NCBI GenBank assembly: GCA_964473325.1 | Contig: CAYYOG010000001.1 | Span: 52,618 to 116,617 of the forward strand | Origin: an uncultured Thermotogae bacterium | Lineage (GTDB): Bacteria > Bipolaricaulota > Bipolaricaulia > RBG-16-55-9 > DRXL01 | Length of the DNA: 64,000 nucleotides | Direction: 5' to 3' | In this document: piece by piece, positions 1 to 64,000 of the stretch | Numbering within the stretch: position 1 is the first letter of the stretch | Layout: every line of letters begins with the position of its first letter | Notes under the pieces: generated by a model | Told to the model about the DNA's origin: nothing | Database searches by the model: none | What the model saw: the letters and a program-made list of their open reading frames with translations, nothing else | Program-made: the position numbers and the translations under genes

Positions 1-1179
1 GCCATCTGGCGCTGCTATAAGCGCGGGGCGTACTTCGCTAATCCCTGCTTCACGCAGATTCACCCGACGTGCATCCCTATCACAGGGGACTATCAGTCAA
101 AGTTAACTTTGATGAGCGAGAGTCTCAGAAACGATGGGCGCGTCTGGGTGCCCAAGAAGAAGGGCGACACCCGCCCGCCCAACGAGATCCCCGAAGACGA
201 GCGCGATTACTTCTTGGAGCGCAAGTACCCTAGCTACGGGAACCTCGCCCCACGAGATATCGCTTCGCGCGCAGCGAAGGCCGTCTGTGACGAGGGGCGC
301 GGCGTGGGCGCGACAGGCCGCGCCGTCTATCTCGATTTTTCTGATACCATCCGCGAGAAGGGCCTCGAATATATCAAAGAACAGTACGGCAATCTTTTCG
401 AGATGTATCAGCATATCACCGCGGAAGACCCATATAAAGTCCCGATGCGCATCTATCCCGCCGTGCACTATACGATGGGCGGGCTCTGGGTCGACTATAA
501 CTTAATGAGCACGATCCCCGGGCTCTTTGTGCTCGGCGAAGCCAACTTCTCGGACCACGGGGCCAATCGCTTGGGCGCCAGCGCCCTCATGCAAGGGCTC
601 GCCGATGGGTATTTTATTATCCCTTACACCATTGGGGATTACTTCGCCAGCACGACCCTCCCCAAAGTAACGGCCGAGCATAGCGCGTTCAAAGATTCGC
701 TCGCGGAAGTCCACAGATTCCTGACGAAGCTCTTATCGATTAAGGGCAATAAAACCGTGATGGAGTTCCATCGCGAATTAGGGATGATCCTCTGGGACTA
801 CGTGGGGATGGCTCGCAATGCCCAGGGACTCCAGATAGCCCTAGAGAAGATTAGAAGACTCCGTGAAGAGTTTTGGAACAACCTCAGAGTCCCCGGCGAC
901 AATAATATGCTGAACAAGAACTTAGAGATGGCCGGGCGCGTGGCAGATTTCTTAGAGCTTGCGGAGCTGATGGCCATCGACGCGCTCCATCGAGAAGAAT
1001 CGTGCGGGGCACACTTCCGCGAAGAGTATCAAACCCCCGATGGCGAAGCCCTGCGCAACGACGAGAAATTCTGCTACGTCGCCGCGTGGGAATATACAGG
1101 AGACCTGAGCAGACCCGAATTGCACAAAGAGCCCCTGGTCTTCGAGTTCGTCACACCGACGGTGAGGAGCTATAAGTGA
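1..1179 (+). CDS. sdhA: succinate dehydrogenase/fumarate reductase flavoprotein subunit, C-terminal part (5' end outside window)
   Basis: Frame 1 is open from base 1 with no stop before the tracked ORF at 109. The translation [51 protein letters not shown] matches the conserved SdhA C-terminal domain. Confidence 0.85.
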
Positions 1180-1180
1180 T

Positions 1181-1936
1181 ATGACGAAAAGGATGACTCT
1201 GCACCTGCGGATCTGGCGACAGCCCAACTCGCACACCTCAGGAAAGTTCGTCACGTACACGATCAGGGACGTCTCGCCGGACATGTCGCTGCTCGAACTC
1301 TTAGATGTGCTTAATGAAGAACTCATCAAGCAAGGGGAGCTGCCTGTGGAGTTCGACAACGACTGTCGCGAGGGAATCTGTGGGACGTGCGGGTTTTTAG
1401 TGAACGGTGTCGCGCACGGTCCCAAGCGTGGCCGCACTGCGTGCCAGCAGTATCTGCGCGATTTCAAAGACGGCGAGACTATTACGCTCGAGCCCTTCCG
1501 GGCGAAAGCCTTCCCGGTCATTAAAGACTTGGTCGTCGACCGTAGCGCATTAGACAGAATTATGGCTGCCGGAGGCTATATCTCTGTCAATACAGGGAGC
1601 GCGCCCGATGCCAATAGCATTCCCATCCCTAAAGAGATCGCTGAGCAAGCGTTCGATGCCGCAGCGTGTATTGGATGTGGCGCGTGTGTGGCGGCGTGTC
1701 CGAACGCGTCTGCGTCGCTCTTTGTGGGCGCCAAGATCGCGCACTTCGCCCTCTTGCCTCAAGGGCAGCCAGAACGTATCAGAAGAGTGCTACGCATGGT
1801 CGAGCAGATGGATAAAGAGGGGTTCGGGGATTGTTCTAATCACGGCGAGTGCGAGGCCGTTTGCCCAAAGAATATCTCGATCAAGCACATCGCCATAATG
1901 CGACGTGAGTATCTGAAAGCACTCTGGTCCAGATAG
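1181..1936 (+). CDS. sdhB: succinate dehydrogenase/fumarate reductase iron-sulfur subunit
   Basis: 2Fe-2S cysteine cluster ([10 protein letters not shown]) and 4Fe-4S ferredoxin motifs ([25 protein letters not shown]). Starts 2 bp after the sdhA stop. Confidence 0.85.
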
Positions 1937-2199
1937 ACCAACGCAGCTTATAGCCCCAACAAGCAAGGGATCGAAGAACGACGTTGTCGCGGGAGCGAGT
2001 AGCGTTAAGAGAGCGCGCTTATTCACATATGGCGCAATCGCTTGTTTCAGCTCAGGTTTGAGCTGGCTCTGCATCCCTTGATCGTTGACATAGACGAACG
2101 CGCAAGATAAACTGATTTCCCCTCTCGCGGCCTCCTCCTCCCCTAATTTTTCTTAATTGATTGCCTCGCAAAGAGAAAATACTGGAGAAAAAGCCCCTC

Positions 2200-2228
2200 T
2201 TGATTTTCAACGATGAAAAGTCTATACT
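2200..2228 (+). promoter_or_regulatory. sigma70-type promoter for the ABC importer operon (TTGATT-N17-TATACT)
   Basis: -35 at 2200-2205, 17-nt spacer, -10 at 2223-2228. An AGGAGG RBS lies just before the ATG at 2343. Confidence 0.45.
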
Positions 2229-2342
2229 TAGTTCCAGGGAGCTTAGGCGATCCCATTCCTCAACAAGAGGGAGGTGATACAGGGTTCAGCGCGAAATATC
2301 TGTTATTAACCTAGTAGAACAAAACTATAGGAGGGTCTTTTC

Positions 2343-4208
2343 ATGCGCACAGTGTTGTTGACAATAATCTGTCTCATGTTAGTGGCCGTCACGGTGACGC
2401 TGGCCGGACCGGAGAAGAATAATCTCATCATCGGCACAAATCAAGAGCCCGATCAGTTCAATCCCTGGGAAGGCGGCGCCGACACCAAAGAGAACGTTAT
2501 GGGTCTCTTCATGATCGGGTTCACGTACTTTGACAACCAGGGCAACTTGCAGCCCGGTCTGGCGACCGAGGTTCCCACTGAGAAAAATGGCCGCGTGCGT
2601 GTGATTCGCGACGCTCAGGGGAAGTTCCTGCGCCAAGAAGTCGACTGGACTATTCGTACCAACGCCAAGTGGAGCGATGGGACTGATATCACCACTGACG
2701 ATGTGCTCTTCACCTTTGAGGTGCAGCAGCATAAGTTCATCCCGGCGCTCTTCCGCACCTTCTCCAACATGATCCAGGAGATAAAGGTCAAGGACAAGAA
2801 GAACTTCACGATCGTTTACAAAGAGCCAAATCTCTTCTACGCCAGCCCGACGGGCCGGCTCGGTCTCGCCCGGCACTACGATGTCGCCCCCAAGCATATC
2901 TGGGAGCCAATCTTCCGCGAGGCCGTGAAAGAAGCTGAAGCCAACCCCGCCCAAGCTGCAGATATTATTAAGTCTAAGTTCTTGGGCGCGGATGCAGCCA
3001 CCGGCAAGGACCCCAGCAAAGTCGTGGGCAGCGGGCCGTTCAAGTTTGTCGAGTGGCAGCGCAACCAGTTCGTGCGCTTCGTGCGCCGACCAGACTTCTT
3101 CCTCAGCCCTCCGGGCGATCCCAAGAACTACGTCCAAGAAGTGATCGTGCGCTTCTTCACCGCGACGGAGACCGCGCTCTCCGCATTGATCGCCGGTGAA
3201 GTGGACGCTAGCGATGACATCGTGCTCGCTGGTCAAGACCCCGCTGTGCTCAAGCAACAATTGGGTGACCGGGGCAGCGTAGAAGTCTCGCCCTCAGGCT
3301 TCCTAGAAATGCTGTGGTTCAATCACTTCACCAAGCGCCCTGGCATTGATCTGCCCGTCTGCCAGACCGCTGATGACTTGCTCTTGGGCGACAAGCGCAC
3401 TCGCCAGGCAATCATCCAAGCGATTGACCGCGAGGCAATCAAGGTCGTCTTCCCCGGTGCTATCCTCTCGAACTCGTTCGTCATTCGCGGCGACATCGGC
3501 TTCAATGACAAGCTCAACCCCTGGCCGCGCAACGTCGAGAACGCCAAGAAGCTCTTGGCGGAGCTGGGCTGGACGCCCGGACCCGGCGGTGTCTTGCAGC
3601 GCAAGACGGCCGACGGACGCACGATCTTCTTCCGGTTGCCGCACGTGACGACGCCGGCGACCTTCCGCGTGCGCACGCAAGAGCTCTTGCAGCGCCAGCT
3701 GCGCGACGTGGGCATCGCTCTAGAACCAAGCAACCAGCCGGCTTCGGTGCTCTTCAGCAGCAACTTCGTCAACGGCTCCAACTGCAACTGGTCTGGCATT
3801 ATCGAGTTTGCCAGCGCTGGTGGCATTGGAGAATCGCCTGCTGATGAAGTTTCGAGCCACATCTGGGCCGACGATCCCGAGACGCCCGCGCCATTTGACA
3901 ACATCGCGCGACCGGCCAACGGCATGTCTGGCGAAAATCACAACGGCTACGTCAACCGTGAGTACGACAAACTGCACTTCCAAGCGCTCAGCCAACTCGA
4001 TTCAGCAGCACGAGCAGAGACGCTGAAGAAGATGCAGGAGATCTTCAACGACGAGCTGCCGGCCATTCCGCTCTACGAGCGTGTGGAGATTCTGTTGAGC
4101 AAGAAGGGCTTGGTGAACTACACCAAGGGGACGCCTCTAACTCGCACCCCGATGTGGAACGCTTGGGAGTGGGGTTGGGAGCAGAACGGCGCTAAGAAGG
4201 TCCGCTAG
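2343..4208 (+). CDS. ABC transporter substrate-binding protein, family 5 (oligopeptide/dipeptide/nickel, OppA/DppA-like)
   Basis: N-terminal signal peptide (MRTVLLTIICLMLVAVTVTLAG). ~620 aa with family-5 SBP-like sequence, followed by two permease genes. Confidence 0.75.
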   Translation: MRTVLLTIICLMLVAVTVTLAGPEKNNLIIGTNQEPDQFNPWEGGADTKENVMGLFMIGFTYFDNQGNLQPGLATEVPTEKNGRVRVIRDAQGKFLRQEVDWTIRTNAKWSDGTDITTDDVLFTFEVQQHKFIPALFRTFSNMIQEIKVKDKKNFTIVYKEPNLFYASPTGRLGLARHYDVAPKHIWEPIFREAVKEAEANPAQAADIIKSKFLGADAATGKDPSKVVGSGPFKFVEWQRNQFVRFVRRPDFFLSPPGDPKNYVQEVIVRFFTATETALSALIAGEVDASDDIVLAGQDPAVLKQQLGDRGSVEVSPSGFLEMLWFNHFTKRPGIDLPVCQTADDLLLGDKRTRQAIIQAIDREAIKVVFPGAILSNSFVIRGDIGFNDKLNPWPRNVENAKKLLAELGWTPGPGGVLQRKTADGRTIFFRLPHVTTPATFRVRTQELLQRQLRDVGIALEPSNQPASVLFSSNFVNGSNCNWSGIIEFASAGGIGESPADEVSSHIWADDPETPAPFDNIARPANGMSGENHNGYVNREYDKLHFQALSQLDSAARAETLKKMQEIFNDELPAIPLYERVEILLSKKGLVNYTKGTPLTRTPMWNAWEWGWEQNGAKKVR

Positions 4209-4226
4209 ACGGCCTTCGGAATTGCG

Positions 4227-4270
4227 AACCGGGGGTAGGGTTTAAAATAAAAGCTCTGCCCCCGGTTTCG
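4227..4270 (+). terminator. intergenic hairpin (attenuator-like) between the binding-protein and permease genes
   Basis: AACCGGGGG ... CCCCCGGTT inverted repeat followed by TTTCGT. The T-tract is weak, so a partial terminator is more likely than a full one. Confidence 0.3.
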
Positions 4271-4286
4271 TATAATTTGTACTGAC

Positions 4287-5319
4287 ATGTTCAGCTATCT
4301 TGTGCGCCGTCTCTTACAGATCGTCCCAACGGTCTTCTTTATCTCTGTGATCGTGTATGCCCTGCTAGCTCTCAAGCCCGGTGATCCCATTGACGAGCTG
4401 CGCTTGGGCAACCCAGGGTTGACATCTGAAGATATCCAAAGACTTGTGAAGTTCTACGGCCTCGATCAGCCCTGGTACACGCGCTATTGGATTTGGCTCA
4501 GCCGCGCGGTGCAGGGCGACTTTGGCCCTTCACGACGCTTCGGGATGCCCGCGGCTGAATATGTCTTTCGCTATCGTCTCCCAAACACATTACTCTTGTC
4601 CGTCACAGCGCTCTTCATCGCGTTGCTCGTTGCTATCCCCACGGGTATTATCTCAGCGTTGCGCCAGCACACCCCATTGGACTACACTGTGACGTTCTTT
4701 AATTTTATTGGGGTCTCTATTCCCATCTTTTGGCTGGGGCTTATTTTAATTTACGTCTTCGCCGTGCATTTTCGACAATTGTTCCCTGCCGGTGGGCTGT
4801 CGACGCCGGGGATCTCTGCTCCAGATTGGGCATCTATTACTGCGCAGACAAGTAATTTCTTCGAAGCGATCAGCCTCTATATTGCTCAATTGTGGCCGGT
4901 CATCGCGGATCGAGTGCGCCACTTGATCCTACCCGTGATAGCATTGTCGTCCATTCAGATGGCCTCCTGGACGCGCTTCATGCGCAGCTCGATGCTCGAA
5001 GTCATCCATCTCGATTACGTGCGCACAGCGCGTGCCAAAGGACTGCAAGAGCGAGTTGTCATCTTCCGGCACGCATTGCGCAACGCCATCGCACCGATTA
5101 TTACTCTCATTGCGCTCTCTATTCCCGCAGCGATGTCCGGCGCTGTACTCACCGAGACCGTGTTCAATTGGCCCGGCATGGGACGGGCGATCTTCGAGTC
5201 CATCTTGAGCAACGACTACAATGTCGCGATGGTCTCGTTGATGTTCATCTCGCTCTTGATCGTGATCTTTAATCTTTTGGCCGACATCGCCTATGCGTTA
5301 GTGGATCCGCGTATTCGCT

Positions 5320-5327
<8 letters not shown>
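4287..5327 (+). CDS. ABC transporter permease (DppB/OppB family)
   Basis: Multi-pass hydrophobic protein with an EAA-like loop region (HLDYVRTARAKGL). Lies in an operon with the binding protein. Confidence 0.8.
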
Positions 5328-6352
<1,025 letters not shown>

Positions 6353-6363
<11 letters not shown>

Positions 6364-7798
6364 TGTTGCACACCGGCAGGAGCTTCGCGACTTTTCGGCC
6401 GATCCCCACTTCGTGGCTAACTCTTACTACTTCGTCGAGATCTTTATACGCGCCAGGAGCCTCCTCAGCAATCGTCGCGCGGCTCTGCCCACGAACGTAA
6501 ATGCCGCGCTCGCGCAGCTCTGCCACGAGATTGTCCGCACGGTATTCTTTTGTTGCCTTGGTGCGGCTCATCACCCGCCCAGCTCCGTGCGCTGTGCTCC
6601 CGAACGTCTCGCGCATTGCGACTTCGGTGCCCACTAAGATATAGCCTCCTGTGCCCATCGAGCCCGGGATAATAATGGGCTGACCCACATGCCGGTAGGC
6701 TTCTGGGACTTCGCGACGCCCTGGCGGGAAGGCCCGCGTCGCTCCCTTGCGATGCACATAAACTTCGATCTCTTTCCCATTGATGCGATGTGTCTCGCGC
6801 TTGCCGATATTGTGCGCGACATCATAGAGCAAGTGCATTCCCAGCTCGCGCCAGCTCGCGCGAAAGATTTTTTCAAAGCACTCTCGCGCCTTGTGCATAA
6901 TGATTTGTCTATTACACCACGCAAAGTTGATCGCGCAGTTCATCGCGGCATAATAGTCTTGCGCGAGCTTGCTGTGCACCGGCGCACACGCAAGTTGTCG
7001 GTCCGGCAGCGAATTTAAGAGATCGCGATGCTCCTTCTCGATCAGTCTGAGATAATCCGTGCAGATCTGGTGTCCATAGCCGCGGCTCCCGCAGTGGATC
7101 ATCACGACGATCTGATCTTTAAAGAGCCCAAATTCTCTCGAGACGTCTTCATTGAAGATCTCGACGACCCGTTGAACTTCCAAGAAGTGATTGCCCGACC
7201 CAAGAGACCCCAATTGCTTTTGCGCGCGCTCCTTGGCTTCGTTGGAGACGGCGTCGGGATCGGCACCGGGACGGACGCCATTATCTTCACAGTGTTCTAA
7301 GTCGTCTTCGACGGCGAAGCCGTGGCGCAGCGCCCACTGGACACCTTGCACCGCGACCTTGTCAAGTTCAGCTTTGGAGAGTTTTCCGACGATAGACCCC
7401 TCGCCAATTCCCGTGGGGATCTCGCTGAAGAGCACGTCGACCAAGAGCTGCTCCTTGCCCTGGAGATCGTCGTACTTTAACTTTGTCTTGCAGACACGCA
7501 CTCCGCAATTGATATCAAAGCCAATAGCTCCAGGGGAGATGACGCCCTTCTCCGCATCAAGCGCCGCGACACCCCCAACGGGGAAGCCGTAGCCTTGATG
7601 GGCATCAGGCAAGACACAGACAGGGCTGTGCACGCCAGGGAGATAGGCCATATTCCGGGCTTGGATGAGCGTCTCGTCTTCTTTGATTTTTTCTAGGAGT
7701 TTTTCGCTGGCGAAGACGCGAGCTGGGACGCGCATCCCACCAGTCTGCGGGATCTCCCAGATATAGTCTGAAATCTTTTTCAGTTCGATCTCAGCCAT
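6353..7798 (-). CDS. rtcB: RNA-splicing ligase RtcB
   Basis: RtcB metal-binding signatures: NHFLEVQ, HCGSRGYGHQ and AHNIGK...HRKGA. ~480 aa. Confidence 0.85.
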
Positions 7799-7867
7799 AA
7801 TGATCTCCCCCTGCAGAATGACGGATAAGAGCCGCGAGCAAGCGTTGTATTATATCGAAAGAGTACG

Positions 7868-9202
7868 TCAAGCTGCAATATCCCTGCGATAGTGCATCCC
7901 CTCAAATCTGATCTTTTCTATCGCACTATAAGCGCGCTTGCGGGCTTCAGTCACGGAAGCTCCCAGCCCGACGACGTTGAGCACCCGTCCGCCAGCCGTC
8001 ACGATTTTGCTGTCTCTGCGAGCTGTGCCGGCATGAAAGATCAGTATATGGTCCTCACCCCGCCCTGCTGGCACCCCTCTCCCGTCTTGGTGGGCGGGAG
8101 AGGGGCCGAGGGTGAGGGCCTCAAGTCCTTCGATCACAAAGCCCTTCTCGTAGTGCTCCGGATACCCCCCCGACGCTAAGACAACACACACAGCACTGAT
8201 GGGCTTGAGCGTTGGCTCAAATCTTTCGAGCCGACGCTCTGCAATAGCCACATAGAGTTCCAAAAGAGTGAAGTCAAATCGAGGAACTAAGACCTGGGTC
8301 TCCGGGTCACCAAAGCGCACGTTATACTCTAAAACACAGGGCCCACGCTCCGTCCATATCAGCCCGAAATAGAGAATACCTTCATAGCTGAGATTCTCTT
8401 TGTGCAAGGCTGCAAACGTCGGCGCGACGATCGTTTTCACCGTCTCGTCGAGCATCTGTTCTGTCAGCCAGGGCACGGGTGAAATCGAGCCCATCCCGCC
8501 GGTATTGGGGCCGCGATCCCCGTCGAGCAGTCTCTTATAGTCTTGAGCTGTGCCCAGCAATTTCCAAGAAATCCCATCAGAAGCGACGAAGAGCGAGAAC
8601 TCCTTCCCCGCCAAAAACTCTTCGATGACGACGCGCTGCGATGCCGCGCCGAACTTTTTCGCGATTATAAAGTCTCTCAGAATCTGCTCGGCTTCGGAAT
8701 GCGTCTGGGCGATAGCGACGCCCTTGCCCGCAGCGAGGCCATCGGCCTTAATGACGATAGGGGGTGGCATGGTGCGAGCGAATGCAAGAGCTTGTTCAAA
8801 GTTCTCAAAGCTCGCATGACGCGCCGTGGGGATGCCGTACTTGTGCAGAAACGCTTTCGCCTGGACTTTGCTGCCCTCTAGGAACGATGCTCTCTGGCTA
8901 GGCGCGATAATTCTGAGATTTTCCCTCTCAAAGAGATCACGAATCCCAGCGACGATGGGGGCTTCGGGGCCGACGACAGTTAAATCTATCTTCTCTCTCT
9001 TGGCGAACTGAGCCAGCTCAGGGAGATTCTCTGGGCTAATGGGGATATTCTCTCCGAGTTGGGCCGTGCCGGCGTTGCCAGGGGCGATATAGAGTTTTGA
9101 GAGCTTAGGGGACTGTGCCAGCCCCCACGCTAAAGCGTGCTCACGTCCGCCGGAACCGATTAAGAGAACCCTCATATCTGCACCAGCGTTTTCCGTGGTC
9201 AT
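7868..9202 (-). CDS. purD: phosphoribosylamine--glycine ligase PurD (carries an in-frame repeat insertion)
   Basis: ATP-grasp PurD sequence (MRVLLIGSGGREHALAWGL). The nested-palindrome repeat at 8051-8120 contributes an extra in-frame block, LTLGPSPAHQDGRGVPAGRGED. Confidence 0.85.
   Translation of the reverse strand: MTTENAGADMRVLLIGSGGREHALAWGLAQSPKLSKLYIAPGNAGTAQLGENIPISPENLPELAQFAKREKIDLTVVGPEAPIVAGIRDLFERENLRIIAPSQRASFLEGSKVQAKAFLHKYGIPTARHASFENFEQALAFARTMPPPIVIKADGLAAGKGVAIAQTHSEAEQILRDFIIAKKFGAASQRVVIEEFLAGKEFSLFVASDGISWKLLGTAQDYKRLLDGDRGPNTGGMGSISPVPWLTEQMLDETVKTIVAPTFAALHKENLSYEGILYFGLIWTERGPCVLEYNVRFGDPETQVLVPRFDFTLLELYVAIAERRLERFEPTLKPISAVCVVLASGGYPEHYEKGFVIEGLEALTLGPSPAHQDGRGVPAGRGEDHILIFHAGTARRDSKIVTAGGRVLNVVGLGASVTEARKRAYSAIEKIRFEGMHYRRDIAA
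8051..8120. repeat. GC-rich nested-palindrome miniature repeat, copy inside purD
   Basis: GTCCTCACCCCGCCC ... CACCCCTCTCCCGT-CTTGGTGGGC-GGGAGAGGGG ... GGGTGAGGGCC. Same architecture as the copies at 23158, 23776, 24981, 30068, 30632 and 62306. Confidence 0.8.
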
Positions 9203-9220
9203 TTCTGTGCCTGCCGTGAT

Positions 9221-9916
9221 TCAAATTAGTACCAATTCTCGCAAATCACGCACCACTCTATCCGGCTTGACCTCCAAACTCCCCGCGGGCAAACTGTTTC
9301 TGTTCACCCAAACCATTTGCATTCCCACGCTCTTTGCTCCCGCGATGTCGTAAATTGGCGAGTCCCCAACGTAGAGCGCCTCGCTCGGCGAGATCTTCGC
9401 CAGCCCCAACGCCTGGCGAAAGATCGCTGGATCGGGCTTGGCTACCCCAACTTCCCCTGAAATAACTATGGGATCGAAGTCGCGCTCCAGATCGAAAAGC
9501 TTTAATTTATATCGCTGTAAGTCGCTCGGCCCGTTGCTGATCATCCCCAAGCGAAATCGCCTGCGCAGCGCCGCAAGCACTTCTCTCACTTCGGGGAAGA
9601 GCTTCAGATGGCTTACCCATGTCCGATAGTACGCTTGGCTCACCTGCGTCGCAAACTCTCTGTCATCTATGCCCAGCTTTTTCAAGATGCGATACGACCC
9701 CTCGCGCAACAATTCTGCCCCGGAGTTGGGCGAGTTTAGCCATAAGTCGTGCATCTCGGCCTTGACTTCTTCGGAAGCTCTGCGCCAAGCTTCCCAATCG
9801 AGCTGCGGGTACTTCTGTGTCGCGACGCGAAAGCTCGCCTCGACCGCCGGAGGCCGACAGCCCGATGTGTCTAAAAGAGTCTCATCTAGATCAAAGAAGA
9901 TCGCTTTGAGCTTCAA
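9221..9916 (-). CDS. HAD-superfamily hydrolase (subfamily IA-like)
   Basis: N-terminal FFDLDETLLD (HAD motif I) and C-terminal VGDSPIYDIAGAKSVG (motif IV). Confidence 0.7.
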   Translation of the reverse strand: MKLKAIFFDLDETLLDTSGCRPPAVEASFRVATQKYPQLDWEAWRRASEEVKAEMHDLWLNSPNSGAELLREGSYRILKKLGIDDREFATQVSQAYYRTWVSHLKLFPEVREVLAALRRRFRLGMISNGPSDLQRYKLKLFDLERDFDPIVISGEVGVAKPDPAIFRQALGLAKISPSEALYVGDSPIYDIAGAKSVGMQMVWVNRNSLPAGSLEVKPDRVVRDLRELVLI

Positions 9917-11442
9917 TGCTTAAAGTGTCGCACCCCCGTCACGACCATCTTGATCTTATGCTGTCTTGCAACTGCAAACGCCTCTTCGTCGCGCACAGAC
10001 CCCCCAGGCTGAATGATCGCTGCAATCCCATATTGCGCAGCTAACTCTACGGTGTCGGGGAACGGGAAGAACCCGTCAGAAGCGAGCACCGCACCGCGAG
10101 ATTGCTCGCCCGCTTGCGCTAGAGCGATTTTGGCCGAGCCAACTCGGTTCGTCTGCCCCGCGCCGATCCCTAAAGTCGTCTCATTCTTAGCCACGACAAT
10201 CGCGTTGGACTTGACATGCTTACACACTGTAAATGCAAAGATCAGATCGCGCTTCTCCACCTCTGAGAGCTTCGCATCATCGAGCACCTTCCAGCTGCTC
10301 TCTTGAATGACGACACTATCTGTATCTTGGAGAAGCAGATCGCCGGAGAGAAAGCGCAGTGTCTCCTTGGGGAAAGTAAGATTTTTGTAGCGCAAGAGCC
10401 GACGGTCTTTCTTCTGCTGTAAGATGGGCAGCGCGTCAAGTGCAAACTCCGGCGCAACGACGATCTCTAGAAAGATCTCATTAAGCTTTTCCGCGAGCTT
10501 TTTATCCACAGTTTGGTTGAGCGCGACGATCCCGCCGAACGCTGAGACGGGGTCGCATTCGAGGGCGCGCTCATAGGCTTCTAAAAGCGTCGTGCCGCGC
10601 GCGACTCCGCAGGGGTTATTGTGCTTAATGATCACGCATGCTGGGGATGCCAGCTCGCTCAACAGCGATAATGCAGACTCAGTGTCGAGCCAATTGTTAT
10701 ACGAGAGTTCTTTCCCCCACAAGACTTCGATCTGTGCCGACAGCCCCGGCGCAAGCGCGTTCTGATAGAGCGCAGCTCGTTGATGGGGGTTCTCGCCATA
10801 GCGCAGCTCGTGCGCTTTTGTGTACGCTAAGAAGAGTTTTTCTGCTGAAAGATTCCATCGCTCCTGGAGCGTTCGGTAGATCGCGATGTCGAGCTCAGCG
10901 ACTTTCGCAAACGCTTTGAGTGCCAAGCGTCGCTTGGTCATCTCCGAGACGTTCCCGCGACGCAGCTCCGCCAAAACGCTCACATAGTCTGATGGATCAG
11001 TCAGCACGATGACGTGCTGAAAATTTTTTGCTGCGGCGCGGACAAGAGACGGCCCACCGATGTCGATCTCTTCAATGAGCTGGGCTTCTGAGAGATTGGG
11101 CTTCTTCGCAGCTTCCATGAACGGATAGAAATTGACGCAGACTAAATCTATCTTTTCAATCGCTTGCGCTGTGAGATCGCTCTGATGTTTTGGATCATCT
11201 CTGAGGGCGAGAATTCCCCCGAAGATCTTGGGGTGGAGCGTCTTGACGCGCCCGCTCAAGATTTCAGGGAACCCTGTCACAGATTCGATGGGCGTGACGG
11301 GGATCTTGCGCTCGTGCAAGAACTTGGCCGTGCCCCCTGTGGAGATGATCTCCCAGCCCAACTCCACAAGACCACGGGCAAACTCGTCTAGATTCGTCTT
11401 ATCGCTGACGGAAAGCAATGCTCTGGGTTTCATAGGGATCAC
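9913..11442 (-). CDS. purH: bifunctional AICAR transformylase / IMP cyclohydrolase PurH
   Basis: MGS-like N-terminal domain (ALLSVSDKTNL...GGTAKFL) plus the AICARFT domain. ~509 aa. Confidence 0.9.
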   Translation of the reverse strand: MIPMKPRALLSVSDKTNLDEFARGLVELGWEIISTGGTAKFLHERKIPVTPIESVTGFPEILSGRVKTLHPKIFGGILALRDDPKHQSDLTAQAIEKIDLVCVNFYPFMEAAKKPNLSEAQLIEEIDIGGPSLVRAAAKNFQHVIVLTDPSDYVSVLAELRRGNVSEMTKRRLALKAFAKVAELDIAIYRTLQERWNLSAEKLFLAYTKAHELRYGENPHQRAALYQNALAPGLSAQIEVLWGKELSYNNWLDTESALSLLSELASPACVIIKHNNPCGVARGTTLLEAYERALECDPVSAFGGIVALNQTVDKKLAEKLNEIFLEIVVAPEFALDALPILQQKKDRRLLRYKNLTFPKETLRFLSGDLLLQDTDSVVIQESSWKVLDDAKLSEVEKRDLIFAFTVCKHVKSNAIVVAKNETTLGIGAGQTNRVGSAKIALAQAGEQSRGAVLASDGFFPFPDTVELAAQYGIAAIIQPGGSVRDEEAFAVARQHKIKMVVTGVRHFKH

Positions 11443-11480
11443 AGTTTAGCTTACCCAAAGTCGGCGCGCTCTGTCAAAGT

Positions 11481-12395
11481 GTGTATAATAAAAAAATGCG
11501 TGCGTTTGATATTGTCGGCTGTGGAGCGCTCAATCTCGACGAGCTCTATCGCGTCGCGCGCCTGCTCGATGACGACGAGGGCGAGGTCGTCTTCGCCGGA
11601 GCCTATCCCGGAGGTTCAGCAGCCAACACTATTTATGCTCTGGCGCAGCTTGGGCTGCACGCGGGCTTTCTCGGTGCTGTTGGTGGTGACGACGCCGGGA
11701 GAATGCTCGTGGAGAGCTTTAAGAGTGTTGGCGTGGACACGTCGGGGATTGTCATCAAGCCCAAGGCCAAGACCGGGCGCGCTTTGGGCTTTATAGATCC
11801 CCACGGGCGACGCACGCTCTACATTGAGCCGGGAGCGAATAGTCTCTTACGCAAAGCCGATATAGACTTTAGCTATGTGGCGCGCACGAAGTTCGTCCAT
11901 CTGTCGTCGTTTGTAGGAGCGGAGCAATGGGCGATTCAGCGTGAGCTGGTGCGCGCGCTCTCCCCAAAGACTCTAGTCAGTTTTGCGCCGGGGGCGCTCT
12001 TGGCGCGGCGGGGGCTGCAGGCGCTCTCCTCCGTGCTCAAGAGAACTCACGTGCTCTTTCTCAATCGTCGCGAGCTGGAGATCTTAGTGCACACAGACGA
12101 TCCCGAAATGGGGGTGCGTTCGTTGCTCAAGGCCGGTCCGCAGATCATCGCGGTGACACTTGGGGCCGAGGGCAGCTATGTCGCTGACGAAAAGCAGGCT
12201 TATAGAGTCGAAGCGCTACGGGTGAGAAGAATCGTTGACACAACTGGTGCGGGAGACGCGTTCGCTGCGGGCTTTCTCTACGGGCTCTTTGAAGAGCGCG
12301 AGCTGTGTGCATGCGCCAAGCTTGGGGCACAACTGGCACGGCACGCTGTGGGCCAGATGGGAGGACGGCTGAATCTCAAAACCCCGCGATTATGA
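11481..12395 (+). CDS. PfkB-family carbohydrate/nucleoside kinase (ribokinase-like)
   Basis: GG motif (DIVGCGALNLD) and C-terminal DTTGAGDAF anion-hole motif. A TATAAT lies 7 nt before the ATG, which may indicate a leaderless transcript. Confidence 0.7.
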   Translation: MYNKKMRAFDIVGCGALNLDELYRVARLLDDDEGEVVFAGAYPGGSAANTIYALAQLGLHAGFLGAVGGDDAGRMLVESFKSVGVDTSGIVIKPKAKTGRALGFIDPHGRRTLYIEPGANSLLRKADIDFSYVARTKFVHLSSFVGAEQWAIQRELVRALSPKTLVSFAPGALLARRGLQALSSVLKRTHVLFLNRRELEILVHTDDPEMGVRSLLKAGPQIIAVTLGAEGSYVADEKQAYRVEALRVRRIVDTTGAGDAFAAGFLYGLFEERELCACAKLGAQLARHAVGQMGGRLNLKTPRL

Positions 12396-12486
12396 AAGAG
12401 CAGACAAGATGTGCCATCTGGCAGTCGAGTGGGAGCGCGCGGGGAATGGCCCTTGCTCAAGGAGGCTGCTAAAGACGGGATAGCCT

Positions 12487-13398
12487 TCACAGTTTGAACG
12501 CTGCGAGCTCACGGTTGAGACAATACCCGTGGGGATGGGGTCTCCCCTCACTATAGAGAGTTCTATTTCTGATCTCCCACAGCCCTTGCGAAAGCTTCTC
12601 TAAAGTCAATATGATGAGCGGCGTCTCGCCCGCAAATTGCTCGCGACGGATCTGCCGAATCAGCTCTTGCCAGAGAGGTCCTCGCTTCGCGTGCTCTAGG
12701 CCCTCTGCCCGCACCAGCGCCGTCACCTCAAGCCAAAGCTTCGTGAGGCGCTCCGAGCTGAGCGGGAACTCATACCATGAGATGACTGGCCCGCGATCCG
12801 TCTCCTCCGTCGCGATGTGTAACATCCCCCCAGCTTTAAGATAGCTGATGCTCATAATCTGCGGAATCTCGTGAGCGAGACGCTCAAGGGGCACTGCAAG
12901 CAGATAGGGTAGTGGACGCTCAGCTTGCTCTTCCATCACCTTGGGCCACATCCCAATCGGGCCAATCTGTGGGATCGCCGGATGCAAGTTGAGCACATCC
13001 AGGGCGTTCAAGATTTCTGAGCTGAGAATCTGCATATAGCCTACGGACATATAGAGCTTCATCTCGCGGGGCAAGAGCTGCAACACTGCGCGGTCGTGCT
13101 CTATGCGCCAGCGCTCTAACAACTTTGGGTCTTTCTCACGACGCGCGCGCTCGCGCAGCTCCGGCTGAAACTCTCGCGACGGGAAGAAGATCACCCTGTT
13201 CAAAAATTTGAGAGCTTTCACGGCAGCGATGCGCTGCGCAAGCTCCGCGTCTGACGGCTCCTGCGGGACGTTGCAGAGCACGCATGGCACCTCAGCTTCG
13301 ATCTGCCCCGCCGCGAGAGCATTATCGAGATCGCGCAAGAGCGTGACCGCATCGTCGTCGTGCAGCGACGTGAGAATCCCAAACCGAAAACGCTTCAT
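12487..13398 (-). CDS. PurN-like formyltransferase-fold protein with a ~100-aa C-terminal extension
   Basis: Start refined to MKRFRFGILTS, which has a GGAGG RBS and a 4-bp overlap with the upstream gene. LNLHPAIP resembles the PurN (I/L)N(I/L)HPSLLP motif, and a LHIATEETDRGPVI block follows. Confidence 0.45.
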   Translation of the reverse strand: MKRFRFGILTSLHDDDAVTLLRDLDNALAAGQIEAEVPCVLCNVPQEPSDAELAQRIAAVKALKFLNRVIFFPSREFQPELRERARREKDPKLLERWRIEHDRAVLQLLPREMKLYMSVGYMQILSSEILNALDVLNLHPAIPQIGPIGMWPKVMEEQAERPLPYLLAVPLERLAHEIPQIMSISYLKAGGMLHIATEETDRGPVISWYEFPLSSERLTKLWLEVTALVRAEGLEHAKRGPLWQELIRQIRREQFAGETPLIILTLEKLSQGLWEIRNRTLYSEGRPHPHGYCLNRELAAFKL

Positions 13399-14429
13399 CC
13401 CAGACCTCCGATCTCTTGGCCGCGCAGGCGGCGCCGCATCTGCTCGCTGCGCGCGATAAACGCGTCGTCTAGCTGGGTGGTGAGCTCCAGAGTTCGTCTG
13501 GACTGTACATCTTCGCCAGCCATAGGCTGGCGGAGGCAAAGCCCACGTGCAGCGTGGCGCCCGCCCTGGGCAAATGCTGCAGCAATCTCCGTTAGAATTA
13601 ATGCATCAGAACTGATGCACCCCAATTCGGCAGCCCGCAGCGCATAGCTGTTCGCGTTGAACGCGACTGCCAAGCCCCCCTCGTGCCGAACCAATTCTAG
13701 CGCTTCGACATCGGTGATGCTGTCACCAACGTAGATCGTCTGCGCGAGAGATATTCCCGTCCGTCGGGCGATCTCGCTCAGAGCACGGGCTTTTCCCGGG
13801 CCACCGATGGGCTGCACTTCGTGCAAGACGCGCCCGATCTCCATCCGTGCAATGCGCTCCCAAAAGATATGATCGAGAAGGTCGACGGTCTGGCGATCTC
13901 GTGCGGAAAGCTCATCAAGGCTGCGGGCTCTTGAAGGAATCTCGATCTGAGGGCGCTGGACGATCTGCTCGTAGAGGCTGAGTAACTCCTGGCGCTCTCG
14001 CTCTGCAAGCCCATAAGAATCTAGAGATATCTTTGTGCAGCAGGCATTCTCGCAAGGGAGATCGAAAACCCCGCAGACGGCGCGCACGTAAGGCTCGTAG
14101 CTCGTGCTCACGATAAACGTCGGCATCTGCGCACGGATACGCTGTATAGCCTCATGAGCACGAGGGACGAGCTTGATCGTCTTTTGAGAAAACTCTCTCA
14201 AATCACGGTCACACAGCTCCACTGCTTTCAGAAAGGGCACGATAAGCTTTAACGTATCACCGGCTCGATAGCCCGGACGCTTTACTATATCAGCCAAGAT
14301 ATCGTCGTATCGGCTGATGAGCGCGAAGAAGTGCGCGCCGTTGGGGAGGAAGCGTGCAGCGATTTCAAAAGCGTTATCGTTGAGCGTCAGCGGGCCTTCC
14401 AAATCTGTTACGTACTGTGCAGGCGCCAT
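13395..14429 (-). CDS. HAD-IB-like hydrolase family protein (MtnX-like N-terminus)
   Basis: TDLEGPLTLNDNAF resembles the HAD-IB DFDGTITxNDN motif I, with the second Asp replaced by Glu. GGPGKARAL ... YVGDSITDVEA matches motifs III/IV. Confidence 0.35.
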   Translation of the reverse strand: MAPAQYVTDLEGPLTLNDNAFEIAARFLPNGAHFFALISRYDDILADIVKRPGYRAGDTLKLIVPFLKAVELCDRDLREFSQKTIKLVPRAHEAIQRIRAQMPTFIVSTSYEPYVRAVCGVFDLPCENACCTKISLDSYGLAERERQELLSLYEQIVQRPQIEIPSRARSLDELSARDRQTVDLLDHIFWERIARMEIGRVLHEVQPIGGPGKARALSEIARRTGISLAQTIYVGDSITDVEALELVRHEGGLAVAFNANSYALRAAELGCISSDALILTEIAAAFAQGGRHAARGLCLRQPMAGEDVQSRRTLELTTQLDDAFIARSEQMRRRLRGQEIGGLG

Positions 14430-14464
14430 AGTGTCAGTATACCCGGCTTGGCCGAAGAGGGCAA

Positions 14465-14495
14465 TTGGTCAAGCGGCTGGGAAATCGCTTATAAT
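14465..14495 (+). promoter_or_regulatory. promoter upstream of hup (TTGGTC-N19-TATAAT)
   Basis: Perfect -10 TATAAT at 14490-14495. An AAGGAGAGGAGG RBS follows. Confidence 0.4.
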
Positions 14496-14534
14496 AAAAA
14501 GCCACAAACGCAAAAGGAGAGGAGGTGAGACAAG

Positions 14535-14819
14535 ATGAACAAGAGCGATCTGGCGGAGCTGGTAGCTAGGCAGGCCAAGCTACCTTCGAAGACCGCAGCA
14601 AAGCGGGCCCTGGATGCAATGCTCAACGCAATCATGGAGGCGGTCGCCCGTGGGGATTCGGTGACATTAGCACGGTTTGGGACATTCCAAGCTGTGGTAC
14701 GCAAGGCGGCGCGACGCTTCAATCCCCGCACGCGCCAACCCATAGACGTCCCGGCCAAGCGCGTGCCTAAGTTCAAGGCTGGCCGCAAGTTCAAGCAATT
14801 GGTCTCCAGAGGCCGATGA
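14535..14819 (+). CDS. hup: HU-family nucleoid DNA-binding protein
   Basis: 94 aa. MNKSDLAELVA ... ARFGTFQAVVRKAARRFNPRTRQPIDVPAKRVPKFKAGRKFK is the canonical HU/IHF fold sequence. Confidence 0.9.
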   Translation: MNKSDLAELVARQAKLPSKTAAKRALDAMLNAIMEAVARGDSVTLARFGTFQAVVRKAARRFNPRTRQPIDVPAKRVPKFKAGRKFKQLVSRGR

Positions 14820-14851
14820 GAGAATGGCGATCGTCGCAGGGAGGAGGAGCG

Positions 14852-15670
14852 ATGGCAAGTATGTATCATCTCGGTCTCAGCGAGAGGGAGATTCTGGGAG
14901 CACAGATCGCCCTCCTCCCCGGCGATCCCGCACGGGTAGAAAAGATCGCTCAGACGCTCGAGCGCGGACACTTCGTCGCATCTCACCGGGAGTTTTGCAC
15001 CTGGCTAGGGTATATCCAAGACGCACCCATGGCGATCACGTCGACCGGGATTGGTGGACCTTCAACAGCGATCGCAGTCGAAGAACTCGCGTTGTTGGGT
15101 GTGAAAGCCTTTCTGCGCGTTGGCACGACGGGCGCGATCCAGCCGAGCATCAATATTGGCGATGTAGTCATCACGACTGGGGCCGTCCGGCTTGACGGCG
15201 CGTCGGTGCACTATGCGCCGCTAGAGTACCCTGCTGTCGCGGACTATAACTTAGTGTGGGCGCTCGTCGAGGCTGCCCAAAAACTCAAAATTCCCTATCA
15301 CATGGGGATAACGTGCTCCTCAGCAACATTCTATCCCGGCCAAGAGCGCTCAGATTCGTTCAGTCAGTATATTCTCAGAGAGCTCCGGGGGACTAAGAGC
15401 GAATGGCAACGCTTGGGCGTGCTCAACTATGAGATGGAAGCTGCCACGTTGCTGACGGTGTGCAGCGCGCTGGGGCTGCGCGCTGGTTGCGTCTGCGGGG
15501 TTGTCGATACGCCCGCACAAGAGCAAATCACCTCAGAGAGCTTGCAGCGCGCAGAGCACAATGCGATCCAAGTCGCTGTCAAAGCGACGGAGATCTTCTT
15601 AAAAAATAACTATGAGATACGTCATTTTTCTTGTACTGGTCGGTGCACTGCTGACGGGATGCTCAGGTGA
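14852..15670 (+). CDS. udp: uridine phosphorylase (PNP/UDP family)
   Basis: Start refined to MASMYHLGLS, preceded by AGGAGG. Near-collinear with Udp sequences (STGIGGPSTAIAVEELA, RVGTTGAIQP, YEMEAATLL). Confidence 0.8.
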   Translation: MASMYHLGLSEREILGAQIALLPGDPARVEKIAQTLERGHFVASHREFCTWLGYIQDAPMAITSTGIGGPSTAIAVEELALLGVKAFLRVGTTGAIQPSINIGDVVITTGAVRLDGASVHYAPLEYPAVADYNLVWALVEAAQKLKIPYHMGITCSSATFYPGQERSDSFSQYILRELRGTKSEWQRLGVLNYEMEAATLLTVCSALGLRAGCVCGVVDTPAQEQITSESLQRAEHNAIQVAVKATEIFLKNNYEIRHFSCTGRCTADGMLR

Positions 15671-16160
15671 GAAGACTTCGCAAGAGAAAGGAGGTCCAGC
15701 AATGATGACTCTAACGAGTACGGCGTTCACGCACGGGGCAATGATCCCCAAAGATTACACGTGCGACGGCAAGGACATCTCGCCGCCACTTTCTTGGAGC
15801 GAGCCTCCGGAGAAAACCCAGAGCTTCGCACTGATCATGGACGACCCTGATGCACCCATGGGGACGTGGGTCCATTGGGTGATCTATAACATCCCAGCGC
15901 CGGCGCGTGAACTAGCCGAGGGCATCTCAAAAGACGCTGATCTGCCTGACGGCAGCCGCCAGGGACGCAACAGCTGGAGACGAATCGGGTATGGCGGGCC
16001 GTGCCCGCCCAGCGGAACCCACAGATATTTCTTTAAACTTTACGCGCTCGACACCGTGCTCACCCTCGCGTCCGGGGCGACAAAAGACGAGCTGCTCAAG
16101 GCGATGGAGGGCCACATTCTCGCCCAGGTAGAGCTGATGGGAAGATATTCACGGCGCTAG
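15612..16160 (+). CDS. PEBP/YbhB-YbcL family lipoprotein
   Basis: Lipobox LLTGC in the signal peptide. DPDAP ... WVHWVIYNIP ... GYGGPCPPSGTHRYFFKLYALD is the PEBP signature. Overlaps the udp 3' end by 59 bp. Confidence 0.7.
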   Translation: MRYVIFLVLVGALLTGCSGEKTSQEKGGPAMMTLTSTAFTHGAMIPKDYTCDGKDISPPLSWSEPPEKTQSFALIMDDPDAPMGTWVHWVIYNIPAPARELAEGISKDADLPDGSRQGRNSWRRIGYGGPCPPSGTHRYFFKLYALDTVLTLASGATKDELLKAMEGHILAQVELMGRYSRR

Positions 16161-17056
16161 CGTCGCGCCCGCAGCACGATCACTGTTGTGCTCCCCATTT
16201 CGTCAAAGCCGAAGCTCATCGTTGCTACGGCTGACAATTCTTGCAGGCCTTGGGCATCACTGCGCGTGAAGACGCGAATGCTTCCAGATTCGTCGGGCTT
16301 GATCCAGAGATTGCGTCTCCACTTGCTAAACTGCTGCTCATAGAAGCTCAGCGCATCGAGGGCTTTGTCTCCCTTGAGCCGAGAGCCCACGACCCGCAGC
16401 TCGGAGAAGTCTTGAAACAAGCGAGAGAGCATCTCGATTCCTAGGACGCTAAGCCATCCCATGAGTTCTGGCTGCTCCCCTAAGCGCATTCTCATAGCCA
16501 GCGGAGGATTCGTGGCGAGATCCCCAAACCAGCGCTTGAGGTGTCCTAAGAGATCCTGCTGCGTGAGCACCAGCTCCCACTGAAGCCCTGCGCTTTCAAA
16601 GATCGGCACGTTTAACGCAGACTCGTCAGTCTGTGCTGTGGCTATAACCAGATCGGTGGCCTCATATCTCTTTGACACAGTAAGGAGGAGATAATTGCGC
16701 TCCCTGACAAAGAGCCTGACACCACCCGACTCGCTAGGCTGTATCCATAAGATCCGCCGCCACCCATTCAGTGTCTGGTCGTAGAAGTTGAGCACGTCAA
16801 GAGCACGCTCGCCCTCAATCGTATACCCAGAAACCTTGAGCACCGACAGATCCTCAACCCATTCAGAGAGTCCCTTCGCCATCTCTTGTGCGGTGAGATG
16901 CACCTCCCACTCGACTTGAGCCCCCTCGTAGAGAGGGATCTCTAGAGAGGGCTGTAGAACGTCCTGTACACGCGACGAGCCCAAGGCCCACCCTGCCCCA
17001 AGCACGCACACCAACCCGACAACAGCTACGAGCCTGACCCAGCCTCTCTTCTGCAT
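16157..17056 (-). CDS. secreted hypothetical protein with an internal tandem domain duplication
   Basis: Start refined to MQKRGWVRLVAVVGL, preceded by GAGGAGG. Two ~130-aa repeats are visible (ALDVLNFYDQTLNGWRRILWIQPSESGGVRLFVRE and ALDALSFYEQQFSKWRRNLWIKPDESGSIRVFTRS). Confidence 0.5.
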   Translation of the reverse strand: MQKRGWVRLVAVVGLVCVLGAGWALGSSRVQDVLQPSLEIPLYEGAQVEWEVHLTAQEMAKGLSEWVEDLSVLKVSGYTIEGERALDVLNFYDQTLNGWRRILWIQPSESGGVRLFVRERNYLLLTVSKRYEATDLVIATAQTDESALNVPIFESAGLQWELVLTQQDLLGHLKRWFGDLATNPPLAMRMRLGEQPELMGWLSVLGIEMLSRLFQDFSELRVVGSRLKGDKALDALSFYEQQFSKWRRNLWIKPDESGSIRVFTRSDAQGLQELSAVATMSFGFDEMGSTTVIVLRARR

Positions 17057-17078
17057 AGTATGCACCTCCTCGTTCATT

Positions 17079-19679
17079 CTACTCCTTCACGACCACGTTG
17101 ACCAGCCGACCGGGGACGACAATGACTTTAACGACTTGCTTGCCGTCCAAGCGCGCTTGAATCTGCGCGAGAGCGCGCTTCTCAAGCTCAGCTCGATCTT
17201 CGCTGATCTCGGCAGGGACGGTAAGGCGATCTCGCACCTTCCCGTTGATCTGAATGACGATCTCGCGCTCGGCTGCGTGCAGTGCCTGGGGATCATAGCT
17301 GGGCCAGCTCTGCTCCAGCACAGCGTCGTCGTGTCCCAGACGCCTCCAGAGTTCTTCGCAGACAAACGGCGTAAACGGCGATAAGATCAAGACTAAGTCC
17401 TCCAACGCGCGCTTCACCAACGCTTTGTTGGTCTTCTTTGGGTTTTCGCTGACATAGTCTGTCAGCTCATTGGTCAGCTCCATGATCGCCGACACTGCCG
17501 TGTTGAAGTGGAACTGCTCGATGTCTTCCGTGACGGCTTTTATAGTGTGATGGAGCTTCTGCCAGACTTTTCTCTCGCGCTCGGTGAACTGAGCTGGGTT
17601 GAGCGCTCCGATGTCGGTGAGCTTGCGCGCTTGGGAGAGCACGAGATTCCAGAGGCGATTCAAGAAGCGAAAACTCCCGCGCACGCCCTCGTCTGTCCAT
17701 TCAATATCTTTCTCCGGCGGCCCCATGAAGAGTGTATAGAGTCTCTCCGTGTCAGCCCCGTATCGCTCAATTACGTCTTGGGGCGAGATCGTGTTGCGCT
17801 TGGACTTAGACATCTTGTGCAGATCTACTTTGAGTTCGCGCCCGCAATGGGGGCACGTATTGCCCTCCTTGACCTCGCTAGGATGAATCCAATTATGTTC
17901 TGGGCACCGATACGCCAGATGCTCGATCATCCCTTGAGTGAAGAGCCGCGCAAACGGCTCGTCGAACTTCAGATAGCCCATGTCGCGCAAGGCCTTCGTG
18001 AAGAATCGCGAGTAGAGTAAGTGCAAGATCGCGTGCTCCACTCCACCCACGTACTGATCGACCGGAAGCCATCTATTGACGGCTTCGGGATCGAAGGGCC
18101 TGGTCTGCTCGTGCGGGGAGACGAAGCGCAAGAAGTACCAGCTGGAGTCGACGAACGTGTCCATAGTATCAGTATCGCGCTGAGCCGGGCCGTGACACTG
18201 CGGGCACGTCGTCTGATAAAACTCTGGAATTTCAGCTAAGCCCTTCTTGCCGATGAACGGCACGTTGGGGAGCTTGACGGGCAGCTCGCTTTCGGGCACA
18301 GGGACGATCCCGCATCGTTCGCAGTGAATCATGGGGATAGGCGTGCCCCAGTAGCGCTGCCGCGAGATGAGCCAGTCTCGCAGCTTATATTTGACGGCGA
18401 AGCGTCCCAGCCCACGAGATGCTAAGAATTCCCCGATCTTTTGGAACGCTTCCCGGCTTGACAGCCCATTAAATTGCCCGGAGTTGACGAGCCAGCCCTC
18501 ACCCTCGAATGCTGCAAGCAGTTCGCCCGTGCTTTCTGCACTCTCGATCACTCTTCGGATCTCCAGCCCATACTTTTTGGCGAACTCGAAATCGCGCTGA
18601 TCGTGCGCGGGCACGCCCATGATCGCCCCAGTGCCGTACTCCATCAAGACATAGTTGGCAATATAGACGGGGACTCTTTCGTTATTGATGGGGTTGATCG
18701 CGTAGCGCCCGGTGAAGAAGCCTTCTTTCTCGACGGTGACGGCGCTGCGCGCGATCTCCCCTTGCTGTAAGACTCTTTGGACGAACGCCTCTATCTGCGC
18801 GCGCTTGTGCGGGTCTTGTTCTTGAGCGAGAAATTCTTCGACCAAGGGGTGCTCCGGCGCTATGGCCATGAACGTCACACCAAAGATCGTATCTGGGCGG
18901 GTCGTGAACACCCTTAAAGACCTAACCCCCTGCCCGTAGCGGGGAGGAGCCGGGGGAGGGGTCTCCACAGCAAAGTCAGCCTCAACGCCTTCGCTCCGGC
19001 CAATCCAATTATATTGCATCTTCTTGACGCGCTCCGGCCAGTGCTCCAGCTTCTCCAGGTCTTTGAGTAACTCTTCAGCATACTGGGTGATCTTGAAGAA
19101 CCATTGAGTGAGCTTGCGTTTCTCGACGATGGAGTCGCAGCGTTCGCAACGGCCGTCGAGGACTTGCTCGTTAGCGAGCACGGTCTCGCAGCCGGGGCAC
19201 CAGTTGGCTACGGCTGCAGCGCGATACGCTAAGCCTCGCTTATAAAACTGCAAGAAGAGCCATTGGTTCCATTTATAATAGTCAGGCTCGCAGGTGCGGA
19301 TCTCGCGATCCCAGTCGTAGACGATGCCCCACTCGCGAAACTGCCTCTTCATGCCCTCAATGTTGGCAATAGTCCAATCACGGGGGTGGGTCTTGTTCTC
19401 GATGGCAGCGTTCTCTGCGGGCAGGCCGAACGCGTCAAATCCCATGGGGTTGAGGACGTTGAAGCCCCGCATCTTCTTGTAGCGGGCAAACGCGTCTCCG
19501 ATGATGTAATTTCTCCCGTGGCCCACGTGCAGGACCCCTGACGGGTACGGGAACATATTGAGATAATAGAACTTGCGCTCTGTGTTATTGGTGTCGACTT
19601 TGAAGAACCCTTGTTTATCCCAGAAGTCCTTCCAGCGCTTTTCGATCTTCTTGAAGTCGTATTTGGCGATTCTTGGCAT
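17079..19679 (-). CDS. leuS: leucine--tRNA ligase
   Basis: HIGH motif ([15 protein letters not shown]), KMSKS motif and editing domain present. Start taken at the ATG after the GAGGTGGAG RBS; the track's 19685 start is a GTG. Confidence 0.9.
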
Positions 19680-19884
19680 AACCACTCCACCTCGCTTGTT
19701 CAGTTCTGAGTTAAACAGTTCTCAGTTTATCAATTGGGGGTATTGTTGCCGAAAGAGTGAGAGAAAAGCAAGTGAGGGATCTCCGTGCCCGTTCAGGCAC
19801 GGAGCAGCAAGAGCGTCTGCTGTAGAACGATCATAGGATTCACGACAGCATTATGGCACAAAGTGGGCGGGATGTCAAGGGGGC

Positions 19885-20136
19885 TCACGCCGCTATCTTT
19901 GTCGGGCGTTTCGCATTTTGAATAACGACTGTTGGGGTTGAGGTAGGGCGGGGCACAGGCAGCCCCAACTCTTTCAACAGGGCAATATGCTCTTCCATGC
20001 CCCATTTGGCCTTATAGAGGCAATCCTCTATAGAGTGCCCAACGCCGGTGAAGCCCTCAAGATCAGGTGAATAGAAGCTAAAGAAGTTTGGGTCCTCGGT
20101 AGCTTCGATGACCAAGGAATACTTTAGCTCTATCAT
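19885..20136 (-). CDS. hicB: type II toxin-antitoxin system HicB-family antitoxin
   Basis: Start refined to MIELKYSLVIEATEDPNFFSFYSPDLEGFTGVG (UPF0150/HicB N-terminal domain). GGGGAGGAGG RBS and a 4-bp overlap with hicA. Confidence 0.65.
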   Translation of the reverse strand: MIELKYSLVIEATEDPNFFSFYSPDLEGFTGVGHSIEDCLYKAKWGMEEHIALLKELGLPVPRPTSTPTVVIQNAKRPTKIAA

Positions 20137-20333
20137 TTGCGCCTCCTCCCCTTTAATCCTGCTGCTTTCAAGATAGCTTGACACGTGCCTGTTGGGACTT
20201 CCTTAGCACCATGATAGTCCACACGGATGAGTTTATCCACCCCGGGCTTGGCATAGTACCGGATGGACCCCTTCTCCCTAATAAGTTGAAAGCCGTTTTC
20301 TTCCAGCAAGCGGACCAACTCACTAAACTTCAT
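20133..20333 (-). CDS. hicA: type II toxin-antitoxin system HicA-family mRNA interferase toxin
   Basis: 66 aa. MKFSELVRLLEENGFQLIREKGSIRYYAKPG ... HGAKEVPTGTCQAILKAAGL is typical HicA/YcfA. Its start overlaps the purM stop by 4 bp. Confidence 0.7.
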   Translation of the reverse strand: MKFSELVRLLEENGFQLIREKGSIRYYAKPGVDKLIRVDYHGAKEVPTGTCQAILKAAGLKGRRRK

Positions 20334-21364
20334 GGCTTTGAGATAGCTTCTTGCATCACGGCTCTCCCCCGGCCTTCAACGATCTCCCCAACACGATACG
20401 CACGTTCCCCGCAGCTCTCCAGAAACTGTAGCGTGGCTTCAGCTTGTTCTCTTGGCACGATCACGATAAACCCCAAGCCCATATTGAAGACCTCCCACAG
20501 CTCGTCTTCGGGGACATCTCCCCAACTCTGTAACGCCCAAAAGAGCTTTGGGATAGGCCAGCTCCCTTTGTGTATAACAGCGTCGACTTGGTTATTCAAA
20601 GCGCGGACTAAATTCCCGGCAATACCGCCCCCGGTGATATGCGCCGCGCCCTTCACCATGCCCTGCTCAACAAGCTTCAGCACAACGTTGGAGTAGATCG
20701 GCATCGGCTCTAATAAGAGCTCTCCCAAGGGACGCTCCCCAGCTTCAGTATAAGTCTTGCTCAGATCGAGCTGTGCTTTCTCGATGATCCTTCTGATGAG
20801 CGAAAAGCCGTTGCAGTGCGGCCCGCTCGCAGCGAGCCCAATCAGCACATCCCCCGGCTCAACCCGCTCTGGGTTGGGAATTTGTGAACGCTCCACGATC
20901 CCTACCACAAAGCCTACCAGCTCAAAGTCATCCGCTCGCACAAAGAGATCGCGCAACTGCGCCGTCTCCCCGCCGATCAAGAGACAGCCCGCTGCATCGC
21001 ACGCCCGCACCAAAGACGCGAAGATCTCTTGGCTCACTTCTAAATCGAGCTGAGCCGTCGCGTAGTAATCCAAGAAGAAGAGGGGCTGCGCTCCAAGGCA
21101 CACAAGATCGTTGACGTTCATCGCGACGAGATCTTGTCCCAAGCCGTCAAATTTTTTGTAGTCGAGCGCAATGCGCGTCTTGGTGCCGATGCCGTCGGTG
21201 GAGCCGACGAGCACCGGGTCGCGATAGTCTTTCAGAATCTTTGTGAGGTCGAAAAGCCCGGCGAAGGGGCCGATTTGAGAGCTGCCCTTGGGATTAAGCT
21301 TTCTGATAAGCTCGACGAGCTTGTCAGCTTGGTTTATGTCGACCCCCGCATCGCGGTAACGCAT
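20330..21364 (-). CDS. purM: phosphoribosylformylglycinamidine cyclo-ligase PurM
   Basis: AIR synthase N- and C-domains (GLFDLTK ... VGSTDGIGTK ... AAHITGGGI). Confidence 0.9.
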   Translation of the reverse strand: MRYRDAGVDINQADKLVELIRKLNPKGSSQIGPFAGLFDLTKILKDYRDPVLVGSTDGIGTKTRIALDYKKFDGLGQDLVAMNVNDLVCLGAQPLFFLDYYATAQLDLEVSQEIFASLVRACDAAGCLLIGGETAQLRDLFVRADDFELVGFVVGIVERSQIPNPERVEPGDVLIGLAASGPHCNGFSLIRRIIEKAQLDLSKTYTEAGERPLGELLLEPMPIYSNVVLKLVEQGMVKGAAHITGGGIAGNLVRALNNQVDAVIHKGSWPIPKLFWALQSWGDVPEDELWEVFNMGLGFIVIVPREQAEATLQFLESCGERAYRVGEIVEGRGRAVMQEAISKP

Positions 21365-21371
21365 AAAAAGC

Positions 21372-22769
21372 TCACTTCGGCAGCAGATACTCTAACGCCG
21401 GATGCTCGGCAGGGAGACTCCCCTCCGGATAGCGCGCCGTAAAGCATGACGTGCAGAAGTTCTCAGCATCACCGACACACTGCTGCAACTCTTCTACAGA
21501 GAGATAGACGACCGAGTCCGCGTTCATAAACTGCGTGATCTGGGGGATCGTCCGGCTCGATGCGACGAGCTCTTCTCGTGTGGGCATGTCGATCCCAAAG
21601 TAGCATGGCGCAATCAAGGGCGGCGAAGCAATACGCAGATGGACCTCCTTGGCACCAAATTCCCTTAACACATGCACGATCGCCCGCGACGTCGTCCCCC
21701 GCACGATCGAGTCATCCACCAAGGCTATGCGACAGCCTTGTAAGACATCCCGCAAGGGGAGAAGCTTCATGCGGACTTTGTGCACCCGCGACTCTTGATA
21801 CGGCTCGATGAAGCTTCTCCCGACGTAGTGGCTGCGGATCAGTCCAAACTCTAAGGGCTTATTGAGCTTGCGCGAGTAACCTAGCGCTGCAGGCAGCCCT
21901 GAGTCGGGCACGGGCACGACGATGTCTATCTTATGAGTCTCCTTCTCAGCCAAGCGGACGCCGCAGAGCTTTCGGAACTCATAGACGTTATGACCGAAGA
22001 GTCGGCTATCGGGCCGGGCAAAGTAAATGAGCTCAAAGACGCACTGGCGGCGCGGCTGCTTGGGGCCAAAGCGTGCCGAGTGCAGCCCAGCACGATCTAT
22101 AACTAAGACTTCGCCGGGCTCGACCTCTCGAACAAATTCTGCACCGAGAATATCGAACGCTGCTGTCTCAGAAGCGATACAGAAATCATCGCCTCGCCGT
22201 CCTAACACTAAGGGACGGAATCCGAAGGGATCGCGTGCTGCAACCAACTTGTCCCCATCGATCATCACGACCGAGTACGCCCCTAAGACTTTTGCTGTTA
22301 AAGCGGCAAACCGCTCGGGGGGGCTGGAGTCCCGAGCACGAGCATACAGATGCAATAAGCTCTCCGTATCTGAGGTGCTATTGAAATAGACGCCTTCAGC
22401 TACGAGTTCTTCGCGCAGCTGCGCGGCATTAGAAAGATTCCCATTATGAGCCATGGCGATCCAGCGTCCTTCGCGCTTGAGCACAAAGGGCTGGGCGTTC
22501 TCTGGGCGAGCGCTCTCCCCTTGAGTTGAATATCGCGTATGGGCGATCCCGATATGCCCGCGCAAGAGCGCCACACGCCCCTGGGCGAAGACGTCTTGGA
22601 CCAGTCCCAAGTCTTTATAGCAGCGTAGCTCTCTTCCGTCGGAGATCGCAAACCCCGCGGCCTCTTGCCCGCGGTGCTGCAGGGCAAACAGCCCCATCTG
22701 TAATGCGTCGGCGATCTCTGTAGACTGACTATAGACCGCAAAGATCCCGCACTCTTCCTTGAGCTTCAT
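21372..22769 (-). CDS. purF: amidophosphoribosyltransferase PurF
   Basis: Short propeptide then catalytic Cys (MKLKEECGIFAV). Ntn glutaminase domain, PRTase domain and C-terminal Fe-S cysteines present. Confidence 0.9.
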   Translation of the reverse strand: MKLKEECGIFAVYSQSTEIADALQMGLFALQHRGQEAAGFAISDGRELRCYKDLGLVQDVFAQGRVALLRGHIGIAHTRYSTQGESARPENAQPFVLKREGRWIAMAHNGNLSNAAQLREELVAEGVYFNSTSDTESLLHLYARARDSSPPERFAALTAKVLGAYSVVMIDGDKLVAARDPFGFRPLVLGRRGDDFCIASETAAFDILGAEFVREVEPGEVLVIDRAGLHSARFGPKQPRRQCVFELIYFARPDSRLFGHNVYEFRKLCGVRLAEKETHKIDIVVPVPDSGLPAALGYSRKLNKPLEFGLIRSHYVGRSFIEPYQESRVHKVRMKLLPLRDVLQGCRIALVDDSIVRGTTSRAIVHVLREFGAKEVHLRIASPPLIAPCYFGIDMPTREELVASSRTIPQITQFMNADSVVYLSVEELQQCVGDAENFCTSCFTARYPEGSLPAEHPALEYLLPK

Positions 22770-24979
22770 AGCTCTATCGCCGTCTCGTACGCGTGACGCA
22801 GCTCTGCAACGGAGACGCGCTCGCCCTTCAATTCTAGCGCATCCCCTGCAACCGTGCCCAGTTTCTGATAGGGCACCCCCGCACCCTCGAGCAGCTCTCT
22901 GAAGGCGCTTTCATGCTCCGGCGCCACGGTGATGGCAAACCGCGACGGCCATTCCCCAAAGAGCGCCTCCTCCGAAAGATCTTCAAGCGCCAAGTGTGCT
23001 CCCAGCCCACGAGCAAAGCTCATCTCGGCAAGAGCGACTAACAACCCGCCCTCAGAGACGTCATGGGCGCTCGCAAGCCATCGACGCTCGATTAACTTAA
23101 GCATCGCCTGCACCAAGCGACGCTCCAGCTCCAAGTCGGTCTTTTCTAGCTCGTTCAGGCCCTCACCCCGCCCTCCGAGGGAGAGGGGTGAGGGCCCTAA
23201 GACTTTCAGATATTCGCTGCCCCCAACCTTCCCCGAAAGCTTCCCCATCAGATAGATAAGATCGCCCTCGCGTTGGAATCCCATAGGGACTCGATGCTCT
23301 ATATCTTTGAGAAATCCCACCATCCCTACGATGGGCGTGGGATAGATCTTTCGGGTCTCAGACTGATTGTAGAAGCTGACGTTGCCCGAGACAAATGGCA
23401 GCTCAAAAGTCTTCGCAGCGTCAGCCATCCCACGGATCGTCTGCTCGAACGACCACAAGACTTCGGGATCAGTCGGGTTGGCAAAGTTCAGACAGTCCGT
23501 GATCCCTATGGGTTCAGCCCCGACGCTGACGAGATTATGAACAGCTTCGCAGACGGCGCGTATGCCCCCTTGGTAGGGGTCTAAGTAACAGTAGCGGCTG
23601 TTGCCGCCCATCGTCACAGCTAGGGCGAAGCGCTCGCCCTTGACACGCAGCAGCGCCGCGTCATGGGCTCCCGGCCCAACGACGGTGTTCGTCTGCACCA
23701 TGTGATCGTACTGCTCGTAGACCCATCTCTTGGAGCCAATGGTCGGGGAGTGGAGGAGCTGTTTGAGGAGTTCAAGGCCCTTACCCCGCCCTATCGGGCA
23801 CCCCTCTCCCGTGGGTGAGCCACGGGAGAGGGGCCAGGGGTGAGGGCCTCTCGGCTTCACTGTAAGGTCCGGCTCCGGCGCCCCGCCGACTAAGACGCTG
23901 ATGGGAATCTCGGCGATCGTTCGCCCCTCATGACGAATTCTGTAGACCCTTTCGGCGATCACTTCTCCAATAACTGCAGCTTCCAATCCCCACTTGCGAT
24001 AGATCCGTATAAATTTCTGTTCCGAGCCACTCTTGACGCAGAGCACCATGCGCTCTTGCGATTCTGATAAGAGAATCTCATAGGGGGACATGGTGGGGTC
24101 ACGCAACGGGATCTCTTCGATGTCGACAGCTATGCCGACTCCACCGCGTGAGGCCATCTCCGCCGGGGCTGTAGAGAGCCCCCCGGCACCCAGATCTTGC
24201 AGCCCGATCAGCTCTGGGAATTGACAGACCTCCAGCGTTGCTTCGATCAAAGACTTGGCGGTGAAGGGATCGCCCACTTGGACGTTGGGGCGCTTCGCTT
24301 CGGTCTCGCCCACGAGATCTTCTGAAGCGAACGTGGCCCCGTGGATCCCATCGCGCCCTGTGCGCGCTCCAACTAAGAGAATCCTGTTGCCCACCCCCTG
24401 GGCCACAGCGCGCTTGAGCTGGGATCGCTGGAGCACCCCCACACACATCACGTTGACGAGACAGTTATCAATATAAGCGTCCTCAAAGTAGACATCGCCC
24501 CCGACGGTGGGCACGCCCACGCAATTCCCATAGTGGCTGATCCCCGAGACGACGCCCGCAAAGAGCCGCTGGGACTTGGGGTCAGCAAATTCCCCAAACC
24601 GTAAAGAATCTAACAGCGCGATGGGCCGCGCCCCCATGCTCAAAATATCTCTGATAATCCCGCCAATACCCGTTGCTGCCCCGTTAAATGGCTCGACGGC
24701 CGAGGGGTGATTATGACTCTCGACCTTGAACGCCACACACCAGTTATTCTCTAATTCTACGACCCCGGCGTTCTCCCCCGGCCCCTGCAAGACCCTCTTG
24801 CCCGCCGTGGGCAGAAGCTTTAAGAATCTCTTCGAGCTCTTATAGCTGCAGTGCTCAGACCAATTGAGCGAAAACAGCCCCAACTCCAGTTCGTTGGGCT
24901 CACGCTTCAAAAGAGCACAGATCGCTTCGTATTCACTCTGCGAGAGCCCGTGCTGCAAAGCCAGCTCCAGCTTGGTCAT
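22766..24979 (-). CDS. purL: phosphoribosylformylglycinamidine synthase subunit PurL (two in-frame repeat insertions)
   Basis: Typical small-PurL start MTKLELALQHGLSQSEYEAI and AIR-synthase-related domains. The repeats at 23158-23197 and 23776-23848 read through in frame as LGGRGEGLNE and PRGPHPWPLSRGSPTGEGCPIGRGKG. Confidence 0.9.
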   Translation of the reverse strand: MTKLELALQHGLSQSEYEAICALLKREPNELELGLFSLNWSEHCSYKSSKRFLKLLPTAGKRVLQGPGENAGVVELENNWCVAFKVESHNHPSAVEPFNGAATGIGGIIRDILSMGARPIALLDSLRFGEFADPKSQRLFAGVVSGISHYGNCVGVPTVGGDVYFEDAYIDNCLVNVMCVGVLQRSQLKRAVAQGVGNRILLVGARTGRDGIHGATFASEDLVGETEAKRPNVQVGDPFTAKSLIEATLEVCQFPELIGLQDLGAGGLSTAPAEMASRGGVGIAVDIEEIPLRDPTMSPYEILLSESQERMVLCVKSGSEQKFIRIYRKWGLEAAVIGEVIAERVYRIRHEGRTIAEIPISVLVGGAPEPDLTVKPRGPHPWPLSRGSPTGEGCPIGRGKGLELLKQLLHSPTIGSKRWVYEQYDHMVQTNTVVGPGAHDAALLRVKGERFALAVTMGGNSRYCYLDPYQGGIRAVCEAVHNLVSVGAEPIGITDCLNFANPTDPEVLWSFEQTIRGMADAAKTFELPFVSGNVSFYNQSETRKIYPTPIVGMVGFLKDIEHRVPMGFQREGDLIYLMGKLSGKVGGSEYLKVLGPSPLSLGGRGEGLNELEKTDLELERRLVQAMLKLIERRWLASAHDVSEGGLLVALAEMSFARGLGAHLALEDLSEEALFGEWPSRFAITVAPEHESAFRELLEGAGVPYQKLGTVAGDALELKGERVSVAELRHAYETAIEL
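23158..23197. repeat. GC-rich nested-palindrome miniature repeat, short form, inside purL
   Basis: GGCCCTCACCCC-GCC-CTCCGAGGGAG-A-GGGGTGAGGGCC. Perfect 12-bp outer arms with an inner 4-bp stem. Confidence 0.85.
23776..23848. repeat. GC-rich nested-palindrome miniature repeat, long form, inside purL
   Basis: GGCCCTTACCCC ... CCCCTCTCCCGT-GGGTGAGCC-ACGGGAGAGGGG ... GGGGTGAGGGCC. Confidence 0.85.
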
Positions 24980-25725
24980 AGGCCCTCACCCCCGCCCTCT
25001 GTAGGGGCAGATCTATGTATCTGCCTAGAGCGAACATCCCGGTTCACCCCTACAACTGGGGTGAGGGCTTGCACCAACCCCTGAAAGATCTTCAGCCCGT
25101 CCCCAGATCCAAAGATCTTTTCACTGTTGCGCTCCGGATGGGGCATCATCCCGAAGATCGTCCCCGTCTCGTCCATAATCGCGGCGATGTTTTCGACCGA
25201 GCCGTTGGGATTCTCTCCATAATACGTCAACAGAATCTGACGGTTTCTCTTCATTCTCTCGATCGTTTCTGGAGGGGCAACGTAGCGCCCCTCCCCGTGC
25301 GCGATGGGCAACTCGATAATCTGCCCGTACTCAAAAAGATGTGTGAGCGGGGTGGCGTGGTTCTCGACGCGCAGCTTCACGGCCTTGCAGATAAATCTCT
25401 GAGAGAGATTCTTCGTGAGAGCCCCGGGGAGTAAGCCCGCTTCAGTGAGAATCTGAAAGCCATTGCAGATCCCCAGCACGATCCCGCGTTGCTTCTCCCT
25501 ATACCCTGCCAGGGCTTGGACGACCGGAGCAAACCTGGCAATCGCCCCGGCTCGCAAATAGTCCCCGTAAGAAAAGCCCCCTGGCAGCACGATCAGATCG
25601 TATCTCTCTAGATCCGTCTCGCGATACCATAAGAACTCCGTCTCGATCCCCAAGAGATCTCTTAAGACATAGTACGTATCGTGATCGCAGTTGGAGCCAG
25701 GGAAGACGACGACAGCAGCGCGCAT
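24976..25725 (-). CDS. purQ: phosphoribosylformylglycinamidine synthase glutaminase subunit PurQ (C-terminus extended through a repeat copy)
   Basis: Class-I glutamine amidotransferase (MRAAVVVFPGSNCD ... ICNGFQIL ... MPHPER). The last ~30 codons (VGVNRDVRSRQIHRSAPTEGGGEGL) are encoded by the repeat at 24981-25067. The stop overlaps the purL ATG. Confidence 0.85.
   Translation of the reverse strand: MRAAVVVFPGSNCDHDTYYVLRDLLGIETEFLWYRETDLERYDLIVLPGGFSYGDYLRAGAIARFAPVVQALAGYREKQRGIVLGICNGFQILTEAGLLPGALTKNLSQRFICKAVKLRVENHATPLTHLFEYGQIIELPIAHGEGRYVAPPETIERMKRNRQILLTYYGENPNGSVENIAAIMDETGTIFGMMPHPERNSEKIFGSGDGLKIFQGLVQALTPVVGVNRDVRSRQIHRSAPTEGGGEGL
24981..25067. repeat. GC-rich miniature repeat, degenerate long copy at the purQ/purL junction
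   Basis: GGCCCTCACCCCCGCCCTCTGTAGGGGC ... CACCCCTACAACTGGGGTGAGGGC. The outer arms are retained. Confidence 0.7.
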
Positions 25726-25979
25726 CAGAGCTCCTCCAGCTCGATAGAGTACTTTTCGATGACGGGGTTGGCTAAGAATTTCTGGGCGACTTCCGCGACC
25801 CTTTCGCGGGCCTGCTGGGCGTTCAGCGCCTTCAGCTTAAATTTTATCACTTTGCCCACGCGTGTCTGCGCGATGTTCTTCAGACCCAGCTCGATGAGGG
25901 CGCGCTCAACCGCTTGCCCTTGGGGGTCTAAGAGCTCCGCTTTGGGTTCGACGAGCACCCGCACGAGAAACTCTTTCAT
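25725..25979 (-). CDS. purS: phosphoribosylformylglycinamidine synthase subunit PurS
   Basis: 84 aa. MKEFLVRVLVEPKAELLDPQGQAVERALIELGL is canonical PurS. Confidence 0.85.
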   Translation of the reverse strand: MKEFLVRVLVEPKAELLDPQGQAVERALIELGLKNIAQTRVGKVIKFKLKALNAQQARERVAEVAQKFLANPVIEKYSIELEEL

Positions 25980-26683
25980 AGCCCCATTCTCCGCGCCACT
26001 TCGCGATACGTTATAAGCAGATCGCCCTTGTCTTCACGGAACACGTCTTTATCTAAACTCTCGTTCGTCCGGGCGTCCCAGAGCCTCATCGTGTCGGGAC
26101 TGATCTCATCAGCCAAGAGGAGCTCCCCCAGGGGAGTGCGTCCGAACTCAAACTTCATGTCTACCAATACCAAGCCCAGCCCTGCAAAGTACTCGCGCAA
26201 GAGGGCGTTGGCCCGCAGGGCACAGTCAGCCATCTGAGAGATCTCTTCATCGGTGGCGATCCCCATGGCCCGAATATGGGTGGGGCATATGAGGGGATCG
26301 CCCAAGGGATCAGATTTATAGAAGAACTCGACGAGAGGGGGCTGGAAGGGCTGGCCGCGGGAGAGCCCCAATCGCTTCACGATGGAGCCCGCTGCGAGAT
26401 TTCTCACCACGACTTCGAGGGGGACGATCTCGACTCGTTTTGCGAGGAAGCTGCGCACATCGAGCTGTTTCATATAGTGTGACGGGACCGTCTCTTTGAG
26501 TAGCTCGAAGAGCTTTATAGAGATTTGGGCAGCGAGCTCGCCCTTGCCGGAGATCGTCGCTCGTTTTTTGCCGTCGCCAGCGGTGACGGAGTCTTTGAAG
26601 AAGACGATGACGGTATCGGGCTGGGGGCCGGGGAAGAGCTGTTTGGCTTTGCCTTCGTAGAGGGGTTGCATAGATCTCCTCAC
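25976..26683 (-). CDS. purC: phosphoribosylaminoimidazole-succinocarboxamide synthase PurC
   Basis: SAICAR synthetase sequence (YEGKAKQLF ... LVDMKFEFG). First gene of the purC-S-Q-L-F-M block. Confidence 0.9.
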   Translation of the reverse strand: MRRSMQPLYEGKAKQLFPGPQPDTVIVFFKDSVTAGDGKKRATISGKGELAAQISIKLFELLKETVPSHYMKQLDVRSFLAKRVEIVPLEVVVRNLAAGSIVKRLGLSRGQPFQPPLVEFFYKSDPLGDPLICPTHIRAMGIATDEEISQMADCALRANALLREYFAGLGLVLVDMKFEFGRTPLGELLLADEISPDTMRLWDARTNESLDKDVFREDKGDLLITYREVARRMGL

Positions 26684-26716
26684 TGATGCTCATCGTAGCA
26701 AGGTCAGGGCGAGCTG

Positions 26717-29700
26717 TCAACTGTAGGCCTCAGAGAGGATTTGACGATGCAAGGGGATTGCTAAGAAGCTTTGGCGCAGGGAGGGGTCGGTAATTTGGTG
26801 CGCGATCTTCTGTAACTCTTCGTAAGCTTGGCGCAACGCTTCAAAGGCATTTGGATCATGAAGCGCAGCCAGGGCACGGTAGCGTAGATAATGGGCACGG
26901 ATCGTGAGCTCACCACCCCAACCGTGCTGCTTAATTAGTGCTAGGGCGTGCTGAATTACCTCGAGGGCGGCGTGCGTGTCTTGCCCCATATCCAGCAAGG
27001 TGTGGGCAAGTTCCACAAGGCATGCTCCCTCTTCTGCGTGGGCGTGTATGGACCGTGCCTGCTCTAAAGCCTTATGCACGTGCCTGAGAGCATGTTCATG
27101 CTGGCCGAGGTCCCGATAGACGACCCCGATCCATCGCTGCATCATGCATTGGCCGAAGGGATCTTCTAATTCAAAAAAGATCTTATAGGCTTCCATACTA
27201 AGTTCGAGGGCCTTGGCAGGAAGGCCGAGCAGTCGGTATGTTTGAGCGAGGTTGCACAGACTGTATCCCAAGCCGTGGCGATCGCCATGGGTTTTATCGA
27301 GAGCGCAAGCTTGCTCAAGATACTCGCGAGCACGCTCGTATCTCCCAAGATATCGGAGGGTAGCTCCTATATTATTTAAGACTGCACCGGCTTTCTGCAG
27401 GTCCTGAAGCTCTTGATAGAGTCGTAATGCCATCTCATAGTGTGTGAGTGCCTGCTGATAATCCCCGAGCTTCATCAAGGCGTTTGCGCAGTCGTTCCAC
27501 GTATAAGCGGCTTTGAGCGGGTCGCGAGGGCGAAAGATTTCTAGGGCTTGACGATAGTAGTGCAACGCTTCTTGATATTCACCTCGATAGAACGAGATCA
27601 GTCCTATCTGGCTAAAAAGATTTGCCCTCACAAGCAAATCCGGAGGGTCTAACTCCAACGCCCGCTGGGCATAGCGCAGAGCTTCCTCATAGCGCGCTGT
27701 GCGCACAAGCCATTGGCCTTTCCAATGAAGTGCCTGAGCTTTCTTATTGAGATCGAGCTTTTCGGCAAGCAGGAGCAATCTCTCGCAACTCTCTTGAGCG
27801 GCCTCGGCTTGCCCACTCCGCAATTGGAAGTCGAGGCGCTCCAGTATGAGAGAGAACTCTTGCTCCGTGCGCTCCCGTTCGTTCAGCTGCCCCTTAAGCC
27901 TCTGGAGTAAGAGCAATCCACGCGCGACATACTGCAGGCCCTCCTCTATGTGATAGTGCTTTCCACACTCGCTGATCGCTTTAAGCACCCATTCTAATGA
28001 GCGTCTCAGCTGCCCACCCTGCTCATAGTGCTGCGCTAACTGTCCCGCCAACCCTACTGCAGCCGGATCGGCATAGACCCGCTCGATCGCGTGCGCAAGA
28101 CGCCGATGCAGCCAAGTCCGCCGCGGCCCCTCAAGAGACTTGTACACGACCTCCCGGAATTTGTCGTGCATGAACTCGTACCGCCCCTCACGCTCCACCA
28201 GCAATCCCTGCGCTGTCAATTCGGCAAGATGCACAAACAGCTCCTCGGGAGTCCCTTCCCATACAGCTTCTAACACCCCCAACTCGATCTGCACTGCACA
28301 CGCAATCACCTGTAAGACCCTCTGCGCTGCCGCGCTCACCCTCTTCGCCCGGCGCTCCAGAAGCTGGACCGCTGATGGGGCCAGCACGACCCGCGATGGG
28401 TCGGTCACCCGCCAGCGAGTCCCTTCCCGCACACACGCGCCGTTCTCAAAGAGGGCCTGCAGCACAGCCGTGGCAAAGAGCGGATTGCCCGCGCTCTCGC
28501 GATGGAGCCGTCCCCCAAAATCTGCTGTTGTCTCGAGTTCGTCAGCGAGACCCTTGACGAGATCGTGAATCTCGTGCTCGCTCAAACGCTGGAGAACGAT
28601 CTCACTGAGCCGCCCCATGCGCACCCCCTGATGGCGAACCCGCTCCAGCTGGGTACTCAGCTCTTCGGATCGCGCTGCTCCCACAATTAAGAGAGGCTCA
28701 TTGGTGAATCGCTCCATAAGATAGCAGAGAAAATCGAGCGAGTTGCTATCAGCCCACTGGAGATCGTCCACAAAGAGCAAGAGCGGGAGATGGCGCAGAG
28801 CCAACGCTTTGAGAATGCGCCAGAGCGTCTCGAAGAGCCGGTACTGGCGATGCTCACGCGGGAGCGCCATCTGAGGCAGATCGGGGATCAAGGGAGTGAG
28901 CTCCGGCAAAAGTTCCGAGAGTTCCGCCACCCATGCGGGCGGCACCTCGGCAAGATCAGCGCGGGTCAATTGCGAAACCCCCTGGCGCAAGACCTCGACC
29001 CACAGATGCAACGGCATCGGGTTCTGCAGCTCATAACAGCGTCCATAGAGAGCTTGTGCTCCCGCGTGCTCGTGCGCCCAGCGCAAAAATTCCTCTCCAA
29101 GACGCGTCTTGCCCATACCTGCCTCGCCCAGAATGAGCACGAGGTGCCCTGCGCCGGAACGAGCTTTGCTCAAAGCCGAAGAGAGTTGCTCCCATTCGCG
29201 AGTCCGCCCCACAAACGGCGGGCGCTGGATCTTCATAGGGAGCGCAATCCCCTCAGGCACACCCTTGGGGTAGAATCGCTCCCAATCGCAAACCCTCTCA
29301 GATTGGATCTGCCTAAAAATCTCTTCCGTCTGGGACGACGGGCGCTCCCCCAGCTCCCGGTCCAATGCTGTACGACAGCGCTCATACGCCCGATGCGCCA
29401 CGGCCCGCTCCCCGGCACAGGACGCATAGACCATCATCTGGCGATAGAGCTTCTCGTCCAGGGGGGATTCGACCACAGCGCGTTCGAGATAGCTCAGCGC
29501 TGCGCGATACTGCCCACGCCGCGCCAGGGAGTCCGCTAACAAACTTAAGACTTCAACAAAGCGCTCCCGGAAGCGCTCTCGCACCGGCAACGCCCACTCC
29601 TCATAGCGATCTTCTGTCAAGTACTCCCCACGATAGAGCGCCACAGCGCTCTCAAACGCAGCGCTCGCTTCGTCAAATTTCCCTTCGCGGTAGGCGCGGC

Positions 29701-30058
29701 GCCCACGCTCTTCACATTGAGAGAACTCTTCAGTATCTATCCAGCAGTCGCTCTCGGCACCCAACACATAGCCCCCGCGTCGTGTAAGAATATACTGGGA
29801 CTGCTCCCCACGCTCAAGCTGGGGCTCTAAGATCTTTCTCAGCTCTGCGACACGATTGCGCAGGTTCGATGCAGCGCTGCGGAGATTACTCTCTTCGGGC
29901 CATAAGTACTCAATCAGCTCATCAGCAGAGAAGACCCGGCCGCGCTCGCTCGCGAGAATTTTGAATAGTGCTTGGGTCTTAGCATTCTTCCAGAGCTGGG
30001 GCCCAAGCAGCTCCTCGTCGCGATAGACAGCAAATCTCCCAAAGCAGAAGATTTTTAC
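26717..30058 (-). CDS. SARP/AfsR-like regulator: winged-helix DNA-binding domain + BTAD + AAA ATPase + TPR repeats (5' end uncertain)
   Basis: The reading frame is open upstream of the tracked GTG start at 29767. It encodes an OmpR-type winged helix (VKIFCFGRFAVYRDEELLGPQLW ... LIEYLWPEE ... YILTRRGGYVL), then BTAD, a Walker A motif (LILGEAGMGKTRLGEEF) and many TPRs. No canonical start codon sits at the winged-helix N-terminus, and the repeat at 30068-30137 abuts it. Confidence 0.6.
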   Translation of the reverse strand, partial: VKIFCFGRFAVYRDEELLGPQLWKNAKTQALFKILASERGRVFSADELIEYLWPEESNLRSAASNLRNRVAELRKILEPQLERGEQSQYILTRRGGYVLGAESDCWIDTEEFSQCEERGRRAYREGKFDEASAAFESAVALYRGEYLTEDRYEEWALPVRERFRERFVEVLSLLADSLARRGQYRAALSYLERAVVESPLDEKLYRQMMVYASCAGERAVAHRAYERCRTALDRELGERPSSQTEEIFRQIQSERVCDWERFYPKGVPEGIALPMKIQRPPFVGRTREWEQLSSALSKARSGAGHLVLILGEAGMGKTRLGEEFLRWAHEHAGAQALYGRCYELQNPMPLHLWVEVLRQGVSQLTRADLAEVPPAWVAELSELLPELTPLIPDLPQMALPREHRQYRLFETLWRILKALALRHLPLLLFVDDLQWADSNSLDFLCYLMERFTNEPLLIVGAARSEELSTQLERVRHQGVRMGRLSEIVLQRLSEHEIHDLVKGLADELETTADFGGRLHRESAGNPLFATAVLQALFENGACVREGTRWRVTDPSRVVLAPSAVQLLERRAKRVSAAAQRVLQVIACAVQIELGVLEAVWEGTPEELFVHLAELTAQGLLVEREGRYEFMHDKFREVVYKSLEGPRRTWLHRRLAHAIERVYADPAAVGLAGQLAQHYEQGGQLRRSLEWVLKAISECGKHYHIEEGLQYVARGLLLLQRLKGQLNERERTEQEFSLILERLDFQLRSGQAEAAQESCERLLLLAEKLDLNKKAQALHWKGQWLVRTARYEEALRYAQRALELDPPDLLVRANLFSQIGLISFYRGEYQEALHYYRQALEIFRPRDPLKAAYTWNDCANALMKLGDYQQALTHYEMALRLYQELQDLQKAGAVLNNIGATLRYLGRYERAREYLEQACALDKTHGDRHGLGYSLCNLAQTYRLLGLPAKALELSMEAYKIFFELEDPFGQCMMQRWIGVVYRDLGQHEHALRHVHKALEQARSIHAHAEEGACLVELAHTLLDMGQDTHAALEVIQHALALIKQHGWGGELTIRAHYLRYRALAALHDPNAFEALRQAYEELQKIAHQITDPSLRQSFLAIPLHRQILSEAYS

Positions 30059-30067
30059 CCCATAGCA

Positions 30068-30137
30068 GTCCTCATCCCCGATCCCTCTCCCGTCTGCACG
30101 GACGGGAGAGGGGTGCCCGATAGGGCGGGGTGAGGGC
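30068..30137. repeat. GC-rich nested-palindrome miniature repeat at the 5' end of the SARP-like regulator
   Basis: CCTCATCCCC ... CCCTCTCCCGT-CTGCACGG-ACGGGAGAGGGG ... GGCGGGGTGAGGGC. Confidence 0.75.
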
Positions 30138-30267
30138 TTCGATTATAGCCGTGCTCGTCTCTCTAGACAAGTCTGCAAAGTCCTCACTTTGCGCACACTT
30201 TGCAAGGGGGTGCTAGACTCCAGCCGTCGAACATCAACACAAGCTTAATAAAGGAGGTTGATCGAAG

Positions 30268-30621
30268 ATGTTCGTCAAAATGACAGTCGTGCGGACGGTC
30301 GTGGCGGTTCTGGCCCTTGGGGTGCTGGGGACGGTCATGGTGGGGACGGCGCAACAGCCGACAAACCCCGCGGATATCGCGAGCGCCTTGGTCGCGTACT
30401 ATAAGATCGGCAATCGGCCTGCGAGCATCACCGTTGCCGAGATCGAGCAGCGCATCGCGTACTTCCCGGACTTTGGGGAGGGCACGGTCACAGCGCTCAA
30501 GAAGGCCGCGCCCATCGAGACGGTGAGCAAGCTTGTAGGGCTGAAGAACAGCCGAGGGAAAAATCTGCTCTCACAGAAGCAGATTATTCTGCTCTTGACG
30601 TTCTATAACCTGAAGCCGTAG
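30268..30621 (+). CDS. small secreted hypothetical protein
   Basis: AGGAGG RBS 8 nt upstream. Signal peptide MFVKMTVVRTVVAVLALGVLGTVMVGTAQQ. 117 aa. Confidence 0.45.
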   Translation: MFVKMTVVRTVVAVLALGVLGTVMVGTAQQPTNPADIASALVAYYKIGNRPASITVAEIEQRIAYFPDFGEGTVTALKKAAPIETVSKLVGLKNSRGKNLLSQKQIILLLTFYNLKP

Positions 30622-30631
30622 CCGCGCCGGT

Positions 30632-30700
30632 GGCCCTCACCCCGCCCGTAGGGGTGCATGGCCGTGCGCCCCTACGGGAGAGGGGCTGGGGGAGAGGGCC
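30632..30700. repeat. GC-rich nested-palindrome miniature repeat, intergenic copy between convergent genes
   Basis: GGCCCTCACCCCGCCC-GTAGGGGTGCATGGCCGTGCGCCCCTAC-GGGAGAGGGGCTGGGGGAGAGGGCC. Lies between the 3' ends of 30268-30621 (+) and 30702-31190 (-), so it may act as a bidirectional terminator. Confidence 0.75.
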
Positions 30701-30701
30701 T

Positions 30702-31190
30702 TCACCCTTCCCGCACAAACCGCACTCTACCCTCTTGGCTCTTCTCAGCGTAATAGGCCTCAATCAAGATCGGCAATCCCAGATTACGCAGGGCTTGCAC
30801 GATCTCGCGCAGATCTTCACGCTGGCGCTCCTTGAGCGATCTTCCCACCCCAAACTTCTGCAAGAACTGCGGCACAAAGCGCTCTTCGCTGTACCACGCA
30901 CAGTCTTCGTGCGAGATCGCGATCACCCTCTTGAGTCGGTGGCGCTCGACAAGAAATTTCACCCACTTATGTCCCACCCAGGCGAACTTGGGCAAGTACT
31001 CAGTCAGTAATAAGAACTGCGGCCCACCAGGCACCGCCAAGAGATCATACTGCCCTGACGACAGCCCTAAGCCCTTCTCTACGAACTCTTGGGTGTAGGG
31101 CAAGAAGACATGGCTCGAGCAGCAGATCACCAAGACGGCGCTCTCCTGCTCAGCGAACGGCGTCTGCGTCGTGTAGATGGATTCTGACAT
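30702..31190 (-). CDS. hypothetical protein, third gene of the nfeD-flotillin operon
   Basis: 162-aa ORF starting 27 bp downstream of the flotillin gene on the same strand. Cys/His-containing blocks (VLVICCSSHVF, VIAISHEDCAWY). No family recognised. Confidence 0.45.
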   Translation of the reverse strand: MSESIYTTQTPFAEQESAVLVICCSSHVFLPYTQEFVEKGLGLSSGQYDLLAVPGGPQFLLLTEYLPKFAWVGHKWVKFLVERHRLKRVIAISHEDCAWYSEERFVPQFLQKFGVGRSLKERQREDLREIVQALRNLGLPILIEAYYAEKSQEGRVRFVREG

Positions 31191-31216
31191 CAGCGCTCCT
31201 GCTGTGCCTTCCGGAT

Positions 31217-32785
31217 TCAGACTTTCTTTTCGCCCTTCTTCTCCTCTTCAGACTTGATGCCCAGCTTGCCCAACAGCCCACTAATATCTAATCCGAGGGC
31301 CTGGGCCGCTTGCATCACGTTGAACATCATTGTCGGGACAGTGTTCGCAAGACGATTGAGGGTATTGGCCCCATCAGGAGAGCCACTGTCGAGCATCACG
31401 AGCTTATCGATATTGCCCAATGGGGCAGCCACCGCTCCGGCCACCGGTGCAAAGGCTTTGATGACATCAGGCAGCCGCTCTAAGATGAGCATCGTCTTGG
31501 CAGATTCGTCGAGCTTGGCAAATGCCTCGGCCTTCTTGAGCGCGCCTTCGGCTTCAGCGAGCAACTTGGCCTTGACGCCATCAGCTTCGGCGAGGAGTTT
31601 CGCTTTCGTCCCCTCGGCCTCGGCCAAGAGCTTGGCTTTGGTGCCCTCGGCTTCCGCTAAGAGCTTGGCGCGCATCGCGTCGGCCTCGCCGATGCCCTCC
31701 ATCGCTAATCGCTGTTTCTCGGCGTCAGCGATGACGATAATCGCCGTCTTGCGGCCTTCGGCTTCTAAAATCTCTTTCTGCTTGGTGGCTTCGGCTTGGA
31801 GAATAATTTGCTGCCTCTGAGCTTCGGCAGGCTTAATGACTTCAGCGAGCAGTTGACGCTCTCGACGAATAGCTTCGGCCTCGGCAACTTCTGTCTGCTT
31901 CTTTGTACGCACGAGATCGACTTGGACCTCCTGCTCAACGACCTGCTGGCGCGCCACGGCTTCAGCGAGGGGGCCAGCTTGGCGTGCACGCGCTTGCTGC
32001 GCTTGGACTTCAGCCTCATACTGAGCTTTCTTGACGTCACGCTCCTTCTCAGCTTGGGCGATGAGCGCCAGATTCTCGTTCTCGCGCTCTTTTGCTTCGC
32101 GCAGGGCTGTGCTCGACTTAATAATCGCTTCGCGCTCGGCTTCGGCCTCGCCGATGCGGGCATCGCGCTTCACTTCAGCTGTGCGCTTCTTGCCCAACGC
32201 TTCGATATAGCCTTCGGAGTCCCAGATCTTTTGAATCGTTAAGACGTCGACCCCAAGGCCGATCTTGGCTAAGTCCGCTGCAGCTTCCATCAAGACTTCT
32301 TGATTGAACTTGGCCCGATCCCGCACGATCTCCTCTACTGTCAGCCGCCCGATGATCGAGCGCAGATGGCCCTCTAGGTTCTTATACGCGATCTGCTTGA
32401 CCTCCTCCAAGCTGCGTCCCAAGAAACGCTCCGCGGCCGCAATGAGAGACTGCTCGTCGTTGCGAATCTTGACGTTGGCTACCGCCTGGGCGCTCACTAA
32501 GACCCCGTCTTTGTTAGGCATGTCCCGCACTTCAAGATCAATGGGGAAGATCGTCAAATCCAAGTACGTGACGTTCTCGACGACAGGCCATTTGAGGGCA
32601 GCACCACCGGTCACCAGCCGAAACCCGATGACCTTCCCGTCGGGCGTGCGGTGCTTGCGCCCGTAAAACACAGCGACTTTGTTCGGCGGCACTTTAATAT
32701 AATTGCGCACCGCGGTCATCACGACCACGAGCACGATCAACGCGATCAGCACCAACAAGAACGGCAGCGTCGTGAACCCGAACAT
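31217..32785 (-). CDS. flotillin / SPFH (band 7) domain protein
   Basis: N-terminal TM helix, SPFH domain, long EA-rich coiled coil, and four tandem KLLAEAEGTKA repeats near the C-terminus. Confidence 0.8.
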   Translation of the reverse strand: MFGFTTLPFLLVLIALIVLVVVMTAVRNYIKVPPNKVAVFYGRKHRTPDGKVIGFRLVTGGAALKWPVVENVTYLDLTIFPIDLEVRDMPNKDGVLVSAQAVANVKIRNDEQSLIAAAERFLGRSLEEVKQIAYKNLEGHLRSIIGRLTVEEIVRDRAKFNQEVLMEAAADLAKIGLGVDVLTIQKIWDSEGYIEALGKKRTAEVKRDARIGEAEAEREAIIKSSTALREAKERENENLALIAQAEKERDVKKAQYEAEVQAQQARARQAGPLAEAVARQQVVEQEVQVDLVRTKKQTEVAEAEAIRRERQLLAEVIKPAEAQRQQIILQAEATKQKEILEAEGRKTAIIVIADAEKQRLAMEGIGEADAMRAKLLAEAEGTKAKLLAEAEGTKAKLLAEADGVKAKLLAEAEGALKKAEAFAKLDESAKTMLILERLPDVIKAFAPVAGAVAAPLGNIDKLVMLDSGSPDGANTLNRLANTVPTMMFNVMQAAQALGLDISGLLGKLGIKSEEEKKGEKKV

Positions 32786-32804
32786 AGTTCGTTCCCTCCT
32801 TCGG

Positions 32805-33311
32805 TTACACAGTCTCTACGAGCACGACATCCCCTTGAACTTCAGTGATGCGCACGATGGTCCCTTCTGGGATTGCTTGATGGGTTTTGGAGCGCGCCAG
32901 CCGCCGGGTCACTTGAGCCTTAACAGTGCAGCTGACTTCTCCTAAGCCCTCAGCGGGGATAGCGACCGTGACCCGCCCCGTCAGCCCCACTAAATCTTTA
33001 CTTTCAATGAGCGAGCTGGCTTCTTGCGAGCGCACCAGATTCATAGCTAATACATAGATGCCGCTCATCGCTGCCCCGGCGAGCACACCCCACAGCGAGC
33101 TGAGCATCGCCGAAAGATTATAATATCGTGCGATAGCCCCCACAGTTCCAAATGCTGTCAGAAAGACAGCAATCGAGCGCAAACTCAAGAAATGTGGCCC
33201 ACCTCCCTCAACTTCGGGAGCGGCTTCGATATCATCTCCAAAGACCCCAAAGAACGCCGAGATGAGCAAGAGCACCAGCCCGATCACTGCCAAGATGATG
33301 AAGACTACCAT
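32805..33311 (-). CDS. NfeD-family membrane protein (flotillin partner)
   Basis: Start refined to MVVFIILAVIGLVLLL. TM helices plus a C-terminal OB-fold-like soluble domain (VTRRLARSKTHQAIPEGTIVRITEVQGDVVLVE). Immediately upstream of flotillin. Confidence 0.55.
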   Translation of the reverse strand: MVVFIILAVIGLVLLLISAFFGVFGDDIEAAPEVEGGGPHFLSLRSIAVFLTAFGTVGAIARYYNLSAMLSSLWGVLAGAAMSGIYVLAMNLVRSQEASSLIESKDLVGLTGRVTVAIPAEGLGEVSCTVKAQVTRRLARSKTHQAIPEGTIVRITEVQGDVVLVETV

Positions 33312-33640
33312 CTGCACCCACTCCCTGCTTATTGTACATGCTTTGCCAAGGCTTCCAACACAGGGATAGTACCAGATTGAGAGAGGAGCGGGCAAGTCTT
33401 CGCTAAAAAGAAAGGCACGGGGTGATGGGAGGAGCACCACCCCGTTCAGCGTAGTGGGAGGAGGGGGGCGACCCCTTCAGAGCCGCTGGGGAAAAATCCC
33501 CGCTCCCGGAGGCAAGGAACGGGGCAAAACCCTGGCGGCCGATGCGAACCGCATGCCGGGGTCGCCTCGTCCAAATGAGGAGGTTATCTAGCCCACCAGC
33601 TAACTCTATTATACTATACCCGTGAGCCCTTTGGAAAGTT

Positions 33641-35098
33641 TCAGCTCTCCTCCCCAAACCTGTAATTTGGGGCTTCTTTAGTGATCTGGACGTCGTGGGG
33701 ATGGCTCTCGACAAGCGCCGCGCGGGTGATCTGCACAAATTCAGCTGTTCTCTGCAGAGTCGGGATATCTGGGGCACCGCAGTAGCCCATAGCGACCTTG
33801 ACGCCTCCAACTAATTGATAGAGCACATCAGCGACCTTGCCGCGATAGCGCACCCGACCCTCGACCCCTTCAGCAATAGGTTCCTTCGATTCATCCCAGA
33901 AATACCGACGATCCCCCCGTGGGGCAGCCTTGAGCGCCCCCAGCGATCCCATCCCTCTATACGTCTTGTACGTCTCGCCCTTCAAAGTGAAGATCTCTCC
34001 GGGGGCTTCTTCAGTACCGGCCAAGAGCCCGCCGATCATCACCGCGTTCGCGCCCGCAGCGAGCGCCTTGGCGATGTCCCCAGAATAGCGAATCCCCCCG
34101 TCAGAAATGATGGGGACTTTCGCGGCGTGAGCCACTTTGGCGCACTCTAACACAGCCGACAACTGGGGAACGCCGACCCCGCTGACGACCCGCGTGGTGC
34201 AGATCGAGCCGCCGCCAATCCCAACTTTGACGGCATCGGCACCAGCGTCTACCAGCGCTTTCGTCCCCTCAGCTGTGGCGACATTGCCAGCAATTACCTC
34301 AATGTCAAAGCGCTTCTTGAGCGCCCGCACCTTCTCGATGACCTTGGCGCTGTGCCCGTGGGCCGTATCAATGACGAAGAGATCGACCCCGGCTTCTATG
34401 AGCAATCCCTCACGCTCCATATCGAGCGAGACCCCTACGGCCGCGCCACATAACAATCGTCCGTGGGCGTCCTTGCACGCGTTGGGGAACTGCTCCGCCT
34501 TCTTGATGTCCTTCATCGTGATGAGCCCACACAGCCGGAACTGCTCGTCCACGAGCGGGAGCTTCTCGATGCGGTGCTCTTGTAATATCTGTTTAGCATG
34601 TTCGAGGGTGACCCCCACCGGCGCTGTGACTAGTCTCTCTCTAGGGGTCATGCGGTGGGCAATGGGCTCATCCAAGTCCTCGTGCATCTGCAGATCTCTC
34701 ACGGTGATGATCCCTTCTAAGACTTTGGTCTTGGGATCAACGATGGGCACCCCGGAGATATTATGCTCGGCCATCAGTCTGAGAGCTCGGCTGACGGGCT
34801 CGCCCTTGGTGAGCGTCCAGGGGTCTTTGATAATGCCCGCTTCGTAGCGTTTGACTTTGCGGACCTCTTCGGCTTGCTGCTGCGGGGTAAGATTGCGATG
34901 GATGACCCCTAAGCCGCCTTCCTTGGCCATAGCGATGGCCATAGCTGATTCCGTGACGGTGTCCATGGCTGCACTGATAATAGGGATCTTGAGCGTGATA
35001 CTTCGGGTGAGCTTGGTCGAGACGTCGACTTCGTGGGGCAGGATCTCCGAGTACTTGGGCACAAGTAAGACATCGTCGAAGGTGAGCGCGAGCTTCAC
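33641..35098 (-). CDS. guaB: IMP dehydrogenase
   Basis: Catalytic loop [14 protein letters not shown], tandem CBS domains and C-terminal GVEGRV..YRG. 485 aa. Confidence 0.9.
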
Positions 35099-35203
35099 AG
35101 CGATCCCTCCTCTGCTCGCTTTGAGTTATTGTAGTAAAATAAAGCCCTCGGTGCAACGAGTGGGCACCCTTGTCGGTCGCCCTAAAGGAACCAAGGAGGG
35201 CTT

Positions 35204-36892
35204 ATGACACGGCTCACTTACGATGCCGCGCGATATTATCGCTACAACGAGATGGTGCAGTTTCTGCATCGGGCTGCGGAGACGTATCCACACCTCATGC
35301 GTCTGGAGTCCATCGGCAAGAGCTACGAGGGACGCGATCTATGGCTAGCCGTCGTGACGAACTTCCAGACCGGGCCAGATCGCGAAAAGCCCGCGTATTG
35401 GATCGACGCAAATATTCACGCGGTGGAGCTGTGCGGCAGCGCCGTGGCGCTCTACACGATCTGGTATCTGTTAGAAAATTACGGAAAAGAGCGTTTCGTC
35501 ACGCACCTGCTGGACACACGAGCGTTCTATATTCTGCCCCGAATGAGCCCCGACGGGGCCGAATATGTGCTGGAGACTCATAAATGGGTGCGCTCCAGCG
35601 TGCGGCTCTACCCCTTCAGCGAGATCAAAGACGGGCTGCACCCTGAAGACATCAACGGGGACGGGGAGATCCTTCAGATGCGTGTGGAAGACCCCTTGGG
35701 CGAATGGAAGGTCTCTGCAAAAGACCCCCGATTGATGCTCAAGCGCCAGCCCGACGATATAGACGGCCCGTTCTATCGGCTCTACACCGAGGGCATCTTT
35801 CTGAATTACGACGGCTTTCGCAAAGAAGTAGCACCGACGCCCTATGGTCTCGATCTGAACAGAAACTTCCCGCACGAGTGGCAGGTCGAGTCAGGACAAC
35901 AGGGCGCAGGGGAGTACCCGACTTCCGAACCCGAGGTGCGCGCCGTCGTCGAGTTCTTCTATAAGCATAAGAATATCTGTGGGGCGTTGACCTATCACAC
36001 GGCAAGTGGGGTGATTCTAAGGCCCTACAGCGGCAAGCCCGACACGGCCTTCCCCAATTTCGATCTGGCTGTCTACAAAGCGATCGGCGAGCGCGGCACC
36101 GACGCCACAGGCTATCGCTGCGTCTCGGTCAACGACGAGTTTCGCTATGACAAAAACAAACCTATCACCGGGGTCTTCGACGACTGGGCCTATGACAATT
36201 ACGGGGTCTTCGCGTACACGACCGAGCTGTGGAGCATTGCTTCCCACGCGGGGATCGAAGTCAAAGATTTTATTCAGTTCTTCCGCGAGCGCAGCGAAGA
36301 GGACGAACTCAAACTCTTACATTGGCAAGACCGCGAACTAAACGGCGAGGGCTTTCAGCCTTGGACGCCCTTTGAGCATCCTCAGTTGGGAAGGGTCGAG
36401 ATCGGCGGCTGGCGGCTGCTCTACACGTGGGTCAACCCGCCGCCGAAGTTTCTGCAAGAAGAGTGTCACAAGAACATGCTCTTCAGTTTGAGACACGCCG
36501 CGGCCTCGCCACGTTTACGGATCCGCGAGTTCACCGCGCAGCCTGTCAGCGCTGATCTCCATAGAATCTCTCTCGTGCTGGAGAACGACGGCTGGCTGCC
36601 CACTTATGTGTCGCAGCGCGCGCTAGAGAAGAAGCTCACGCAGCCGATTCAAGTCGAGCTCGAAGTCTCCCAAGGAGCGACAGTCGAGCTAGGCAGACCC
36701 AAAGAAGAGATCGAGCACTTGGCGGGGGTGGCGACGACGCTCTGCCAGCCGTGGACGTCGTATCACTCATTTCGGGGCAGCAGTAAAGACACAGAAAAGA
36801 AGATCGAGTGGCTGGTGCGTGGACACGGGAGGGTGAGCGTTGTAGTGAAGAGCGAGCGGGCAGGGGTCTGTCGTGCGGCGTTGGAGTTATGA
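35204..36892 (+). CDS. M14-family zinc carboxypeptidase
   Basis: Zn-binding HxxE ([11 protein letters not shown]), and downstream conserved Arg and Glu (LTYHTASG ... TTELW). Confidence 0.65.
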
Positions 36893-37365
36893 TCTTCACT
36901 CTTGAGTCGATGCTCGTCGTGCTCGTCGTCGCTGCGCTGCCTATCAGTGAGCTGCGCGGGGCGATCCCTATCGCCATTGGGGTCTACGGCTTCGATCCGG
37001 TGACGGCGTATCTGTTGGGAGTCTTGGGGAATCTGGTGCCGGTGCCGATCTTATTAAAGCTTTTAGAGCCGGTGACGGCGCTGCTCCGTCGGTCTCCAGT
37101 GCTCGATCGCTCTGTGAGCTGGCTCTTTGCGCGCACGAGAAAGCGCTATAGCGCCATAGTCGAGCGTCTAGGGGTGATAGCGTTAGTGCTCTTTGTCGCG
37201 GTGCCCTTCCCAGCAACGGGGGCATGGACTGGGGCGCTGATCGCGCACGTCTTTGGGATCCCCTTCAGATATGCGCTCCCATTGATCGCTCTGGGGGTCT
37301 GCATCGCCGGGGTGCTCGTGACGCTCACGACGCTAGGGGTTATGACGCTTTTCTTTTCGTGTTAG
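36889..37365 (+). CDS. small multi-pass membrane protein
   Basis: Start refined to MIFTLESM (ATGA overlap with the carboxypeptidase stop). Four or five hydrophobic helices. The longer tracked ORF start lies inside the upstream gene. Confidence 0.5.
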   Translation: MIFTLESMLVVLVVAALPISELRGAIPIAIGVYGFDPVTAYLLGVLGNLVPVPILLKLLEPVTALLRRSPVLDRSVSWLFARTRKRYSAIVERLGVIALVLFVAVPFPATGAWTGALIAHVFGIPFRYALPLIALGVCIAGVLVTLTTLGVMTLFFSC

Positions 37366-37919
37366 CCCACGATCTCTTCAACAGAGAGTTCGAGGGGAAC
37401 ACGCTGCGCTCCGAGAGCCTGGCCGCGTCCAAGTGTTTGAGCTTCGCTGTAGCCGTTAGGCGAAGGAACACGATAGACTTCGATTTGGCCTTGAGCCAAG
37501 TCTACCAACCAGACTTCGGGAATACCAGACTGGGCGTAGAGGGGGAGCTTCACGCGCCGATCAAACTCTCCTGATGTCTCGCAGACCTCGATCAGCAGTA
37601 AAACATCTTCGGGCTTGGGGTGCTCTGCACTATAGAAGTCTGCGCGAAACTGCAGCACGGCAATGTCTGGTTGAGGCTCAGAGTAGTCGCTGAGGCGAAT
37701 TGGGTCCTGCACGCTGATGACACAAAGCCCACTGAGCTTCCTCACAAGGAGGTCATTCAAGCGCTTGACACAGCTCGCATGACGACTGCTGATGGGACTC
37801 ATCTCGAAGATCTCCCCCTGTAACAGCTCAACACGATCATCTTCGGAGAAGATGCCCGCCTGGACCATCTGATAGTACTCCGTTACGGTGAAGAGCCGCT
37901 TGGTCACTGAAATAACCAT
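37362..37919 (-). CDS. Uma2-family endonuclease (DUF820, restriction-endonuclease fold)
   Basis: MVISVTKRLFTVTEYYQMVQAGIF ... ELLQGEI ... PDIAV ... LLIEVCETSG is characteristic of the Uma2 family. Confidence 0.7.
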   Translation of the reverse strand: MVISVTKRLFTVTEYYQMVQAGIFSEDDRVELLQGEIFEMSPISSRHASCVKRLNDLLVRKLSGLCVISVQDPIRLSDYSEPQPDIAVLQFRADFYSAEHPKPEDVLLLIEVCETSGEFDRRVKLPLYAQSGIPEVWLVDLAQGQIEVYRVPSPNGYSEAQTLGRGQALGAQRVPLELSVEEIVG

Positions 37920-37959
37920 AATCCCCCTAGCGGGAGTCTAACAGACTCTCGCATCCGCG

Positions 37960-40401
37960 TCAAACTGTCACCGCCGCCGCGCCGACGCCGACTTCGATCA
38001 GGAACTTTCCGTCACGGGTGTCCACACGCACCGTGTCCCCTTCTTTCAGCTTGTTCTCGACGATCTGCATCGCGAGTTCGTTCTCGATCTCTTCTTGGAT
38101 AACTCTTTGCAAGGGGCGTGCTCCGTACAACGGGTCATAGCCCTTCTCGGCCAAGAGCGCCTTAGCGCTCTCTGTCACTTCAAGAGCGATCTCGCGCTCG
38201 GCGAGCTTCTGGCGCAACGCCTCCAACTTCAGCGCGACTATGTCTAAGAGATTCTCTTTTGACAGCGGCCGGAAGACGATGATTCCGTCGAGTCTATTCA
38301 AGAATTCAGGCCGGAAGAACTTCTTCACTTCGCCCAGGACGCGCTCTCGGATCTCTTGGTAGGAGCGCTCGTGAGCGTCGCTCTTCTCGCTGACGAAGCC
38401 CAACTGCGTCGTCTTGGAGACGATCTGCTCGCTGCCTAGGTTGCTCGTCATCAGAATAATCGTGTTCTTAAAATCTACAGTGCGTCCGTGGCCATCGGTG
38501 AGTCGCCCGTCGTCCAAGACTTGTAAGAGAATATTGAAGACGTCGCGATGGGCCTTTTCGATCTCGTCGAAGAGGATGACTCTGTAGGGCTTTCTGCGCA
38601 CGGCTTCGGTGAGCTGTCCGCCCTCTTCGTAGCCGACGTAGCCCGGAGGAGAGCCGATGAGTTTCGCGACCGAATGGGGCTCCATGAACTCGGACATATC
38701 GAATCTCAAGAGCGCGTTCTCATCGCCGAAGAGCGCTTCAGCGAGCGCTTTGGAGAGCTCGGTCTTGCCGACTCCCGTCGGGCCTAAGAACAAGAAGCTC
38801 CCGGCGGGGCGCTTGGGGTCTTTCAGGCCGGCACGGGCGCGCCGAACTGCTTGGGCAACAGCTTTGACAGCGTCATTTTGATCAATCACTCTCTGGTGCA
38901 GACGCTCTTCGAGTTTCGCTAATCTCTCGCGCTCTTCCTCGAACATCTGTTCGACGGGCACGCCCGTCCACAGAGCTACGGTCTCGGCGATCTCGCGCTC
39001 AGTCACGATGGGCTCTCGTTGAACTCTTTGCGCGTGCTCGGCCTCACACTTGATCTTTTCGGCTTGAAGTTTCTCCAACTCTTTCTCAATCTGTTTAGCC
39101 GCCTTAGGGTCAGCGTTCTTCAAGCGCCCTTCTAAGAGCTTTATTTTCTCTGTGATCTCTTGGACCTCAGGCGCGAACGTCCGGTCGACTCTGAGCTTGG
39201 ACGCTGCCTCGTCTAATAAGTCTATGGCTTTATCGGGCAAGAATCTGTCAGAGATATAGCGCGCCGAGAGCTGGGCCGCCGCGCGCAGAGCACTATCTGT
39301 AATTTTGACGCTGTGATGGGCCTCGAGCTTGGGACGCAGCCCCTCTAGGATTGCAATCGTCTCGTCGACTGAGGGCTCCTCGATCAAGACTTTCTGAAAG
39401 CGTCGTTCGAGCGCCGGGTCTTGCTCGATGTGCTCTCGGTACTCATCTAGAGTTGTCGCGCCGATCACTTGGAACGTCCCGCGAGCCAGGACGGGCTTTA
39501 AAATATTAGAAGCGTCGATGGCACCCTCGGCGGCCCCCGCGCCGACAACCGTATGCAGCTCGTCTATGAAGACGATAATCTTGCCCTTGGCGCTCTCGAT
39601 CTCATTAATAACAGCTTTGAGGCGCTCCTCGAACTCCCCTCTAAATTTGGTGCCTGCCACGAGCGCGGCCAAGTCTAACTGTATCAATTCTTTATTCTTG
39701 AGGGTATCGGGGACGGCGCCGGCGACAATTCGTTGAGCTAAGCCCTCAGCGATGGCCGTCTTGCCCACGCCGGGTTCCCCGATGAAAACGGGGTTGTTCT
39801 TCTTGCGACGCGAGAGAATCTGCACGGCACGGCGAATCTCTCTCGAGCGCCCGATGACCGGATCGAGTCTTCCCTCGCGGGCCAACGCCGTCAGATTTAT
39901 AGAGAATCGCTCTAATGCTTTGTAGCGGCTCTCGGCTTCCCTATCCGTCACGCGCTGCGCGCCGCGCACCCGCGACAAAGCGTGGTAAACCCGCTCCGGG
40001 GTTATATCATATTTATATAAGACCCTTCTGAGGGCCGTATTGGGGTCTTGACTGATTGCTATTAAGAGATGCTCGATCCCAATGAACTCGTCCTTGAGAC
40101 GGTCAGCTTCGACCTGGGCGGACTTCACTAACATCTCCAATCGAGGGGTTATGTAGATCTGCTGGCCGACGGTCATGGAGACGGTCGGCTTCTCCGTTAA
40201 GAGAATCTCCAAATCTTTGAGCAAGCCGGGGATGGGCACGCCCATCTCTTTGAGAAGTTCTTGGCCAACGCCCTCCTTCGCAGCTAGCGTATAGAAGATA
40301 TGCTCGACATCGAGCTGGTTGTGCTTATATTTCTCTAATAGATCTGTCGAATCCCGAAAGACCTCTTGCGCTTTCTCAGTGAAGCGATCAAATCTGATCA
40401 T
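37960..40401 (-). CDS. clpC: Clp/Hsp100 AAA+ chaperone, ClpC-type (ATP-binding subunit)
   Basis: Clp_N repeats, two Walker A motifs ([18 protein letters not shown] and [15 protein letters not shown]) about 335 aa apart, and a short middle domain. 813 aa fits ClpC rather than ClpB. Confidence 0.65.
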
Positions 40402-40423
40402 TGTAAACTCACTCCTCCAATAA

Positions 40424-40450
40424 TTAGCAGACTCATCTCTGCTCTGCTAA
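40424..40450 (-). promoter_or_regulatory. CIRCE-like 9-N9-9 inverted repeat in the clpC leader
   Basis: TTAGCAGAC-TCATCTCTG-CTCTGCTAA. Compare the CIRCE consensus TTAGCACTC-N9-GAGTGCTAA. Lies between the promoter and the RBS. Confidence 0.4.
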
Positions 40451-40479
40451 ATTATACGGGACAGGCTTCCCGCTGTCAA
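40451..40479 (-). promoter_or_regulatory. consensus sigmaA promoter for clpC (TTGACA-N17-TATAAT on the minus strand)
   Basis: Forward TGTCAA at 40474-40479 and ATTATA at 40451-40456. The -10 directly abuts the CIRCE-like repeat. Confidence 0.5.
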
Positions 40480-40636
40480 GGGCTGAATCACGGAAGGCCC
40501 GGGATCGCACGGGAAGCACGGAACAGAGCCGTTTCCCGTGTAATCCGTGGCCCTGCGGCACCCTCCGCGATCCAGACCTGTACACCAGGGTTGGATCGGA
40601 GCGACGCTCGTCACTCTTTTGACTGGACACGCGGAC

Positions 40637-40666
40637 TTGACAGCCTAAAATTGTGTAATCTATAAT
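40637..40666 (+). promoter_or_regulatory. perfect-consensus promoter TTGACA-N18-TATAAT for the SLH/Ompα-like gene
   Basis: TTGACA at 40637-40642 and TATAAT at 40661-40666. A GAGGAGG RBS follows. Confidence 0.55.
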
Positions 40667-40730
40667 ACGCTTCCGAGGCAGGCTGAAAAAAACCCGAGGA
40701 GGTTGAACCAAACGAACTCGGGAGGTAGAG

Positions 40731-41408
40731 ATGAGAAGTCTCAAGGTCGTCCTTATCGGATTGATGGTGCTCAGCGTGGGGCTCCTAGCGTTAGCAGATG
40801 GGCAGCCGAAACAGCCCTCCACCCCCAAGCCCGCAACGTCCAAGTCCACACCCCAACGCGGGTCGATCTTCGTCGACGTGCCAGCAGGTCACTATGCTGC
40901 GAGTGATCTGAAGTTCTTGGTCGAGCGCGGCATCATCACCGGGCTGCCCAACGGTGAATTTCAGGGCGGCAAGGCCCTCACCCGCTACGATGCCGCTGTG
41001 CTCATCGCACGGGCATTGCGCTATATGCAAAACGACCCGGAGAAGATCCAGCCGGCAGATCTGAAGATCTTACAAGACTTGATCTTCAAGCTCTCTGAGC
41101 GCGTCCAAGCGCTAGACAAAGTAGAGCAGGACGTCGCGGCACTCAAGAGCCGGCCCAGCACCGACACCAGCGCTGACGTCAGGGCTCTGAGAGAGAAGCT
41201 CAATCAAAGCGACGCGCAGATCGCGTCGTTGCAGACGCAAGTGCAGACGCTCAAAGCCGAGCTACAACAAGCACGGGCGGCTTCCTCTGGGGGCGTCGTT
41301 CCCGAAGAGGTCGAAAAGCTGCAACGGCAGATGAATAATGCGCTGCTCATTACGGGGTTTGCTGTTTTTGCCGGTGTCGTCGCAGTCATCGTGGCCCTCT
41401 TAACCTAA
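40731..41408 (+). CDS. SLH-domain / coiled-coil / C-terminal-TM envelope anchor protein (Ompα-like)
   Basis: Signal peptide. SLH motif (HYAASDLKFLVERGIITGLPNGEFQGGKALTRYDAAVLIARAL). ~90 residues of heptad-rich coiled coil. C-terminal hydrophobic helix LLITGFAVFAGVVAVIVALLT. Confidence 0.6.
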   Translation: MRSLKVVLIGLMVLSVGLLALADGQPKQPSTPKPATSKSTPQRGSIFVDVPAGHYAASDLKFLVERGIITGLPNGEFQGGKALTRYDAAVLIARALRYMQNDPEKIQPADLKILQDLIFKLSERVQALDKVEQDVAALKSRPSTDTSADVRALREKLNQSDAQIASLQTQVQTLKAELQQARAASSGGVVPEEVEKLQRQMNNALLITGFAVFAGVVAVIVALLT

Positions 41409-41419
41409 AGGGGGGGGTC

Positions 41420-41449
41420 TTGACAACAAGGGTGAGGGTATGCTATAAT
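41420..41449 (+). promoter_or_regulatory. perfect-consensus promoter TTGACA-N18-TATAAT for the three-paralog operon
   Basis: TTGACA at 41420-41425 and TATAAT at 41444-41449. The spacer GGGTGAGGG resembles a repeat arm. A ~130-nt leader follows. Confidence 0.55.
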
Positions 41450-41583
41450 ACAGCCGCTTAAAAAACGACCCTCATAAGGAGGTGATCGCCAGACTGGGGG
41501 AACACCGCCAAAAACACACCAACTGCAGAGTCGTGCGTTCGTGCGTACGCCACAAAACCGAGTAAAAAAGGAGGTTTCTGTAC

Positions 41584-43122
41584 ATGTTTAGAAGATTACT
41601 CGCTCTGACCTGTGCGCTCGCCTTTGTTGGAGCGCTGGCGTGGGGAGCGAACGCTGCTCCAATCAGCGGAAGCTTCGGCATCGACATCGTCTTCTATCCT
41701 CAGGGTCCTGTCATCAACAAGGTCGACCTCATCGACATGAAGTTTGAGGCCGATCTGATTCTCACTCTCTCAATCAGCGGCTTGGAAATCACCAGCACCA
41801 CGGTCTTCACCTTCCTTGGCGCTGAGTTCCAATCGTTCGTGATCAGCGCCACGCTGGGTGCTCTGACCATTAAAGACACGATCATCTTCTCCCCGACGTT
41901 CTTCGAGTTCGAGGAGACGCGTGATCAATATGGTCGCAAGCGCTGGTGCTTGCAACTCTCACTGCCGGCATTCCCAGCGACTCATACGTCAAGGTGCCAA
42001 TTCCCAGCTGTCATCAGCGGCTACATTGCTGATCCGGTCTTTGGGAATGTCGAGTTCTATTCGATCTTCCGCGGGCTCTTGCATCCGCTCGTCCAGAACT
42101 TAGTGCTGGCGCGCTGGCTCGATCCGACGAATGCGTTGAACAACATCATTCGGTTCCGCAAGAAGATCGCCGATCTGAGCCTCAACATCGCCGGGATGGT
42201 CCTCAACGTCAAGGCGCTCTTCGCTAACGTCAGCCCCAGCCCGACCGGCTACTTGCTGCGCAGCGGCTTGGTCCTGGCGATGGAGGGCAAGACCGTGAGC
42301 GGCGTGGGCGTGCGCGGCGAGCTGTGGCTGGGCGCCAAGCAGGGTCTGGAGTGCTTCGGCGAGTGCAAACCGATTGAGCGCTTCTTCAACCAGATGCTCA
42401 CCGGCGATGGGTTCAATAACGTAGAGGAAGAGAAGATCTTCCTGAACAACCTCGTGATCGCCGGGGTGCGCCATGACTTCTACGCCGAGTTCCACTTCGA
42501 TTTCACGCAGTGCCACATCGACCAGGTCGATGAGGACAACGACGGCTGGTTCTACCCCTATGACACAACGGGCGATGCGATGACCATCATCAGCCCGCTG
42601 TGCTTCATGTCGTTGACCCAGACGTACACCTTCACGCCGTGGAGGCTCAGCGTCCAGTCGATCTGGAACTGGAACGGCAACTTCGACCTGATCAGCAACA
42701 CCACAAGCACCCAGATGAAGGCCGGCGACATATCCGTGTTGGCGTACTTCGTCTGGCGCAACAACGGCCAGTGGTCCTTCGGTGGGCCAGCCCTGAGCGA
42801 GTTCATCATGACGTTCGATCCGCCTGGGCTGCAGGTGACGAGCGACATCACCTTCTGCACCGACCCGGTCTACTGCTTGGCTGCCTGGGGTGGTGGCCCC
42901 AACATACCGCCCGTGATTGCTCACTACCTGAGCATCAGCGGCACGGTCGGCCCGGTGAGCGTCGCCGCGTTGTTGATCTTCAATGGCGGCATTTTGGGCG
43001 AGTTCGCCGAGTTTGACGTGGAAATCGGTTTCGCGTTCGAGCCGGTCGCCGTGACCTTCTCTGCGATCCTGTTGGCCGATATGCTTGGTGGCATCGCTGT
43101 CAGCATGAACACCAAGTTCTAA
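41584..43122 (+). CDS. secreted putative outer-membrane beta-barrel protein, paralog 1 (Ompβ-like, uncharacterised family)
   Basis: AAAAAGGAGGTT RBS. Signal peptide MFRRLLALTCALAFVGALAWGANA. Alternating hydrophobic strands. Invariant LECFGECKP motif. Ends ...MNTKF (terminal Phe). Confidence 0.55.
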   Translation: MFRRLLALTCALAFVGALAWGANAAPISGSFGIDIVFYPQGPVINKVDLIDMKFEADLILTLSISGLEITSTTVFTFLGAEFQSFVISATLGALTIKDTIIFSPTFFEFEETRDQYGRKRWCLQLSLPAFPATHTSRCQFPAVISGYIADPVFGNVEFYSIFRGLLHPLVQNLVLARWLDPTNALNNIIRFRKKIADLSLNIAGMVLNVKALFANVSPSPTGYLLRSGLVLAMEGKTVSGVGVRGELWLGAKQGLECFGECKPIERFFNQMLTGDGFNNVEEEKIFLNNLVIAGVRHDFYAEFHFDFTQCHIDQVDEDNDGWFYPYDTTGDAMTIISPLCFMSLTQTYTFTPWRLSVQSIWNWNGNFDLISNTTSTQMKAGDISVLAYFVWRNNGQWSFGGPALSEFIMTFDPPGLQVTSDITFCTDPVYCLAAWGGGPNIPPVIAHYLSISGTVGPVSVAALLIFNGGILGEFAEFDVEIGFAFEPVAVTFSAILLADMLGGIAVSMNTKF

Positions 43123-43161
43123 CGGGCGAGCGTGTAAAACCAGAAAAAGGAGGTTCAGTCA

Positions 43162-44832
43162 ATGTTTAGAAGAATCACAGTTCTGGCCTGTGCAGTGGCG
43201 TTGCTGACTGGAGCCCTCTCTTGGACAGCAGCGGCGGCCCCGATCACGGGCAGTTTCAGCTTCGACATCGTCTTCTACCCGGAGCAGGCATGCACCGTTG
43301 ATCTTACTACTGGGGAAATCATCTGCGAAGATCCGATCAACAAGATTGACCGGATCCTGGTCAAGTTCGAGGCCGATCTGTTGCTGACGATGTCGATCAG
43401 CGGGCTCGAGATGACCAGCAGCACGTCGTTCACATTCAAGGGCATTGAGACCCAGCTCTTCTGGGTCAAGGCGACCGCGGGCGCGATGGTCTTCGAGACC
43501 GCGATGGTCTTCGCTCCCAACATCATGGAGTTCGAGGAAGTCCGCTCCGGCGCTGGCACCCGCTACTATTGTCTCAACCGCTCCGCGCCCGATAACTACG
43601 GCGTGTCATATCTGAATAGCTGCGCCTATGGCTCGAGCGCGGGCATCCTTGACCCGGTCTTCGGCTATTACACCTTTGGCGACATGCTCATCCTGGGTGG
43701 TGTGCATCCAGGGCTTGCGAACGTGATCGTTGGCCGCTGGGCCGACGGCCAGTTTGACGCTTGGCACACCCCCACGCCGAATGTGCCCGGCTCGATGCTC
43801 GATCAGCCGCTGACCTTCCGCAAGAAGGCCGCGGAAGTGACGCTCTCGATCGCCGGGTTGACGCTGGGCCTGCGCGGGCTGTTCGCCAACTTCGGCACGC
43901 CCGATGCGCCGAGCTTCACCGTTGGCACGGTGCTCGTCCTTGAGGGCACGACGGTCAGCGGCATCAAGGTGCGCAGCGAGACCTGGGTCGGCGCACGGCA
44001 GGGCTTCGAGTGCTTCGGCGAGTGCAAGCCCAACCAGCGCCTGGGCACTCAGGGCGGCTTCATCTTCGTGCCCTATCCGGCCACCGGCGGCATCGTCGTC
44101 CCTGGCTTCATGCCTGAAGAGGAGAAGCTCTATATCACCGGGCTGAAGCTGGCGGGCCTCACGCACGCCATCGTAGTGGAGATGCAGCTTGCCGGCGCTG
44201 GCGCCAGCTCGCTCCAGCCGACCTTCGTGGCGATCCAGACGTCCACGCCGCGCATCACCCCGCTGGGGATCACCGTGACGAACATCGTGCGGTTTACCGC
44301 AGGCTTGACGTTCGTGCGCGATCAGATCTGGTTCAGCGCCTCCTTCGGCGAGGCCGCGGGCTTCATCCGCTGGGACTTCCGCCCGGCCGCCCTCGGCGCG
44401 ATGGAGGCTCTGTTCAGGCAGTTCTATGCGGAGTTCGACGCGCCGGGCGCTAAGGCCTCGATCATGTTACTCACCTGCGATCCCAATGAGTACGGCGGCG
44501 TCCCTGGACGGTGCTACTGGGGCAACTACCTAGGCCTCGGTACGCCTAACCCGTTCCTCGATGTTTACTACGACCTGCTCTTCGAGGTCGGGGACCTGAC
44601 CGTGTACGTCTACGCGGAAATGATCGGGAGCCTGCTGAAGGACCTGTACGCCGCCGGGATTCAGGCCGAGTGGACGATCGGGCCGGTGACCATTGCCAGC
44701 CACACGGAGTTCCGCAACCTCCAGGCGGAGCGAAACTCGTGGAACCTTGGGTCTGGGTTCGGCGTTGATGCCTTCGACGGCACCAGGATCGAGCTGGCAA
44801 TCCAGCAGTTCACCGTTGAGATCAAGTTCTAA
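43162..44832 (+). CDS. secreted putative outer-membrane beta-barrel protein, paralog 2
   Basis: Same RBS and signal peptide (MFRRITVLACAVALL). FECFGECKP motif. Extra Cys-pair insertion (CTVDLTTGEIIC). Ends ...EIKF. Confidence 0.55.
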   Translation: MFRRITVLACAVALLTGALSWTAAAAPITGSFSFDIVFYPEQACTVDLTTGEIICEDPINKIDRILVKFEADLLLTMSISGLEMTSSTSFTFKGIETQLFWVKATAGAMVFETAMVFAPNIMEFEEVRSGAGTRYYCLNRSAPDNYGVSYLNSCAYGSSAGILDPVFGYYTFGDMLILGGVHPGLANVIVGRWADGQFDAWHTPTPNVPGSMLDQPLTFRKKAAEVTLSIAGLTLGLRGLFANFGTPDAPSFTVGTVLVLEGTTVSGIKVRSETWVGARQGFECFGECKPNQRLGTQGGFIFVPYPATGGIVVPGFMPEEEKLYITGLKLAGLTHAIVVEMQLAGAGASSLQPTFVAIQTSTPRITPLGITVTNIVRFTAGLTFVRDQIWFSASFGEAAGFIRWDFRPAALGAMEALFRQFYAEFDAPGAKASIMLLTCDPNEYGGVPGRCYWGNYLGLGTPNPFLDVYYDLLFEVGDLTVYVYAEMIGSLLKDLYAAGIQAEWTIGPVTIASHTEFRNLQAERNSWNLGSGFGVDAFDGTRIELAIQQFTVEIKF

Positions 44833-44874
44833 GGTGAGCACGTGAGAAAAACCGAGAAAAAGGAGGTTCTGTCA

Positions 44875-46332
44875 ATGTTTAGAAGACTCATGGTAATCCT
44901 GGCGGCCCTGGCTGTAACCGCAGCGGGCTGGAGCCTTCCCGCCCACGCCGCTCCGGTCAGTGGCTCCGCAACGTTAGATATCGTCTTCACCCCTGCGCTT
45001 TATTACGCGACGACCGGTACGAAGATCGACAAGATCCGCGTCAAGCTGGAGATGGACCTGATCCTGACCCTCTCCATCAGTGGCGTGGACATCACCAGCC
45101 AGTCGGTCTTCACCTTCCGCGGGCTGGAGTATCAATCGTTCGTCTTCACCGGGACGATCGGCGCTCTGGTGGTGCGCTCGCAGTTCATCTTCGCGCCCAA
45201 CATTCTTGAGATCCGCGCGGTGCGCGACGACCTTGGACTGCCAGCGTATTGTGTAGCGCTGGCCAATCCGACCATAGTGTCACCGACTCCGCCGGTTCTT
45301 CCTTTCAATTGGAATTGTGGCACGCCGGTGGACGCGGGCGAGCACACGCTCTACCTGTGGATCGAGGGCGCCGATCTGTACCTGACCACCGTCATGTACC
45401 TGCACCCGGCGCTGCGCAACTGGCTCCTGGCCACCTATATGGAGCTGCAGGCCACTGATCCACTCGGCCAGCCGCTGAGCTTCCGCAAGAAGACCGTGGA
45501 CTTGGCCCTGTCCTTGGCAGGGTTGACCATCGGCCTGCGCGGCATGTTCGGCAACGTTGGCTCGGTGACAACCCCCAGCTGGCGCATGGGCATTGTGGCC
45601 AGCGTCGAGGGCCAGACGGTCAGCGGCATCACCATCCGCGGCGAGAGCTGGCTCGGCGCGCGCCAGGGCTTGCAGTGCTTCGCCGAGTGTAAGCCCCTGG
45701 AGATCGTGCGCGGCGGCATGCTCCCCGATGCCCCGTTCACCTTCTACGAGGAGAAGCTCTTCATCCGCAACCTCAAGCTCGCCGGGGTCACATGGGATGC
45801 CCGCTTGGAGTTTGAGTTCGCCGAGGCCCCCGCAGGGCTGCGCTTCGTCGAGCTGACCCAGAGATTCCGGCTCGATCCGTTCCGGCTCGAGGTCACTAAC
45901 ACCCTCAATATCGTCGGGGCCAATCTCACGCTGGCTTCGGACGTCTTCGTGACGAGCTTGAAGGTCGGCGATATCGCGATGACCGTGGTCGGCTACATCT
46001 GGCCGGCGATCACCGGCGCGTTCAATCTGTATTGGAGCCGGGTGATCTCGGTCTTCGATCCGCCGGGCATGAAGGTCATCAGCGACATCCAGTTCTGCAA
46101 TGAGGAGCTCTACTGCACTAGCGCGCTCTTCTTCCATGACCTCGTGCTCATGGGGACCGTCGGCGACATGACGATCAACATCGGCATCCGCCTGTCGAGC
46201 ATCCTCACCGGCTTCGTTGGTGCGACCATCGAGATGAGCTGGAAGATGGGCAGCGCCCTGCTCAAGAGCGCCACGCTCCTGACCACCGACAGGCTCCAGG
46301 CCCAGATGTTCTCCATCACCTTCACGTTCTAG
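44875..46332 (+). CDS. secreted putative outer-membrane beta-barrel protein, paralog 3
   Basis: Start refined to MFRRLMVILAALAV, which sits after an RBS identical to the other two. LQCFAECKP motif. Ends ...ITFTF. Confidence 0.55.
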   Translation: MFRRLMVILAALAVTAAGWSLPAHAAPVSGSATLDIVFTPALYYATTGTKIDKIRVKLEMDLILTLSISGVDITSQSVFTFRGLEYQSFVFTGTIGALVVRSQFIFAPNILEIRAVRDDLGLPAYCVALANPTIVSPTPPVLPFNWNCGTPVDAGEHTLYLWIEGADLYLTTVMYLHPALRNWLLATYMELQATDPLGQPLSFRKKTVDLALSLAGLTIGLRGMFGNVGSVTTPSWRMGIVASVEGQTVSGITIRGESWLGARQGLQCFAECKPLEIVRGGMLPDAPFTFYEEKLFIRNLKLAGVTWDARLEFEFAEAPAGLRFVELTQRFRLDPFRLEVTNTLNIVGANLTLASDVFVTSLKVGDIAMTVVGYIWPAITGAFNLYWSRVISVFDPPGMKVISDIQFCNEELYCTSALFFHDLVLMGTVGDMTINIGIRLSSILTGFVGATIEMSWKMGSALLKSATLLTTDRLQAQMFSITFTF

Positions 46333-46351
46333 TGAAGGGTTCGGACGAGTT

Positions 46352-46396
46352 GGCCCGGCCCTGGGGGGATACCCCCGGGGCCGGTTCGTTTTTCTG
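46352..46396 (+). terminator. rho-independent terminator ending the three-paralog operon
   Basis: 13-bp GC stem (GGCCCGGCCCUGGGGG / CCCCCGGGGCCGG), 4-nt loop, then TTCGTTTTTCT. Confidence 0.7.
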
Positions 46397-46476
46397 AGTG
46401 CTTTGAATCACTGAGGGCAAACTTGACGGAGCACTCACACCAGAGTAGCATATATCTACATAAAGGAGGAATCACC

Positions 46477-47031
46477 ATGCGGCGCATACTGTTAGCCCTG
46501 CTGGTCGGTCTCGTCGTGGTCTTTCTCAGCGTCCAGGCCCAGACCATCTCAACTCATGAGATCGTCAAAGTGCTCTCGGCCCAAGGCGACGTGACGTCTT
46601 CGGATCTACAAGCGGCCCTCGGCCAATGGCAGCTCGAACTCTTCAATCTCCCTCATAAGACCGACTTCTTTCAAGCTCAGTATATCGTAGATGCCGACGA
46701 GAACGGGAAATTCGAGATCGGCGTTGACCCGGTCTACACGATCATGGGGTATCCGCGTCTGGCTACCGCCCGAACGACGGTCTTTTGTAACGTTCCGATG
46801 CCCTTCGTTGAGATCCGTATCCATGTCTTAGCTGATTTTGAAGTCGCACTCAACGGGCAAGCCCAGGGCATAAAGCAGTTTGGCACGATCCTCTTTCTGT
46901 CGACGGGAGACGTGCGCGGCCCATGGATCATGGTGCTCTCCGTCGACCTAGATAACGACGGGACTTCGGAGGGCGTGATGGGGATCTCGACACGATTCGC
47001 GGTGCCGATCATTCCCCCGCAGTGTCCATGA
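46477..47031 (+). CDS. small secreted hypothetical protein
   Basis: AAGGAGG RBS. Signal peptide MRRILLALLVGLVVVFLSVQAQT. ~184 aa with no recognisable family. Immediately downstream of the envelope operon. Confidence 0.45.
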   Translation: MRRILLALLVGLVVVFLSVQAQTISTHEIVKVLSAQGDVTSSDLQAALGQWQLELFNLPHKTDFFQAQYIVDADENGKFEIGVDPVYTIMGYPRLATARTTVFCNVPMPFVEIRIHVLADFEVALNGQAQGIKQFGTILFLSTGDVRGPWIMVLSVDLDNDGTSEGVMGISTRFAVPIIPPQCP

Positions 47032-47032
47032 T

Positions 47033-47644
47033 TCAAAACTTCGCGCTGCGACGGGTCTTGATCACCTCGTCGATCAAGCGATAGTTTTTGGCGTCCTCGG
47101 GGCTCATGAAGAAGTCCCTGTCAGTGTCACGCTCGATGCGTTCCAGGGGCTGACTTGTGTGTTCTGCTAGAATTCTATTGAGCTGATCGCGCATCTTGAG
47201 GATCTCTTCCGCGTGAATTTTAATATCAGCGGCCTGGCCCTGCACCCCGCCCCACGGCTGATGGATCATAATACGGGCATTGGGCAGGGAGAAGCGCTTG
47301 CCCTTCGTCCCCGCAGCTAAGAGCACCGCGCCCATAGAGAACGCCGATCCGACACAGATCGTGCGCACGTCGCTCCGCACATATTGCATCGTATCGTAGA
47401 TGGCCAACCCTGCTGTCGTGCTGCCCCCCGGTGTGTTGATATAGAGATTGATATCTTTCTCCGGGTCTTTCGACTCGAGAAAGAGCATCTGGGCCACGAC
47501 GAGATTGGCCACGTAATCATTGATAATCCCCTGCAAGAAGATGATGCGATCTTCTAACAAGCGCGAATAGATATCGTAGACGCGCTCATACTGGCCGGTG
47601 CGGTCGATCACGATGGGGATCGTAATCTGATCTTTTGAAGTCAT
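47033..47644 (-). CDS. clpP: ATP-dependent Clp protease proteolytic subunit
   Basis: Catalytic Ser and His motifs ([14 protein letters not shown] ... MIHQP). 203 aa. Confidence 0.9.
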
Positions 47645-47653
47645 ACTAGCTCA

Positions 47654-48844
47654 CTACTCCTTAGGGTGAATTTTCGCCTTTTCGTAGAGAAATTGCAAGA
47701 CGCGCTCGTCTTCAGCATCGGAACGAAAGCTCTGTAATTGTCCTTCGCGCTCGAGGAGCGCCCGGAATTTGATGGGCTTCATCTCGCGCTTCTGGGCTTC
47801 TTCGGCTAAGAGTTTGTCGAAGTCCGCATCGCTCAGAGCCAAGCCCTCACGACGCTTGATCGCGTCTAAGACGAGTTCACGCTTCACCCGCTGCTCGATA
47901 GCTTCTCGGAGTCTTTTGACGTCCTCCGCTGATGGCTCTGGAAGCCCTCGCTGCTGCCAGCGCTCCAGCTCTTGCGCTACTAAGCTCTCCATGAAGCGCG
48001 ACGGCAACTCTATGAGCGTCTGCGCGATAATCTTGTCTAAGACCTTGAGCTTGAGCGTGCGCTCCCGTCGCTGCGCCCGGCTCTCTTCTAATTCTTGACG
48101 GATCTTCGCGCGCAACGCTGCGATGTCCTCATGCCCCAAAGTTTTCGCAAGCTCTTCTACATCGGGCTTCTCTAAGATCTTGACGCCCTCGATGCGCACC
48201 CGAAGCTGCTGCCCATCGTCAGCCTTCAGAAGCACAGTCTCGCCTACACTGTGCCCGATGAGCTGCCCTGTCAGCTCCCCAGGGGAGGCCTGCCACTCCC
48301 GGACTTCTTCTTCTTCGCCAGGGATCTTTATCTCGACAATGTCTCCCGCTTCGACGACGGAACTCTTCTCGCCCACCTTGGGGAGGAGCGCCGCGTGATC
48401 GACACGGAGACGCTCTACAACCGCGTCTATATCCGAATCTTGAACGGGCTCGACGGGCACGTCTTCTATCTCAATGTCCGTATAGTTCTGTACGGTAACT
48501 TCAGGAAGGACCTCAACTTCGGCCTCAAACGCGAAATCTTTTTGTGGGTCGAACTCCCCAGGCTTGGTCTGGGGAGGACTGACAGGCCGTATCTGTAACT
48601 GTTGCAATGCTTGAGGGAGATACTCTTCGATCAGCTCTGTCTGAGCGTCTTCGTTTAAGAAATCTTTTCCGAAGCGAGCTTCCAGCACAGCGCGCGGAAC
48701 GCGCCCCGGACGAAACCCCGGCAAGTGAATCTCGCGACTGGCACGCCGGAAGAGCTCGTCTATCTTTTGACTCACTCTCTCAGCAGGGATCTCCACGCGC
48801 ACGACAATTTGCGTTGGGCTTTTCGCTTCTTTCGTGGCTTTCAC
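47654..48844 (-). CDS. tig: trigger factor
   Basis: N-terminal ribosome-binding domain (GFRPGRVPRAVLEARFG), PPIase and C-terminal arm. Classic tig-clpP order. Confidence 0.8.
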   Translation of the reverse strand: MKATKEAKSPTQIVVRVEIPAERVSQKIDELFRRASREIHLPGFRPGRVPRAVLEARFGKDFLNEDAQTELIEEYLPQALQQLQIRPVSPPQTKPGEFDPQKDFAFEAEVEVLPEVTVQNYTDIEIEDVPVEPVQDSDIDAVVERLRVDHAALLPKVGEKSSVVEAGDIVEIKIPGEEEEVREWQASPGELTGQLIGHSVGETVLLKADDGQQLRVRIEGVKILEKPDVEELAKTLGHEDIAALRAKIRQELEESRAQRRERTLKLKVLDKIIAQTLIELPSRFMESLVAQELERWQQRGLPEPSAEDVKRLREAIEQRVKRELVLDAIKRREGLALSDADFDKLLAEEAQKREMKPIKFRALLEREGQLQSFRSDAEDERVLQFLYEKAKIHPKE

Positions 48845-48859
48845 GGCACTCCTTCCCCT

Positions 48860-49783
48860 TCAGCCGGATTTCAGCATCCAGCCTTGAGCGATCAATCGGG
48901 TTAATAAGAGATTCAACGGCGTCGGAATCCCTAATCTCTGCCCTTCGCGCACCACAGCTCCGTTGATATAGTCAATCTCCGTAGGGCGACCACGACGCAC
49001 ATCTTGGAGCATACTCGAGATATTCTGTGCTGTTTTACGTGCGACCGTCTCGACCCGCGCGACGGCCTCTTCTTCAGTAAGCATCACCCCATGTGCACGT
49101 GCGATGCGCAGCGTCTCATGCACCACAGCTTTGGCGACCTCGCGCAATTGCGGGTCATCAAGAATAACCCCATTAGGTTGATTGAAGAGCGCCGTCAAGG
49201 GGTTGATCGCACAGTTAATAATAATCTTCTCCCAAAGGAGGCGCTCGACCTCTTCAGAATATTCTGCTTCGATCTCAGCTTTGCCAAAGAGCGTGAGCAG
49301 CTCCTCGATCTCGGGTGTAGGTGGCCCGCTCCACCGACCGAGCTTCGTTGGGCCCACCCCGGCCCAGCGCACCCGCCCTGGAGCCACCAGCGTCGCCCCT
49401 TGGGAAGTCACCCCACGCAAAAATCTTTCGCCGGGAACGAATCTTAAAATCTCTTCTTCCATGCCAATGCCGTTCTGCAAGCTCAGCACCCACGAGCGCG
49501 GACTGAGCTTTGGCGCGATCTGCTCCATCGCGCGCGCCGTCTGATGCGCCTTGACGAAGATTCCCACAAGATCAGCATCAGCGAGAGCTTCTGGGGTTGT
49601 CGTCGCTGCGACGGCAACGCTGAGAGGAGCGCCCCCGCGCTCGATGACCAGCCCTGTACCCTGAATACATCGCACGTGCTCGACGTTTGAGGGATTATAC
49701 AGAGAGACTGTCGCGCCCGCGCGCGCCAGCAGCCCCCCAAAGAGGCTCCCCAACGCCCCCGCACCCACAATGACGATCTTCAT
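48860..49783 (-). CDS. panE: 2-dehydropantoate 2-reductase
   Basis: N-terminal Rossmann GAGALG motif and the ApbA/PanE C-terminal domain. Confidence 0.75.
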   Translation of the reverse strand: MKIVIVGAGALGSLFGGLLARAGATVSLYNPSNVEHVRCIQGTGLVIERGGAPLSVAVAATTTPEALADADLVGIFVKAHQTARAMEQIAPKLSPRSWVLSLQNGIGMEEEILRFVPGERFLRGVTSQGATLVAPGRVRWAGVGPTKLGRWSGPPTPEIEELLTLFGKAEIEAEYSEEVERLLWEKIIINCAINPLTALFNQPNGVILDDPQLREVAKAVVHETLRIARAHGVMLTEEEAVARVETVARKTAQNISSMLQDVRRGRPTEIDYINGAVVREGQRLGIPTPLNLLLTRLIAQGWMLKSG

Positions 49784-50625
49784 TGGAGCTTTTTGAGCAC
49801 TTCCTCGCTGATCTTGAAACTGTGCTCTTCGGTAGTGGGGAATTTCCCAGACTTCACTTCGTTAAGAAACTCTTTGGCAGCGCGCTCGATCTCTTCGGCT
49901 ACATGCGCGTAGCGCTTGGAGAACTTCGGGGAGATCCCCAAGGAGAACCCGATCATATCCGTTACGACGAGCACCTGGCCGTCGCAATAGGGCCCCGCGC
50001 CAATCCCGATCGTTGGGACCTTGACGCGCTCCGTGATCAGCTGCGCTAATGCCCACGGGACGGCCTCCAGCACAAGCGAGAAGACCCCGGCTTCTTCTAA
50101 GACTTTCGCATCGTTGAGAAGCTTGCGCGCGGTCTCTTCATCGCGCCCTTGGACTTTGAGCCCACCAAGCTGAGCTGCGCGTTGCGGCGTCAGCCCGATA
50201 TGCCCCATGACGGGAATACCGCGCCGCACCAAGAGACTGATAATATCGGCCATCTCAGCCCCACCTTCGAGCTTGACAGCCTCCGCACCCCCTTCTTTCA
50301 GAAAGCGCCCAGCGTTCGCTAGAGCTTGCTCAGCCGAGACCTGATACGACAGAAACGGCATATCCCCAACGAGCAAAGCACGCTTCACCCCGCGCCGCAC
50401 AGCTTTCGTGTGATGGATCATCTCGTCCATCGTTACAGGAATAGTATCAGAATATCCCAAGATATTATTGCCCACAGAATCGCCCACTAAGAGAATCTCA
50501 ATACCGGCGCGATCTAATAAGAGAGCTGTGGGCCAATCATACGCCGTGAGCATGGTGATCTTCTCCCCGGCTTCCTTCATGGCACGTAGCTTGGGAATAG
50601 TGATCTTCTCGTCCATAAATATCAT
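49780..50625 (-). CDS. panB: 3-methyl-2-oxobutanoate hydroxymethyltransferase
   Basis: KPHMT sequence (LTAYDWPTALL ... VGDSVGN ... VKLEGG). 4-bp overlap with panE. Confidence 0.9.
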   Translation of the reverse strand: MIFMDEKITIPKLRAMKEAGEKITMLTAYDWPTALLLDRAGIEILLVGDSVGNNILGYSDTIPVTMDEMIHHTKAVRRGVKRALLVGDMPFLSYQVSAEQALANAGRFLKEGGAEAVKLEGGAEMADIISLLVRRGIPVMGHIGLTPQRAAQLGGLKVQGRDEETARKLLNDAKVLEEAGVFSLVLEAVPWALAQLITERVKVPTIGIGAGPYCDGQVLVVTDMIGFSLGISPKFSKRYAHVAEEIERAAKEFLNEVKSGKFPTTEEHSFKISEEVLKKLQ

Positions 50626-50739
50626 TTGATCATAACAAGAGTCGCTGGAGGCGTCAAGCTTGCACGCGGGGGCCTCTATGTGCTAGAATCATTGTGTAAC
50701 GGAGTCCGTCCCCTACGGGAGAGGCGGCAGCCATTCTCT

Positions 50740-51192
50740 ATGTACAAAGACCTGGACCGACGCATTATAGAATATCTGCAGAAGGACGGGCGAGCGAGCC
50801 TGCGCCAGATCGCCCGGCATCTGCGGGTCTCCACCGCGACCGTCAGCCATCGGCTGCGCGAACTGGAGCTCCAAGGGGTCATCCGAGGCTACAAAGCCCT
50901 CGTCGACTACGAAAAATTGGGCTACCCCATCACAACGGTGACGCTCATCAAAGCGCGGGGAAATCAGATCCCATCTATCGTCGCAGAGCTGCAAAAGAAC
51001 GATGAGCACTTAACGCACGTCTACGAGATCACCGGGGAGTTTGATATCTTAGTCATCGGGAAGTTCCGTGACCAAGAGAGCATGAACCAAGAGATCAAAA
51101 GGCTCTTAAGTCATCCGGCCATCGAGCGGACCAACACGAGCATCGTTCTTGCCGTAGCTAAGGAAGAGGCGCCTATCGGGGCGCTGCAATAA
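50740..51192 (+). CDS. Lrp/AsnC-family transcriptional regulator
   Basis: Start refined to MYKDLDRRIIEYLQKDGRASLRQIA. HTH plus RAM domain. Confidence 0.75.
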   Translation: MYKDLDRRIIEYLQKDGRASLRQIARHLRVSTATVSHRLRELELQGVIRGYKALVDYEKLGYPITTVTLIKARGNQIPSIVAELQKNDEHLTHVYEITGEFDILVIGKFRDQESMNQEIKRLLSHPAIERTNTSIVLAVAKEEAPIGALQ

Positions 51193-51236
51193 TTGACGGA
51201 CAGGAGGGGACTTGCTTATAATAAGAGACACTGCAC

Positions 51237-51926
51237 ATGGTGGTGAGAGGGATGGTTGAGCTCAAAGATTTTAAGATCTTTTCAGATCTGAGCCCCAAGG
51301 ACCTCAGCGAGCTGGAAAGCAAGATACGGAAGATCAAGTACGGTCGTGGCGAGATCATCTTTCAAGAGGGCGCGCCGGCATTCGGGTTCTATCTGGTCTT
51401 TGAGGGGCAAGTGAAGCTGGTCAAGCGCACACTGGGGGGCAAGAAACAGATTCTTAAATTAGTTGGCCCCGGCGAGATCATCGGCGAGACGACGCTCTTC
51501 GATAAGGGCGTACACATCGCGTACGCGAAGACCCTCAACAAGACGGTCGTAGGGTTTTTGGAGCGCGGCGACTTCTTCGACTTCTTGATCCGTCACCCGC
51601 CGGTGGTCTTCCGGCTCTTTGAGAAGCTCAGCGAGGAGCTCAAAGCGTTCCAGTGTAAATTGGCCGAGCGCAGCTACAACGGCAGCAAGGAGCGGCTCGC
51701 CCGAATTATTTTGAAACTTGGGGAGAGCGGGATCGAGCTCTCACGGACGGAGCTCGCCGAGATGGCCGGAGTCAGCTCCAAGACGGCGATCCGAACGCTG
51801 GGGGAGCTGGAAGAGCGCGGTGTCATCGCTGTCGACGACCGCAAAGTGACCGTGCTCGACCATAAATCGCTGGAAGCGATGGCTGAGCCCTTCCCATTCC
51901 GCCTCAGTGATAACTTAATTATTTGA
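51237..51926 (+). CDS. Crp/Fnr-family transcriptional regulator
   Basis: cNMP-binding domain (GEIIFQEGA ... FYLVFEGQVKL) and C-terminal HTH (RTELAEMAGVSSKTAIRTL). Confidence 0.75.
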   Translation: MVVRGMVELKDFKIFSDLSPKDLSELESKIRKIKYGRGEIIFQEGAPAFGFYLVFEGQVKLVKRTLGGKKQILKLVGPGEIIGETTLFDKGVHIAYAKTLNKTVVGFLERGDFFDFLIRHPPVVFRLFEKLSEELKAFQCKLAERSYNGSKERLARIILKLGESGIELSRTELAEMAGVSSKTAIRTLGELEERGVIAVDDRKVTVLDHKSLEAMAEPFPFRLSDNLII

Positions 51927-52039
51927 GGGTATCTACGGAGAGGGTCAACCTTCGCCTAGGGATGGGACAGGTGTCCTTTCACCAACACCCCGCGGGAAGT
52001 AGACTCAACATCAGCCTGAGGCGCTCTGGCAAGGCATAT

Positions 52040-53851
52040 ATGAGTGGGCTCACGCGCGTTCTCGTTATCGTGGTCCTGTATGGTGTAGCTGTCTTTTTCT
52101 TGTTGGGGTTAGGATATTATCGGGGAATAGAGGTGCTAATGGTGCTGAGTCTTCCCGTGCTGTTGAGCAGCTGGTTTTTCGGCCTCGCCGGTGGGGTGTT
52201 CAGTGGGGCGACAAGCTTGGTCTGCTCAGCACTCTTTCTCCCAGATAAATTGCTCCCTATAGCTGGAGTGTGCTATTTCGCCGTTGGCGGAGGGGTAGGA
52301 CTGTGGCGCCGGCTGAAGTACCCGCCAGCGGCAAAGAAGACAAAAGCAGCTGAGCACCATTTCTTCAAGCGCTCTTTGAGCTTCGCATATATGATCGATG
52401 CAGAGGGCCACATCATAGAGAGCAACGATCGCGCTATGGAGGTCTTCGGGGCGCCTCGGCGGGTCTGGGAGTTTATCCATCCCGACGACCAAGCACGCTT
52501 CCGCGAGGAACTGGGTCGGGCGGCCCTGCGCGGCGAGGCCGGCCCAACAAAATTGCGTACCATCTCCCAGCGCAAAGAGCTGATCCCCGTCGAGCTCAAG
52601 CTTGTGCGCCTGGAGCAGAATCGCCTGGCACGCTTAGCCCTGGAGATGCGCGATCTGTCAGCCCTCGCAGAGCTAGAAAACAAAGTCCGCGAGGCCCAAG
52701 CGCGCTATCGCTATCTTATCGAAGATGCTATCGACACCCTCAACACGGGGATTCTACTTTTGGATAAGGATCAGCGGGTCATCTGGGCCAATCGCACCCT
52801 CGAGAGATTTCTCGATCTCGACCGGGATGATATGATCGGCCGTGAGGTACGCCGCGCTCTATGGGCGGCAAAACACGCCCTATCCCAACCCGATGACTTC
52901 GAGAAGATCACCACGGGGTCCGCGGAGCCGTTCATCTTCACCGTGCAGACGAACAATGGTGAACGCATCTTAGAATATCGCAGTATCCCTGTGGCAACCG
53001 AGCGCTACAAGGGCGGGCGCATCGATCACTTCATCGACATCACAGAGAAGAAACGCCTCGAACAAAGCCTCCACGAGAAGACCAAGCGCCTCGAAGAGAA
53101 GAACCAACAATTAGAAGAGTTTACGCGCGTCGTCTCCCATGACCTCAAAGAGCCCCTTAGAACGATGTCTGCCTTTAGTCAGTATCTGCTTGAGGACTAC
53201 TACGAGAAGCTCGACGATGAAGGCAAGGACCATCTGAATAGAATTCATCGTGCTAGCCTGCGTATGCAAAATCTCATTGACGATCTGCTCCGGCTCAGCA
53301 GAATTGGGACGTGCCAAGAGACGCTCGAGAAGGTCTATCTCAGTGAGGTCTTCGAGCAGATCAAAGAAGATATGAAAGCGCGTCTCGAGAACGTGGACCT
53401 GCGCTTACCCAAGACGATGCCCATCATTGTCGCGAATCGCACTCGCATGGTCGAGCTCTTTGGAAACTTGATCTCCAATGCGATCAAATATAACGACAAG
53501 CCCCAGAAGCGCATCGAGATCGGCTGGTCGCAGCAGGGGGAGTTCTATAAGTTCTACGTGCGTGACAATGGTATCGGCATCGAAGAGCAATACCTAGAGA
53601 AGGTCTTTGAGCTCTTTGAGCGGCTCAACCCGCGCGGAGATGACTACGAGAGCACCGGGGCGGGCCTAACTATATGCAAACGGATCGTCGAAGAATACGG
53701 CGGACGCATCTGGGTGGAGTCCAAAGTTGGCGAGGGGAGCACGTTCTATTTCACGCTGCCCAACCCGCGCTTCTCCCAGAAGCTCAGCAGCAACGGCAAG
53801 AGCGCTCTCAGTGAAGCGGCGCTGGTACAGCATGGAAGCACTTTGAGGTGA
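52040..53851 (+). CDS. PAS-domain sensor histidine kinase
   Basis: Start taken at MSGLTRVLVIVVLYG (membrane N-terminus). A TTG start at 51923 is the alternative. H-box HDLKEPLRTM and HATPase_c motifs (NAIKYN ... DNGIGI ... GAGLTI). Confidence 0.7.
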   Translation: MSGLTRVLVIVVLYGVAVFFLLGLGYYRGIEVLMVLSLPVLLSSWFFGLAGGVFSGATSLVCSALFLPDKLLPIAGVCYFAVGGGVGLWRRLKYPPAAKKTKAAEHHFFKRSLSFAYMIDAEGHIIESNDRAMEVFGAPRRVWEFIHPDDQARFREELGRAALRGEAGPTKLRTISQRKELIPVELKLVRLEQNRLARLALEMRDLSALAELENKVREAQARYRYLIEDAIDTLNTGILLLDKDQRVIWANRTLERFLDLDRDDMIGREVRRALWAAKHALSQPDDFEKITTGSAEPFIFTVQTNNGERILEYRSIPVATERYKGGRIDHFIDITEKKRLEQSLHEKTKRLEEKNQQLEEFTRVVSHDLKEPLRTMSAFSQYLLEDYYEKLDDEGKDHLNRIHRASLRMQNLIDDLLRLSRIGTCQETLEKVYLSEVFEQIKEDMKARLENVDLRLPKTMPIIVANRTRMVELFGNLISNAIKYNDKPQKRIEIGWSQQGEFYKFYVRDNGIGIEEQYLEKVFELFERLNPRGDDYESTGAGLTICKRIVEEYGGRIWVESKVGEGSTFYFTLPNPRFSQKLSSNGKSALSEAALVQHGSTLR

Positions 53852-53854
53852 GCT

Positions 53855-54286
53855 ATGCGCAACAGAAAACTCAAAATACTCTTGGTCGAGGACAACCCCG
53901 ACGATGTGAAGATCGCGGAGCGGTCGCTGAAGAAGGGCAACGTGCAGAGCGATCTCTACGTTGTGCAAGACGGGCAGGAGGCGCTCGATTTTCTCCGAAA
54001 GAAGGGGAAGTTCGCTGACGCGCCCAGGCCCGATCTCATCTTTTTGGATCTGAATCTGCCCAAGCTCAGCGGCCACGAAGTCTTAGCGCAAATCCGCCAG
54101 GACCCAAACTTAAAGCGCATTCCCGTCATCGTGCTCACGGTCTCCAAGCGCGAGGAAGATATCGTCAAGGCCTATAATTCTGGGGCCAGCGGCTACATCC
54201 CCAAGCCCCCAAGTACCACCGAGTTCATCAAAGTTATTAATACGGTGCTTGATTACTGGGAGGTCTCGGAGCTACCGCCGTCGTAA
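53855..54286 (+). CDS. single-domain response regulator (CheY-like receiver)
   Basis: KILLVEDNPDD, phosphoacceptor Asp (LIFLDLNLP) and conserved Lys (YIPKP). No output domain. Confidence 0.8.
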   Translation: MRNRKLKILLVEDNPDDVKIAERSLKKGNVQSDLYVVQDGQEALDFLRKKGKFADAPRPDLIFLDLNLPKLSGHEVLAQIRQDPNLKRIPVIVLTVSKREEDIVKAYNSGASGYIPKPPSTTEFIKVINTVLDYWEVSELPPS

Positions 54287-54344
54287 CTTTCACGAGATTT
54301 TCACGCAGCGGTCATCTCTTTTAGACAGGGATTTTTCTATACTC

Positions 54345-54750
54345 AAGAAGGGTGTCCCCACGATCAGGGGACAGGAGACACTCAGAGCTCTGACGAAATC
54401 TCTTCAAGCAGCAGACGGAAGTCCTTGGGATCCCGCGGGAAAGGGAATAGAGTGGTCAGCGATGATCGCTCACAGGAAGAATCGACAGAGCAGAGTCCGT
54501 GGCATGGTGCCAGCCAAGGGAGCGGGTTTACGGCCCGACGGACCAGGGTTTTGCCGCGTCGCTCCTGCCAACCTCCTTCGGCGCGGATTTTTCCCCAGTC
54601 TGGACTTGGCCGGGGTTCGAGTCCCCACGGGCGAGGGAAACCTGGGTTCTTCCTGCGGTCGTAGGGGCACCCTCCTCCGGGGCGCTCCTATGGCCGGTGG
54701 TTGCTAACCTCATTCCCCGGGAAGGCGGGATCAACCCCTCCCGCCTTCCC
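54345..54750 (+). ncRNA. candidate structured RNA in a 540-bp gene-free interval, with RNase P RNA-like motifs
   Basis: No credible ORF here; only Arg/Pro/Gly-rich shadow ORFs. Hairpin GUCCCC-ACGAUCA-GGGGAC. GACGGAAGUCC resembles CR-I GAGGAAAGUCC. AGUCCGUGGCA and UACGGCCCG match E. coli M1 RNA segments. AAGUCCUUGGG can pair with CCCAG-UCU-GGACUU 180 nt downstream (P4-like). A 12-bp hairpin at 54718-54750 closes the region. Confidence 0.25.
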
Positions 54751-54828
54751 TCCCTGCCTCCTCCTCACTGAAATTGCTCCGCGCTGCCCAGTGCTATATA
54801 ATTGCACTGTGGAGGACTGACCGAGAGT

Positions 54829-55311
54829 ATGTTTAAGACAGCGCGGTTCTACAGCCCCACGATGGGCAAGCTTACTTTTAGTCAGGTCATAGATGAGATC
54901 GTGCGCATCATGGAAGAAGATCCCTATACGCGCTACGAGATCATGGTGGGGAGCGATTCTCATTCTAGCCCCGGCGAGATGGACTTCGTCACGGCTATTA
55001 TCATCCATCGCGTGGGCAAGGGCGGACGATATTTTTGGAAGCGCATTCGCGAACGCAATATCTATACGCTACGGCAGAAGATCTACAGGGAAGCGTTGCT
55101 CAGCTTCGAGCTCGCAAAAGCTCTTATGGAGGAGCTAGAGCGACGCACCATGCTCGATTATAACTTAGAGATTCACGTGGACGTGGGGCACAACGGGCGC
55201 ACCAGAGAATTGATCGACGAAGTCGTGGGGATGATCATGGCCAGCGGCTTCCCCGTCAAGACTAAGCCCGAGTCCTACGCGGCTTCTTGTGTCGCCGATA
55301 AGCACGCGTAA
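54829..55311 (+). CDS. YkuK-family (RNase H-like, DUF458) protein
   Basis: MVGSDSHSS ... MDFVTAIIIHRVGKGGRYFW resembles the YkuK family. Start refined to MFKTARFY. Confidence 0.4.
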   Translation: MFKTARFYSPTMGKLTFSQVIDEIVRIMEEDPYTRYEIMVGSDSHSSPGEMDFVTAIIIHRVGKGGRYFWKRIRERNIYTLRQKIYREALLSFELAKALMEELERRTMLDYNLEIHVDVGHNGRTRELIDEVVGMIMASGFPVKTKPESYAASCVADKHA

Positions 55312-55778
55312 TGCCTGATTTCACTCCCAGTCCCTCTCCCGTGCAGGGGGAGGAATTTATCTCAACAAGCGCTGAGGAGACACGCCGTCTTGCAGCGCAG
55401 CTTGCGGCAGAGCTCAAGCCCGGTAATTGTGTCTTGCTCATCGGGGAACTTGGGGTCGGTAAGACGACCTTCGTGCAGGGGCTTGCTCAAGGGCTAGGGA
55501 TCACCGAGATAGTGCGCTCGCCAACGTTCATTCTCATGCGCGAATATCACGGGAGAATCCCGCTCTATCACTTCGACGCGTATAGAATCAAAAATTTAGA
55601 TGAGCTGCGCGAGATCGGCTTCGAAGACACCGTGCGCGCTGAAGGGATTACCGTTATCGAGTGGGGGGAGAAGACGGAAAAATTGCTGCCTCAGGGGTGC
55701 TGGCGCGTCTATATAGAGCTTCTGCCCGATCAGAGACGACGAATTTGCGTCGAGCGCCCTTACGCGCCCAGTACGTAA
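55311..55778 (+). CDS. tsaE: tRNA threonylcarbamoyladenosine biosynthesis ATPase TsaE
   Basis: Walker A motif GELGVGKTTFVQGL and SPTFILMREY. 155 aa. Confidence 0.8.
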   Translation: MPDFTPSPSPVQGEEFISTSAEETRRLAAQLAAELKPGNCVLLIGELGVGKTTFVQGLAQGLGITEIVRSPTFILMREYHGRIPLYHFDAYRIKNLDELREIGFEDTVRAEGITVIEWGEKTEKLLPQGCWRVYIELLPDQRRRICVERPYAPST

Positions 55779-57043
55779 AGCCCGCTGTTATTGTTCCCGA
55801 TAATAATCTCCAGATACCCGTCTCCGTCGAGGTCGGCGAGCGTCGGCGAGGAAAAGAACTGCGCGGCAGCTCTCGGACGATAACCCCACTTGCGGGCGCC
55901 GCTGCGCCCGTCAAGACAATAGAGATTGCCGTCGTGCGAGCCAATTACAACTTCGAGCTTGCCGTCGCCGTCAATATCGGCAATCGCTGGAGAAGACTCG
56001 ACGATATCGTGGGTGGGGAAGCTCCATTTCAATTTTCCGTCTAGGCCAGCGAGCGCGAGCACTCTCTGGTCGTTAATCCCGATGGCGACTTCGAGTTTGC
56101 CATCCCCGTCGAGATCGCCGATCGCGGGCGACGAAGGGATGCGCTCGCGACTCGCTTCAAAGAACCATCGCTGTTGACCCGTGCGCCCATCTATACAAAA
56201 TACGCCGCGCTTGCTGGAGCCAACGATGACTTCGAGTCTTCCGTTGCCGTCGAGGTCGCCAATCGCCGGCGACGACTCCACTGGGCCACCAGTATTAAAG
56301 CCCCATTTTGCTATACCTGTGCGCCCATCGAGCGCATAGAGCTTTCCATCCAAAGAGCCAATGACGACTTCGAGTTTGCTGTCGCCGTCTATATCTGCGA
56401 CAGCTGGTGAAGAGCGTGCGGGAAAATCGGGTAAGAATCTCCATTTCACTGATCCCATGCGCCCATCAAACGCATAGACGCGCTCCGAGCCCACGATTAC
56501 TTCGGATTTCCCGTCGCCGTCTACGTCAGCGATTGCTGGAGATGAGAGAATGCCATCTTCGGTGAGAAATGTCCATTTGGGTCGCCCAGTTCGCCCATCA
56601 AGCAGCGCAAAGCTCTTGTCCTGGGAGCCGATAGCAACTTCTAAGCGCCCGTCACCATCGGCGTCAGCAATTGCCGGGGAAGAATAGACCCAGCTTTTCG
56701 TCTTGTAGCGCCATTTGAGGACCCCGGTGCGCCCATGATACGCATAGAGATTACCGTCGTAGGATCCGACGACGATTTCTAAGACGCCGTCGCCGTCTAT
56801 ATCCCCCACAGCTGCAGAAGACTCAACGAGACCACGCGTGAAGGCACTCCAACGCTCCTTGGGAACCGTAATCTTGCTCGTTTTGACAGCCCGCCCCGTA
56901 TGGAAGAGATCGCGGCGGAACATGGGCCAATCGCTTGCGAGTGTCTGGGCCTGTGCAAGCGCGTTCCTTTCTCGTAGGAGCATCGGCGCTGTGAGCAGGG
57001 CAGCGCAGCTCGCTCTGATAAAATCACGGCGCGACAGCGTCAT
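55760..57043 (-). CDS. Tat-secreted FG-GAP/VCBS-repeat beta-propeller protein
   Basis: Twin-arginine signal MTLSRRDFIRASCAALL. Seven or more repeats of the DxDGDGxLEVxxGS type. Confidence 0.65.
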   Translation of the reverse strand: MTLSRRDFIRASCAALLTAPMLLRERNALAQAQTLASDWPMFRRDLFHTGRAVKTSKITVPKERWSAFTRGLVESSAAVGDIDGDGVLEIVVGSYDGNLYAYHGRTGVLKWRYKTKSWVYSSPAIADADGDGRLEVAIGSQDKSFALLDGRTGRPKWTFLTEDGILSSPAIADVDGDGKSEVIVGSERVYAFDGRMGSVKWRFLPDFPARSSPAVADIDGDSKLEVVIGSLDGKLYALDGRTGIAKWGFNTGGPVESSPAIGDLDGNGRLEVIVGSSKRGVFCIDGRTGQQRWFFEASRERIPSSPAIGDLDGDGKLEVAIGINDQRVLALAGLDGKLKWSFPTHDIVESSPAIADIDGDGKLEVVIGSHDGNLYCLDGRSGARKWGYRPRAAAQFFSSPTLADLDGDGYLEIIIGNNNSGLYVLGA

Positions 57044-57205
57044 ACAACCTCCTTGTGACACATTACTTTAGCACACTCAGCACACGCGGGCAAGGAATGG
57101 GGAAGAGTCTCGCTTCAGATTTGCGTTTTTGCGATTTTTGAGTAATATGAAACAAGGGCGAAGTGACGATATGCCAAATCTGATCAGAGAAAGGGACGAT
57201 TTGGG

Positions 57206-57709
57206 GTGATCTACAAGACGCGCAAACGCTACCGGGGAGAGCCGATCTGTACCGATCCCACGGCTGACCCTCGCGAGAACGAGACGGCGTTGCACTTTAC
57301 CTCAGGGGATCGGCGATTATGGATTTCGAGCTATGAGCCGACGGTCATTGCGGGGCTTTTAGCACATCCTGACTTTCAGATTGAGCATTTAATCTTTATG
57401 CGGGCCAACGGACGGGAGAGCGTCGTTGGGGTAATCGGGAAGCTCCCTGTGGGGGCGCTCTCGATTGGGCGAGCGCGTCAGTCGGATAGCCATGAATTAA
57501 TCATAAAAACCCACTGGAGGGCAGCCGACTCGCAGCTTTCAGGGTCCCAGCAGTTTAAGCTGAAGTTGGCTAGGAGAACTAGACCGCGTGAGATTAAGCG
57601 TTTCCCTAGGGATCGTAAATCAAGAGCTTCAACCAAGAAGGGTCGCGTGCGCTCTAAACGTCAGGCAAGCGCACGCCGTCCGCGCAAGCGTGGTCAGCGA
57701 AAGCGTTGA
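57206..57709 (+). CDS. hypothetical protein with a highly basic C-terminal tail
   Basis: GTG start after an AAAGGGA RBS. The C-terminal ~45 aa are rich in Arg/Lys (RKSRASTKKGRVRSKRQASARRPRKRGQRKR). Confidence 0.3.
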   Translation: MIYKTRKRYRGEPICTDPTADPRENETALHFTSGDRRLWISSYEPTVIAGLLAHPDFQIEHLIFMRANGRESVVGVIGKLPVGALSIGRARQSDSHELIIKTHWRAADSQLSGSQQFKLKLARRTRPREIKRFPRDRKSRASTKKGRVRSKRQASARRPRKRGQRKR

Positions 57710-57789
57710 ATGTGATATGCATTATCGTTCTAGGGAATCACAGCTGGTATAATACTTCTTGAGCGATCTGGCTTCACAAAGGAGGTCTT

Positions 57790-59406
57790 ATGGCAACCAA
57801 AGGTCGGAAGATCGGGGTACTAATCGGGTGTGCTCTGCTTGCTCTTTTGATAGCTTCAAGCAAGGGGGGTACTCAAGATTTTTGTACTCTAACCGTGAAC
57901 AGGACCGGGAGCGGGACAGTTACAAGCACTCCTCCAGGGATCAATTGTGGCACAGATTGTACGGGAATATACTTCTGTGGAATTACTGTGCAGCTAACGG
58001 CTACGGCCGCATCGGGTTGGACCTTGAGTGGTTGGAGTGGCTGCGACTCAGCCTCAGGTAATCAGTGTACAGTGATAATGAATATCAACCGCACTGTTAC
58101 GGTAACATTCTCAGCGGCGACATTCACGCTCACTGTGACGAAATCCGGCGCTGGAAGCGGCACAGTAACAAGTAGCCCCGCGGGGATCAACTGTGGCGCG
58201 GATTGCTCAGAGAGCTACTCTTCAGGCACAACAGTAAGGCTAACAGCCACAGCAGCTTCGGGCTCGATCTTCACTGGTTGGAGTGGGGCCTGCAGTGGTA
58301 CGGCGGCCACGTGCGATGTTCTTATGAACGCTGACAAATCAGTCACCGCAACCTTCGCGCAAGCCTTCACTCTCACTGTGACCAAAACTGGTACTGGAAG
58401 CGGTACTGTAACCAGCAATGACGGTAAGATCAACTGCGGCACCACATGCACCGCGAGCTATGCTGTCACTACTCCTCCTGCTACGGTAACCTTGACAGCT
58501 ACTGCGGACTCTGGATCAACTTTCAGAGGCTGGAGCGGGGCTTGCAGTGGTAGGGGTACTTGTTCAATTACTATGGATGCCAACAGATCCGTCACGGCTA
58601 CTTTTGCACTTAGGGGCGGTGGGACTGTCCCTGGCGCTGGTTGTCAAAATGATAACGTTGAAGGAGCTTCTCAGGACGATATTATTCAGATGTGTGATAC
58701 AGCGAGCGATAACTTAACTATTCGTGGGGATGGCAATGGAGTTTTCGACGACGGACCAGATCGATGTTCGTCATCACGATGTGGCGATGACCTGATCATA
58801 GGGAGTGGTGACGATGACCAAATTTATGGGGATGACAGTTTTGGCGGCTGGCGCACTAGCGGTCGAGATGTCATCTACGGGAGAATGGGCAACGACACTA
58901 TCTATGGCGAGTCAGGCAACGACACCATCTATGGCGGCAATGATGATGATGTGATTGACGGAGGCAATGGTAATGACCATCTCGAAGGTGAGGAGGGGAA
59001 TGATCTATTGCAAGGCGGTCCTGGCCGAGATGTTCTCCTTGGTGGATTAGGCGATGATGAGCTATATGGTGGTTCCGGCAACGATATACTGCGCGGCAAC
59101 GATGGCATCGACACCCTCGACGGCGGCACCGGCAACGATATCATTGAGGGCGGCTTGGACTCAGATTTTCTCGTTGGCGGTGGCGGGAATGATGTCTTCA
59201 TTGTGCGATCAGGCGATGCCGGGGATGACATCGAGACAATCATTTGCACCCAAGCGCACAACGAGAAGGGAAGAGTTATCTTCATCGGTGAATTCCCTGA
59301 CTTGCTACTTGGGCGTTTCCGCAACACTATCCTAACTATCCAAGATACTTCGGGAAGCTTTGAAATCATCACCGGTCCAGGGATCTGCGTCATCAGTCGA
59401 AGGTAA
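57790..59406 (+). CDS. secreted protein with four InlB-B-repeat-like domains and a C-terminal RTX-type calcium-binding repeat block
   Basis: Signal peptide. Four ~85-aa repeats (TVxxxGSGTVTSxPxGINCGxDC ... TATAASGxxFTGWSGAC ... VTATF). Then GGxGxDxxx nonapeptides (GESGNDTIYGGNDDDVIDGGNGNDHLEG ...). Confidence 0.65.
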   Translation: MATKGRKIGVLIGCALLALLIASSKGGTQDFCTLTVNRTGSGTVTSTPPGINCGTDCTGIYFCGITVQLTATAASGWTLSGWSGCDSASGNQCTVIMNINRTVTVTFSAATFTLTVTKSGAGSGTVTSSPAGINCGADCSESYSSGTTVRLTATAASGSIFTGWSGACSGTAATCDVLMNADKSVTATFAQAFTLTVTKTGTGSGTVTSNDGKINCGTTCTASYAVTTPPATVTLTATADSGSTFRGWSGACSGRGTCSITMDANRSVTATFALRGGGTVPGAGCQNDNVEGASQDDIIQMCDTASDNLTIRGDGNGVFDDGPDRCSSSRCGDDLIIGSGDDDQIYGDDSFGGWRTSGRDVIYGRMGNDTIYGESGNDTIYGGNDDDVIDGGNGNDHLEGEEGNDLLQGGPGRDVLLGGLGDDELYGGSGNDILRGNDGIDTLDGGTGNDIIEGGLDSDFLVGGGGNDVFIVRSGDAGDDIETIICTQAHNEKGRVIFIGEFPDLLLGRFRNTILTIQDTSGSFEIITGPGICVISRR

Positions 59407-59554
59407 ATTGAAACTCACGCTTCACTGAACACTCTGAAGGGATGTGGTCATCGGTAAAAAGACTCATATACCAGAGGTTGAGGGAAGAGCAAGGTGCAGG
59501 AAGCACTAAAAGTTGTTCGGTGTGCTCCGTGACTCTGTCTCGCTTTCCGTGATT

Positions 59555-60373
59555 CTACGCTAATTCTTTCAAGGCTTGCTCTAACTGCTGGGGCGTGGGC
59601 GCGCCGTGATGCCAGTGATAGTCCCCTTCCATAAAGGAGACGCCCTTCCCAATAACAGTGCGAGCAACGATCATCGTTGGACGCCCTGTACCCTGATTGC
59701 GCAAGAATTGCTCAAACGCCGAGATGATCTGCTCGTAGTCGTGCCCGTCAATCTCTAGAGTATTCCACCCGAAGGTGCGCCATTTCTCAGCGATGGGCTC
59801 GATCCTCATAATGTCTTCAGTGCGCCCGTCAATCTGCGTGAAATTTCGGTCGAGCATCGCGCAAAGATTATCTAATCTGTAGTGCACGGCAGCAGTCGCT
59901 GCTTCCCACGTCTGACCTGCCTGACACTCCCCATCACTGATGAGACAGTAGATTTTATAGTCTTTTCTATCCAACTTGGCTGCGAGCGCCATGCCCACTG
60001 ATACAGACAGCCCTAAGCCTAGCGATCCCCCAGAATGCTCTACCCCCGGCGTCTTGAAGGCCAAGCTAGGATGGCCCTGCAGGATCGAGCCGAGCTTGCG
60101 TAAGTTTTTGAGCTCTTCTTTGGGGAAAAAGCCCTGGTCAGCCAAGATCGCATAAAGTATAGGGCAGACATGCCCGTTGCTGAGCACGAATCGGTCTCGG
60201 TCTGGCCAGCGTGGCTCCTGAGGCCGCACGTGCAGATATTTATAGTAGAGCACGGTGAGCAAATCAGCAGAACTCAGTGCCCCTCCAGGATGCCCAGACC
60301 CAGCTTGGGCCACCATTGCTACGACAGCGCGCCGAAGCTCTTTCGCTTTCTGCTGAAGCTGTGAGATCATCAT
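59555..60373 (-). CDS. transketolase N-terminal subunit (split transketolase)
   Basis: TPP-binding N-terminal half (GSGHPGGALSSADLLTVLYY ... GHVCPILY ... SLGLGLS). 272 aa. Confidence 0.8.
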   Translation of the reverse strand: MMISQLQQKAKELRRAVVAMVAQAGSGHPGGALSSADLLTVLYYKYLHVRPQEPRWPDRDRFVLSNGHVCPILYAILADQGFFPKEELKNLRKLGSILQGHPSLAFKTPGVEHSGGSLGLGLSVSVGMALAAKLDRKDYKIYCLISDGECQAGQTWEAATAAVHYRLDNLCAMLDRNFTQIDGRTEDIMRIEPIAEKWRTFGWNTLEIDGHDYEQIISAFEQFLRNQGTGRPTMIVARTVIGKGVSFMEGDYHWHHGAPTPQQLEQALKELA

Positions 60374-60382
60374 GGAACTATT

Positions 60383-62521
60383 TTATTTGAGCAGAATAAA
60401 TTTGCCAAGCTTTCTCTGAATGATTTGTCCGTCTTTGATGATCTCGATGACGTAGAGATAGACGCCGTTGGCGCGACGATGCGGGCGCCATTGGAGCGCC
60501 GCCCCTGCACGTACTGTGTCCTCGAAGAGCTTAGCCCCACGCAGATCATAAATATATAGTCGAGCCATCTCGACGGGCTCTGAAAGCTGCACGCGCACGG
60601 CGTCCCGCCGATGCACGAGCGCCACAGTTTCCGTAGAAGACTCTATGGTAATCGCGTTATCGCCCTCGATAGTGATATTATTGACCGTACCCGACCAGCG
60701 ATAGACTCCTGGCTGCGTCGTATCAGGCACGCGCAGCTCATACGTGAACGATTTTGTTTCGCTAGGGTGGACGATGGGCCAGGTGAACGAAACGGGAGGG
60801 AGGCCCCACGGGAGCTCCTCACGCAGATTCAAGCCCCCGAAAAGCCCCATGGGCATCGTCGCTTTGATAGTGACTCTGACGAGATCGCCAGGCTTTGCGT
60901 GCTTGGGTGAGATTGTGCGCTGGACTTGTATTGTTCCGAGCGAGAGGTCGAGCCTGCCCGCGCCGTAGATGTTGTCTTTGCCCGGAACGCCCATGTCTAT
61001 CGCTTGAGTTTCAAGGGCACGTTGAAGCTGCTCAGCTGTCCACTCTGGGTGCTGAGAGAGCAAGAGCGCTGCGGCCCCAGCGACGTGCGGCGCCGATGCT
61101 GATGTCCCGGAAAAGTACGTGAGCGCGAAGCTCGAGACGCCATCCGGTCCCATGATATCAGGCTTGATACGCCCATCACTTGTGGGCCCTTGAGAACTAA
61201 ACGGCTCCTGGGGGCCGGTCTTCCAGCTGCGCACGCTGATTGCCCCAACAGCGAAAGCCCCCCGTGCGTCTGCTGGAGTGAGAATGCTCCCTTCAGGAAT
61301 ATTGGGATCGATAGCTTGCTGGCTGAGATTGAAGATTTTTAGTCCAATGTTCGTCCGAGAGATGCGGCGGGCGAGCACCCGCGCGCGATATGCCCCCGGC
61401 GCCCACGCAACGTATTCTATTTGCTCGGTCGGCTCTTCGGAACCCGTTTGGTAGTTTTGCGAGCTGGCAACCAAGCGCCCTTGTGCGTCGTAGAGAAAGA
61501 GATCGAAGTCTTGCGCCGTGCGTGGCCAATCGTCCCACGTCAGATAGAGCTCAATCGAGCCAGGGAAGTCAGCTTTGATTAAGAGTTCTTCTCTGCCGGG
61601 GGCAAACTCGAGCCACCCATCATAGTCTCTATCACTGAAAGAGCCCATCCAATGGCTCTGGGCGTGGTTACCTGCCGCGTTAACCCACAAAATTCCGTGG
61701 GCGCGCGCTCGATCTGCAAGCCCCGCGACGAATCCCTTGCCATCGCCGAAGTTGGCGTTGGCCACGCCCACAGAATAGTTAATAATATGAACTCCCTGAG
61801 CAATGGCATCATCAACAGCGTTGGCCAGATCGATCTCGTCAGCAACTTTTTTGAGATAGAGCCAAGCTTTCGGAGCCATCGCATGAATGATTTCCGTGAC
61901 GCCGGTACCGTGAGAAGTTCCTGTCTCTAAGCCTTCCCCGGTATAGTCTTGCTCATCGACGATGACGTCGGGATTGATAATTTTAGATTTTTTCGCGCGG
62001 CTGAGCTGAGCAAAACCTAAGTCTATCACAGCGATCTTGACGTTCTGTCCACGCCAGCCTGATCCTTGAAGCAAAAGCGTCCCAGTGGGCACGACCCCTT
62101 CGCTGGAGCGCGAGCCTAAAGCGACGAGCGCCCGAGGGCGACGAATGAACGAGATCCCCGGCACGCTCTCAGCTAATGCTCTGAGATTTTCTGGGGGAAC
62201 CCGCACGCGATAGAGATTTTCTGCGCAGGCTTCGACATAAGAACCAAAGGGCGCTAAGAGTGTCTCGTCCAAAGGGCGCTCACTCTCGATAATAACGGTG
62301 ATGGTCCCCACCCCTGACCCTTCTCCCGTGGGTGAGCCACGGGAGGGGGACAGCGCAGCCGGCGTGAGGGCCGCCCTAGCAAGCAACCCCGTCTCAATCT
62401 TGGGATGATAGACCGACGGCTTTGGAGGAACAGCCCAATCGCCGGGAAATCCTGAATAAGCCAACCCAATCAAGAAAAACGAAAGAACTCCTAGAATGAA
62501 AAGCAGATGCGACCTTCGCAT
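60383..62521 (-). CDS. S8-family subtilisin-like serine peptidase with a C-terminal sorting-tail-like domain
   Basis: Signal peptide. Catalytic Asp (AVIDLGF), His (HGTGVTEIIHA) and Ser (GTSASAPHVAGAAALL). C-terminal ~90 aa (LYIYDLRGAKL ... NGVYLYVIEI ... KLGKFILLK) resembles Por/T9SS-type or FlgD-Ig-like tails. In-frame repeat insertion at 62306-62351. Confidence 0.7.
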   Translation of the reverse strand: MRRSHLLFILGVLSFFLIGLAYSGFPGDWAVPPKPSVYHPKIETGLLARAALTPAALSPSRGSPTGEGSGVGTITVIIESERPLDETLLAPFGSYVEACAENLYRVRVPPENLRALAESVPGISFIRRPRALVALGSRSSEGVVPTGTLLLQGSGWRGQNVKIAVIDLGFAQLSRAKKSKIINPDVIVDEQDYTGEGLETGTSHGTGVTEIIHAMAPKAWLYLKKVADEIDLANAVDDAIAQGVHIINYSVGVANANFGDGKGFVAGLADRARAHGILWVNAAGNHAQSHWMGSFSDRDYDGWLEFAPGREELLIKADFPGSIELYLTWDDWPRTAQDFDLFLYDAQGRLVASSQNYQTGSEEPTEQIEYVAWAPGAYRARVLARRISRTNIGLKIFNLSQQAIDPNIPEGSILTPADARGAFAVGAISVRSWKTGPQEPFSSQGPTSDGRIKPDIMGPDGVSSFALTYFSGTSASAPHVAGAAALLLSQHPEWTAEQLQRALETQAIDMGVPGKDNIYGAGRLDLSLGTIQVQRTISPKHAKPGDLVRVTIKATMPMGLFGGLNLREELPWGLPPVSFTWPIVHPSETKSFTYELRVPDTTQPGVYRWSGTVNNITIEGDNAITIESSTETVALVHRRDAVRVQLSEPVEMARLYIYDLRGAKLFEDTVRAGAALQWRPHRRANGVYLYVIEIIKDGQIIQRKLGKFILLK
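62306..62351. repeat. GC-rich miniature repeat (inner stem-loop form) inside the S8 peptidase
   Basis: CCCCACCCCTGACCCTTCTCCCGT-GGGTGAGCC-ACGGGAGGGGGAC. The same inner hairpin as the 23776 copy. Encodes SRGSPTGEGSG in frame. Confidence 0.75.
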
Positions 62522-62566
62522 AGCGTTCCTACGATAGCGAAAAATTTCGCTAGGTGCAACAGCCCT

Positions 62567-64000
62567 TTACGGGGAACGCGACATATGATTGAGCAGAATA
62601 GCAATGCGCCCGCTGATAAATTGCGCAATAACAATATCTTCGAATTCGCTCCCCAAGAAGTGCCCGGTAGCAATCGCTATTGGGCCAGCTCCCACAGGCC
62701 AGATCTTGCTCATCCCAAAATAGCCGTCGCCTTGACCGAGAAAGATCTTCAGCTCGTTGTTCTGGATGCTCGTAGCTATCAAATCGAGAGCGCCGTCGCG
62801 ATCGAGATCAGCTATATGCACCGCGCGGCTCTCCGGCCCGACAAAGAGCGCTGGCCCCTCGCGGAAGCGCCCTGTCCCACGCCCGAAAAAGACCCTCACA
62901 CCATTGTCCTCAGAGGCTGCCACGACAAGGTCGTCAAAGCCGTCCCTATTGAGATCGCCTACAGAAAGAGCCGTTGGCTCCTTGCCCACGGGGAAGGGTG
63001 CCAGCACATCGAATGTGCCGTTGCCGACGCCCAAAAGTACCGTCACCGAGTCATCGAAGAAGTTCGCAACAGCGATGTCTCTCCGACCATCATCATTGAA
63101 ATCGCCCAACGCCAGTGCGCTGAGCCAGCCGCCAATGGTGATCTCCTGACCTTTCGTAAAATCCCCGTTACCGTCCCCTAAGAGCACCGTGACGAGACCC
63201 AGGGGAGCATTGGCAACAGCTACATCTACAATCTGATCGCGGTTAAAATCACCGCTGATCAGCGTATATGGCCCCGCGCCGACGACGATCTCACGTGCCG
63301 CCATGAACTGCCCCGTCCCGTCTCCGTGAAAGATGGAGATGCGCCCGTCGTCGAAGTTTGTTACGATCAGATCAAGCTTTTTGTCTCGGTTGACGTCGCC
63401 AGAAAGCAGAGACGTTGGGCGGTAGGTCAACGCGAGTATTGTGCTGATATGGAAGCCTCCGACGCCGTCGCTGCGCAGCACCGTGACGGTTTTGCTCTCA
63501 AAGTTGGCACTAGCGATATCATCGAGCTGATCGCCATCGAAGTCGCCTATAGCTAACGCTGTTGGGCCAAGCCCGACAGGAATCGAGATGGGGAACGAAA
63601 AATCTAACACGCGAATAATTTTTTGAGCGCGGTCGCTCGCGCCCTCTGCGTCAAAGACTCGAAGCGTCACGGTATAAACCCCAGCGCGAGTATAGATATG
63701 AGAGACCTGCTGTCCTATAGCGCTTATGCCGTCGCCGAAGTCCCACTCGTGGCGCACGATGCGCTGCGGCGCTAAGAGTGCTGCCGGATCGCTCGAAGCC
63801 GAAGCATCAAACTGCACAGTGAGTGGCGCAAAGCCGTTGGTCGCTGATACCGTAAAACGCGCTATAGGAGGAGGGTTGCCGACTTTGATAATCACTGTCG
63901 CAACGGCGGTCGAGCCGCGGTCGTCCTTGACAGTCAAAATAACGGGGTAGAGTCCCACTTGGGTGTAGGTATGGGAGACTGTGACGCCAGATTCTGTCGT
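62567..64000 (-). CDS. PKD-domain + FG-GAP/VCBS-repeat secreted protein (N-terminus beyond window end)
   Basis: The reading frame stays open to base 64000 (TTESGVTVSHTYTQVGLYPVILTVKD). PKD-like units (WDFGDG ... YTVTLRVFD) are followed by FG-GAP repeats (GDFDGD, GDVNRD, GDFNRD ...). Confidence 0.65.
   Translation of the reverse strand, partial: TTESGVTVSHTYTQVGLYPVILTVKDDRGSTAVATVIIKVGNPPPIARFTVSATNGFAPLTVQFDASASSDPAALLAPQRIVRHEWDFGDGISAIGQQVSHIYTRAGVYTVTLRVFDAEGASDRAQKIIRVLDFSFPISIPVGLGPTALAIGDFDGDQLDDIASANFESKTVTVLRSDGVGGFHISTILALTYRPTSLLSGDVNRDKKLDLIVTNFDDGRISIFHGDGTGQFMAAREIVVGAGPYTLISGDFNRDQIVDVAVANAPLGLVTVLLGDGNGDFTKGQEITIGGWLSALALGDFNDDGRRDIAVANFFDDSVTVLLGVGNGTFDVLAPFPVGKEPTALSVGDLNRDGFDDLVVAASEDNGVRVFFGRGTGRFREGPALFVGPESRAVHIADLDRDGALDLIATSIQNNELKIFLGQGDGYFGMSKIWPVGAGPIAIATGHFLGSEFEDIVIAQFISGRIAILLNHMSRSP

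Follow-up and report, generated by a model that had tools for sequence, protein, structure and literature searches.

The window analysed here, a stretch of 64 kb, carries on its minus strand the gene purL (22766–24979), which encodes the FGAM synthase subunit PurL and contains two copies of a palindromic repeat. The original prediction that the reading frame continues through both copies was correct: the ORF is intact over 737 aa without a stop or frameshift, and the gene is not split at either copy. The product reaches 941 bits with the NCBIfam PurL equivalog model (cutoff 648), contains the Pfam domains FGAR-AT_linker, AIRS and AIRS_C, and keeps the shared residue at all invariant columns of a 61-sequence alignment. 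Its AlphaFold model has a mean pLDDT of 91 and a pTM of 0.92, and pLDDT drops below 50 in three segments only, two of which are the repeat-encoded peptides. Both copies recur in L125, an independent assembly whose purL is 99.5% identical, and are, therefore, not assembly artefacts. Compared with the 99.5% identical strain, purL differs at 11 nt, two of them within the copies and both amino-acid-changing. PurL homologs place the host in the Bipolaricaulota.

The repeat is a nested palindrome of about 80% G+C and 60–73 bp, with variants of up to about 90 bp. Terminal inverted repeats of 11–13 bp, (A)GGCCCTCACCCC...GGGGTGAGGGCC(T), enclose an inner hairpin, CCCCTCTCCC(GT..)-loop-(..AC)GGGAGAGGGG, together with a small side hairpin, GCCC-N4-GGGC. 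The predicted fold of the single strand is a Y-shaped three-way junction. Its ends have the consensus GCCCTCACCCC and GGGGTGAGGGC, and the full consensus reads GCCCTCACCCC-N3-CCCCTCTCCC...GGGAGAGGGG-TGCCC-N4-GGGC-GGGGTGAGGGC. An 11-nt arm motif was counted 14 times in the window versus 1.44 expected (about ten-fold), a number which none of 100 shuffles reached. Across 30 copies, 98.4% of cells are paired, with compensatory changes at the apical pairs (CG 12, AU 10, GC 5), and predicted hairpin energies range from −50 to −62 kcal/mol. Rfam returned only sub-threshold matches to generic miRNA hairpins (window searched at the gathering threshold, eight loci by E-value). Literature searches that used the organism, DNA strings or peptide strings retrieved no description of the element, the sole lead being the TIR motif GGGGWSAS.

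The full-length copy in purL (73 bp, 23776–23848, minus strand; nhmmer E = 9e-17) lies in the inter-domain linker and reads GPHPWPLSRGSPTGEGCPIGRGKG at aa 378–401 (G378–G401). Its RNA fold of −61.9 kcal/mol (z −7.5) is the Y-shaped three-way junction, and the encoded peptide has a pLDDT below 50 at aa 385–398. The linker is found in every PurL at a similar length, including that of Thermus, yet is hypervariable in all orthologs; thus, the copy is not a pure addition. It is intact and probably comparatively recent.

The second copy (40 bp, 23158–23197, minus strand) lies in the C-terminal AIRS_C half of PurL at what we call site 2, reads GPSPLSLGGRGEG at aa 595–607 (G595–G607), and has a pLDDT below 50 at aa 597–606. 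Its arms, 23158–23169 and 23185–23196, are complementary at 12 of 12 positions, while the inner hairpin is missing and terminal pairing is broken in one strain. Orthologous copies of 66–68 bp occupy the same position in two relatives (L002 and L003). The site is empty in two others (L001 and L126), as in most close PurL orthologs, and the empty-allele DNA reads CTATGGGGAGATCGGGGGC between GTCTT and GAGCTG. An alignment with Thermus PurL (3VIU) shows a 9-aa gap here. The copy and its junctions stand in place of the ancestral FYGEIGG: 19 nt (7 aa) became 46 nt (16 aa), which lengthened the gene by 27 nt and the protein by 9 aa. Consequently, the claim of a 40-bp insertion holds as far as insertion is concerned, which the empty alleles demonstrate, but what remains is a decayed remnant of a 66–68-bp copy that replaced native residues. 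We infer an old insertion common to relatives, whose interior has since been deleted and which now adds nine residues to a loop. P0002 has a filled site and its sister P0004, which is 93% identical, an empty one, a pattern that requires either recombination or repeated insertion.

Both peptides originally quoted occur in the translation (aa 376 and 601), although one of them, LGGRGEGLNE, comprises only the second half of the peptide of the 40-bp copy plus flanking residues. The description of the two segments as foreign to conserved PurL fits site 2, empty in Thermus and most close orthologs, but less so the linker copy, which occupies a segment that was already hypervariable. Tolerance as surface loops is supported by the model, where both peptides fall in low-confidence, probably flexible loops of an otherwise confident structure. 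Predicted tryptic peptides spanning the junctions are VLGPSPLSLGGR and, for the linker, GSPTGEGCPIGR.

Altogether, the window holds eight copies, and the original prediction had missed a third one immediately upstream of purL as well as in-frame copies in purD and in an S8 peptidase gene. The third, an 89-bp subfamily member (24981–25069, minus strand; −50.6 kcal/mol), lies at the purQ/purL junction and is read as a C-terminal extension of PurQ by 26 aa. PurQ has 249 aa in the window versus 223 aa in L001 and L003, and its NCBIfam profile reaches only as far as residue 220. According to the DNA alignment, this copy replaced the ancestral Shine-Dalgarno region of purL, while the overlap of the purQ stop with the purL start (ATGA) was kept (purQ, 24976–25725, minus strand). 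A 71-bp copy (8050–8120, minus strand) is in frame in purD (7868–9202) and reads ALTLGPSPAHQDGRGVPAGRGED; the resulting 17-aa loop coincides exactly with a 17-aa gap against the Aquifex PurD structure 2YW2. The S8 peptidase gene (60383–62521; Pfam Peptidase_S8) carries a diverged 70-bp copy (62303–62372, minus strand), in frame, within the part that encodes its N-terminal region. Intergenic copies include a full-length one (30066–30139, plus strand; −57.9 kcal/mol), whose orthologous place is also filled in L125 and L126, and a subfamily member between convergent ORFs (30632–30700, minus strand). Other inverted repeats of the window (at 4227, 54719, 14093, 11605 and 41808) were rejected as ordinary terminator-like hairpins or chance matches. 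A palindrome resembling GCGATCGC had at first hinted at a cyanobacterial source for the window, which was dismissed in view of the PurL homologs and a HIP1 density of 0.03 per kb.

Copies are used in several frames and in both orientations. The element has a fixed stop in only one frame per strand, the TGA of the terminal repeat, a consequence of its high GC content which makes read-through easy; in L002, this TGA acts as the purQ stop. A core length of 2 mod 3 was found in none of 18 coding copies versus 8 of 23 intergenic ones. Frame preservation and the lack of stops suggest that the copies are translated. Based on these results, we consider it likely that the purL segments are copies of a non-autonomous, GC-rich palindromic repeat which persist in frame as tolerated, disordered peptides. 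Copies have landed throughout this Bipolaricaulota genome, and those persisting within genes leave the frame open, alter gene length by a multiple of three and occupy permissive places: the hypervariable linker, surface loops or the ends of proteins. The peptides they would encode are Gly/Pro/Ser/Arg-rich and apparently disordered.

Another possibility is that the hairpins are kept for a use at the nucleic acid level, with the peptides as a by-product. Roles that could be proposed are ribosome pausing between the PurL halves to assist co-translational folding, mRNA stabilization, translational coupling of purQ and purL, or regulation by G-quadruplexes or hairpins. The maintenance of structure with compensatory changes would fit such roles, as would the extreme stability of the hairpins and the presence of at least four G-runs per element half. 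So would the positions of two copies, one coinciding precisely with the boundary of the domain linker and the other with the purQ/purL junction, where the Shine-Dalgarno region is replaced and the ATGA retained, and the enrichment at gene ends and in intergenic regions: among copies on metagenome contigs, 42% are intergenic and 18% overlap gene ends, versus 10% and 9% of random positions. However, the remnant at site 2 has lost its inner hairpin and, in one strain, its terminal pairing; close relatives with the same operon have empty sites, and insert positions vary among lineages. Moreover, conserved hairpins are equally expected if the element is mobilized by a structure-specific enzyme. Hence, we regard a nucleic-acid-level function as improbable. 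Much less credible still is that purL is decaying or non-functional, or that the copies are removed before translation in the manner of introns or inteins. Strong hairpins within an ORF might be expected to be harmful, but the ORF is intact with every invariant position occupied by the shared residue, the predicted fold is confident, no Rfam match to an intron or ribozyme was found, and purL contains no intein-sized or intein-like sequence. In addition, the net change in length is a multiple of three and stops are absent, neither of which excision would call for. Finally, it is hardly conceivable that the segments are native variable loops of PurL, GC-rich and self-complementary by chance: the linker does vary among PurLs and has much the same length in all of them, that of Thermus included, but the same sharp-ended 60–73-bp sequence recurs in unrelated genes and between genes, within the window as well as beyond it, an orthologous allele without the copy exists at site 2, and the arm motif far exceeds chance expectation.

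Insertion of the palindromic repeat is not restricted to this genome. PurL proteins of related Bipolaricaulota carry lineage-specific insert peptides, mostly rich in Pro, Gly, Ser and Arg, at six sites or more, and PurL length spans 712 to 778 aa within one clade; a repeat origin of these peptides was confirmed in the DNA at site 2, the linker, the purQ junction and the purL C-terminus only. A nearly identical Y-shaped element was found in Chloroflexota and cyanobacteria, the latter with a G+C content of 46%, and therefore occurs in at least three bacterial phyla including Bipolaricaulota. Copies in Chloroflexota and cyanobacteria are in frame in genes for aconitase, NRPS, oxoprolinase and others. 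A half-module of the element occurs in many more phyla. Among the copies on metagenome contigs, 27% are situated deep inside ORFs versus 65% of random positions, and nine of ten host ORFs tested are real genes. Thus, the phenomenon, which had been called unusual, recurs both within PurL of one clade and in other phyla. As a tentative generalization, which we hold to be possible but somewhat doubtful, a single sequence-conserved Y-shaped element, either spreading horizontally or kept constant by a conserved enzyme acting on single-stranded DNA, might act generally, across phyla and in an RPE-like manner, to create disordered loops and tails within conserved enzymes, a role so far undescribed.

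Clues to how the element moves were sought in copies and flanking sequences. No target-site duplication was detected among 61 unique copies, and no flank consensus extends past ±1 nt. About 2 Mb around some 280 copies yielded no linked transposase, target motif or target duplication; the transposase was sought using phmmer with an approximate E. coli RAYT bait, regular expressions for HUH motifs, and inspection of ORFs between inverted copies (L059, L028). Inverted pairs at these two loci, 3–4 kb apart, enclose ordinary genes. The only result was a RAYT-like fragment (L095), located 2.4 kb away from a module that does not flank it. At the loci examined, no insertion sequence had ends that would mark it as the parent, and no TIRYT gene flanked by the element was found in a small sample of loci. 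At both sites for which empty alleles could be compared (site 2 and the purQ 3′ end), 13–19 nt were replaced rather than sequence simply added, which is not predicted by simple transposition. Two 99.5% identical strains showed no presence/absence differences and, hence, no sign of current activity. It is the distribution of the copies across genes and genomes that points to mobility. Sharp ends, the absence of target-site duplications and conserved hairpins suggest a single-strand-DNA mechanism in which an HUH/Y1 enzyme (RAYT/TIRYT-like) acts in trans.

Colonization of genes in frame by selfish palindromes has until now been treated largely as a curiosity of Rickettsia. Here, RPE-like behavior is seen in an uncultivated phylum and at several sites of one essential enzyme. 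If true, small hairpin repeats would repeatedly supply conserved proteins with new surface loops, linkers and C-terminal tails whose origin can be dated. Such copies inflate length variation among orthologs, can mislead alignments and gene callers, and put hairpins of −50 to −62 kcal/mol within coding mRNAs.

Several known systems resemble the element in part. Bacterial MITEs such as ERIC, Correia and the Coxiella QMITE can be intragenic (PMC10969869, PMC5896051). The element is likewise short (60–89 bp), non-coding and bounded by terminal inverted repeats, with occasional in-frame fusions to host ORFs. In contrast to MITEs, it showed no target-site duplications and its target sequence is partly replaced; no matching parent insertion sequence was found at the loci examined. 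REP/REPIN sequences with their RAYT transposases are GC-rich hairpins, mainly extragenic and sometimes intragenic, without target duplication, and an HUH enzyme encoded elsewhere recognizes the single-stranded REP hairpin in trans (Di Nocera et al., 2013; PMC3733652). The element shares the GC-rich hairpin, the predominantly extragenic location, the high copy number (eight in 64 kb) and the lack of target duplication, and recognition of its hairpin by an HUH enzyme acting in trans, as for REPs, is plausible by analogy. In contrast to REPs, its main family has no 5′ GTAG/CGTC tag, GTAG occurring only in the inner stem of some variants; its three-way junction and long terminal inverted repeats differ from a simple 20–40-bp stem-loop, and about 2 Mb of flanking sequence revealed no neighboring RAYT. 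TIR repeats with the motif GGGGWSAS flank RAYT-like TIRYT genes (PMC3733652), for which hosts are reported in Acidobacteria and Stenotrophomonas and, for the related class 3 enzymes, in Planctomycetes. The terminal arm of the element, GGGGTGAG, fits this motif, a likeness at the motif level only, and the reported hosts overlap the phyla with element matches.

The RPEs of Rickettsia, to which the original prediction had aptly compared the behavior of the purL copies, are about 100–150 bp long and limited to that genus, and the members of a family share one reading frame and a conserved peptide. PMC10969869, summarizing Ogata et al. (2000), describes RPEs as small palindromic repeats that recur many times, in frame, within unrelated housekeeping genes, where they lie in loops and appear compatible with the protein fold. 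The element is similarly a palindromic repeat in frame in unrelated genes (two copies in purL, others in purQ, purD and the S8 peptidase gene) and appears fold-compatible in the predicted structure. It is set apart from RPEs as described by its length of 60–73 bp, its G+C content of about 80%, its use of several frames and both orientations, its mostly intergenic location and its occurrence across phyla. The element, thus, resembles RPEs and intragenic REPs in behavior while probably belonging to neither family, and going by published descriptions may best be regarded as an RPE analogue.

The window carries purS (25725-25979), purQ (24976-25725), purL (22766-24979) and purF (21372-22769) on the minus strand, all four with equivalog-level NCBIfam scores, and the names of the closest PurL homologs are Bipolaricaulota/Acetothermia. 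Both repeat copies that had been predicted within purL were found. The 40-bp copy (23158-23197, here termed site 2) has perfectly complementary 12-nt arms, GGCCCTCACCCC and GGGGTGAGGGCC, with 15 nt between them; the 73-bp copy (23776-23848) has these arms, with one mismatch, on either side of a perfect 14-bp inner palindrome. Shuffles predict 1.44 occurrences of the 11-nt arm motif in the window; there are 14, a count that no shuffle attained. The open reading frame of 737 codons runs uninterrupted through both copies, the gene is not split, and the two repeat-derived peptides are present in its translation. We conclude that the purL repeat insertions are real and that the original prediction was right in its essentials.

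DNA of orthologous loci was fetched and aligned in order to compare filled and empty sites. Site 2 is empty in two relatives (L001 and L126), reading GTCTT-CTATGGGGAGATCGGGGGC-GAGCTG, i.e., V-F-Y-G-E-I-G-G-E-L, whereas it is filled in the window, in a strain 99.5% identical in purL (L125) and in two further relatives (L002 and L003), always at the same place, with identical orientation and frame. Copy length is 68 bp in L002, 66 bp in L003 and 40 bp in the window, where sequence was lost on either side of the inner hairpin; with its junctions, it turned 19 nt into 46 nt and 7 residues into 16. The ortholog alignment bears out a lineage-specific insertion, as Thermus PurL (3VIU) has a 9-residue gap at site 2, which is also empty in nearly all of 56 orthologs. 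Two sister PurL proteins, 93% identical, differ at the site (P0002 filled; P0004, from L126, empty). Since their nucleotide identity falls from 92–95% to 75–89% around and beyond it, allelic recombination rather than independent insertion is suggested for this difference.

The 73-bp copy is located in the linker that joins the two AIRS/AIRS_C halves and is nowhere conserved. At roughly this position, a diverged copy is found in L003 and unrelated sequence in L001. Both segments had been predicted to lie outside conserved PurL, which holds; however, the linker copy is not a pure addition, since a variable linker exists in every PurL, Thermus included. Given this variability and the unrelated sequence in L001, the copy occupies, and in part stands in for, a segment already variable. 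Close PurL orthologs (73–82% identical) are 712–778 aa long. Lineage-specific inserts are found in the linker, at the C-terminus and after residues 132, 254, 583 and 594. Most of these are Pro/Gly/Ser/Arg-rich and repeat-like, and a repeat origin is confirmed by DNA only for site 2, the linker, the purQ junction and the C-terminus in L002. Insertions also concentrate at a second hot spot, after the conserved RFGE motif (window residue 132); it is empty in the window and holds long inserts, e.g., NLTRSLSPHPNPLRKRRGNLTPPLSA...SACGEGQGEVWPGERS, in many relatives (P0004, P0019, P0022-P0049). In L002, the purL linker (approx. 6110-6200) holds in-frame C/G-tract palindromes of another family (CCCCTCCCCTAAAGAGGGAGGGG, CCCCCTTCCCTTTAGGGAAGGGGG), whose peptide is common to the linkers of P0002 and P0004.

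The repeat peptides had been proposed to be tolerated as surface loops. An AlphaFold2 model of PurL built on 61 orthologs has a mean pLDDT of 91 and a pTM of 0.92, and pLDDT falls below 50 in only three segments (385-398, 425-429 and 597-606). Of these, 385-398 and 597-606 are inside the repeat peptides, so that in this confident model both peptides coincide with segments predicted at low pLDDT, in line with the proposal. The window protein has the shared residue at all invariant columns of the 61-sequence alignment. Compared to L125, purL has 11 nucleotide differences, two of them within the 113 nt of repeat; because both of these alter the amino acid (W382R, P596L), relaxed constraint on the repeat-derived residues is suggested.

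The window holds eight copies, five of them read in frame. The final 26 codons of purQ are supplied by an 89-bp subfamily copy (24981-25069); the protein has 249 aa, whereas its L001 and L003 counterparts have 223, and the profile for PurQ stops at residue 220. The copy has replaced the Shine-Dalgarno region, AGGAAGTTCTTGT in the ancestral state, that preceded the ATG of purL; the net change is +78 nt and the ATGA stop/start overlap is retained. The junction is filled also in L002 and L126, and the purQ stop of L002 is a TGA within the terminal repeat. With the ancestral Shine-Dalgarno sequence AGGAAG/AGGAGG displaced (24976-25075), the sole remaining similar sequence is the element's own arm GGTGAGGG, buried in a hairpin of −50.6 kcal/mol; the start of purL translation probably relies on coupling to the termination of purQ via the ATGA overlap. 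A 71-bp copy lies in frame in purD (7868-9202), where the Aquifex structure 2YW2 has a 17-residue gap exactly at the copy, and a diverged one near the N-terminus of an S8 peptidase (60383-62521). Two copies are intergenic (30066-30139 and 30632-30700); between them lies a 117-aa ORF (30268-30621) without a Pfam match, an arrangement (30066-30700) also found in L125 and L126. Purine-biosynthesis genes hold four of the five in-frame copies (purD, purQ and purL twice) and make up an estimated 13% or so of coding DNA, which may reflect chance, local hopping or tolerance of these proteins.

Aligned copies give the consensus GCCCTCACCCC-N3-CCCCTCTCCCGT-loop-ACGGGAGAGGGG-T-GCCC-N4-GGGC-GGGGTGAGGGC, with the terminal palindrome lengthened by further G/C and often also A/T. 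The single-stranded fold is a Y-shaped three-way junction composed of a terminal stem, an inner hairpin of 14–15 bp and a side hairpin of 4 bp. The side hairpin makes the element asymmetric and hence gives it an orientation. For the 73-nt copy in purL, the folding energy is −61.9 kcal/mol (z = −7.5). Across 30 copies taken from the window and other contigs, pairing is kept in 98.4% of cells, with compensatory changes at both apical pairs of the inner stem (CG 12, AU 10, GC 5); since the search pattern had fixed the 3′ half in most of the 30, only the 5′ half and apex are informative. Each element half has at least four G-runs in all copies (GGG AGA GGGG ... GGG C GGGG TGA GGG; e.g., 23776-23848), formally a G-quadruplex motif of the right half on one strand and of the left half on the other.

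When the consensus is translated, a single frame on each strand has an invariant stop, namely the TGA in GGGGTGAGGG; other stops depend on variable loops. Because the element is GC-rich, most frames are open and the peptides rich in Gly/Pro/Ser/Arg. Translated copies are entered in different frames (GPHP, ALTP, PSP) and both orientations, and therefore no single frame is adapted to coding. In a larger sample, a core length of 2 mod 3 was found in none of 18 copies deep in ORFs compared to 8 of 23 intergenic ones; this absence fits a frame filter acting after insertion.

To cover other taxa, species-representative genomes were scanned for the exact half-module GGGAGAGGGG-N2-16-GGGGTGAGGGC, giving at least 120 rows. 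Among the matches listed are Chloroflexota, Armatimonadota, Acidobacteriota, Cyanobacteria, Planctomycetota, Gemmatimonadota, Xanthomonadales, Burkholderiales and others, and 93 of 155 have a spacer of 3 nt. Given this preference and at least 16 palindromic half-module pairs spanning 51–197 bp, the matches are not explained by chance. The full Y-shaped form occurs in named MAGs of Bipolaricaulia and Chloroflexota. Half-modules (inner hairpin plus GGGGTGAGGGC) also form head-to-tail tandem arrays with a period of 42–45 bp in Anaerolineales and Caldilineales contigs (L038, 724-789; L073, 36-149).

A metagenome scan with the specific right half gave at least 119 loci. About 17 among the matches listed are from one assembly with 41–49% G+C, 1–2 HIP1 sites per kb and exclusively cyanobacterial best protein homologs. 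By naive gene calling, the metagenome copies listed are intergenic in 42%, overlap a gene end in 18%, lie near an end in 13% and deep in an ORF in 27%, compared to 10, 9, 17 and 65% of random positions. Nine of ten deep host ORFs tested are bona fide genes, those for aconitase, glutamate-synthase-like, Mur-ligase/FolC-like, hydantoinase/oxoprolinase, NRPS, R-M methylase, GH116, MMPL and PEGA proteins. The copy in the cyanobacterial oxoprolinase likewise occupies a hypervariable loop, one that many orthologs have only in minimal form. Calls from translated sequence place modules in frame in a putative leucyl-tRNA synthetase of a Panacagrimonas MAG (L071; ...STASGRGAGGEGL...) and a putative ArnT-like membrane glycosyltransferase of a Chloroflexota MAG (L027; ...LTLPFGHPSPEIGRGAGVRA...). 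In the Bipolaricaulia MAG JBKBIX01 (L031, 6592-6665), a full copy between a putative prfA (release factor 1; from sequence only) and a convergent gene begins inside the TAG stop codon of the former (TAGGCCCTCACC), one more gene-end placement. Cyanobacterial JAESGS contigs (e.g., L142, L160, L161, L167, L199, L242) have an outer palindromic flank, GAAATCCA...AAACCAGGT, around copies, either nested repeats or a palindromic target site.

Element boundaries are sharp, and at both sites with an empty allele (purL site 2 and the purQ junction) 13–19 nt of target were displaced. Neither a target-site duplication nor a flank consensus was found in 61 unique copies, no transposase adjoins copies in approx. 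2 Mb, and no Rfam family matches. Terminal inverted repeats flanking RAYT-like 'TIRYT' genes have the common motif GGGGWSAS (PMC3733652), to which the element's GGGGTGAG conforms, a resemblance at motif level only. A class 3 HUH group is reported chiefly from Planctomycetes, Acidobacteria and Proteobacteria (PMC6006769).

No published description of the element was found in open-access text. The likeness to Rickettsia RPEs drawn in the original prediction holds for behavior, although published descriptions set the element apart from RPEs; intragenic REPs, ERIC elements and QMITEs behave similarly as well (PMC10969869; PMC3733652). It lacks, however, the target duplication required of a MITE and the GTAG/CGTC tag required of a REP. 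The more interesting wider pattern is that one cross-phylum repeat family repeatedly gives conserved enzymes loops, linkers and tails. Compared to RPE, REP, ERIC and QMITE, the three-way-junction architecture is the element's own, as is its near-identity across phyla of very different base composition.

Follow-up and report, generated by a model that had tools for sequence, protein, structure and literature searches.

An SLH-domain tether gene followed by three tandem predicted outer-membrane barrel genes: a probable two-part wall-to-toga link in Candidatus Bipolaricaulota

Introduction

The toga of Thermotoga maritima consists of barrel trimers arranged in a lattice, which Ompα tethers (PMC10160955). 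Ompα combines an SLH domain, a coiled coil and a C-terminal helix and is associated with the toga (PMC3387000, PMC9388160). Homologs of its partner, the barrel protein Ompβ, were not found outside the Thermotogae in published searches (PMC10160955, PMC3387000). Among the single-chain tether-porins, SlpA (Deinococcus radiodurans) has barrels of 28-30 strands and a stalk of ~28 nm (PMC9388160).

A split Ompα/Ompβ-like system, consisting of an SLH protein and an adjoining barrel, has been noted in Bipolaricaulota and Fraserbacteria (Witwinowski et al. 2021, bioRxiv 10.1101/2021.05.31.446380). According to the same study, the pyruvyl-transferase CsaB is present in Bipolaricaulota genomes directly beside their tether pair, the pair given being MBC7098427/8 with CsaB MBC7098425. 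In the first isolate of this phylum, J31 (2025), cryo-EM showed a hexagonal lattice of 6.25 nm spacing on the surface of the toga; the outermost toga surface is called a hexagonal proteinaceous S-layer, and no lattice proteins are named (J31 preprint). Here, we describe a locus of this phylum that encodes candidates for such a toga.

Results

The window, i.e. the whole stretch of 64,000 nt that was analysed, derives from a Candidatus Bipolaricaulota (Acetothermia) bacterium. An envelope locus is located at positions 40637-47031 on the + strand and contains the genes g1-g2-g3-g4, followed by g5, between a divergently oriented Clp ATPase gene and ClpP-Tig. A sequence-only reading of this DNA had placed the open reading frames of g1-g4, and our coordinates agree with it almost to the base. 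It did not mention the fifth gene, g5, which also lies inside its range, and it gave a GC content of 60%, whereas 2-kb bins of the window range from 52 to 63%, and most fall at 55-58%. The features of the locus are as follows.

40637-40666, +: promoter of g1, TTGACA-N18-TATAAT, 12/12 consensus positions
40731-41408, +: g1, Ompα-like tether, 225 aa (ORF list, Pfam, heptads, hydropathy)
g1 aa 1-22: signal peptide, MRSLKVVLIGLMVLSVGLLALA/DG, read from the sequence
g1 aa 23-45: Pro/Thr-rich linker
40869-40997, +: SLH domain of g1, aa 47-89 (Pfam)
~41052-41282, +: heptad coiled coil of g1, aa ~108-140 and 147-184, broken by RPSTDTS
41340-41405, +: C-terminal hydrophobic helix of g1, aa 204-225, without cytoplasmic tail
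41420-41449, +: promoter of the barrel operon, TTGACA-N18-TATAAT, 12/12, with TG before the -10 hexamer
41566-41575, +: ribosome-binding site of g2, AAAAGGAGGT
41584-43122, +: g2, predicted barrel paralog 1, 512 aa; signal peptide aa 1-24, C-terminus ...SMNTKF
43145-43154, +: ribosome-binding site of g3
43162-44832, +: g3, predicted barrel paralog 2, 556 aa, ending ...VEIKF
44858-44867, +: ribosome-binding site of g4
44875-46332, +: g4, predicted barrel paralog 3, 485 aa, ending ...ITFTF
46355-46394, +: strong intrinsic terminator ending the barrel operon; 13-bp stem (46355-46384) with 12 GC pairs, then TTCGTTTTTC
46477-47031, +: g5, conserved secreted protein, 184 aa, behind the terminator

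Both transcription units carry the perfect promoters that had been claimed for them, which are of the sigma-70 type. Such a perfect TTGACA-N18-TATAAT arrangement was observed three times in the 64-kb window, with 0.02 occurrences expected, and the third copy drives the divergent Clp ATPase gene. The AAAAAGGAGGTT ribosome-binding site had likewise been assigned to both units; this holds for the barrel genes g2-g4, but not for g1, which has GGGAGGT. The AAAAAGGAGGTT site occurs three times in the window, exclusively before g2, g3 and g4. The real start of g4 is the ATG at 44875, behind its own AAAAGGAGGT site, whereas the ORF list gave the GTG at 44842. Judged by these consensus signals, g1-g4 may well be highly expressed. 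The leader of the barrel operon (~134 nt) gave no Rfam match, and its folding energy does not differ from that of shuffled sequence (z 0.04). Behind the terminator, g5 has an AAGGAGG ribosome-binding site and its own weak promoter-like site (46423-46451). Every complete related locus has g5 in the same place, and it may or may not be part of the tether-barrel system.

The domain content proposed for g1, namely a signal peptide, one SLH domain, a coiled coil and a C-terminal helix, is borne out by Pfam, heptad and hydropathy analyses, and with it the domain logic of Thermotoga Ompα. The SLH match (E 1.2e-6) scores 28.8 bits relative to a Pfam cutoff of 20.8. Regular a/d heptads extend over aa 111-135 and 150-181 and are conserved in 13 orthologs, which are 63-95% identical and 218-227 aa long (one of them is listed at 234 aa as an open reading frame counted from an upstream start codon). 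Of the 19-residue Kyte-Doolittle windows, the most hydrophobic begin at residues 204-207 and reach residue 225, the last of the protein. Within this helix, the motif FA..AGV.AVI.A..T is invariant in all 13 orthologs. Positive residues (K, R) precede the helix and none follow it, which is the reverse of what is expected for a stop-transfer anchor of the cytoplasmic membrane.

The next three genes are tandem secreted paralogs of 485-556 aa, close to the ~500 aa noted before. Their products each begin with MFRR, carry a signal peptide and indeed all end in Phe; g2 is 33% identical to g3 (E 4e-77) and 35% identical to g4 (E 6e-86). Terminal Phe is found in 56 of 59 family members. Six Cys are conserved in the family, all of them on the predicted loop side, and the motif ECFGECKP is invariant. 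The sequence-only reading could not name a family for these proteins, nor could we: g2-g5 gave no match to Pfam or NCBIfam at E up to 1, a Pfam search of ten distant relatives was equally negative, and the family profile had no match among PDB chains. These searches also returned no enzyme or S-layer family, a match to which would have spoken against the earlier interpretation. Searched against 1.84 billion representatives, the profile retrieved only 147 clusters. The family is related to a wider, likewise unannotated protein family (hhalign probability 100%). In distant relatives (A2 family), ADVTGSF directly follows the signal peptide. Additional barrel paralogs, among them an independent tandem triplet (L026), lie elsewhere in related genomes with no SLH gene alongside; therefore, the barrels do not strictly need a neighbouring tether gene.

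The structure of the first paralog, g2, was modelled with AF2 (pLDDT 86, pTM 0.80). The model confidently predicts the beta-barrel that had been proposed, with 24 transmembrane strands, of which strand 1 starts the mature chain at residue 27. All 11 of the 11 even connections are at most five residues long (sum 32), while the long inserts are all found in odd connections (sum 190). On this predicted loop side, the inserts cover aa 128-189, 250-279 (which holds ECFGECKP) and 305-338. The strand faces alternate in hydropathy (mean Kyte-Doolittle +1.83 versus -0.50). The g2 sequence and model together show what is expected of a barrel inserted by BAM: an export signal, strands that are amphipathic and even in number, short periplasmic turns opposed to long loops, and an aromatic C-terminal residue. 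Foldseek returned outer-membrane barrels only (LptD, the FimD/PapC ushers and porins) with probability 1.00, but with low TM-scores of 0.28-0.43. Therefore, no specific barrel class was assigned to g2.

The co-occurrence of the SLH and barrel genes, which the sequence-only reading had proposed as a check, was found in related genomes. At least 12 species-level genomes, which carry the labels Bipolaricaulota, Acetothermia or Fraserbacteria, have 1:1 orthologs of g1, g2, g3, g4 and g5 in unchanged order, and the flanking Clp ATPase and ClpP-Tig genes are kept as well. Neither CsaB (PS_pyruv_trans) nor BamA/Omp85 was matched among the window's open reading frames of at least 150 aa. CsaB is also absent from the position two genes upstream, both here and in those related loci that have flanking sequence. 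The pair of Witwinowski et al. may therefore represent another locus. Screening ~0.5 Mb of related loci for long secreted open reading frames with an aromatic C-terminus revealed no recognisable Omp85; the only candidates were PD40-repeat proteins of 933-958 aa, which are not Omp85. An outer-membrane 'bacterial surface antigen' protein reported from the Bipolaricaulota genome Ran1 is the sole evidence for BamA in the phylum (Ran1 genome paper).

Discussion

Taken together, we consider it likely that this locus provides both the main connection of the wall to the outer membrane (toga) and major barrels of the latter, in a two-part arrangement like that of Thermotoga Ompα/Ompβ. After export and removal of its signal peptide, g1 would bind the wall through its single SLH domain, presumably via a peptidoglycan-linked, pyruvylated secondary cell-wall polymer. 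Since proteins with only one SLH domain need three copies per binding unit, the coiled coil of g1 is most likely a parallel trimer of ~10-14 nm. The tail-less, invariant helix at its C-terminus would reside in the lipid of the outer layer or against the barrels there. In this view, the rod probably anchors the outer sheath to the wall. The products of g2, g3 and g4 would be exported, inserted by BAM through their C-terminal Phe signal and folded into 24-strand barrels, which may account for a large part of the outer sheath and serve as its diffusion pores.

The helix of g1 could, however, also be placed in the cytoplasmic membrane, with the N-terminus outside. In that case, g1 would link the cytoplasmic membrane to the wall polymer, and the porin genes would be its neighbours merely as envelope genes. 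A cleavable signal peptide with one terminal hydrophobic helix is the default Sec stop-transfer signature, and its default outcome, a cytoplasmic-membrane anchor, counts against our main explanation. The separate promoters of g1 and the barrels, as well as the barrel paralogs lacking a neighbouring SLH gene, also fit such a placement. We nevertheless regard it as unlikely: neither a cytoplasmic tail nor a positive charge follows the helix, while K and R precede it, its invariance suggests specific packing, and the adjacency of g1 and g2 is fixed throughout the phylum. Moreover, T. maritima Ompα, which has the same architecture, is toga-associated (PMC3387000, PMC9388160).

Two further alternatives concern the barrels. 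Instead of being general porins or lattice units, g2-g4 could be barrels dedicated to transport or secretion, in the manner of TonB-dependent importers, ushers or LptD. Transporters and ushers of 22-26 strands are the best structural neighbours of g2, its three long inserts could form a lumen gate, and the three paralogs have diverged but are individually conserved, which suggests divided functions. But the TM-scores to these classes are low, plug, TonB-box, usher and LptD domains gave no HMM match in g2-g4 (E up to 1), and the mature chain of g2 opens directly with strand 1. Bulk structural proteins would fit both the expression signals and the linkage to the tether, and we find a dedicated transport role improbable. 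That g2-g4 are non-membrane S-layer subunits anchored by g1, without any lipid-embedded barrel, seems very improbable indeed, even though SLH domains are typical S-layer anchors and the J31 toga surface is described as an S-layer (J31 preprint). The SLH domain sits on g1 and not on g2-g4, no S-layer family of Pfam or NCBIfam matches the latter, and g2 is predicted to fold into a closed barrel that is hydrophobic on the outside, has short turns and bears the Phe signal at its end. In addition, this alternative largely merges with the toga-tether explanation, because the T. maritima lattice itself consists of barrel trimers (PMC10160955).

Within the toga-tether explanation, we tentatively raise the possibility that g2, g3 and g4, which are kept 1:1:1 in fixed order, form an obligate heterotrimer onto which a single g1 trimer docks with its three C-terminal helices, although we would not expect this to be the case. 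Standard geometry gives a 24-strand barrel an estimated backbone diameter of ~4.4 nm, which the side chains widen to 5.5-6 nm; this is compatible with the 6.25 nm spacing reported for J31. If true, the hexagonal J31 toga lattice would be built from units of such a heterotrimer with g1, and these would be the first heteromeric split version of an OmpM-type tether.

Bipolaricaulota and Thermotogota are close branches, and both are cited in arguments on the origin and loss of the second bacterial membrane. With g1-g4, there are now concrete candidates for the toga, namely one short SLH rod and three large, phylum-conserved predicted barrels, which carry the strongest expression signals in the 64 kb and whose barrel family is missing from Pfam, NCBIfam and PDB. 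The composition of the toga therefore becomes directly testable by proteomics and subtomogram fitting.

Comparison with known systems

Compared to the OmpM/SlpA proteins (Veillonella parvula OmpM1, PDB 8BYM; D. radiodurans SlpA), the modules are split over several polypeptides at g1-g4. As the sequence-only reading had stated, the division is that of the Thermotogae: g1 ends after its helix, and the barrels are encoded by separate genes with their own signal peptides. No sequence similarity to any PDB chain is detectable in g2-g4. The likeness of g2 to FhuA, the FimD/PapC ushers and LptD is one of fold only (4-13% identity, TM-scores of at most 0.43), g2-g4 being devoid of the plug, TonB box, usher and LptD domains of those proteins.

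The closest counterpart, compared by architecture, is T. maritima Ompα (TM0477)/Ompβ (TM0476), with the same order of tether and barrel genes as in g1-g2 (PMC3387000). Like Ompβ, g2 is encoded by the next gene on the same strand and is a secreted, predicted barrel with alternating hydrophobic residues and a Phe end. In contrast, the stalk of g1 comprises only ~75-95 residues (~10-14 nm), compared to 316 residues (~45-50 nm) in T. maritima Ompα (PMC3387000), and three conserved paralogs take the place of a single barrel. These are larger (485-556 aa and 24 predicted strands versus 417 aa and 22 strands in Ompβ), are set apart from Ompβ by the six conserved loop cysteines including those of ECFGECKP, and have their own promoter, unlike in T. 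maritima. A further parallel is provided by the pOMPs of T. maritima, where several abundant barrels and several Ompα-type rods make up a largely proteinaceous outer sheath and the barrel families are likewise lineage-restricted and unannotated (Sexton et al. 2023, PMC10160955). In Thermotoga, however, the barrel genes are scattered and the ompα-ompβ operon is poorly conserved (PMC10160955), whereas the Bipolaricaulota maintain a fixed block of one tether and three barrel genes.

The sequence-only reading had suspected an undescribed system. As a kind, the Ompα/Ompβ-like tether of this phylum had already been noted (bioRxiv 10.1101/2021.05.31.446380), but it has never before been described at the protein level. 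What is new in the tether-then-barrels layout found across the phylum is the predicted fold, the conserved barrel triplet and the short stalk, and, alongside Thermotoga, the locus provides a second, independent case for comparing split tethers.

Organization and expression signals of the locus

The region from 40637 to 47031 comprises five genes on the plus strand (g1 to g5), with minus-strand genes on both flanks.

Genes of the envelope locus and its flanks
37960-40401, minus strand: Clp-type AAA+ chaperone gene, divergent, on one flank
40731-41408, plus strand: g1, Ompα-like tether gene, 225 aa
41584-43122, plus strand: g2, barrel paralog
43162-44832, plus strand: g3, barrel paralog
44875 (ATG start), plus strand: g4, barrel paralog; the ORF finder gives a GTG start instead
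46477-47031, plus strand: g5, secreted protein of 184 aa, separate unit
47033-48844, minus strand: clpP-tig, on the other flank

The sequence-only reading had described g1 to g4 as an anchor gene followed by three tandem putative β-barrel genes, and we could confirm the ORFs, domains, paralogy, terminal Phe, and promoters with only small corrections. Perfect promoters (TTGACA-N16-18-TATAAT) occur three times in 64 kb, compared to 0.02 expected by chance, and g1 and g2 are each preceded by one of them, as claimed for both units. The ribosome-binding site likewise claimed for both units was found for g2, g3, and g4, where a AAAAGGAGGT site with only three copies in the window is located 5' of each gene at equal spacing, whereas g1 lacks a AAAAAGGAGGTT site. 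A terminator with a 13-bp stem 3' of g4 closes the barrel operon. The GC content of the window is mostly 55-58% rather than 60%.

The g1 promoter shares its intergenic region with an inverted repeat (TTAGCAGAC-N9-CTCTGCTAA, 40424-40450) resembling the CIRCE (HrcA) operator. The resemblance and the position of this repeat, immediately 3' of the Clp-type AAA+ chaperone gene's perfect promoter (40479-40451, minus strand), suggest that this gene is under heat-shock control.

The putative tether protein

The g1 product starts with a signal peptide and a Pro/Thr-rich linker, followed by a single SLH domain that matches Pfam PF00395 above its curated threshold (aa 47-89, E 1.2e-6). Next come two stretches of regular heptads (aa ~108-140 and ~147-184) with RPSTDTS between them, and a short GGVVP break leads to a hydrophobic helix (aa 204-225) that reaches the very last residue. 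Pfam match, heptads, and hydropathy thus agree with the domain order initially proposed: signal peptide, one SLH domain, coiled coil, and C-terminal hydrophobic helix. Nearly all orthologs are 218-227 aa long; one ORF is listed with 234 aa owing to a start codon further upstream. Because this length is near-constant, it fits a role as a ruler.

The barrel proteins and their relatives

The products of g2, g3, and g4 share 33-35% identity over their full length. Each starts with MFRR, has a signal peptide ending in A-A-P, and carries a terminal Phe preceded by hydrophobic residues at alternate positions. Searches of Pfam, NCBIfam, and PDB sequences gave no match; the sequence-only reading had named no family either. 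An AlphaFold2 model of g2, calculated with 84 homologs as input, was confident (mean pLDDT 86, pTM 0.80) and shows a barrel of 24 strands of at least seven residues each, which supports the proposed β-barrels. The even-numbered connections comprise only 2-5 residues each (32 in sum), and all long inserts (62, 34, 30, 19, 10, 10, and 9 residues) are located in odd-numbered ones, which comprise 190 residues in sum. In the model, this asymmetry is the short-turn, long-loop pattern of outer-membrane proteins, which would place both termini on the periplasmic side. Alternate strand residues form a hydrophobic face (mean Kyte-Doolittle +1.83) and a mixed face (-0.50). Six cysteines (C122, C138, C257, C261, C425, and C431) are present in at least 93% of the family members. 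All are located on the loop side, two of them within an invariant ECFGECKP motif, and their probable role is in three local disulfides or a metal site.

When 1.84 billion representative proteins were searched with a profile of the barrel family, only 147 clusters were retrieved. Distant relatives of 380-940 aa have the first strands in common with the barrels, carry A-(D/G)-V-(T/E)-G-S-F immediately behind their signal peptide, and end in Phe with few exceptions. A Pfam search of ten of them likewise gave no family. Judged by profile-profile alignment (hhalign probability 100%, E 3e-52, whole length), they are true relatives of the barrels across their entire length.

Two further loci (L045, 544-1947; L046, 8001-9272) encode members of this wider unannotated secreted family, which is homologous to the barrels along their full length (hhalign probability 100%), with A-D-V-T-G-S-F following the signal peptide and mostly a terminal Phe; at least eight paralogs are present on a single 3.2-Mb metagenomic contig. 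In related genomes, short barrel-family members (433-491 aa) are found ~1.6 kb upstream of a secreted 933-958-aa protein that has PD40 (TolB-like) repeats and GSGF or GSWF as its last residues (L040, 10025-12898; L041, 7690-10488); both together may represent a second envelope locus.

Conservation in the phylum

All named homologs belong to Candidatus Bipolaricaulota (Acetothermia). A scan using one genome per GTDB species identified 40 loci, all in MAGs labelled Bipolaricaulota, Acetothermia, Bipolaricaulia, and in some cases Fraserbacteria, plus one labelled 'uncultured Thermotogae' (79% identity). The g1-g2-g3-g4-g5 block is present in constant order and with clear 1:1 orthologs in at least 12 species-level genomes, with identities to the window proteins of 61-95% (g1), 52-86% (g2), 53-89% (g3), and 47-87% (g4). 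Wherever the contigs reach far enough, the flanks are those of the window: IMPDH, (M14 peptidase), Uma2, and Clp ATPase on one side and ClpP, Tig, and ApbA on the other. Block-bearing genomes also encode extra barrel paralogs elsewhere, singly or in tandem, without an adjoining SLH gene.

An independent tandem triplet was observed in the divergent Acetothermia MAG JACOSB01 (L026, 7929-12329; 50-53% identity among its members, 34-41% to g2-g4), again without an upstream SLH gene; this MAG contains at least seven barrel-family loci. The window also encodes a SARP/MalT-like regulator of 1016 aa (BTAD, AAA_16, and TPR; 26717-29767, minus strand), and one or more related genomes (L001) have it conserved at an equivalent relative position. 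Furthermore, genes for secreted or surface-type proteins cluster at 55760-63958; they encode an FG-GAP/PQQ β-propeller, a protein combining RTX repeats with InlB B-repeats, an S8 subtilase, and a PKD and FG-GAP protein.

Proposed function and comparison with known systems

By analogy with T. maritima, g1 would trimerise, given that single SLH domains function as threefold units, bind the wall polymer with its N-terminal end, and insert its invariant C-terminal helix into the outer layer, of which g2-g4 would be the possibly abundant barrels and pores. An obligate heterotrimer of g2, g3, and g4 around one g1 trimer seems unlikely. The main rival explanation is that the g1 helix anchors the protein in the cytoplasmic membrane. 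The helix is preceded by K and R, but neither further residues nor a positive charge follow it, which argues weakly against this alternative. For a tether inserted into the outer layer, the stalk of only ~75-95 residues predicts a gap to the wall of ~10-14 nm, as against 45-50 nm in T. maritima.

A split system of the Thermotoga type was already stated for Bipolaricaulota and Fraserbacteria by Witwinowski et al. (bioRxiv 10.1101/2021.05.31.446380), whose table lists an SLH protein with an adjacent barrel for one genome per group. Therefore, the system is not of an undescribed kind, as had been considered. These authors also state that CsaB is encoded close to the pair; we found it neither in the window (ORFs of at least 150 aa) nor near the locus in the inspected syntenic loci, and their pair may represent a different locus or lineage. 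In the literature searched, we found no description of the barrel family or its ~24-strand fold, the six conserved cysteines, the fixed barrel triplet with its own promoter, or the short stalk.

In Ompα of T. maritima, a coiled-coil spacer connects the SLH domain to a hydrophobic C-terminus of ~20 residues that serves as toga anchor; the next gene on that strand encodes Ompβ (TM0476), a secreted barrel of 417 aa with 22 predicted strands and a terminal Phe (PMC3387000, PMC9388160). According to cryo-ET, the T. maritima toga is made of trimeric barrels arranged in sheets, which are suspended from Ompα fibres of ~50 nm (PMC10160955). The locus described here lacks both the single-chain organization of OmpM/SlpA and the domains of TonB-dependent transporters. 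It shows every testable feature of the bipartite design, which supports the initial reading as a split Ompα/Ompβ-like envelope locus: g1 has the architecture of Ompα, and in both organisms the tether gene precedes, on the same strand, a gene for a secreted barrel ending in Phe. The g1 stalk is shorter than that of Ompα, and g2 has 24 instead of 22 predicted strands. Taken together, our data support a phylum-wide envelope tether of a known kind built from an unannotated protein family, and g1-g4 can be named as candidates for the toga lattice recently observed in the first Bipolaricaulota to be cultured.

Follow-up and report, generated by a model that had tools for sequence, protein, structure and literature searches.

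A conserved operon of three predicted outer-membrane β-barrels beside a putative SLH-domain tether gene in Candidatus Bipolaricaulota

Within the window, a stretch of 64,000 nucleotides from an uncultured member of the Bipolaricaulota, three adjacent open reading frames lie on the forward strand, referred to here as P1 (41584-43122, 512 aa), P2 (43162-44832, 556 aa) and P3 (44842/44875-46332). P1, which ends in ...NTKF, and P2 are each predicted to form a 24-stranded β-barrel of the outer membrane, and P3 is a barrel paralog with three Cys pairs. A sequence-only reading of this DNA had described three neighbouring secreted paralogs of 512, 556 and 496 aa, and the relationship is borne out by alignment, invariant blocks and signal peptides, as are the first two lengths. 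P3, however, is 485 aa long (44875-46332) because it starts at the conserved ATG 44875, which begins the MFRR block and has the common Shine-Dalgarno sequence before it, whereas 496 aa counts from an in-frame GTG upstream, at 44842. The three proteins are 33-39% identical in pairwise comparison (33-35% by BLASTP; 38-39% to P1 by MAFFT), their coding regions are 60-77% identical in DNA, and the blocks MFRR, A-A-P-x-x-G-S, SISG, FRKK, TVSG, C-F-(G/A)-E-C-K-P, EEK and DPPG, as well as the terminal F, are invariant among them. Just downstream, on the same strand, a syntenic gene encodes a small secreted protein of 184 aa (46477-47031) that has no Pfam or NCBIfam match at E ≤ 1, and it is uncertain whether this protein is part of the system.

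The gene directly upstream (40731-41408, forward strand) encodes a 225-aa Ompα-like tether, recognised through PF00395, heptad and hydropathy analysis, and ortholog synteny. Its layout comprises a signal peptide (residues 1-22), a Pro/Ser/Thr-rich linker (25-44), an SLH domain (47-89; PF00395 at 28.8 bits against a cut-off of 20.8), heptad helices at about 109-140 and 147-186, and a C-terminal hydrophobic helix (205-225), with no barrel of its own. Enrichment at heptad a/d positions is 0.4-0.7 over approximately residues 109-186, the Pfam scan returned many weak matches to coiled-coil families, and the mean Kyte-Doolittle hydropathy of the terminal 21-residue segment is 2.8. In every locus that retains its upstream flank, an ortholog of this gene lies directly 5' of P1.

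Transcription and translation signals at the locus are unusually strong. A sigma-70-type consensus promoter (TTGACA-18-TATAAT, 12/12; 40637-40666, forward strand) lies 5' of the SLH gene, and a second perfect promoter (TTGACA-18-TATAAT, 12/12, with an extended -10 TG; 41420-41449, forward strand) serves the P1-P2-P3 transcription unit. That the SLH gene has a promoter of its own is an observation counted against the interpretation preferred below. The long 5' UTR of P1 (41450-41583, forward strand) contains two blocks kept across metagenome-assembled genomes (MAGs) and, at 41476-41487, a perfect Shine-Dalgarno-like AAGGAGGTGATC that does not initiate translation. Nothing meaningful came out of an Rfam scan covering 40.4-47.1 kb, this UTR included, and consensus folding of the UTR reached -9 kcal/mol with zero compensatory pairs and no covariation, so that no structure is claimed. 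A strong intrinsic terminator (46355-46394, forward strand), with a 13-bp stem including 12 GC pairs and a T tract, ends the operon, while no comparable terminator lies between P1, P2 and P3.

The translation-initiation regions of the three genes (forward strand) are found at 41554-41595 for P1, which reads AAAACCGAGTAAAAAAGGAGGTTTCTGTAC ATG TTT AGA AGA, at 43136-43173 for P2 and at 44847-44886 for P3. The P2 and P3 regions are 90% identical over 42 nt, and the P1 leader departs from both through a few substitutions and two insertions of one base each. In the window the pattern AAAAAGGAGGTTNNGTNNATG occurs before P2 and P3 only, and 0 of 100 shuffles gave a match. This leader similarity is far above chance and above the identity of the coding DNA. 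An initiation region common to the three genes, which had been described as a leader duplicated identically over 22-24 nt with each gene, was thus found, although the copies are near-identical rather than identical. In 10 genomes, the stretch of some 40 nt that surrounds the start codon and includes ATG TTT AGA AGA is near-invariant among the three paralogs, and singleton paralogs lack this common region. P1-P3 also show the strongest codon bias among the 48 ORFs of the window (Nc 36.6-39.1, GC3 0.82-0.86), and very high expression is predicted from the codon bias, promoters and initiation regions taken together.

The signature motif, CFGECKP in P1 (42352-42372, aa 257-263) and P2 (44011-44031, aa 284-290) and CFAECKP in P3 (45676-45696, aa 268-274), all on the forward strand, lies in P1 where the long strand β11 ends and loop L6 begins. 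The invariance of this C-x3-C motif and of the C-terminal Phe among the three paralogs, on which the sequence-only reading was built, extends to database homologs, of which 118/120 carry C[FW][GAS]ECKP and 113/120 the terminal F; hydrophobic residues prevail at positions 1, 3, 5 and 7 of the C-terminus. The motif had been regarded as a single disulfide-forming loop, but it is one among three or four intra-loop Cys pairs. In P1 the pairs are C122/C138, C257/C261, C310/C340 and C425/C431, and the additional pair noticed in P2, CTVDLTTGEIIC, is indeed present as C44 and C55, stapling an extra hairpin in loop L1, while loops L4, L6, L10 and L12 of P2 are also longer. The cysteines of the paralogs pair inside single loops, and the number of cysteines is even in 96% of 98 mature homologs, a pattern from which the formation of intra-loop disulfides is predicted.

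None of the three barrels matches Pfam or NCBIfam at E ≤ 1, a profile search of PDB sequences with the barrel family matched nothing, and an exhaustive HMM search recovered unnamed metagenome proteins only. The homologs all bear signal peptides and are multi-copy, rather than the single-copy cytoplasmic proteins that would have spoken against a secreted, duplicated family. The family is therefore uncharacterised in the sense that it has no match in these databases, but the kind of system is known, since it adjoins a gene with SLH, coiled-coil and transmembrane segments, as in the Ompα/Ompβ-like pairs reported from Bipolaricaulota. What appears to be new is the barrel family itself, together with the motif that marks it and the triple operon in which it is conserved. 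The "ADVTGSF...F" family of metagenome β-barrels (alignment A4) is homologous over its full length (hhalign probability 100%, E 1.8e-39) and has in common the N-terminal block, the SG/GA/TxSG turns, the terminal F and multiple copies per genome, but is shorter (390-470 aa) and lacks CFGECKP and the long L4 loop. The GcvPB of one of its host genomes has its nearest named homologs, at 62-65%, in Bipolaricaulia, which points weakly to Bipolaricaulia-like lineages, and two loci of this family that were inspected, both at contig ends, showed no SLH neighbour.

AlphaFold2 (AF2) models, run with a 103-sequence alignment, are all-β with 24 long strands for both P1 (pLDDT 86.4, pTM 0.80) and P2 (pLDDT 82.9, pTM 0.82), where strand count, loop sidedness and motif position were read from DSSP strings and parity. 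In the P1 model the mature protein opens directly with strand β1 at residue 27. A reading with 26 strands was rejected, as it would require transmembrane strands of 3-5 residues and P2 has almost no return strand past the motif; under that count CFGECKP would fall in a periplasmic turn. In Foldseek comparisons LptD ranked top by E-value, and the best query-normalised TM-scores, 0.40-0.43, belonged to the 24-strand ushers FimD and PapC; scores to solved barrels are low throughout (0.28-0.43), at 7-11% identity. As modelled, the fold class is clear, though no solved relative is close. The proteins combine the features of BAM-type outer-membrane proteins, namely a Sec signal peptide, an even strand number (24 in two models) and a C-terminal Phe β-signal. 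The predicted periplasmic turns are nearly invariant, seven of them having an entropy of at most 0.5 bit and zero indels, and indels are confined to the alternate, predicted external loops (mean residues 6.7 in L1, 12.5 in L4, 5.3 in L7 and 3.2 in L10); L4 itself is a conserved loop of 62 residues that contains a helix. Variable regions and all indels thus map to the external loops and not to the strands, as anticipated for surface-exposed porins, and the porin pattern is supported by the signal peptides, the AF2 models and the matches to membrane barrels. From these predicted features we infer localisation in the outer membrane and channel function.

The order of genes ClpB / SLH-P1-P2-P3-184 aa / ClpP-Tig has been maintained, with SLH-P1-P2-P3 itself found as an array in at least 10 species-representative MAGs with 1:1:1 orthology. 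Each copy has its own orthologs, by which the triplication is judged to be ancient and a recent duplication is ruled out, and the divergence of the paralogs is accordingly taken to reflect age rather than recent diversification. Gene-conversion tracts between the paralogs were looked for and none was found. A distant MAG carries a second tandem triple of the same barrel family, independently arisen and with no SLH neighbour, and in other arrays of the family one or two genes are visible. Compared with flanking genes, P1-P3 have a dN that is 2-4 times higher, a dS that is about half (flanking dS is around 1) and a per-gene dN/dS of 0.14-0.45 against 0.03-0.18. In P1 and P3, dN in the loops is roughly double that in the strands. 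By region, dN/dS is highest, at 0.64, in the loops of one P2 pair and exceeds 1 in no region class; the ratios are raised yet below 1 throughout, and diversifying selection is not demonstrated. The suggestion of diversifying pressure hence retains the raised dN/dS and the loop-restricted indels in its favour, while the region-averaged ratios and the age of the triplication count against it.

Taken together, P1-P3 are probably 24-stranded barrels of the outer membrane, or "toga", of Candidatus Bipolaricaulota (Acetothermia) that diverged long ago, are transcribed together and are expressed at a very high level, and functional counterparts of the Ompβ/toga pOMPs of Thermotoga. The barrels would be exported by Sec, with the signal peptide cut at AxA|AP, and inserted through a C-terminal β-signal of alternating hydrophobic residues and a final Phe. 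Short, invariant, Gly-containing turns would face the periplasm, and the outward-facing loops would be long and variable, with intra-loop Cys pairs as staples; the C-F-G/A-E-C-K-P signature would cap the extended strand β11 where L6 begins, beside an invariant acidic cluster. The Ompα-like product of the upstream gene would bind a wall polymer through its SLH domain, span the periplasm with a coiled coil of about 12-15 nm and seat its C-terminal helix in the outer membrane, so that the barrel-rich outer layer would be anchored to the wall. Most likely, the barrels act as both wide diffusion channels and the main structural protein of that layer.

A split OmpM-like tether system has been reported in Thermotogae, Bipolaricaulota and Fraserbacteria, including, for Bipolaricaulota, Ompα/Ompβ-like pairs, with CsaB close to Ompα/Ompβ (Witwinowski et al. 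2021). In the window, no match to PS_pyruv_trans, the profile of pyruvyl transferases such as CsaB, was found among the ORFs Pfam-scanned at 26.7-37.9 kb and 50.6-64 kb. The present locus has the components of such a split system, that is, an SLH protein without a barrel, a coiled-coil stalk with a C-terminal anchor and an adjacent predicted barrel gene, and tethering by the SLH protein is what we infer from them. T. maritima OmpB, encoded in an ompA-ompB operon, has a terminal F, and the toga of Thermotoga is built of β-barrel trimers arranged in sheets, with several Ompα homologs (Engel 1992; Petrus 2012, PMC3387000; Sexton 2023, PMC10160955). The likeness to T. maritima Ompα (TM0477) and Ompβ (TM0476) lies in architecture: a gene with SLH, coiled-coil and C-terminal hydrophobic helix directly 5', on the same strand, of one or more barrel genes with signal peptide and terminal Phe. 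Several barrel paralogs per genome are likewise found in Thermotoga, which belongs to a sister phylum of the host's, both with a toga. The differences are equally evident, as the tether here is 225 aa with about 70-85 coiled-coil residues (~12-15 nm) against the 316-residue, ~50 nm coiled coil of T. maritima OmpA1; the barrels reach 485-556 aa and are predicted to have 24 strands, compared with ~45 kDa for OmpB; the family has the invariant CFGECKP and paired loop cysteines, whereas T. maritima OmpB is Cys-poor; and three barrels share one conserved operon with a common initiation region, unlike in Thermotoga. In the SLH-porin fusions OmpM, SlpA and Mep45 of diderm Terrabacteria, stalk and barrel form one polypeptide, whereas here they are separate, the barrels having no SLH match. 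OmpM has 16 strands and SlpA 30, in contrast to the 24 predicted here for barrels that Pfam does not recognise, and these barrels also depart from classical general porins, which have 16-18 strands.

Alternative explanations bear mainly on what maintains three copies and what they carry. It is possible, though unlikely, that P1-P3 are diversifying surface antigens or receptors whose copies and variable loops are maintained mainly by phage or predator pressure; the elevated dN and dN/dS, the faster loops and their indels fit this idea, and incongruent per-gene identities between the same pairs of genomes (for example 92/81/92% for L007-L008 and 77/85/89% for L007-L013) are compatible with single-gene recombination, but MAG chimerism could also yield them. 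The raised ratio, which never passes 1, is in part due to dS depressed by codon bias, the copies show no recent conversion tracts at their level of DNA identity, and each paralog is an ancient, conserved ortholog group. We regard as doubtful that P1, P2 and P3 form an obligate 1:1:1 heterotrimer tiling the toga, with the common initiation region and single operon ensuring equimolar synthesis. Gene order and strict 1:1:1 orthology kept since before lineages diverged to 48-57% identity, a start region held near-invariant despite a flanking dS of about 1 and absent from singletons, exactly three genes in the independent array, and the trimeric barrels of the Thermotoga toga would all suit it; the three gene trees, however, are mutually incongruent, unlike those of tightly co-evolving partners, the remaining arrays show fewer genes, and selection for maximal expression of each gene explains the initiation region equally well.

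Substrate-specific transport or secretion barrels, whether TonB-dependent-like, usher/LptD-like or channels for hydrocarbons and other hydrophobic substrates, rather than general structural porins, seem improbable. FhuA and other TonB-dependent receptors, FimD/PapC ushers and LptD are comparable in barrel size and give the best structural superpositions, with 22-strand TonB-dependent receptor barrels as top matches before ushers and LptD; the helix-containing L4 could fold into the lumen, and hexadecane uptake through the toga has been reported for a cultured Bipolaricaulota strain. Yet those matches, at the identities and TM-scores given above, reflect barrel size only, and unlike the large proteobacterial barrels the proteins here have no Plug or TonB_dep_Rec Pfam match, TonB box, usher or periplasmic domain, or LptE-like partner. 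Their neighbours are the SLH tether and housekeeping genes rather than transport or secretion partners, and the extreme expression signals suit bulk structural or porin proteins. A preprint reports strain J31 as the first Bipolaricaulota obtained in pure culture and describes a regular lattice on the surface of its toga; the toga lattice has a reported spacing of 6.25 nm, and a 24-strand barrel would measure about 5 nm. The hexagonal proteinaceous lattice of J31, together with a barrel shape that is predicted by AF2, would agree with non-membrane S-layer or sheath proteins that are barrel-like in prediction only. Such an identity is very improbable in view of two confident closed-barrel predictions, membrane barrels as top structural neighbours, the family-wide C-terminal Phe β-signal and barrels with no SLH or other wall-anchoring domain.

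The preferred reading of P1-P3 as toga barrels gives the locus a practical value that lies in annotation, interpretation of cryo-ET lattices and choice of proteomics targets rather than in a new principle. The locus defines a barrel superfamily that Pfam, NCBIfam and PDB leave unannotated, the signature ECF[GA]ECKP finds barrels like P1-P3 in metagenomes, and the locus is an unusually clean case of an initiation region kept nearly constant across paralogs diverged to ~35% protein identity. Should the unlikely heterotrimeric P1·P2·P3 toga unit hold, the initiation element and the upstream Shine-Dalgarno-like stabiliser may be a common target of post-transcriptional control, and the unit would be a heteromeric porin lattice, of which we know none described in bacteria. 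Both Bipolaricaulota and Thermotogota are deep branches that are invoked in debates on the origin of the outer membrane and its tethering before Lpp and Pal, and the short Ompα-like tether and the three predicted 24-stranded barrels of this locus are concrete candidates, very probably of high abundance, for the builders of the Bipolaricaulota toga.

Three adjacent forward-strand genes (41584-46332) encode the paralogous proteins P1, P2 and P3, which are very probably outer-membrane β-barrels. No match to them was found in Pfam, NCBIfam or the PDB sequences, and the AlphaFold2 models, built with a 103-sequence alignment, are all-β and confident for both P1 (pLDDT 86.4, pTM 0.80) and P2 (pLDDT 82.9, pTM 0.82), each with 24 long strands. 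The top Foldseek ranks are occupied by the largest known membrane barrels, the best E-values belonging to LptD (26 strands) and the best query-normalised TM-scores (0.40-0.43) to the FimD/PapC ushers (24 strands). These TM-scores are low, and sequence identity to the matches is 7-11%. The fold class is thus clear, but none of the solved structures is closely related. Strand β1 opens the mature chain directly, and a plug, a TonB box and a periplasmic domain are all absent. The sequence-only reading of the family as porins is supported in kind and refined, with P1-P3 as the Ompβ-like partners of a tether that resembles Ompα, after the split tether and barrel pair of Thermotoga.

That reading of three paralogous genes is also borne out in most particulars. 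P1 (41584-43122, 512 aa) and P2 (43162-44832, 556 aa) stand as in the ORF listing, and P3, listed at 44842-46332 and previously given 496 aa, has 485 aa, because the conserved ATG at 44875 is preceded by a Shine-Dalgarno region of the P1/P2 type. Mutual identity is 33-39% (33-35% by BLASTP; 38-39% to P1 by MAFFT), and all three carry the features described earlier, namely MFRR, AAPxxGS, the DLILTLSISG block, FRKK, C-F-(G/A)-E-C-K-P and a terminal Phe. The last two are family-wide: C[FW][GAS]ECKP occurs in 118 of 120 database homologs and a terminal F in 113. The additional cysteine pair noticed in P2 is present as C44/C55.

When the N-terminus is set as periplasmic and turns and loops are alternated along the 24 strands, seven predicted periplasmic turns (SG, GA, AG, TVSG, AG, GD, DPPG) have an entropy of at most 0.5 bit and no indels, while all indels fall in the alternate, predicted external loops, with means of 6.7 inserted residues in L1, 12.5 in L4, 5.3 in L7 and 3.2 in L10. 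On this predicted topology, variability lies in the loops rather than the strands, which is the classical outer-membrane protein pattern. The cysteines are paired within single predicted loops (P1 122/138, 257/261, 310/340 and 425/431; P2 44/55, 137/154, 284/288 and 439/451; P3 126/148, 268/272 and 408/414), and their count is even in 96% of 98 mature homologs, which points to loop-stapling disulfides. The models place the CFGECKP motif where β11, unusually long at 17 residues, passes into loop L6, beside the invariant residues R244, E246, E260, K262 and E282-E283-K284. A 26-strand reading would instead put the motif in a periplasmic turn; it is less likely, as it requires membrane strands of only 3-5 residues and hardly any return strand follows the motif in the P2 model. 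Within each 24-strand barrel there is also an internal repeat (in P1, 42154-42198 versus 42427-42467; P2 and P3 have counterparts), in which FRKKxxDLxLxIAG (β8 and turn T4) resembles EEEKxFxxNLxxAG (β12 and turn T6), and which a hairpin duplication may have left behind as the barrel evolved.

The triplication is ancient: P1, P2 and P3 each have a separate ortholog group in a conserved gene order, the proteins of the most distant syntenic MAG are 57% (P1), 52% (P2) and 48% (P3) identical to their counterparts against 33-42% between paralogs, and an NJ tree confirms the separate groups. Typical genomes hold further singleton members in a P1-like clade, a ~500-aa clade and a basal 430-490-aa clade. 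A distant Acetothermia groundwater MAG (GCA_016179105.1, JACOSB010000096.1; loci L004/L027) shows its own expansion, comprising an independent tandem triple at ~8000-12400 in locus coordinates (49-53% identical among themselves), with neither an SLH neighbour nor the conserved initiation region, and at least six further members, one beside giant CLIPPER/SdrD_B surface proteins. When 1.84 billion representative proteins were searched exhaustively with a profile, only 147 matched at E <= 1e-3. The weaker matches form a related family, A4 (mature N-terminus ADVTGSF, terminal F, 390-470 aa), whose homology extends along the full length (hhalign probability 100%, E 1.8e-39) but which lacks the CFGECKP motif and the L4 loop; the closest named sequences to GcvPB of one A4 host are from Bipolaricaulia (62-65% identity), a weak indication.

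The evolution of P1-P3 is fast and loop-focused. Between the window and eight other MAGs, dN/dS is 0.14-0.45 for P1-P3, 0.03-0.12 for ClpB, ClpP, IMPDH and PanB, and 0.07-0.15 for the SLH gene; in P1 and P3 the loops have roughly double the dN of the strands, with a mixed picture in P2, and turn dN is zero or near zero in P1 and P2, not in P3. The diversifying pressure proposed earlier is only partly supported: diversifying selection is not demonstrated, no region class exceeds a dN/dS of 1 (maximum 0.64), and part of the rise comes from depressed dS. P1, P2 and P3 give incongruent identities for the same genome pair, such as 92/81/92% and 77/85/89% (loci L007, L008, L013, L001 and the window), which hints at recombination of single barrel genes or at chimeric bins. 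No gene-conversion tracts were found between the window's copies, whose coding DNA is 60-77% identical.

The SLH gene and P1 each have a perfect 12/12 σ70-type promoter upstream, and the sole strong terminator lies 3' of P3. Codon bias in P1-P3 is the strongest among the 48 window ORFs (Nc 36.6-39.1 versus 41.9-58.4; GC3 0.82-0.86 versus 0.50-0.76), and between-genome dS is about half that of flanking ClpB, IMPDH and PanB (0.37-0.71 versus ~0.9-1.25, five closest comparisons). These signals are all consistent with proteins of very high abundance. The next most biased ORF is an SBP_bac_5 solute-binding protein gene (2343-4208, Nc 41.9), whose product is probably likewise a highly expressed protein of the envelope or periplasm.

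Of the conservation left unexplained in the locus, the strongest is that of the ~40 nt round each start codon, AAAACCGAG(T)AAAAAGGAGGTT(T)CNGT(A)CA ATG TTT AGA AGA. This stretch hardly varies among the three paralogs of 10 genomes, keeps its AGA codons despite the GC3-rich genes and is missing from the singleton paralogs. From it we infer selection, acting either for translation initiation that is maximal, and possibly matched, or for a regulator in common. The leaders, earlier called identical, are nearly so (P2 and P3 90% over 42 nt, P1 with small indels), and their shared pattern recurs neither elsewhere in the window nor in any of 100 shuffles. In the P1 5' UTR (41450-41583, especially 41476-41502) lies a perfect Shine-Dalgarno-like AAGGAGGTGATC, with GCCAGACTGGGGGAA after it; the block is kept in 10 MAGs with no start codon at initiation distance, no Rfam match and no covariation. 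The block resembles the "STAB-SD" elements that stabilise mRNA in Bacillus.

Directly upstream of P1, the SLH gene (40731-41408; PF00395, 28.8 bits) encodes a signal peptide, a Pro/Ser/Thr-rich linker, the SLH domain, two heptad-repeat helices (~109-140 and 147-186) and a C-terminal hydrophobic helix of 21 residues, which is the Thermotoga Ompα architecture but with a much shorter stalk. The SLH-P1-P2-P3 array is present in at least 10 species-representative genomes, and other MAGs share the syntenic order ClpB / SLH-P1-P2-P3-184 aa / ClpP-Tig-PanE-PanB. The named barrel homologs are all from Candidatus Bipolaricaulota/Acetothermia MAGs; a few record titles read Fraserbacteria or Thermotogae. 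The secreted 184-aa protein (46477-47031; two Cys, dN/dS 0.09-0.20, no Pfam or NCBIfam match), directly 3' of the operon terminator and syntenic in Bipolaricaulota MAGs, may be an envelope partner. Farther upstream lie a gene for a large BTAD-AAA_16-TPR regulator and a pair formed by a flotillin (Band_7/Flot) gene and an NfeD-like gene (26717-29767 and 31217-33440), also present in the syntenic MAG locus L001. At 57790-59406, a secreted protein with RTX (HemolysinCabind) and InlB B-repeats, near genes for FG-GAP/PKD proteins and an S8 peptidase, has the window's lowest GC3 (0.50) and weak codon bias, and may be horizontally acquired.

From a screen of SLH proteins for barrels encoded next to them, Witwinowski et al. 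reported Thermotoga-type split Ompα/Ompβ in Bipolaricaulota and Fraserbacteria. The T. maritima toga, the outer envelope layer, is built of β-barrel trimers arranged in sheets, with several pOMPs and three Ompα homologs (Sexton et al., PMC10160955), an ompA-ompB operon and a terminal-Phe signal have been described (Petrus et al., PMC3387000), and a cultured Bipolaricaulota strain is reported to have a toga with a hexagonal lattice of 6.25 nm spacing (2025 preprint). The locus thus belongs to a type of system that is already known. No published description was found of the barrel family, "hypothetical" wherever a source names it and without a curated model, nor of its 24-strand size, conserved triple operon, shared initiation region, CFGECKP signature or paired loop cysteines. 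That P1, P2 and P3 form an obligate heterotrimer, its stoichiometry set by the shared initiation region, seems improbable; the fuller model, in which the SLH protein would be the tether and P1-P3 the major barrels of the envelope, is likely.
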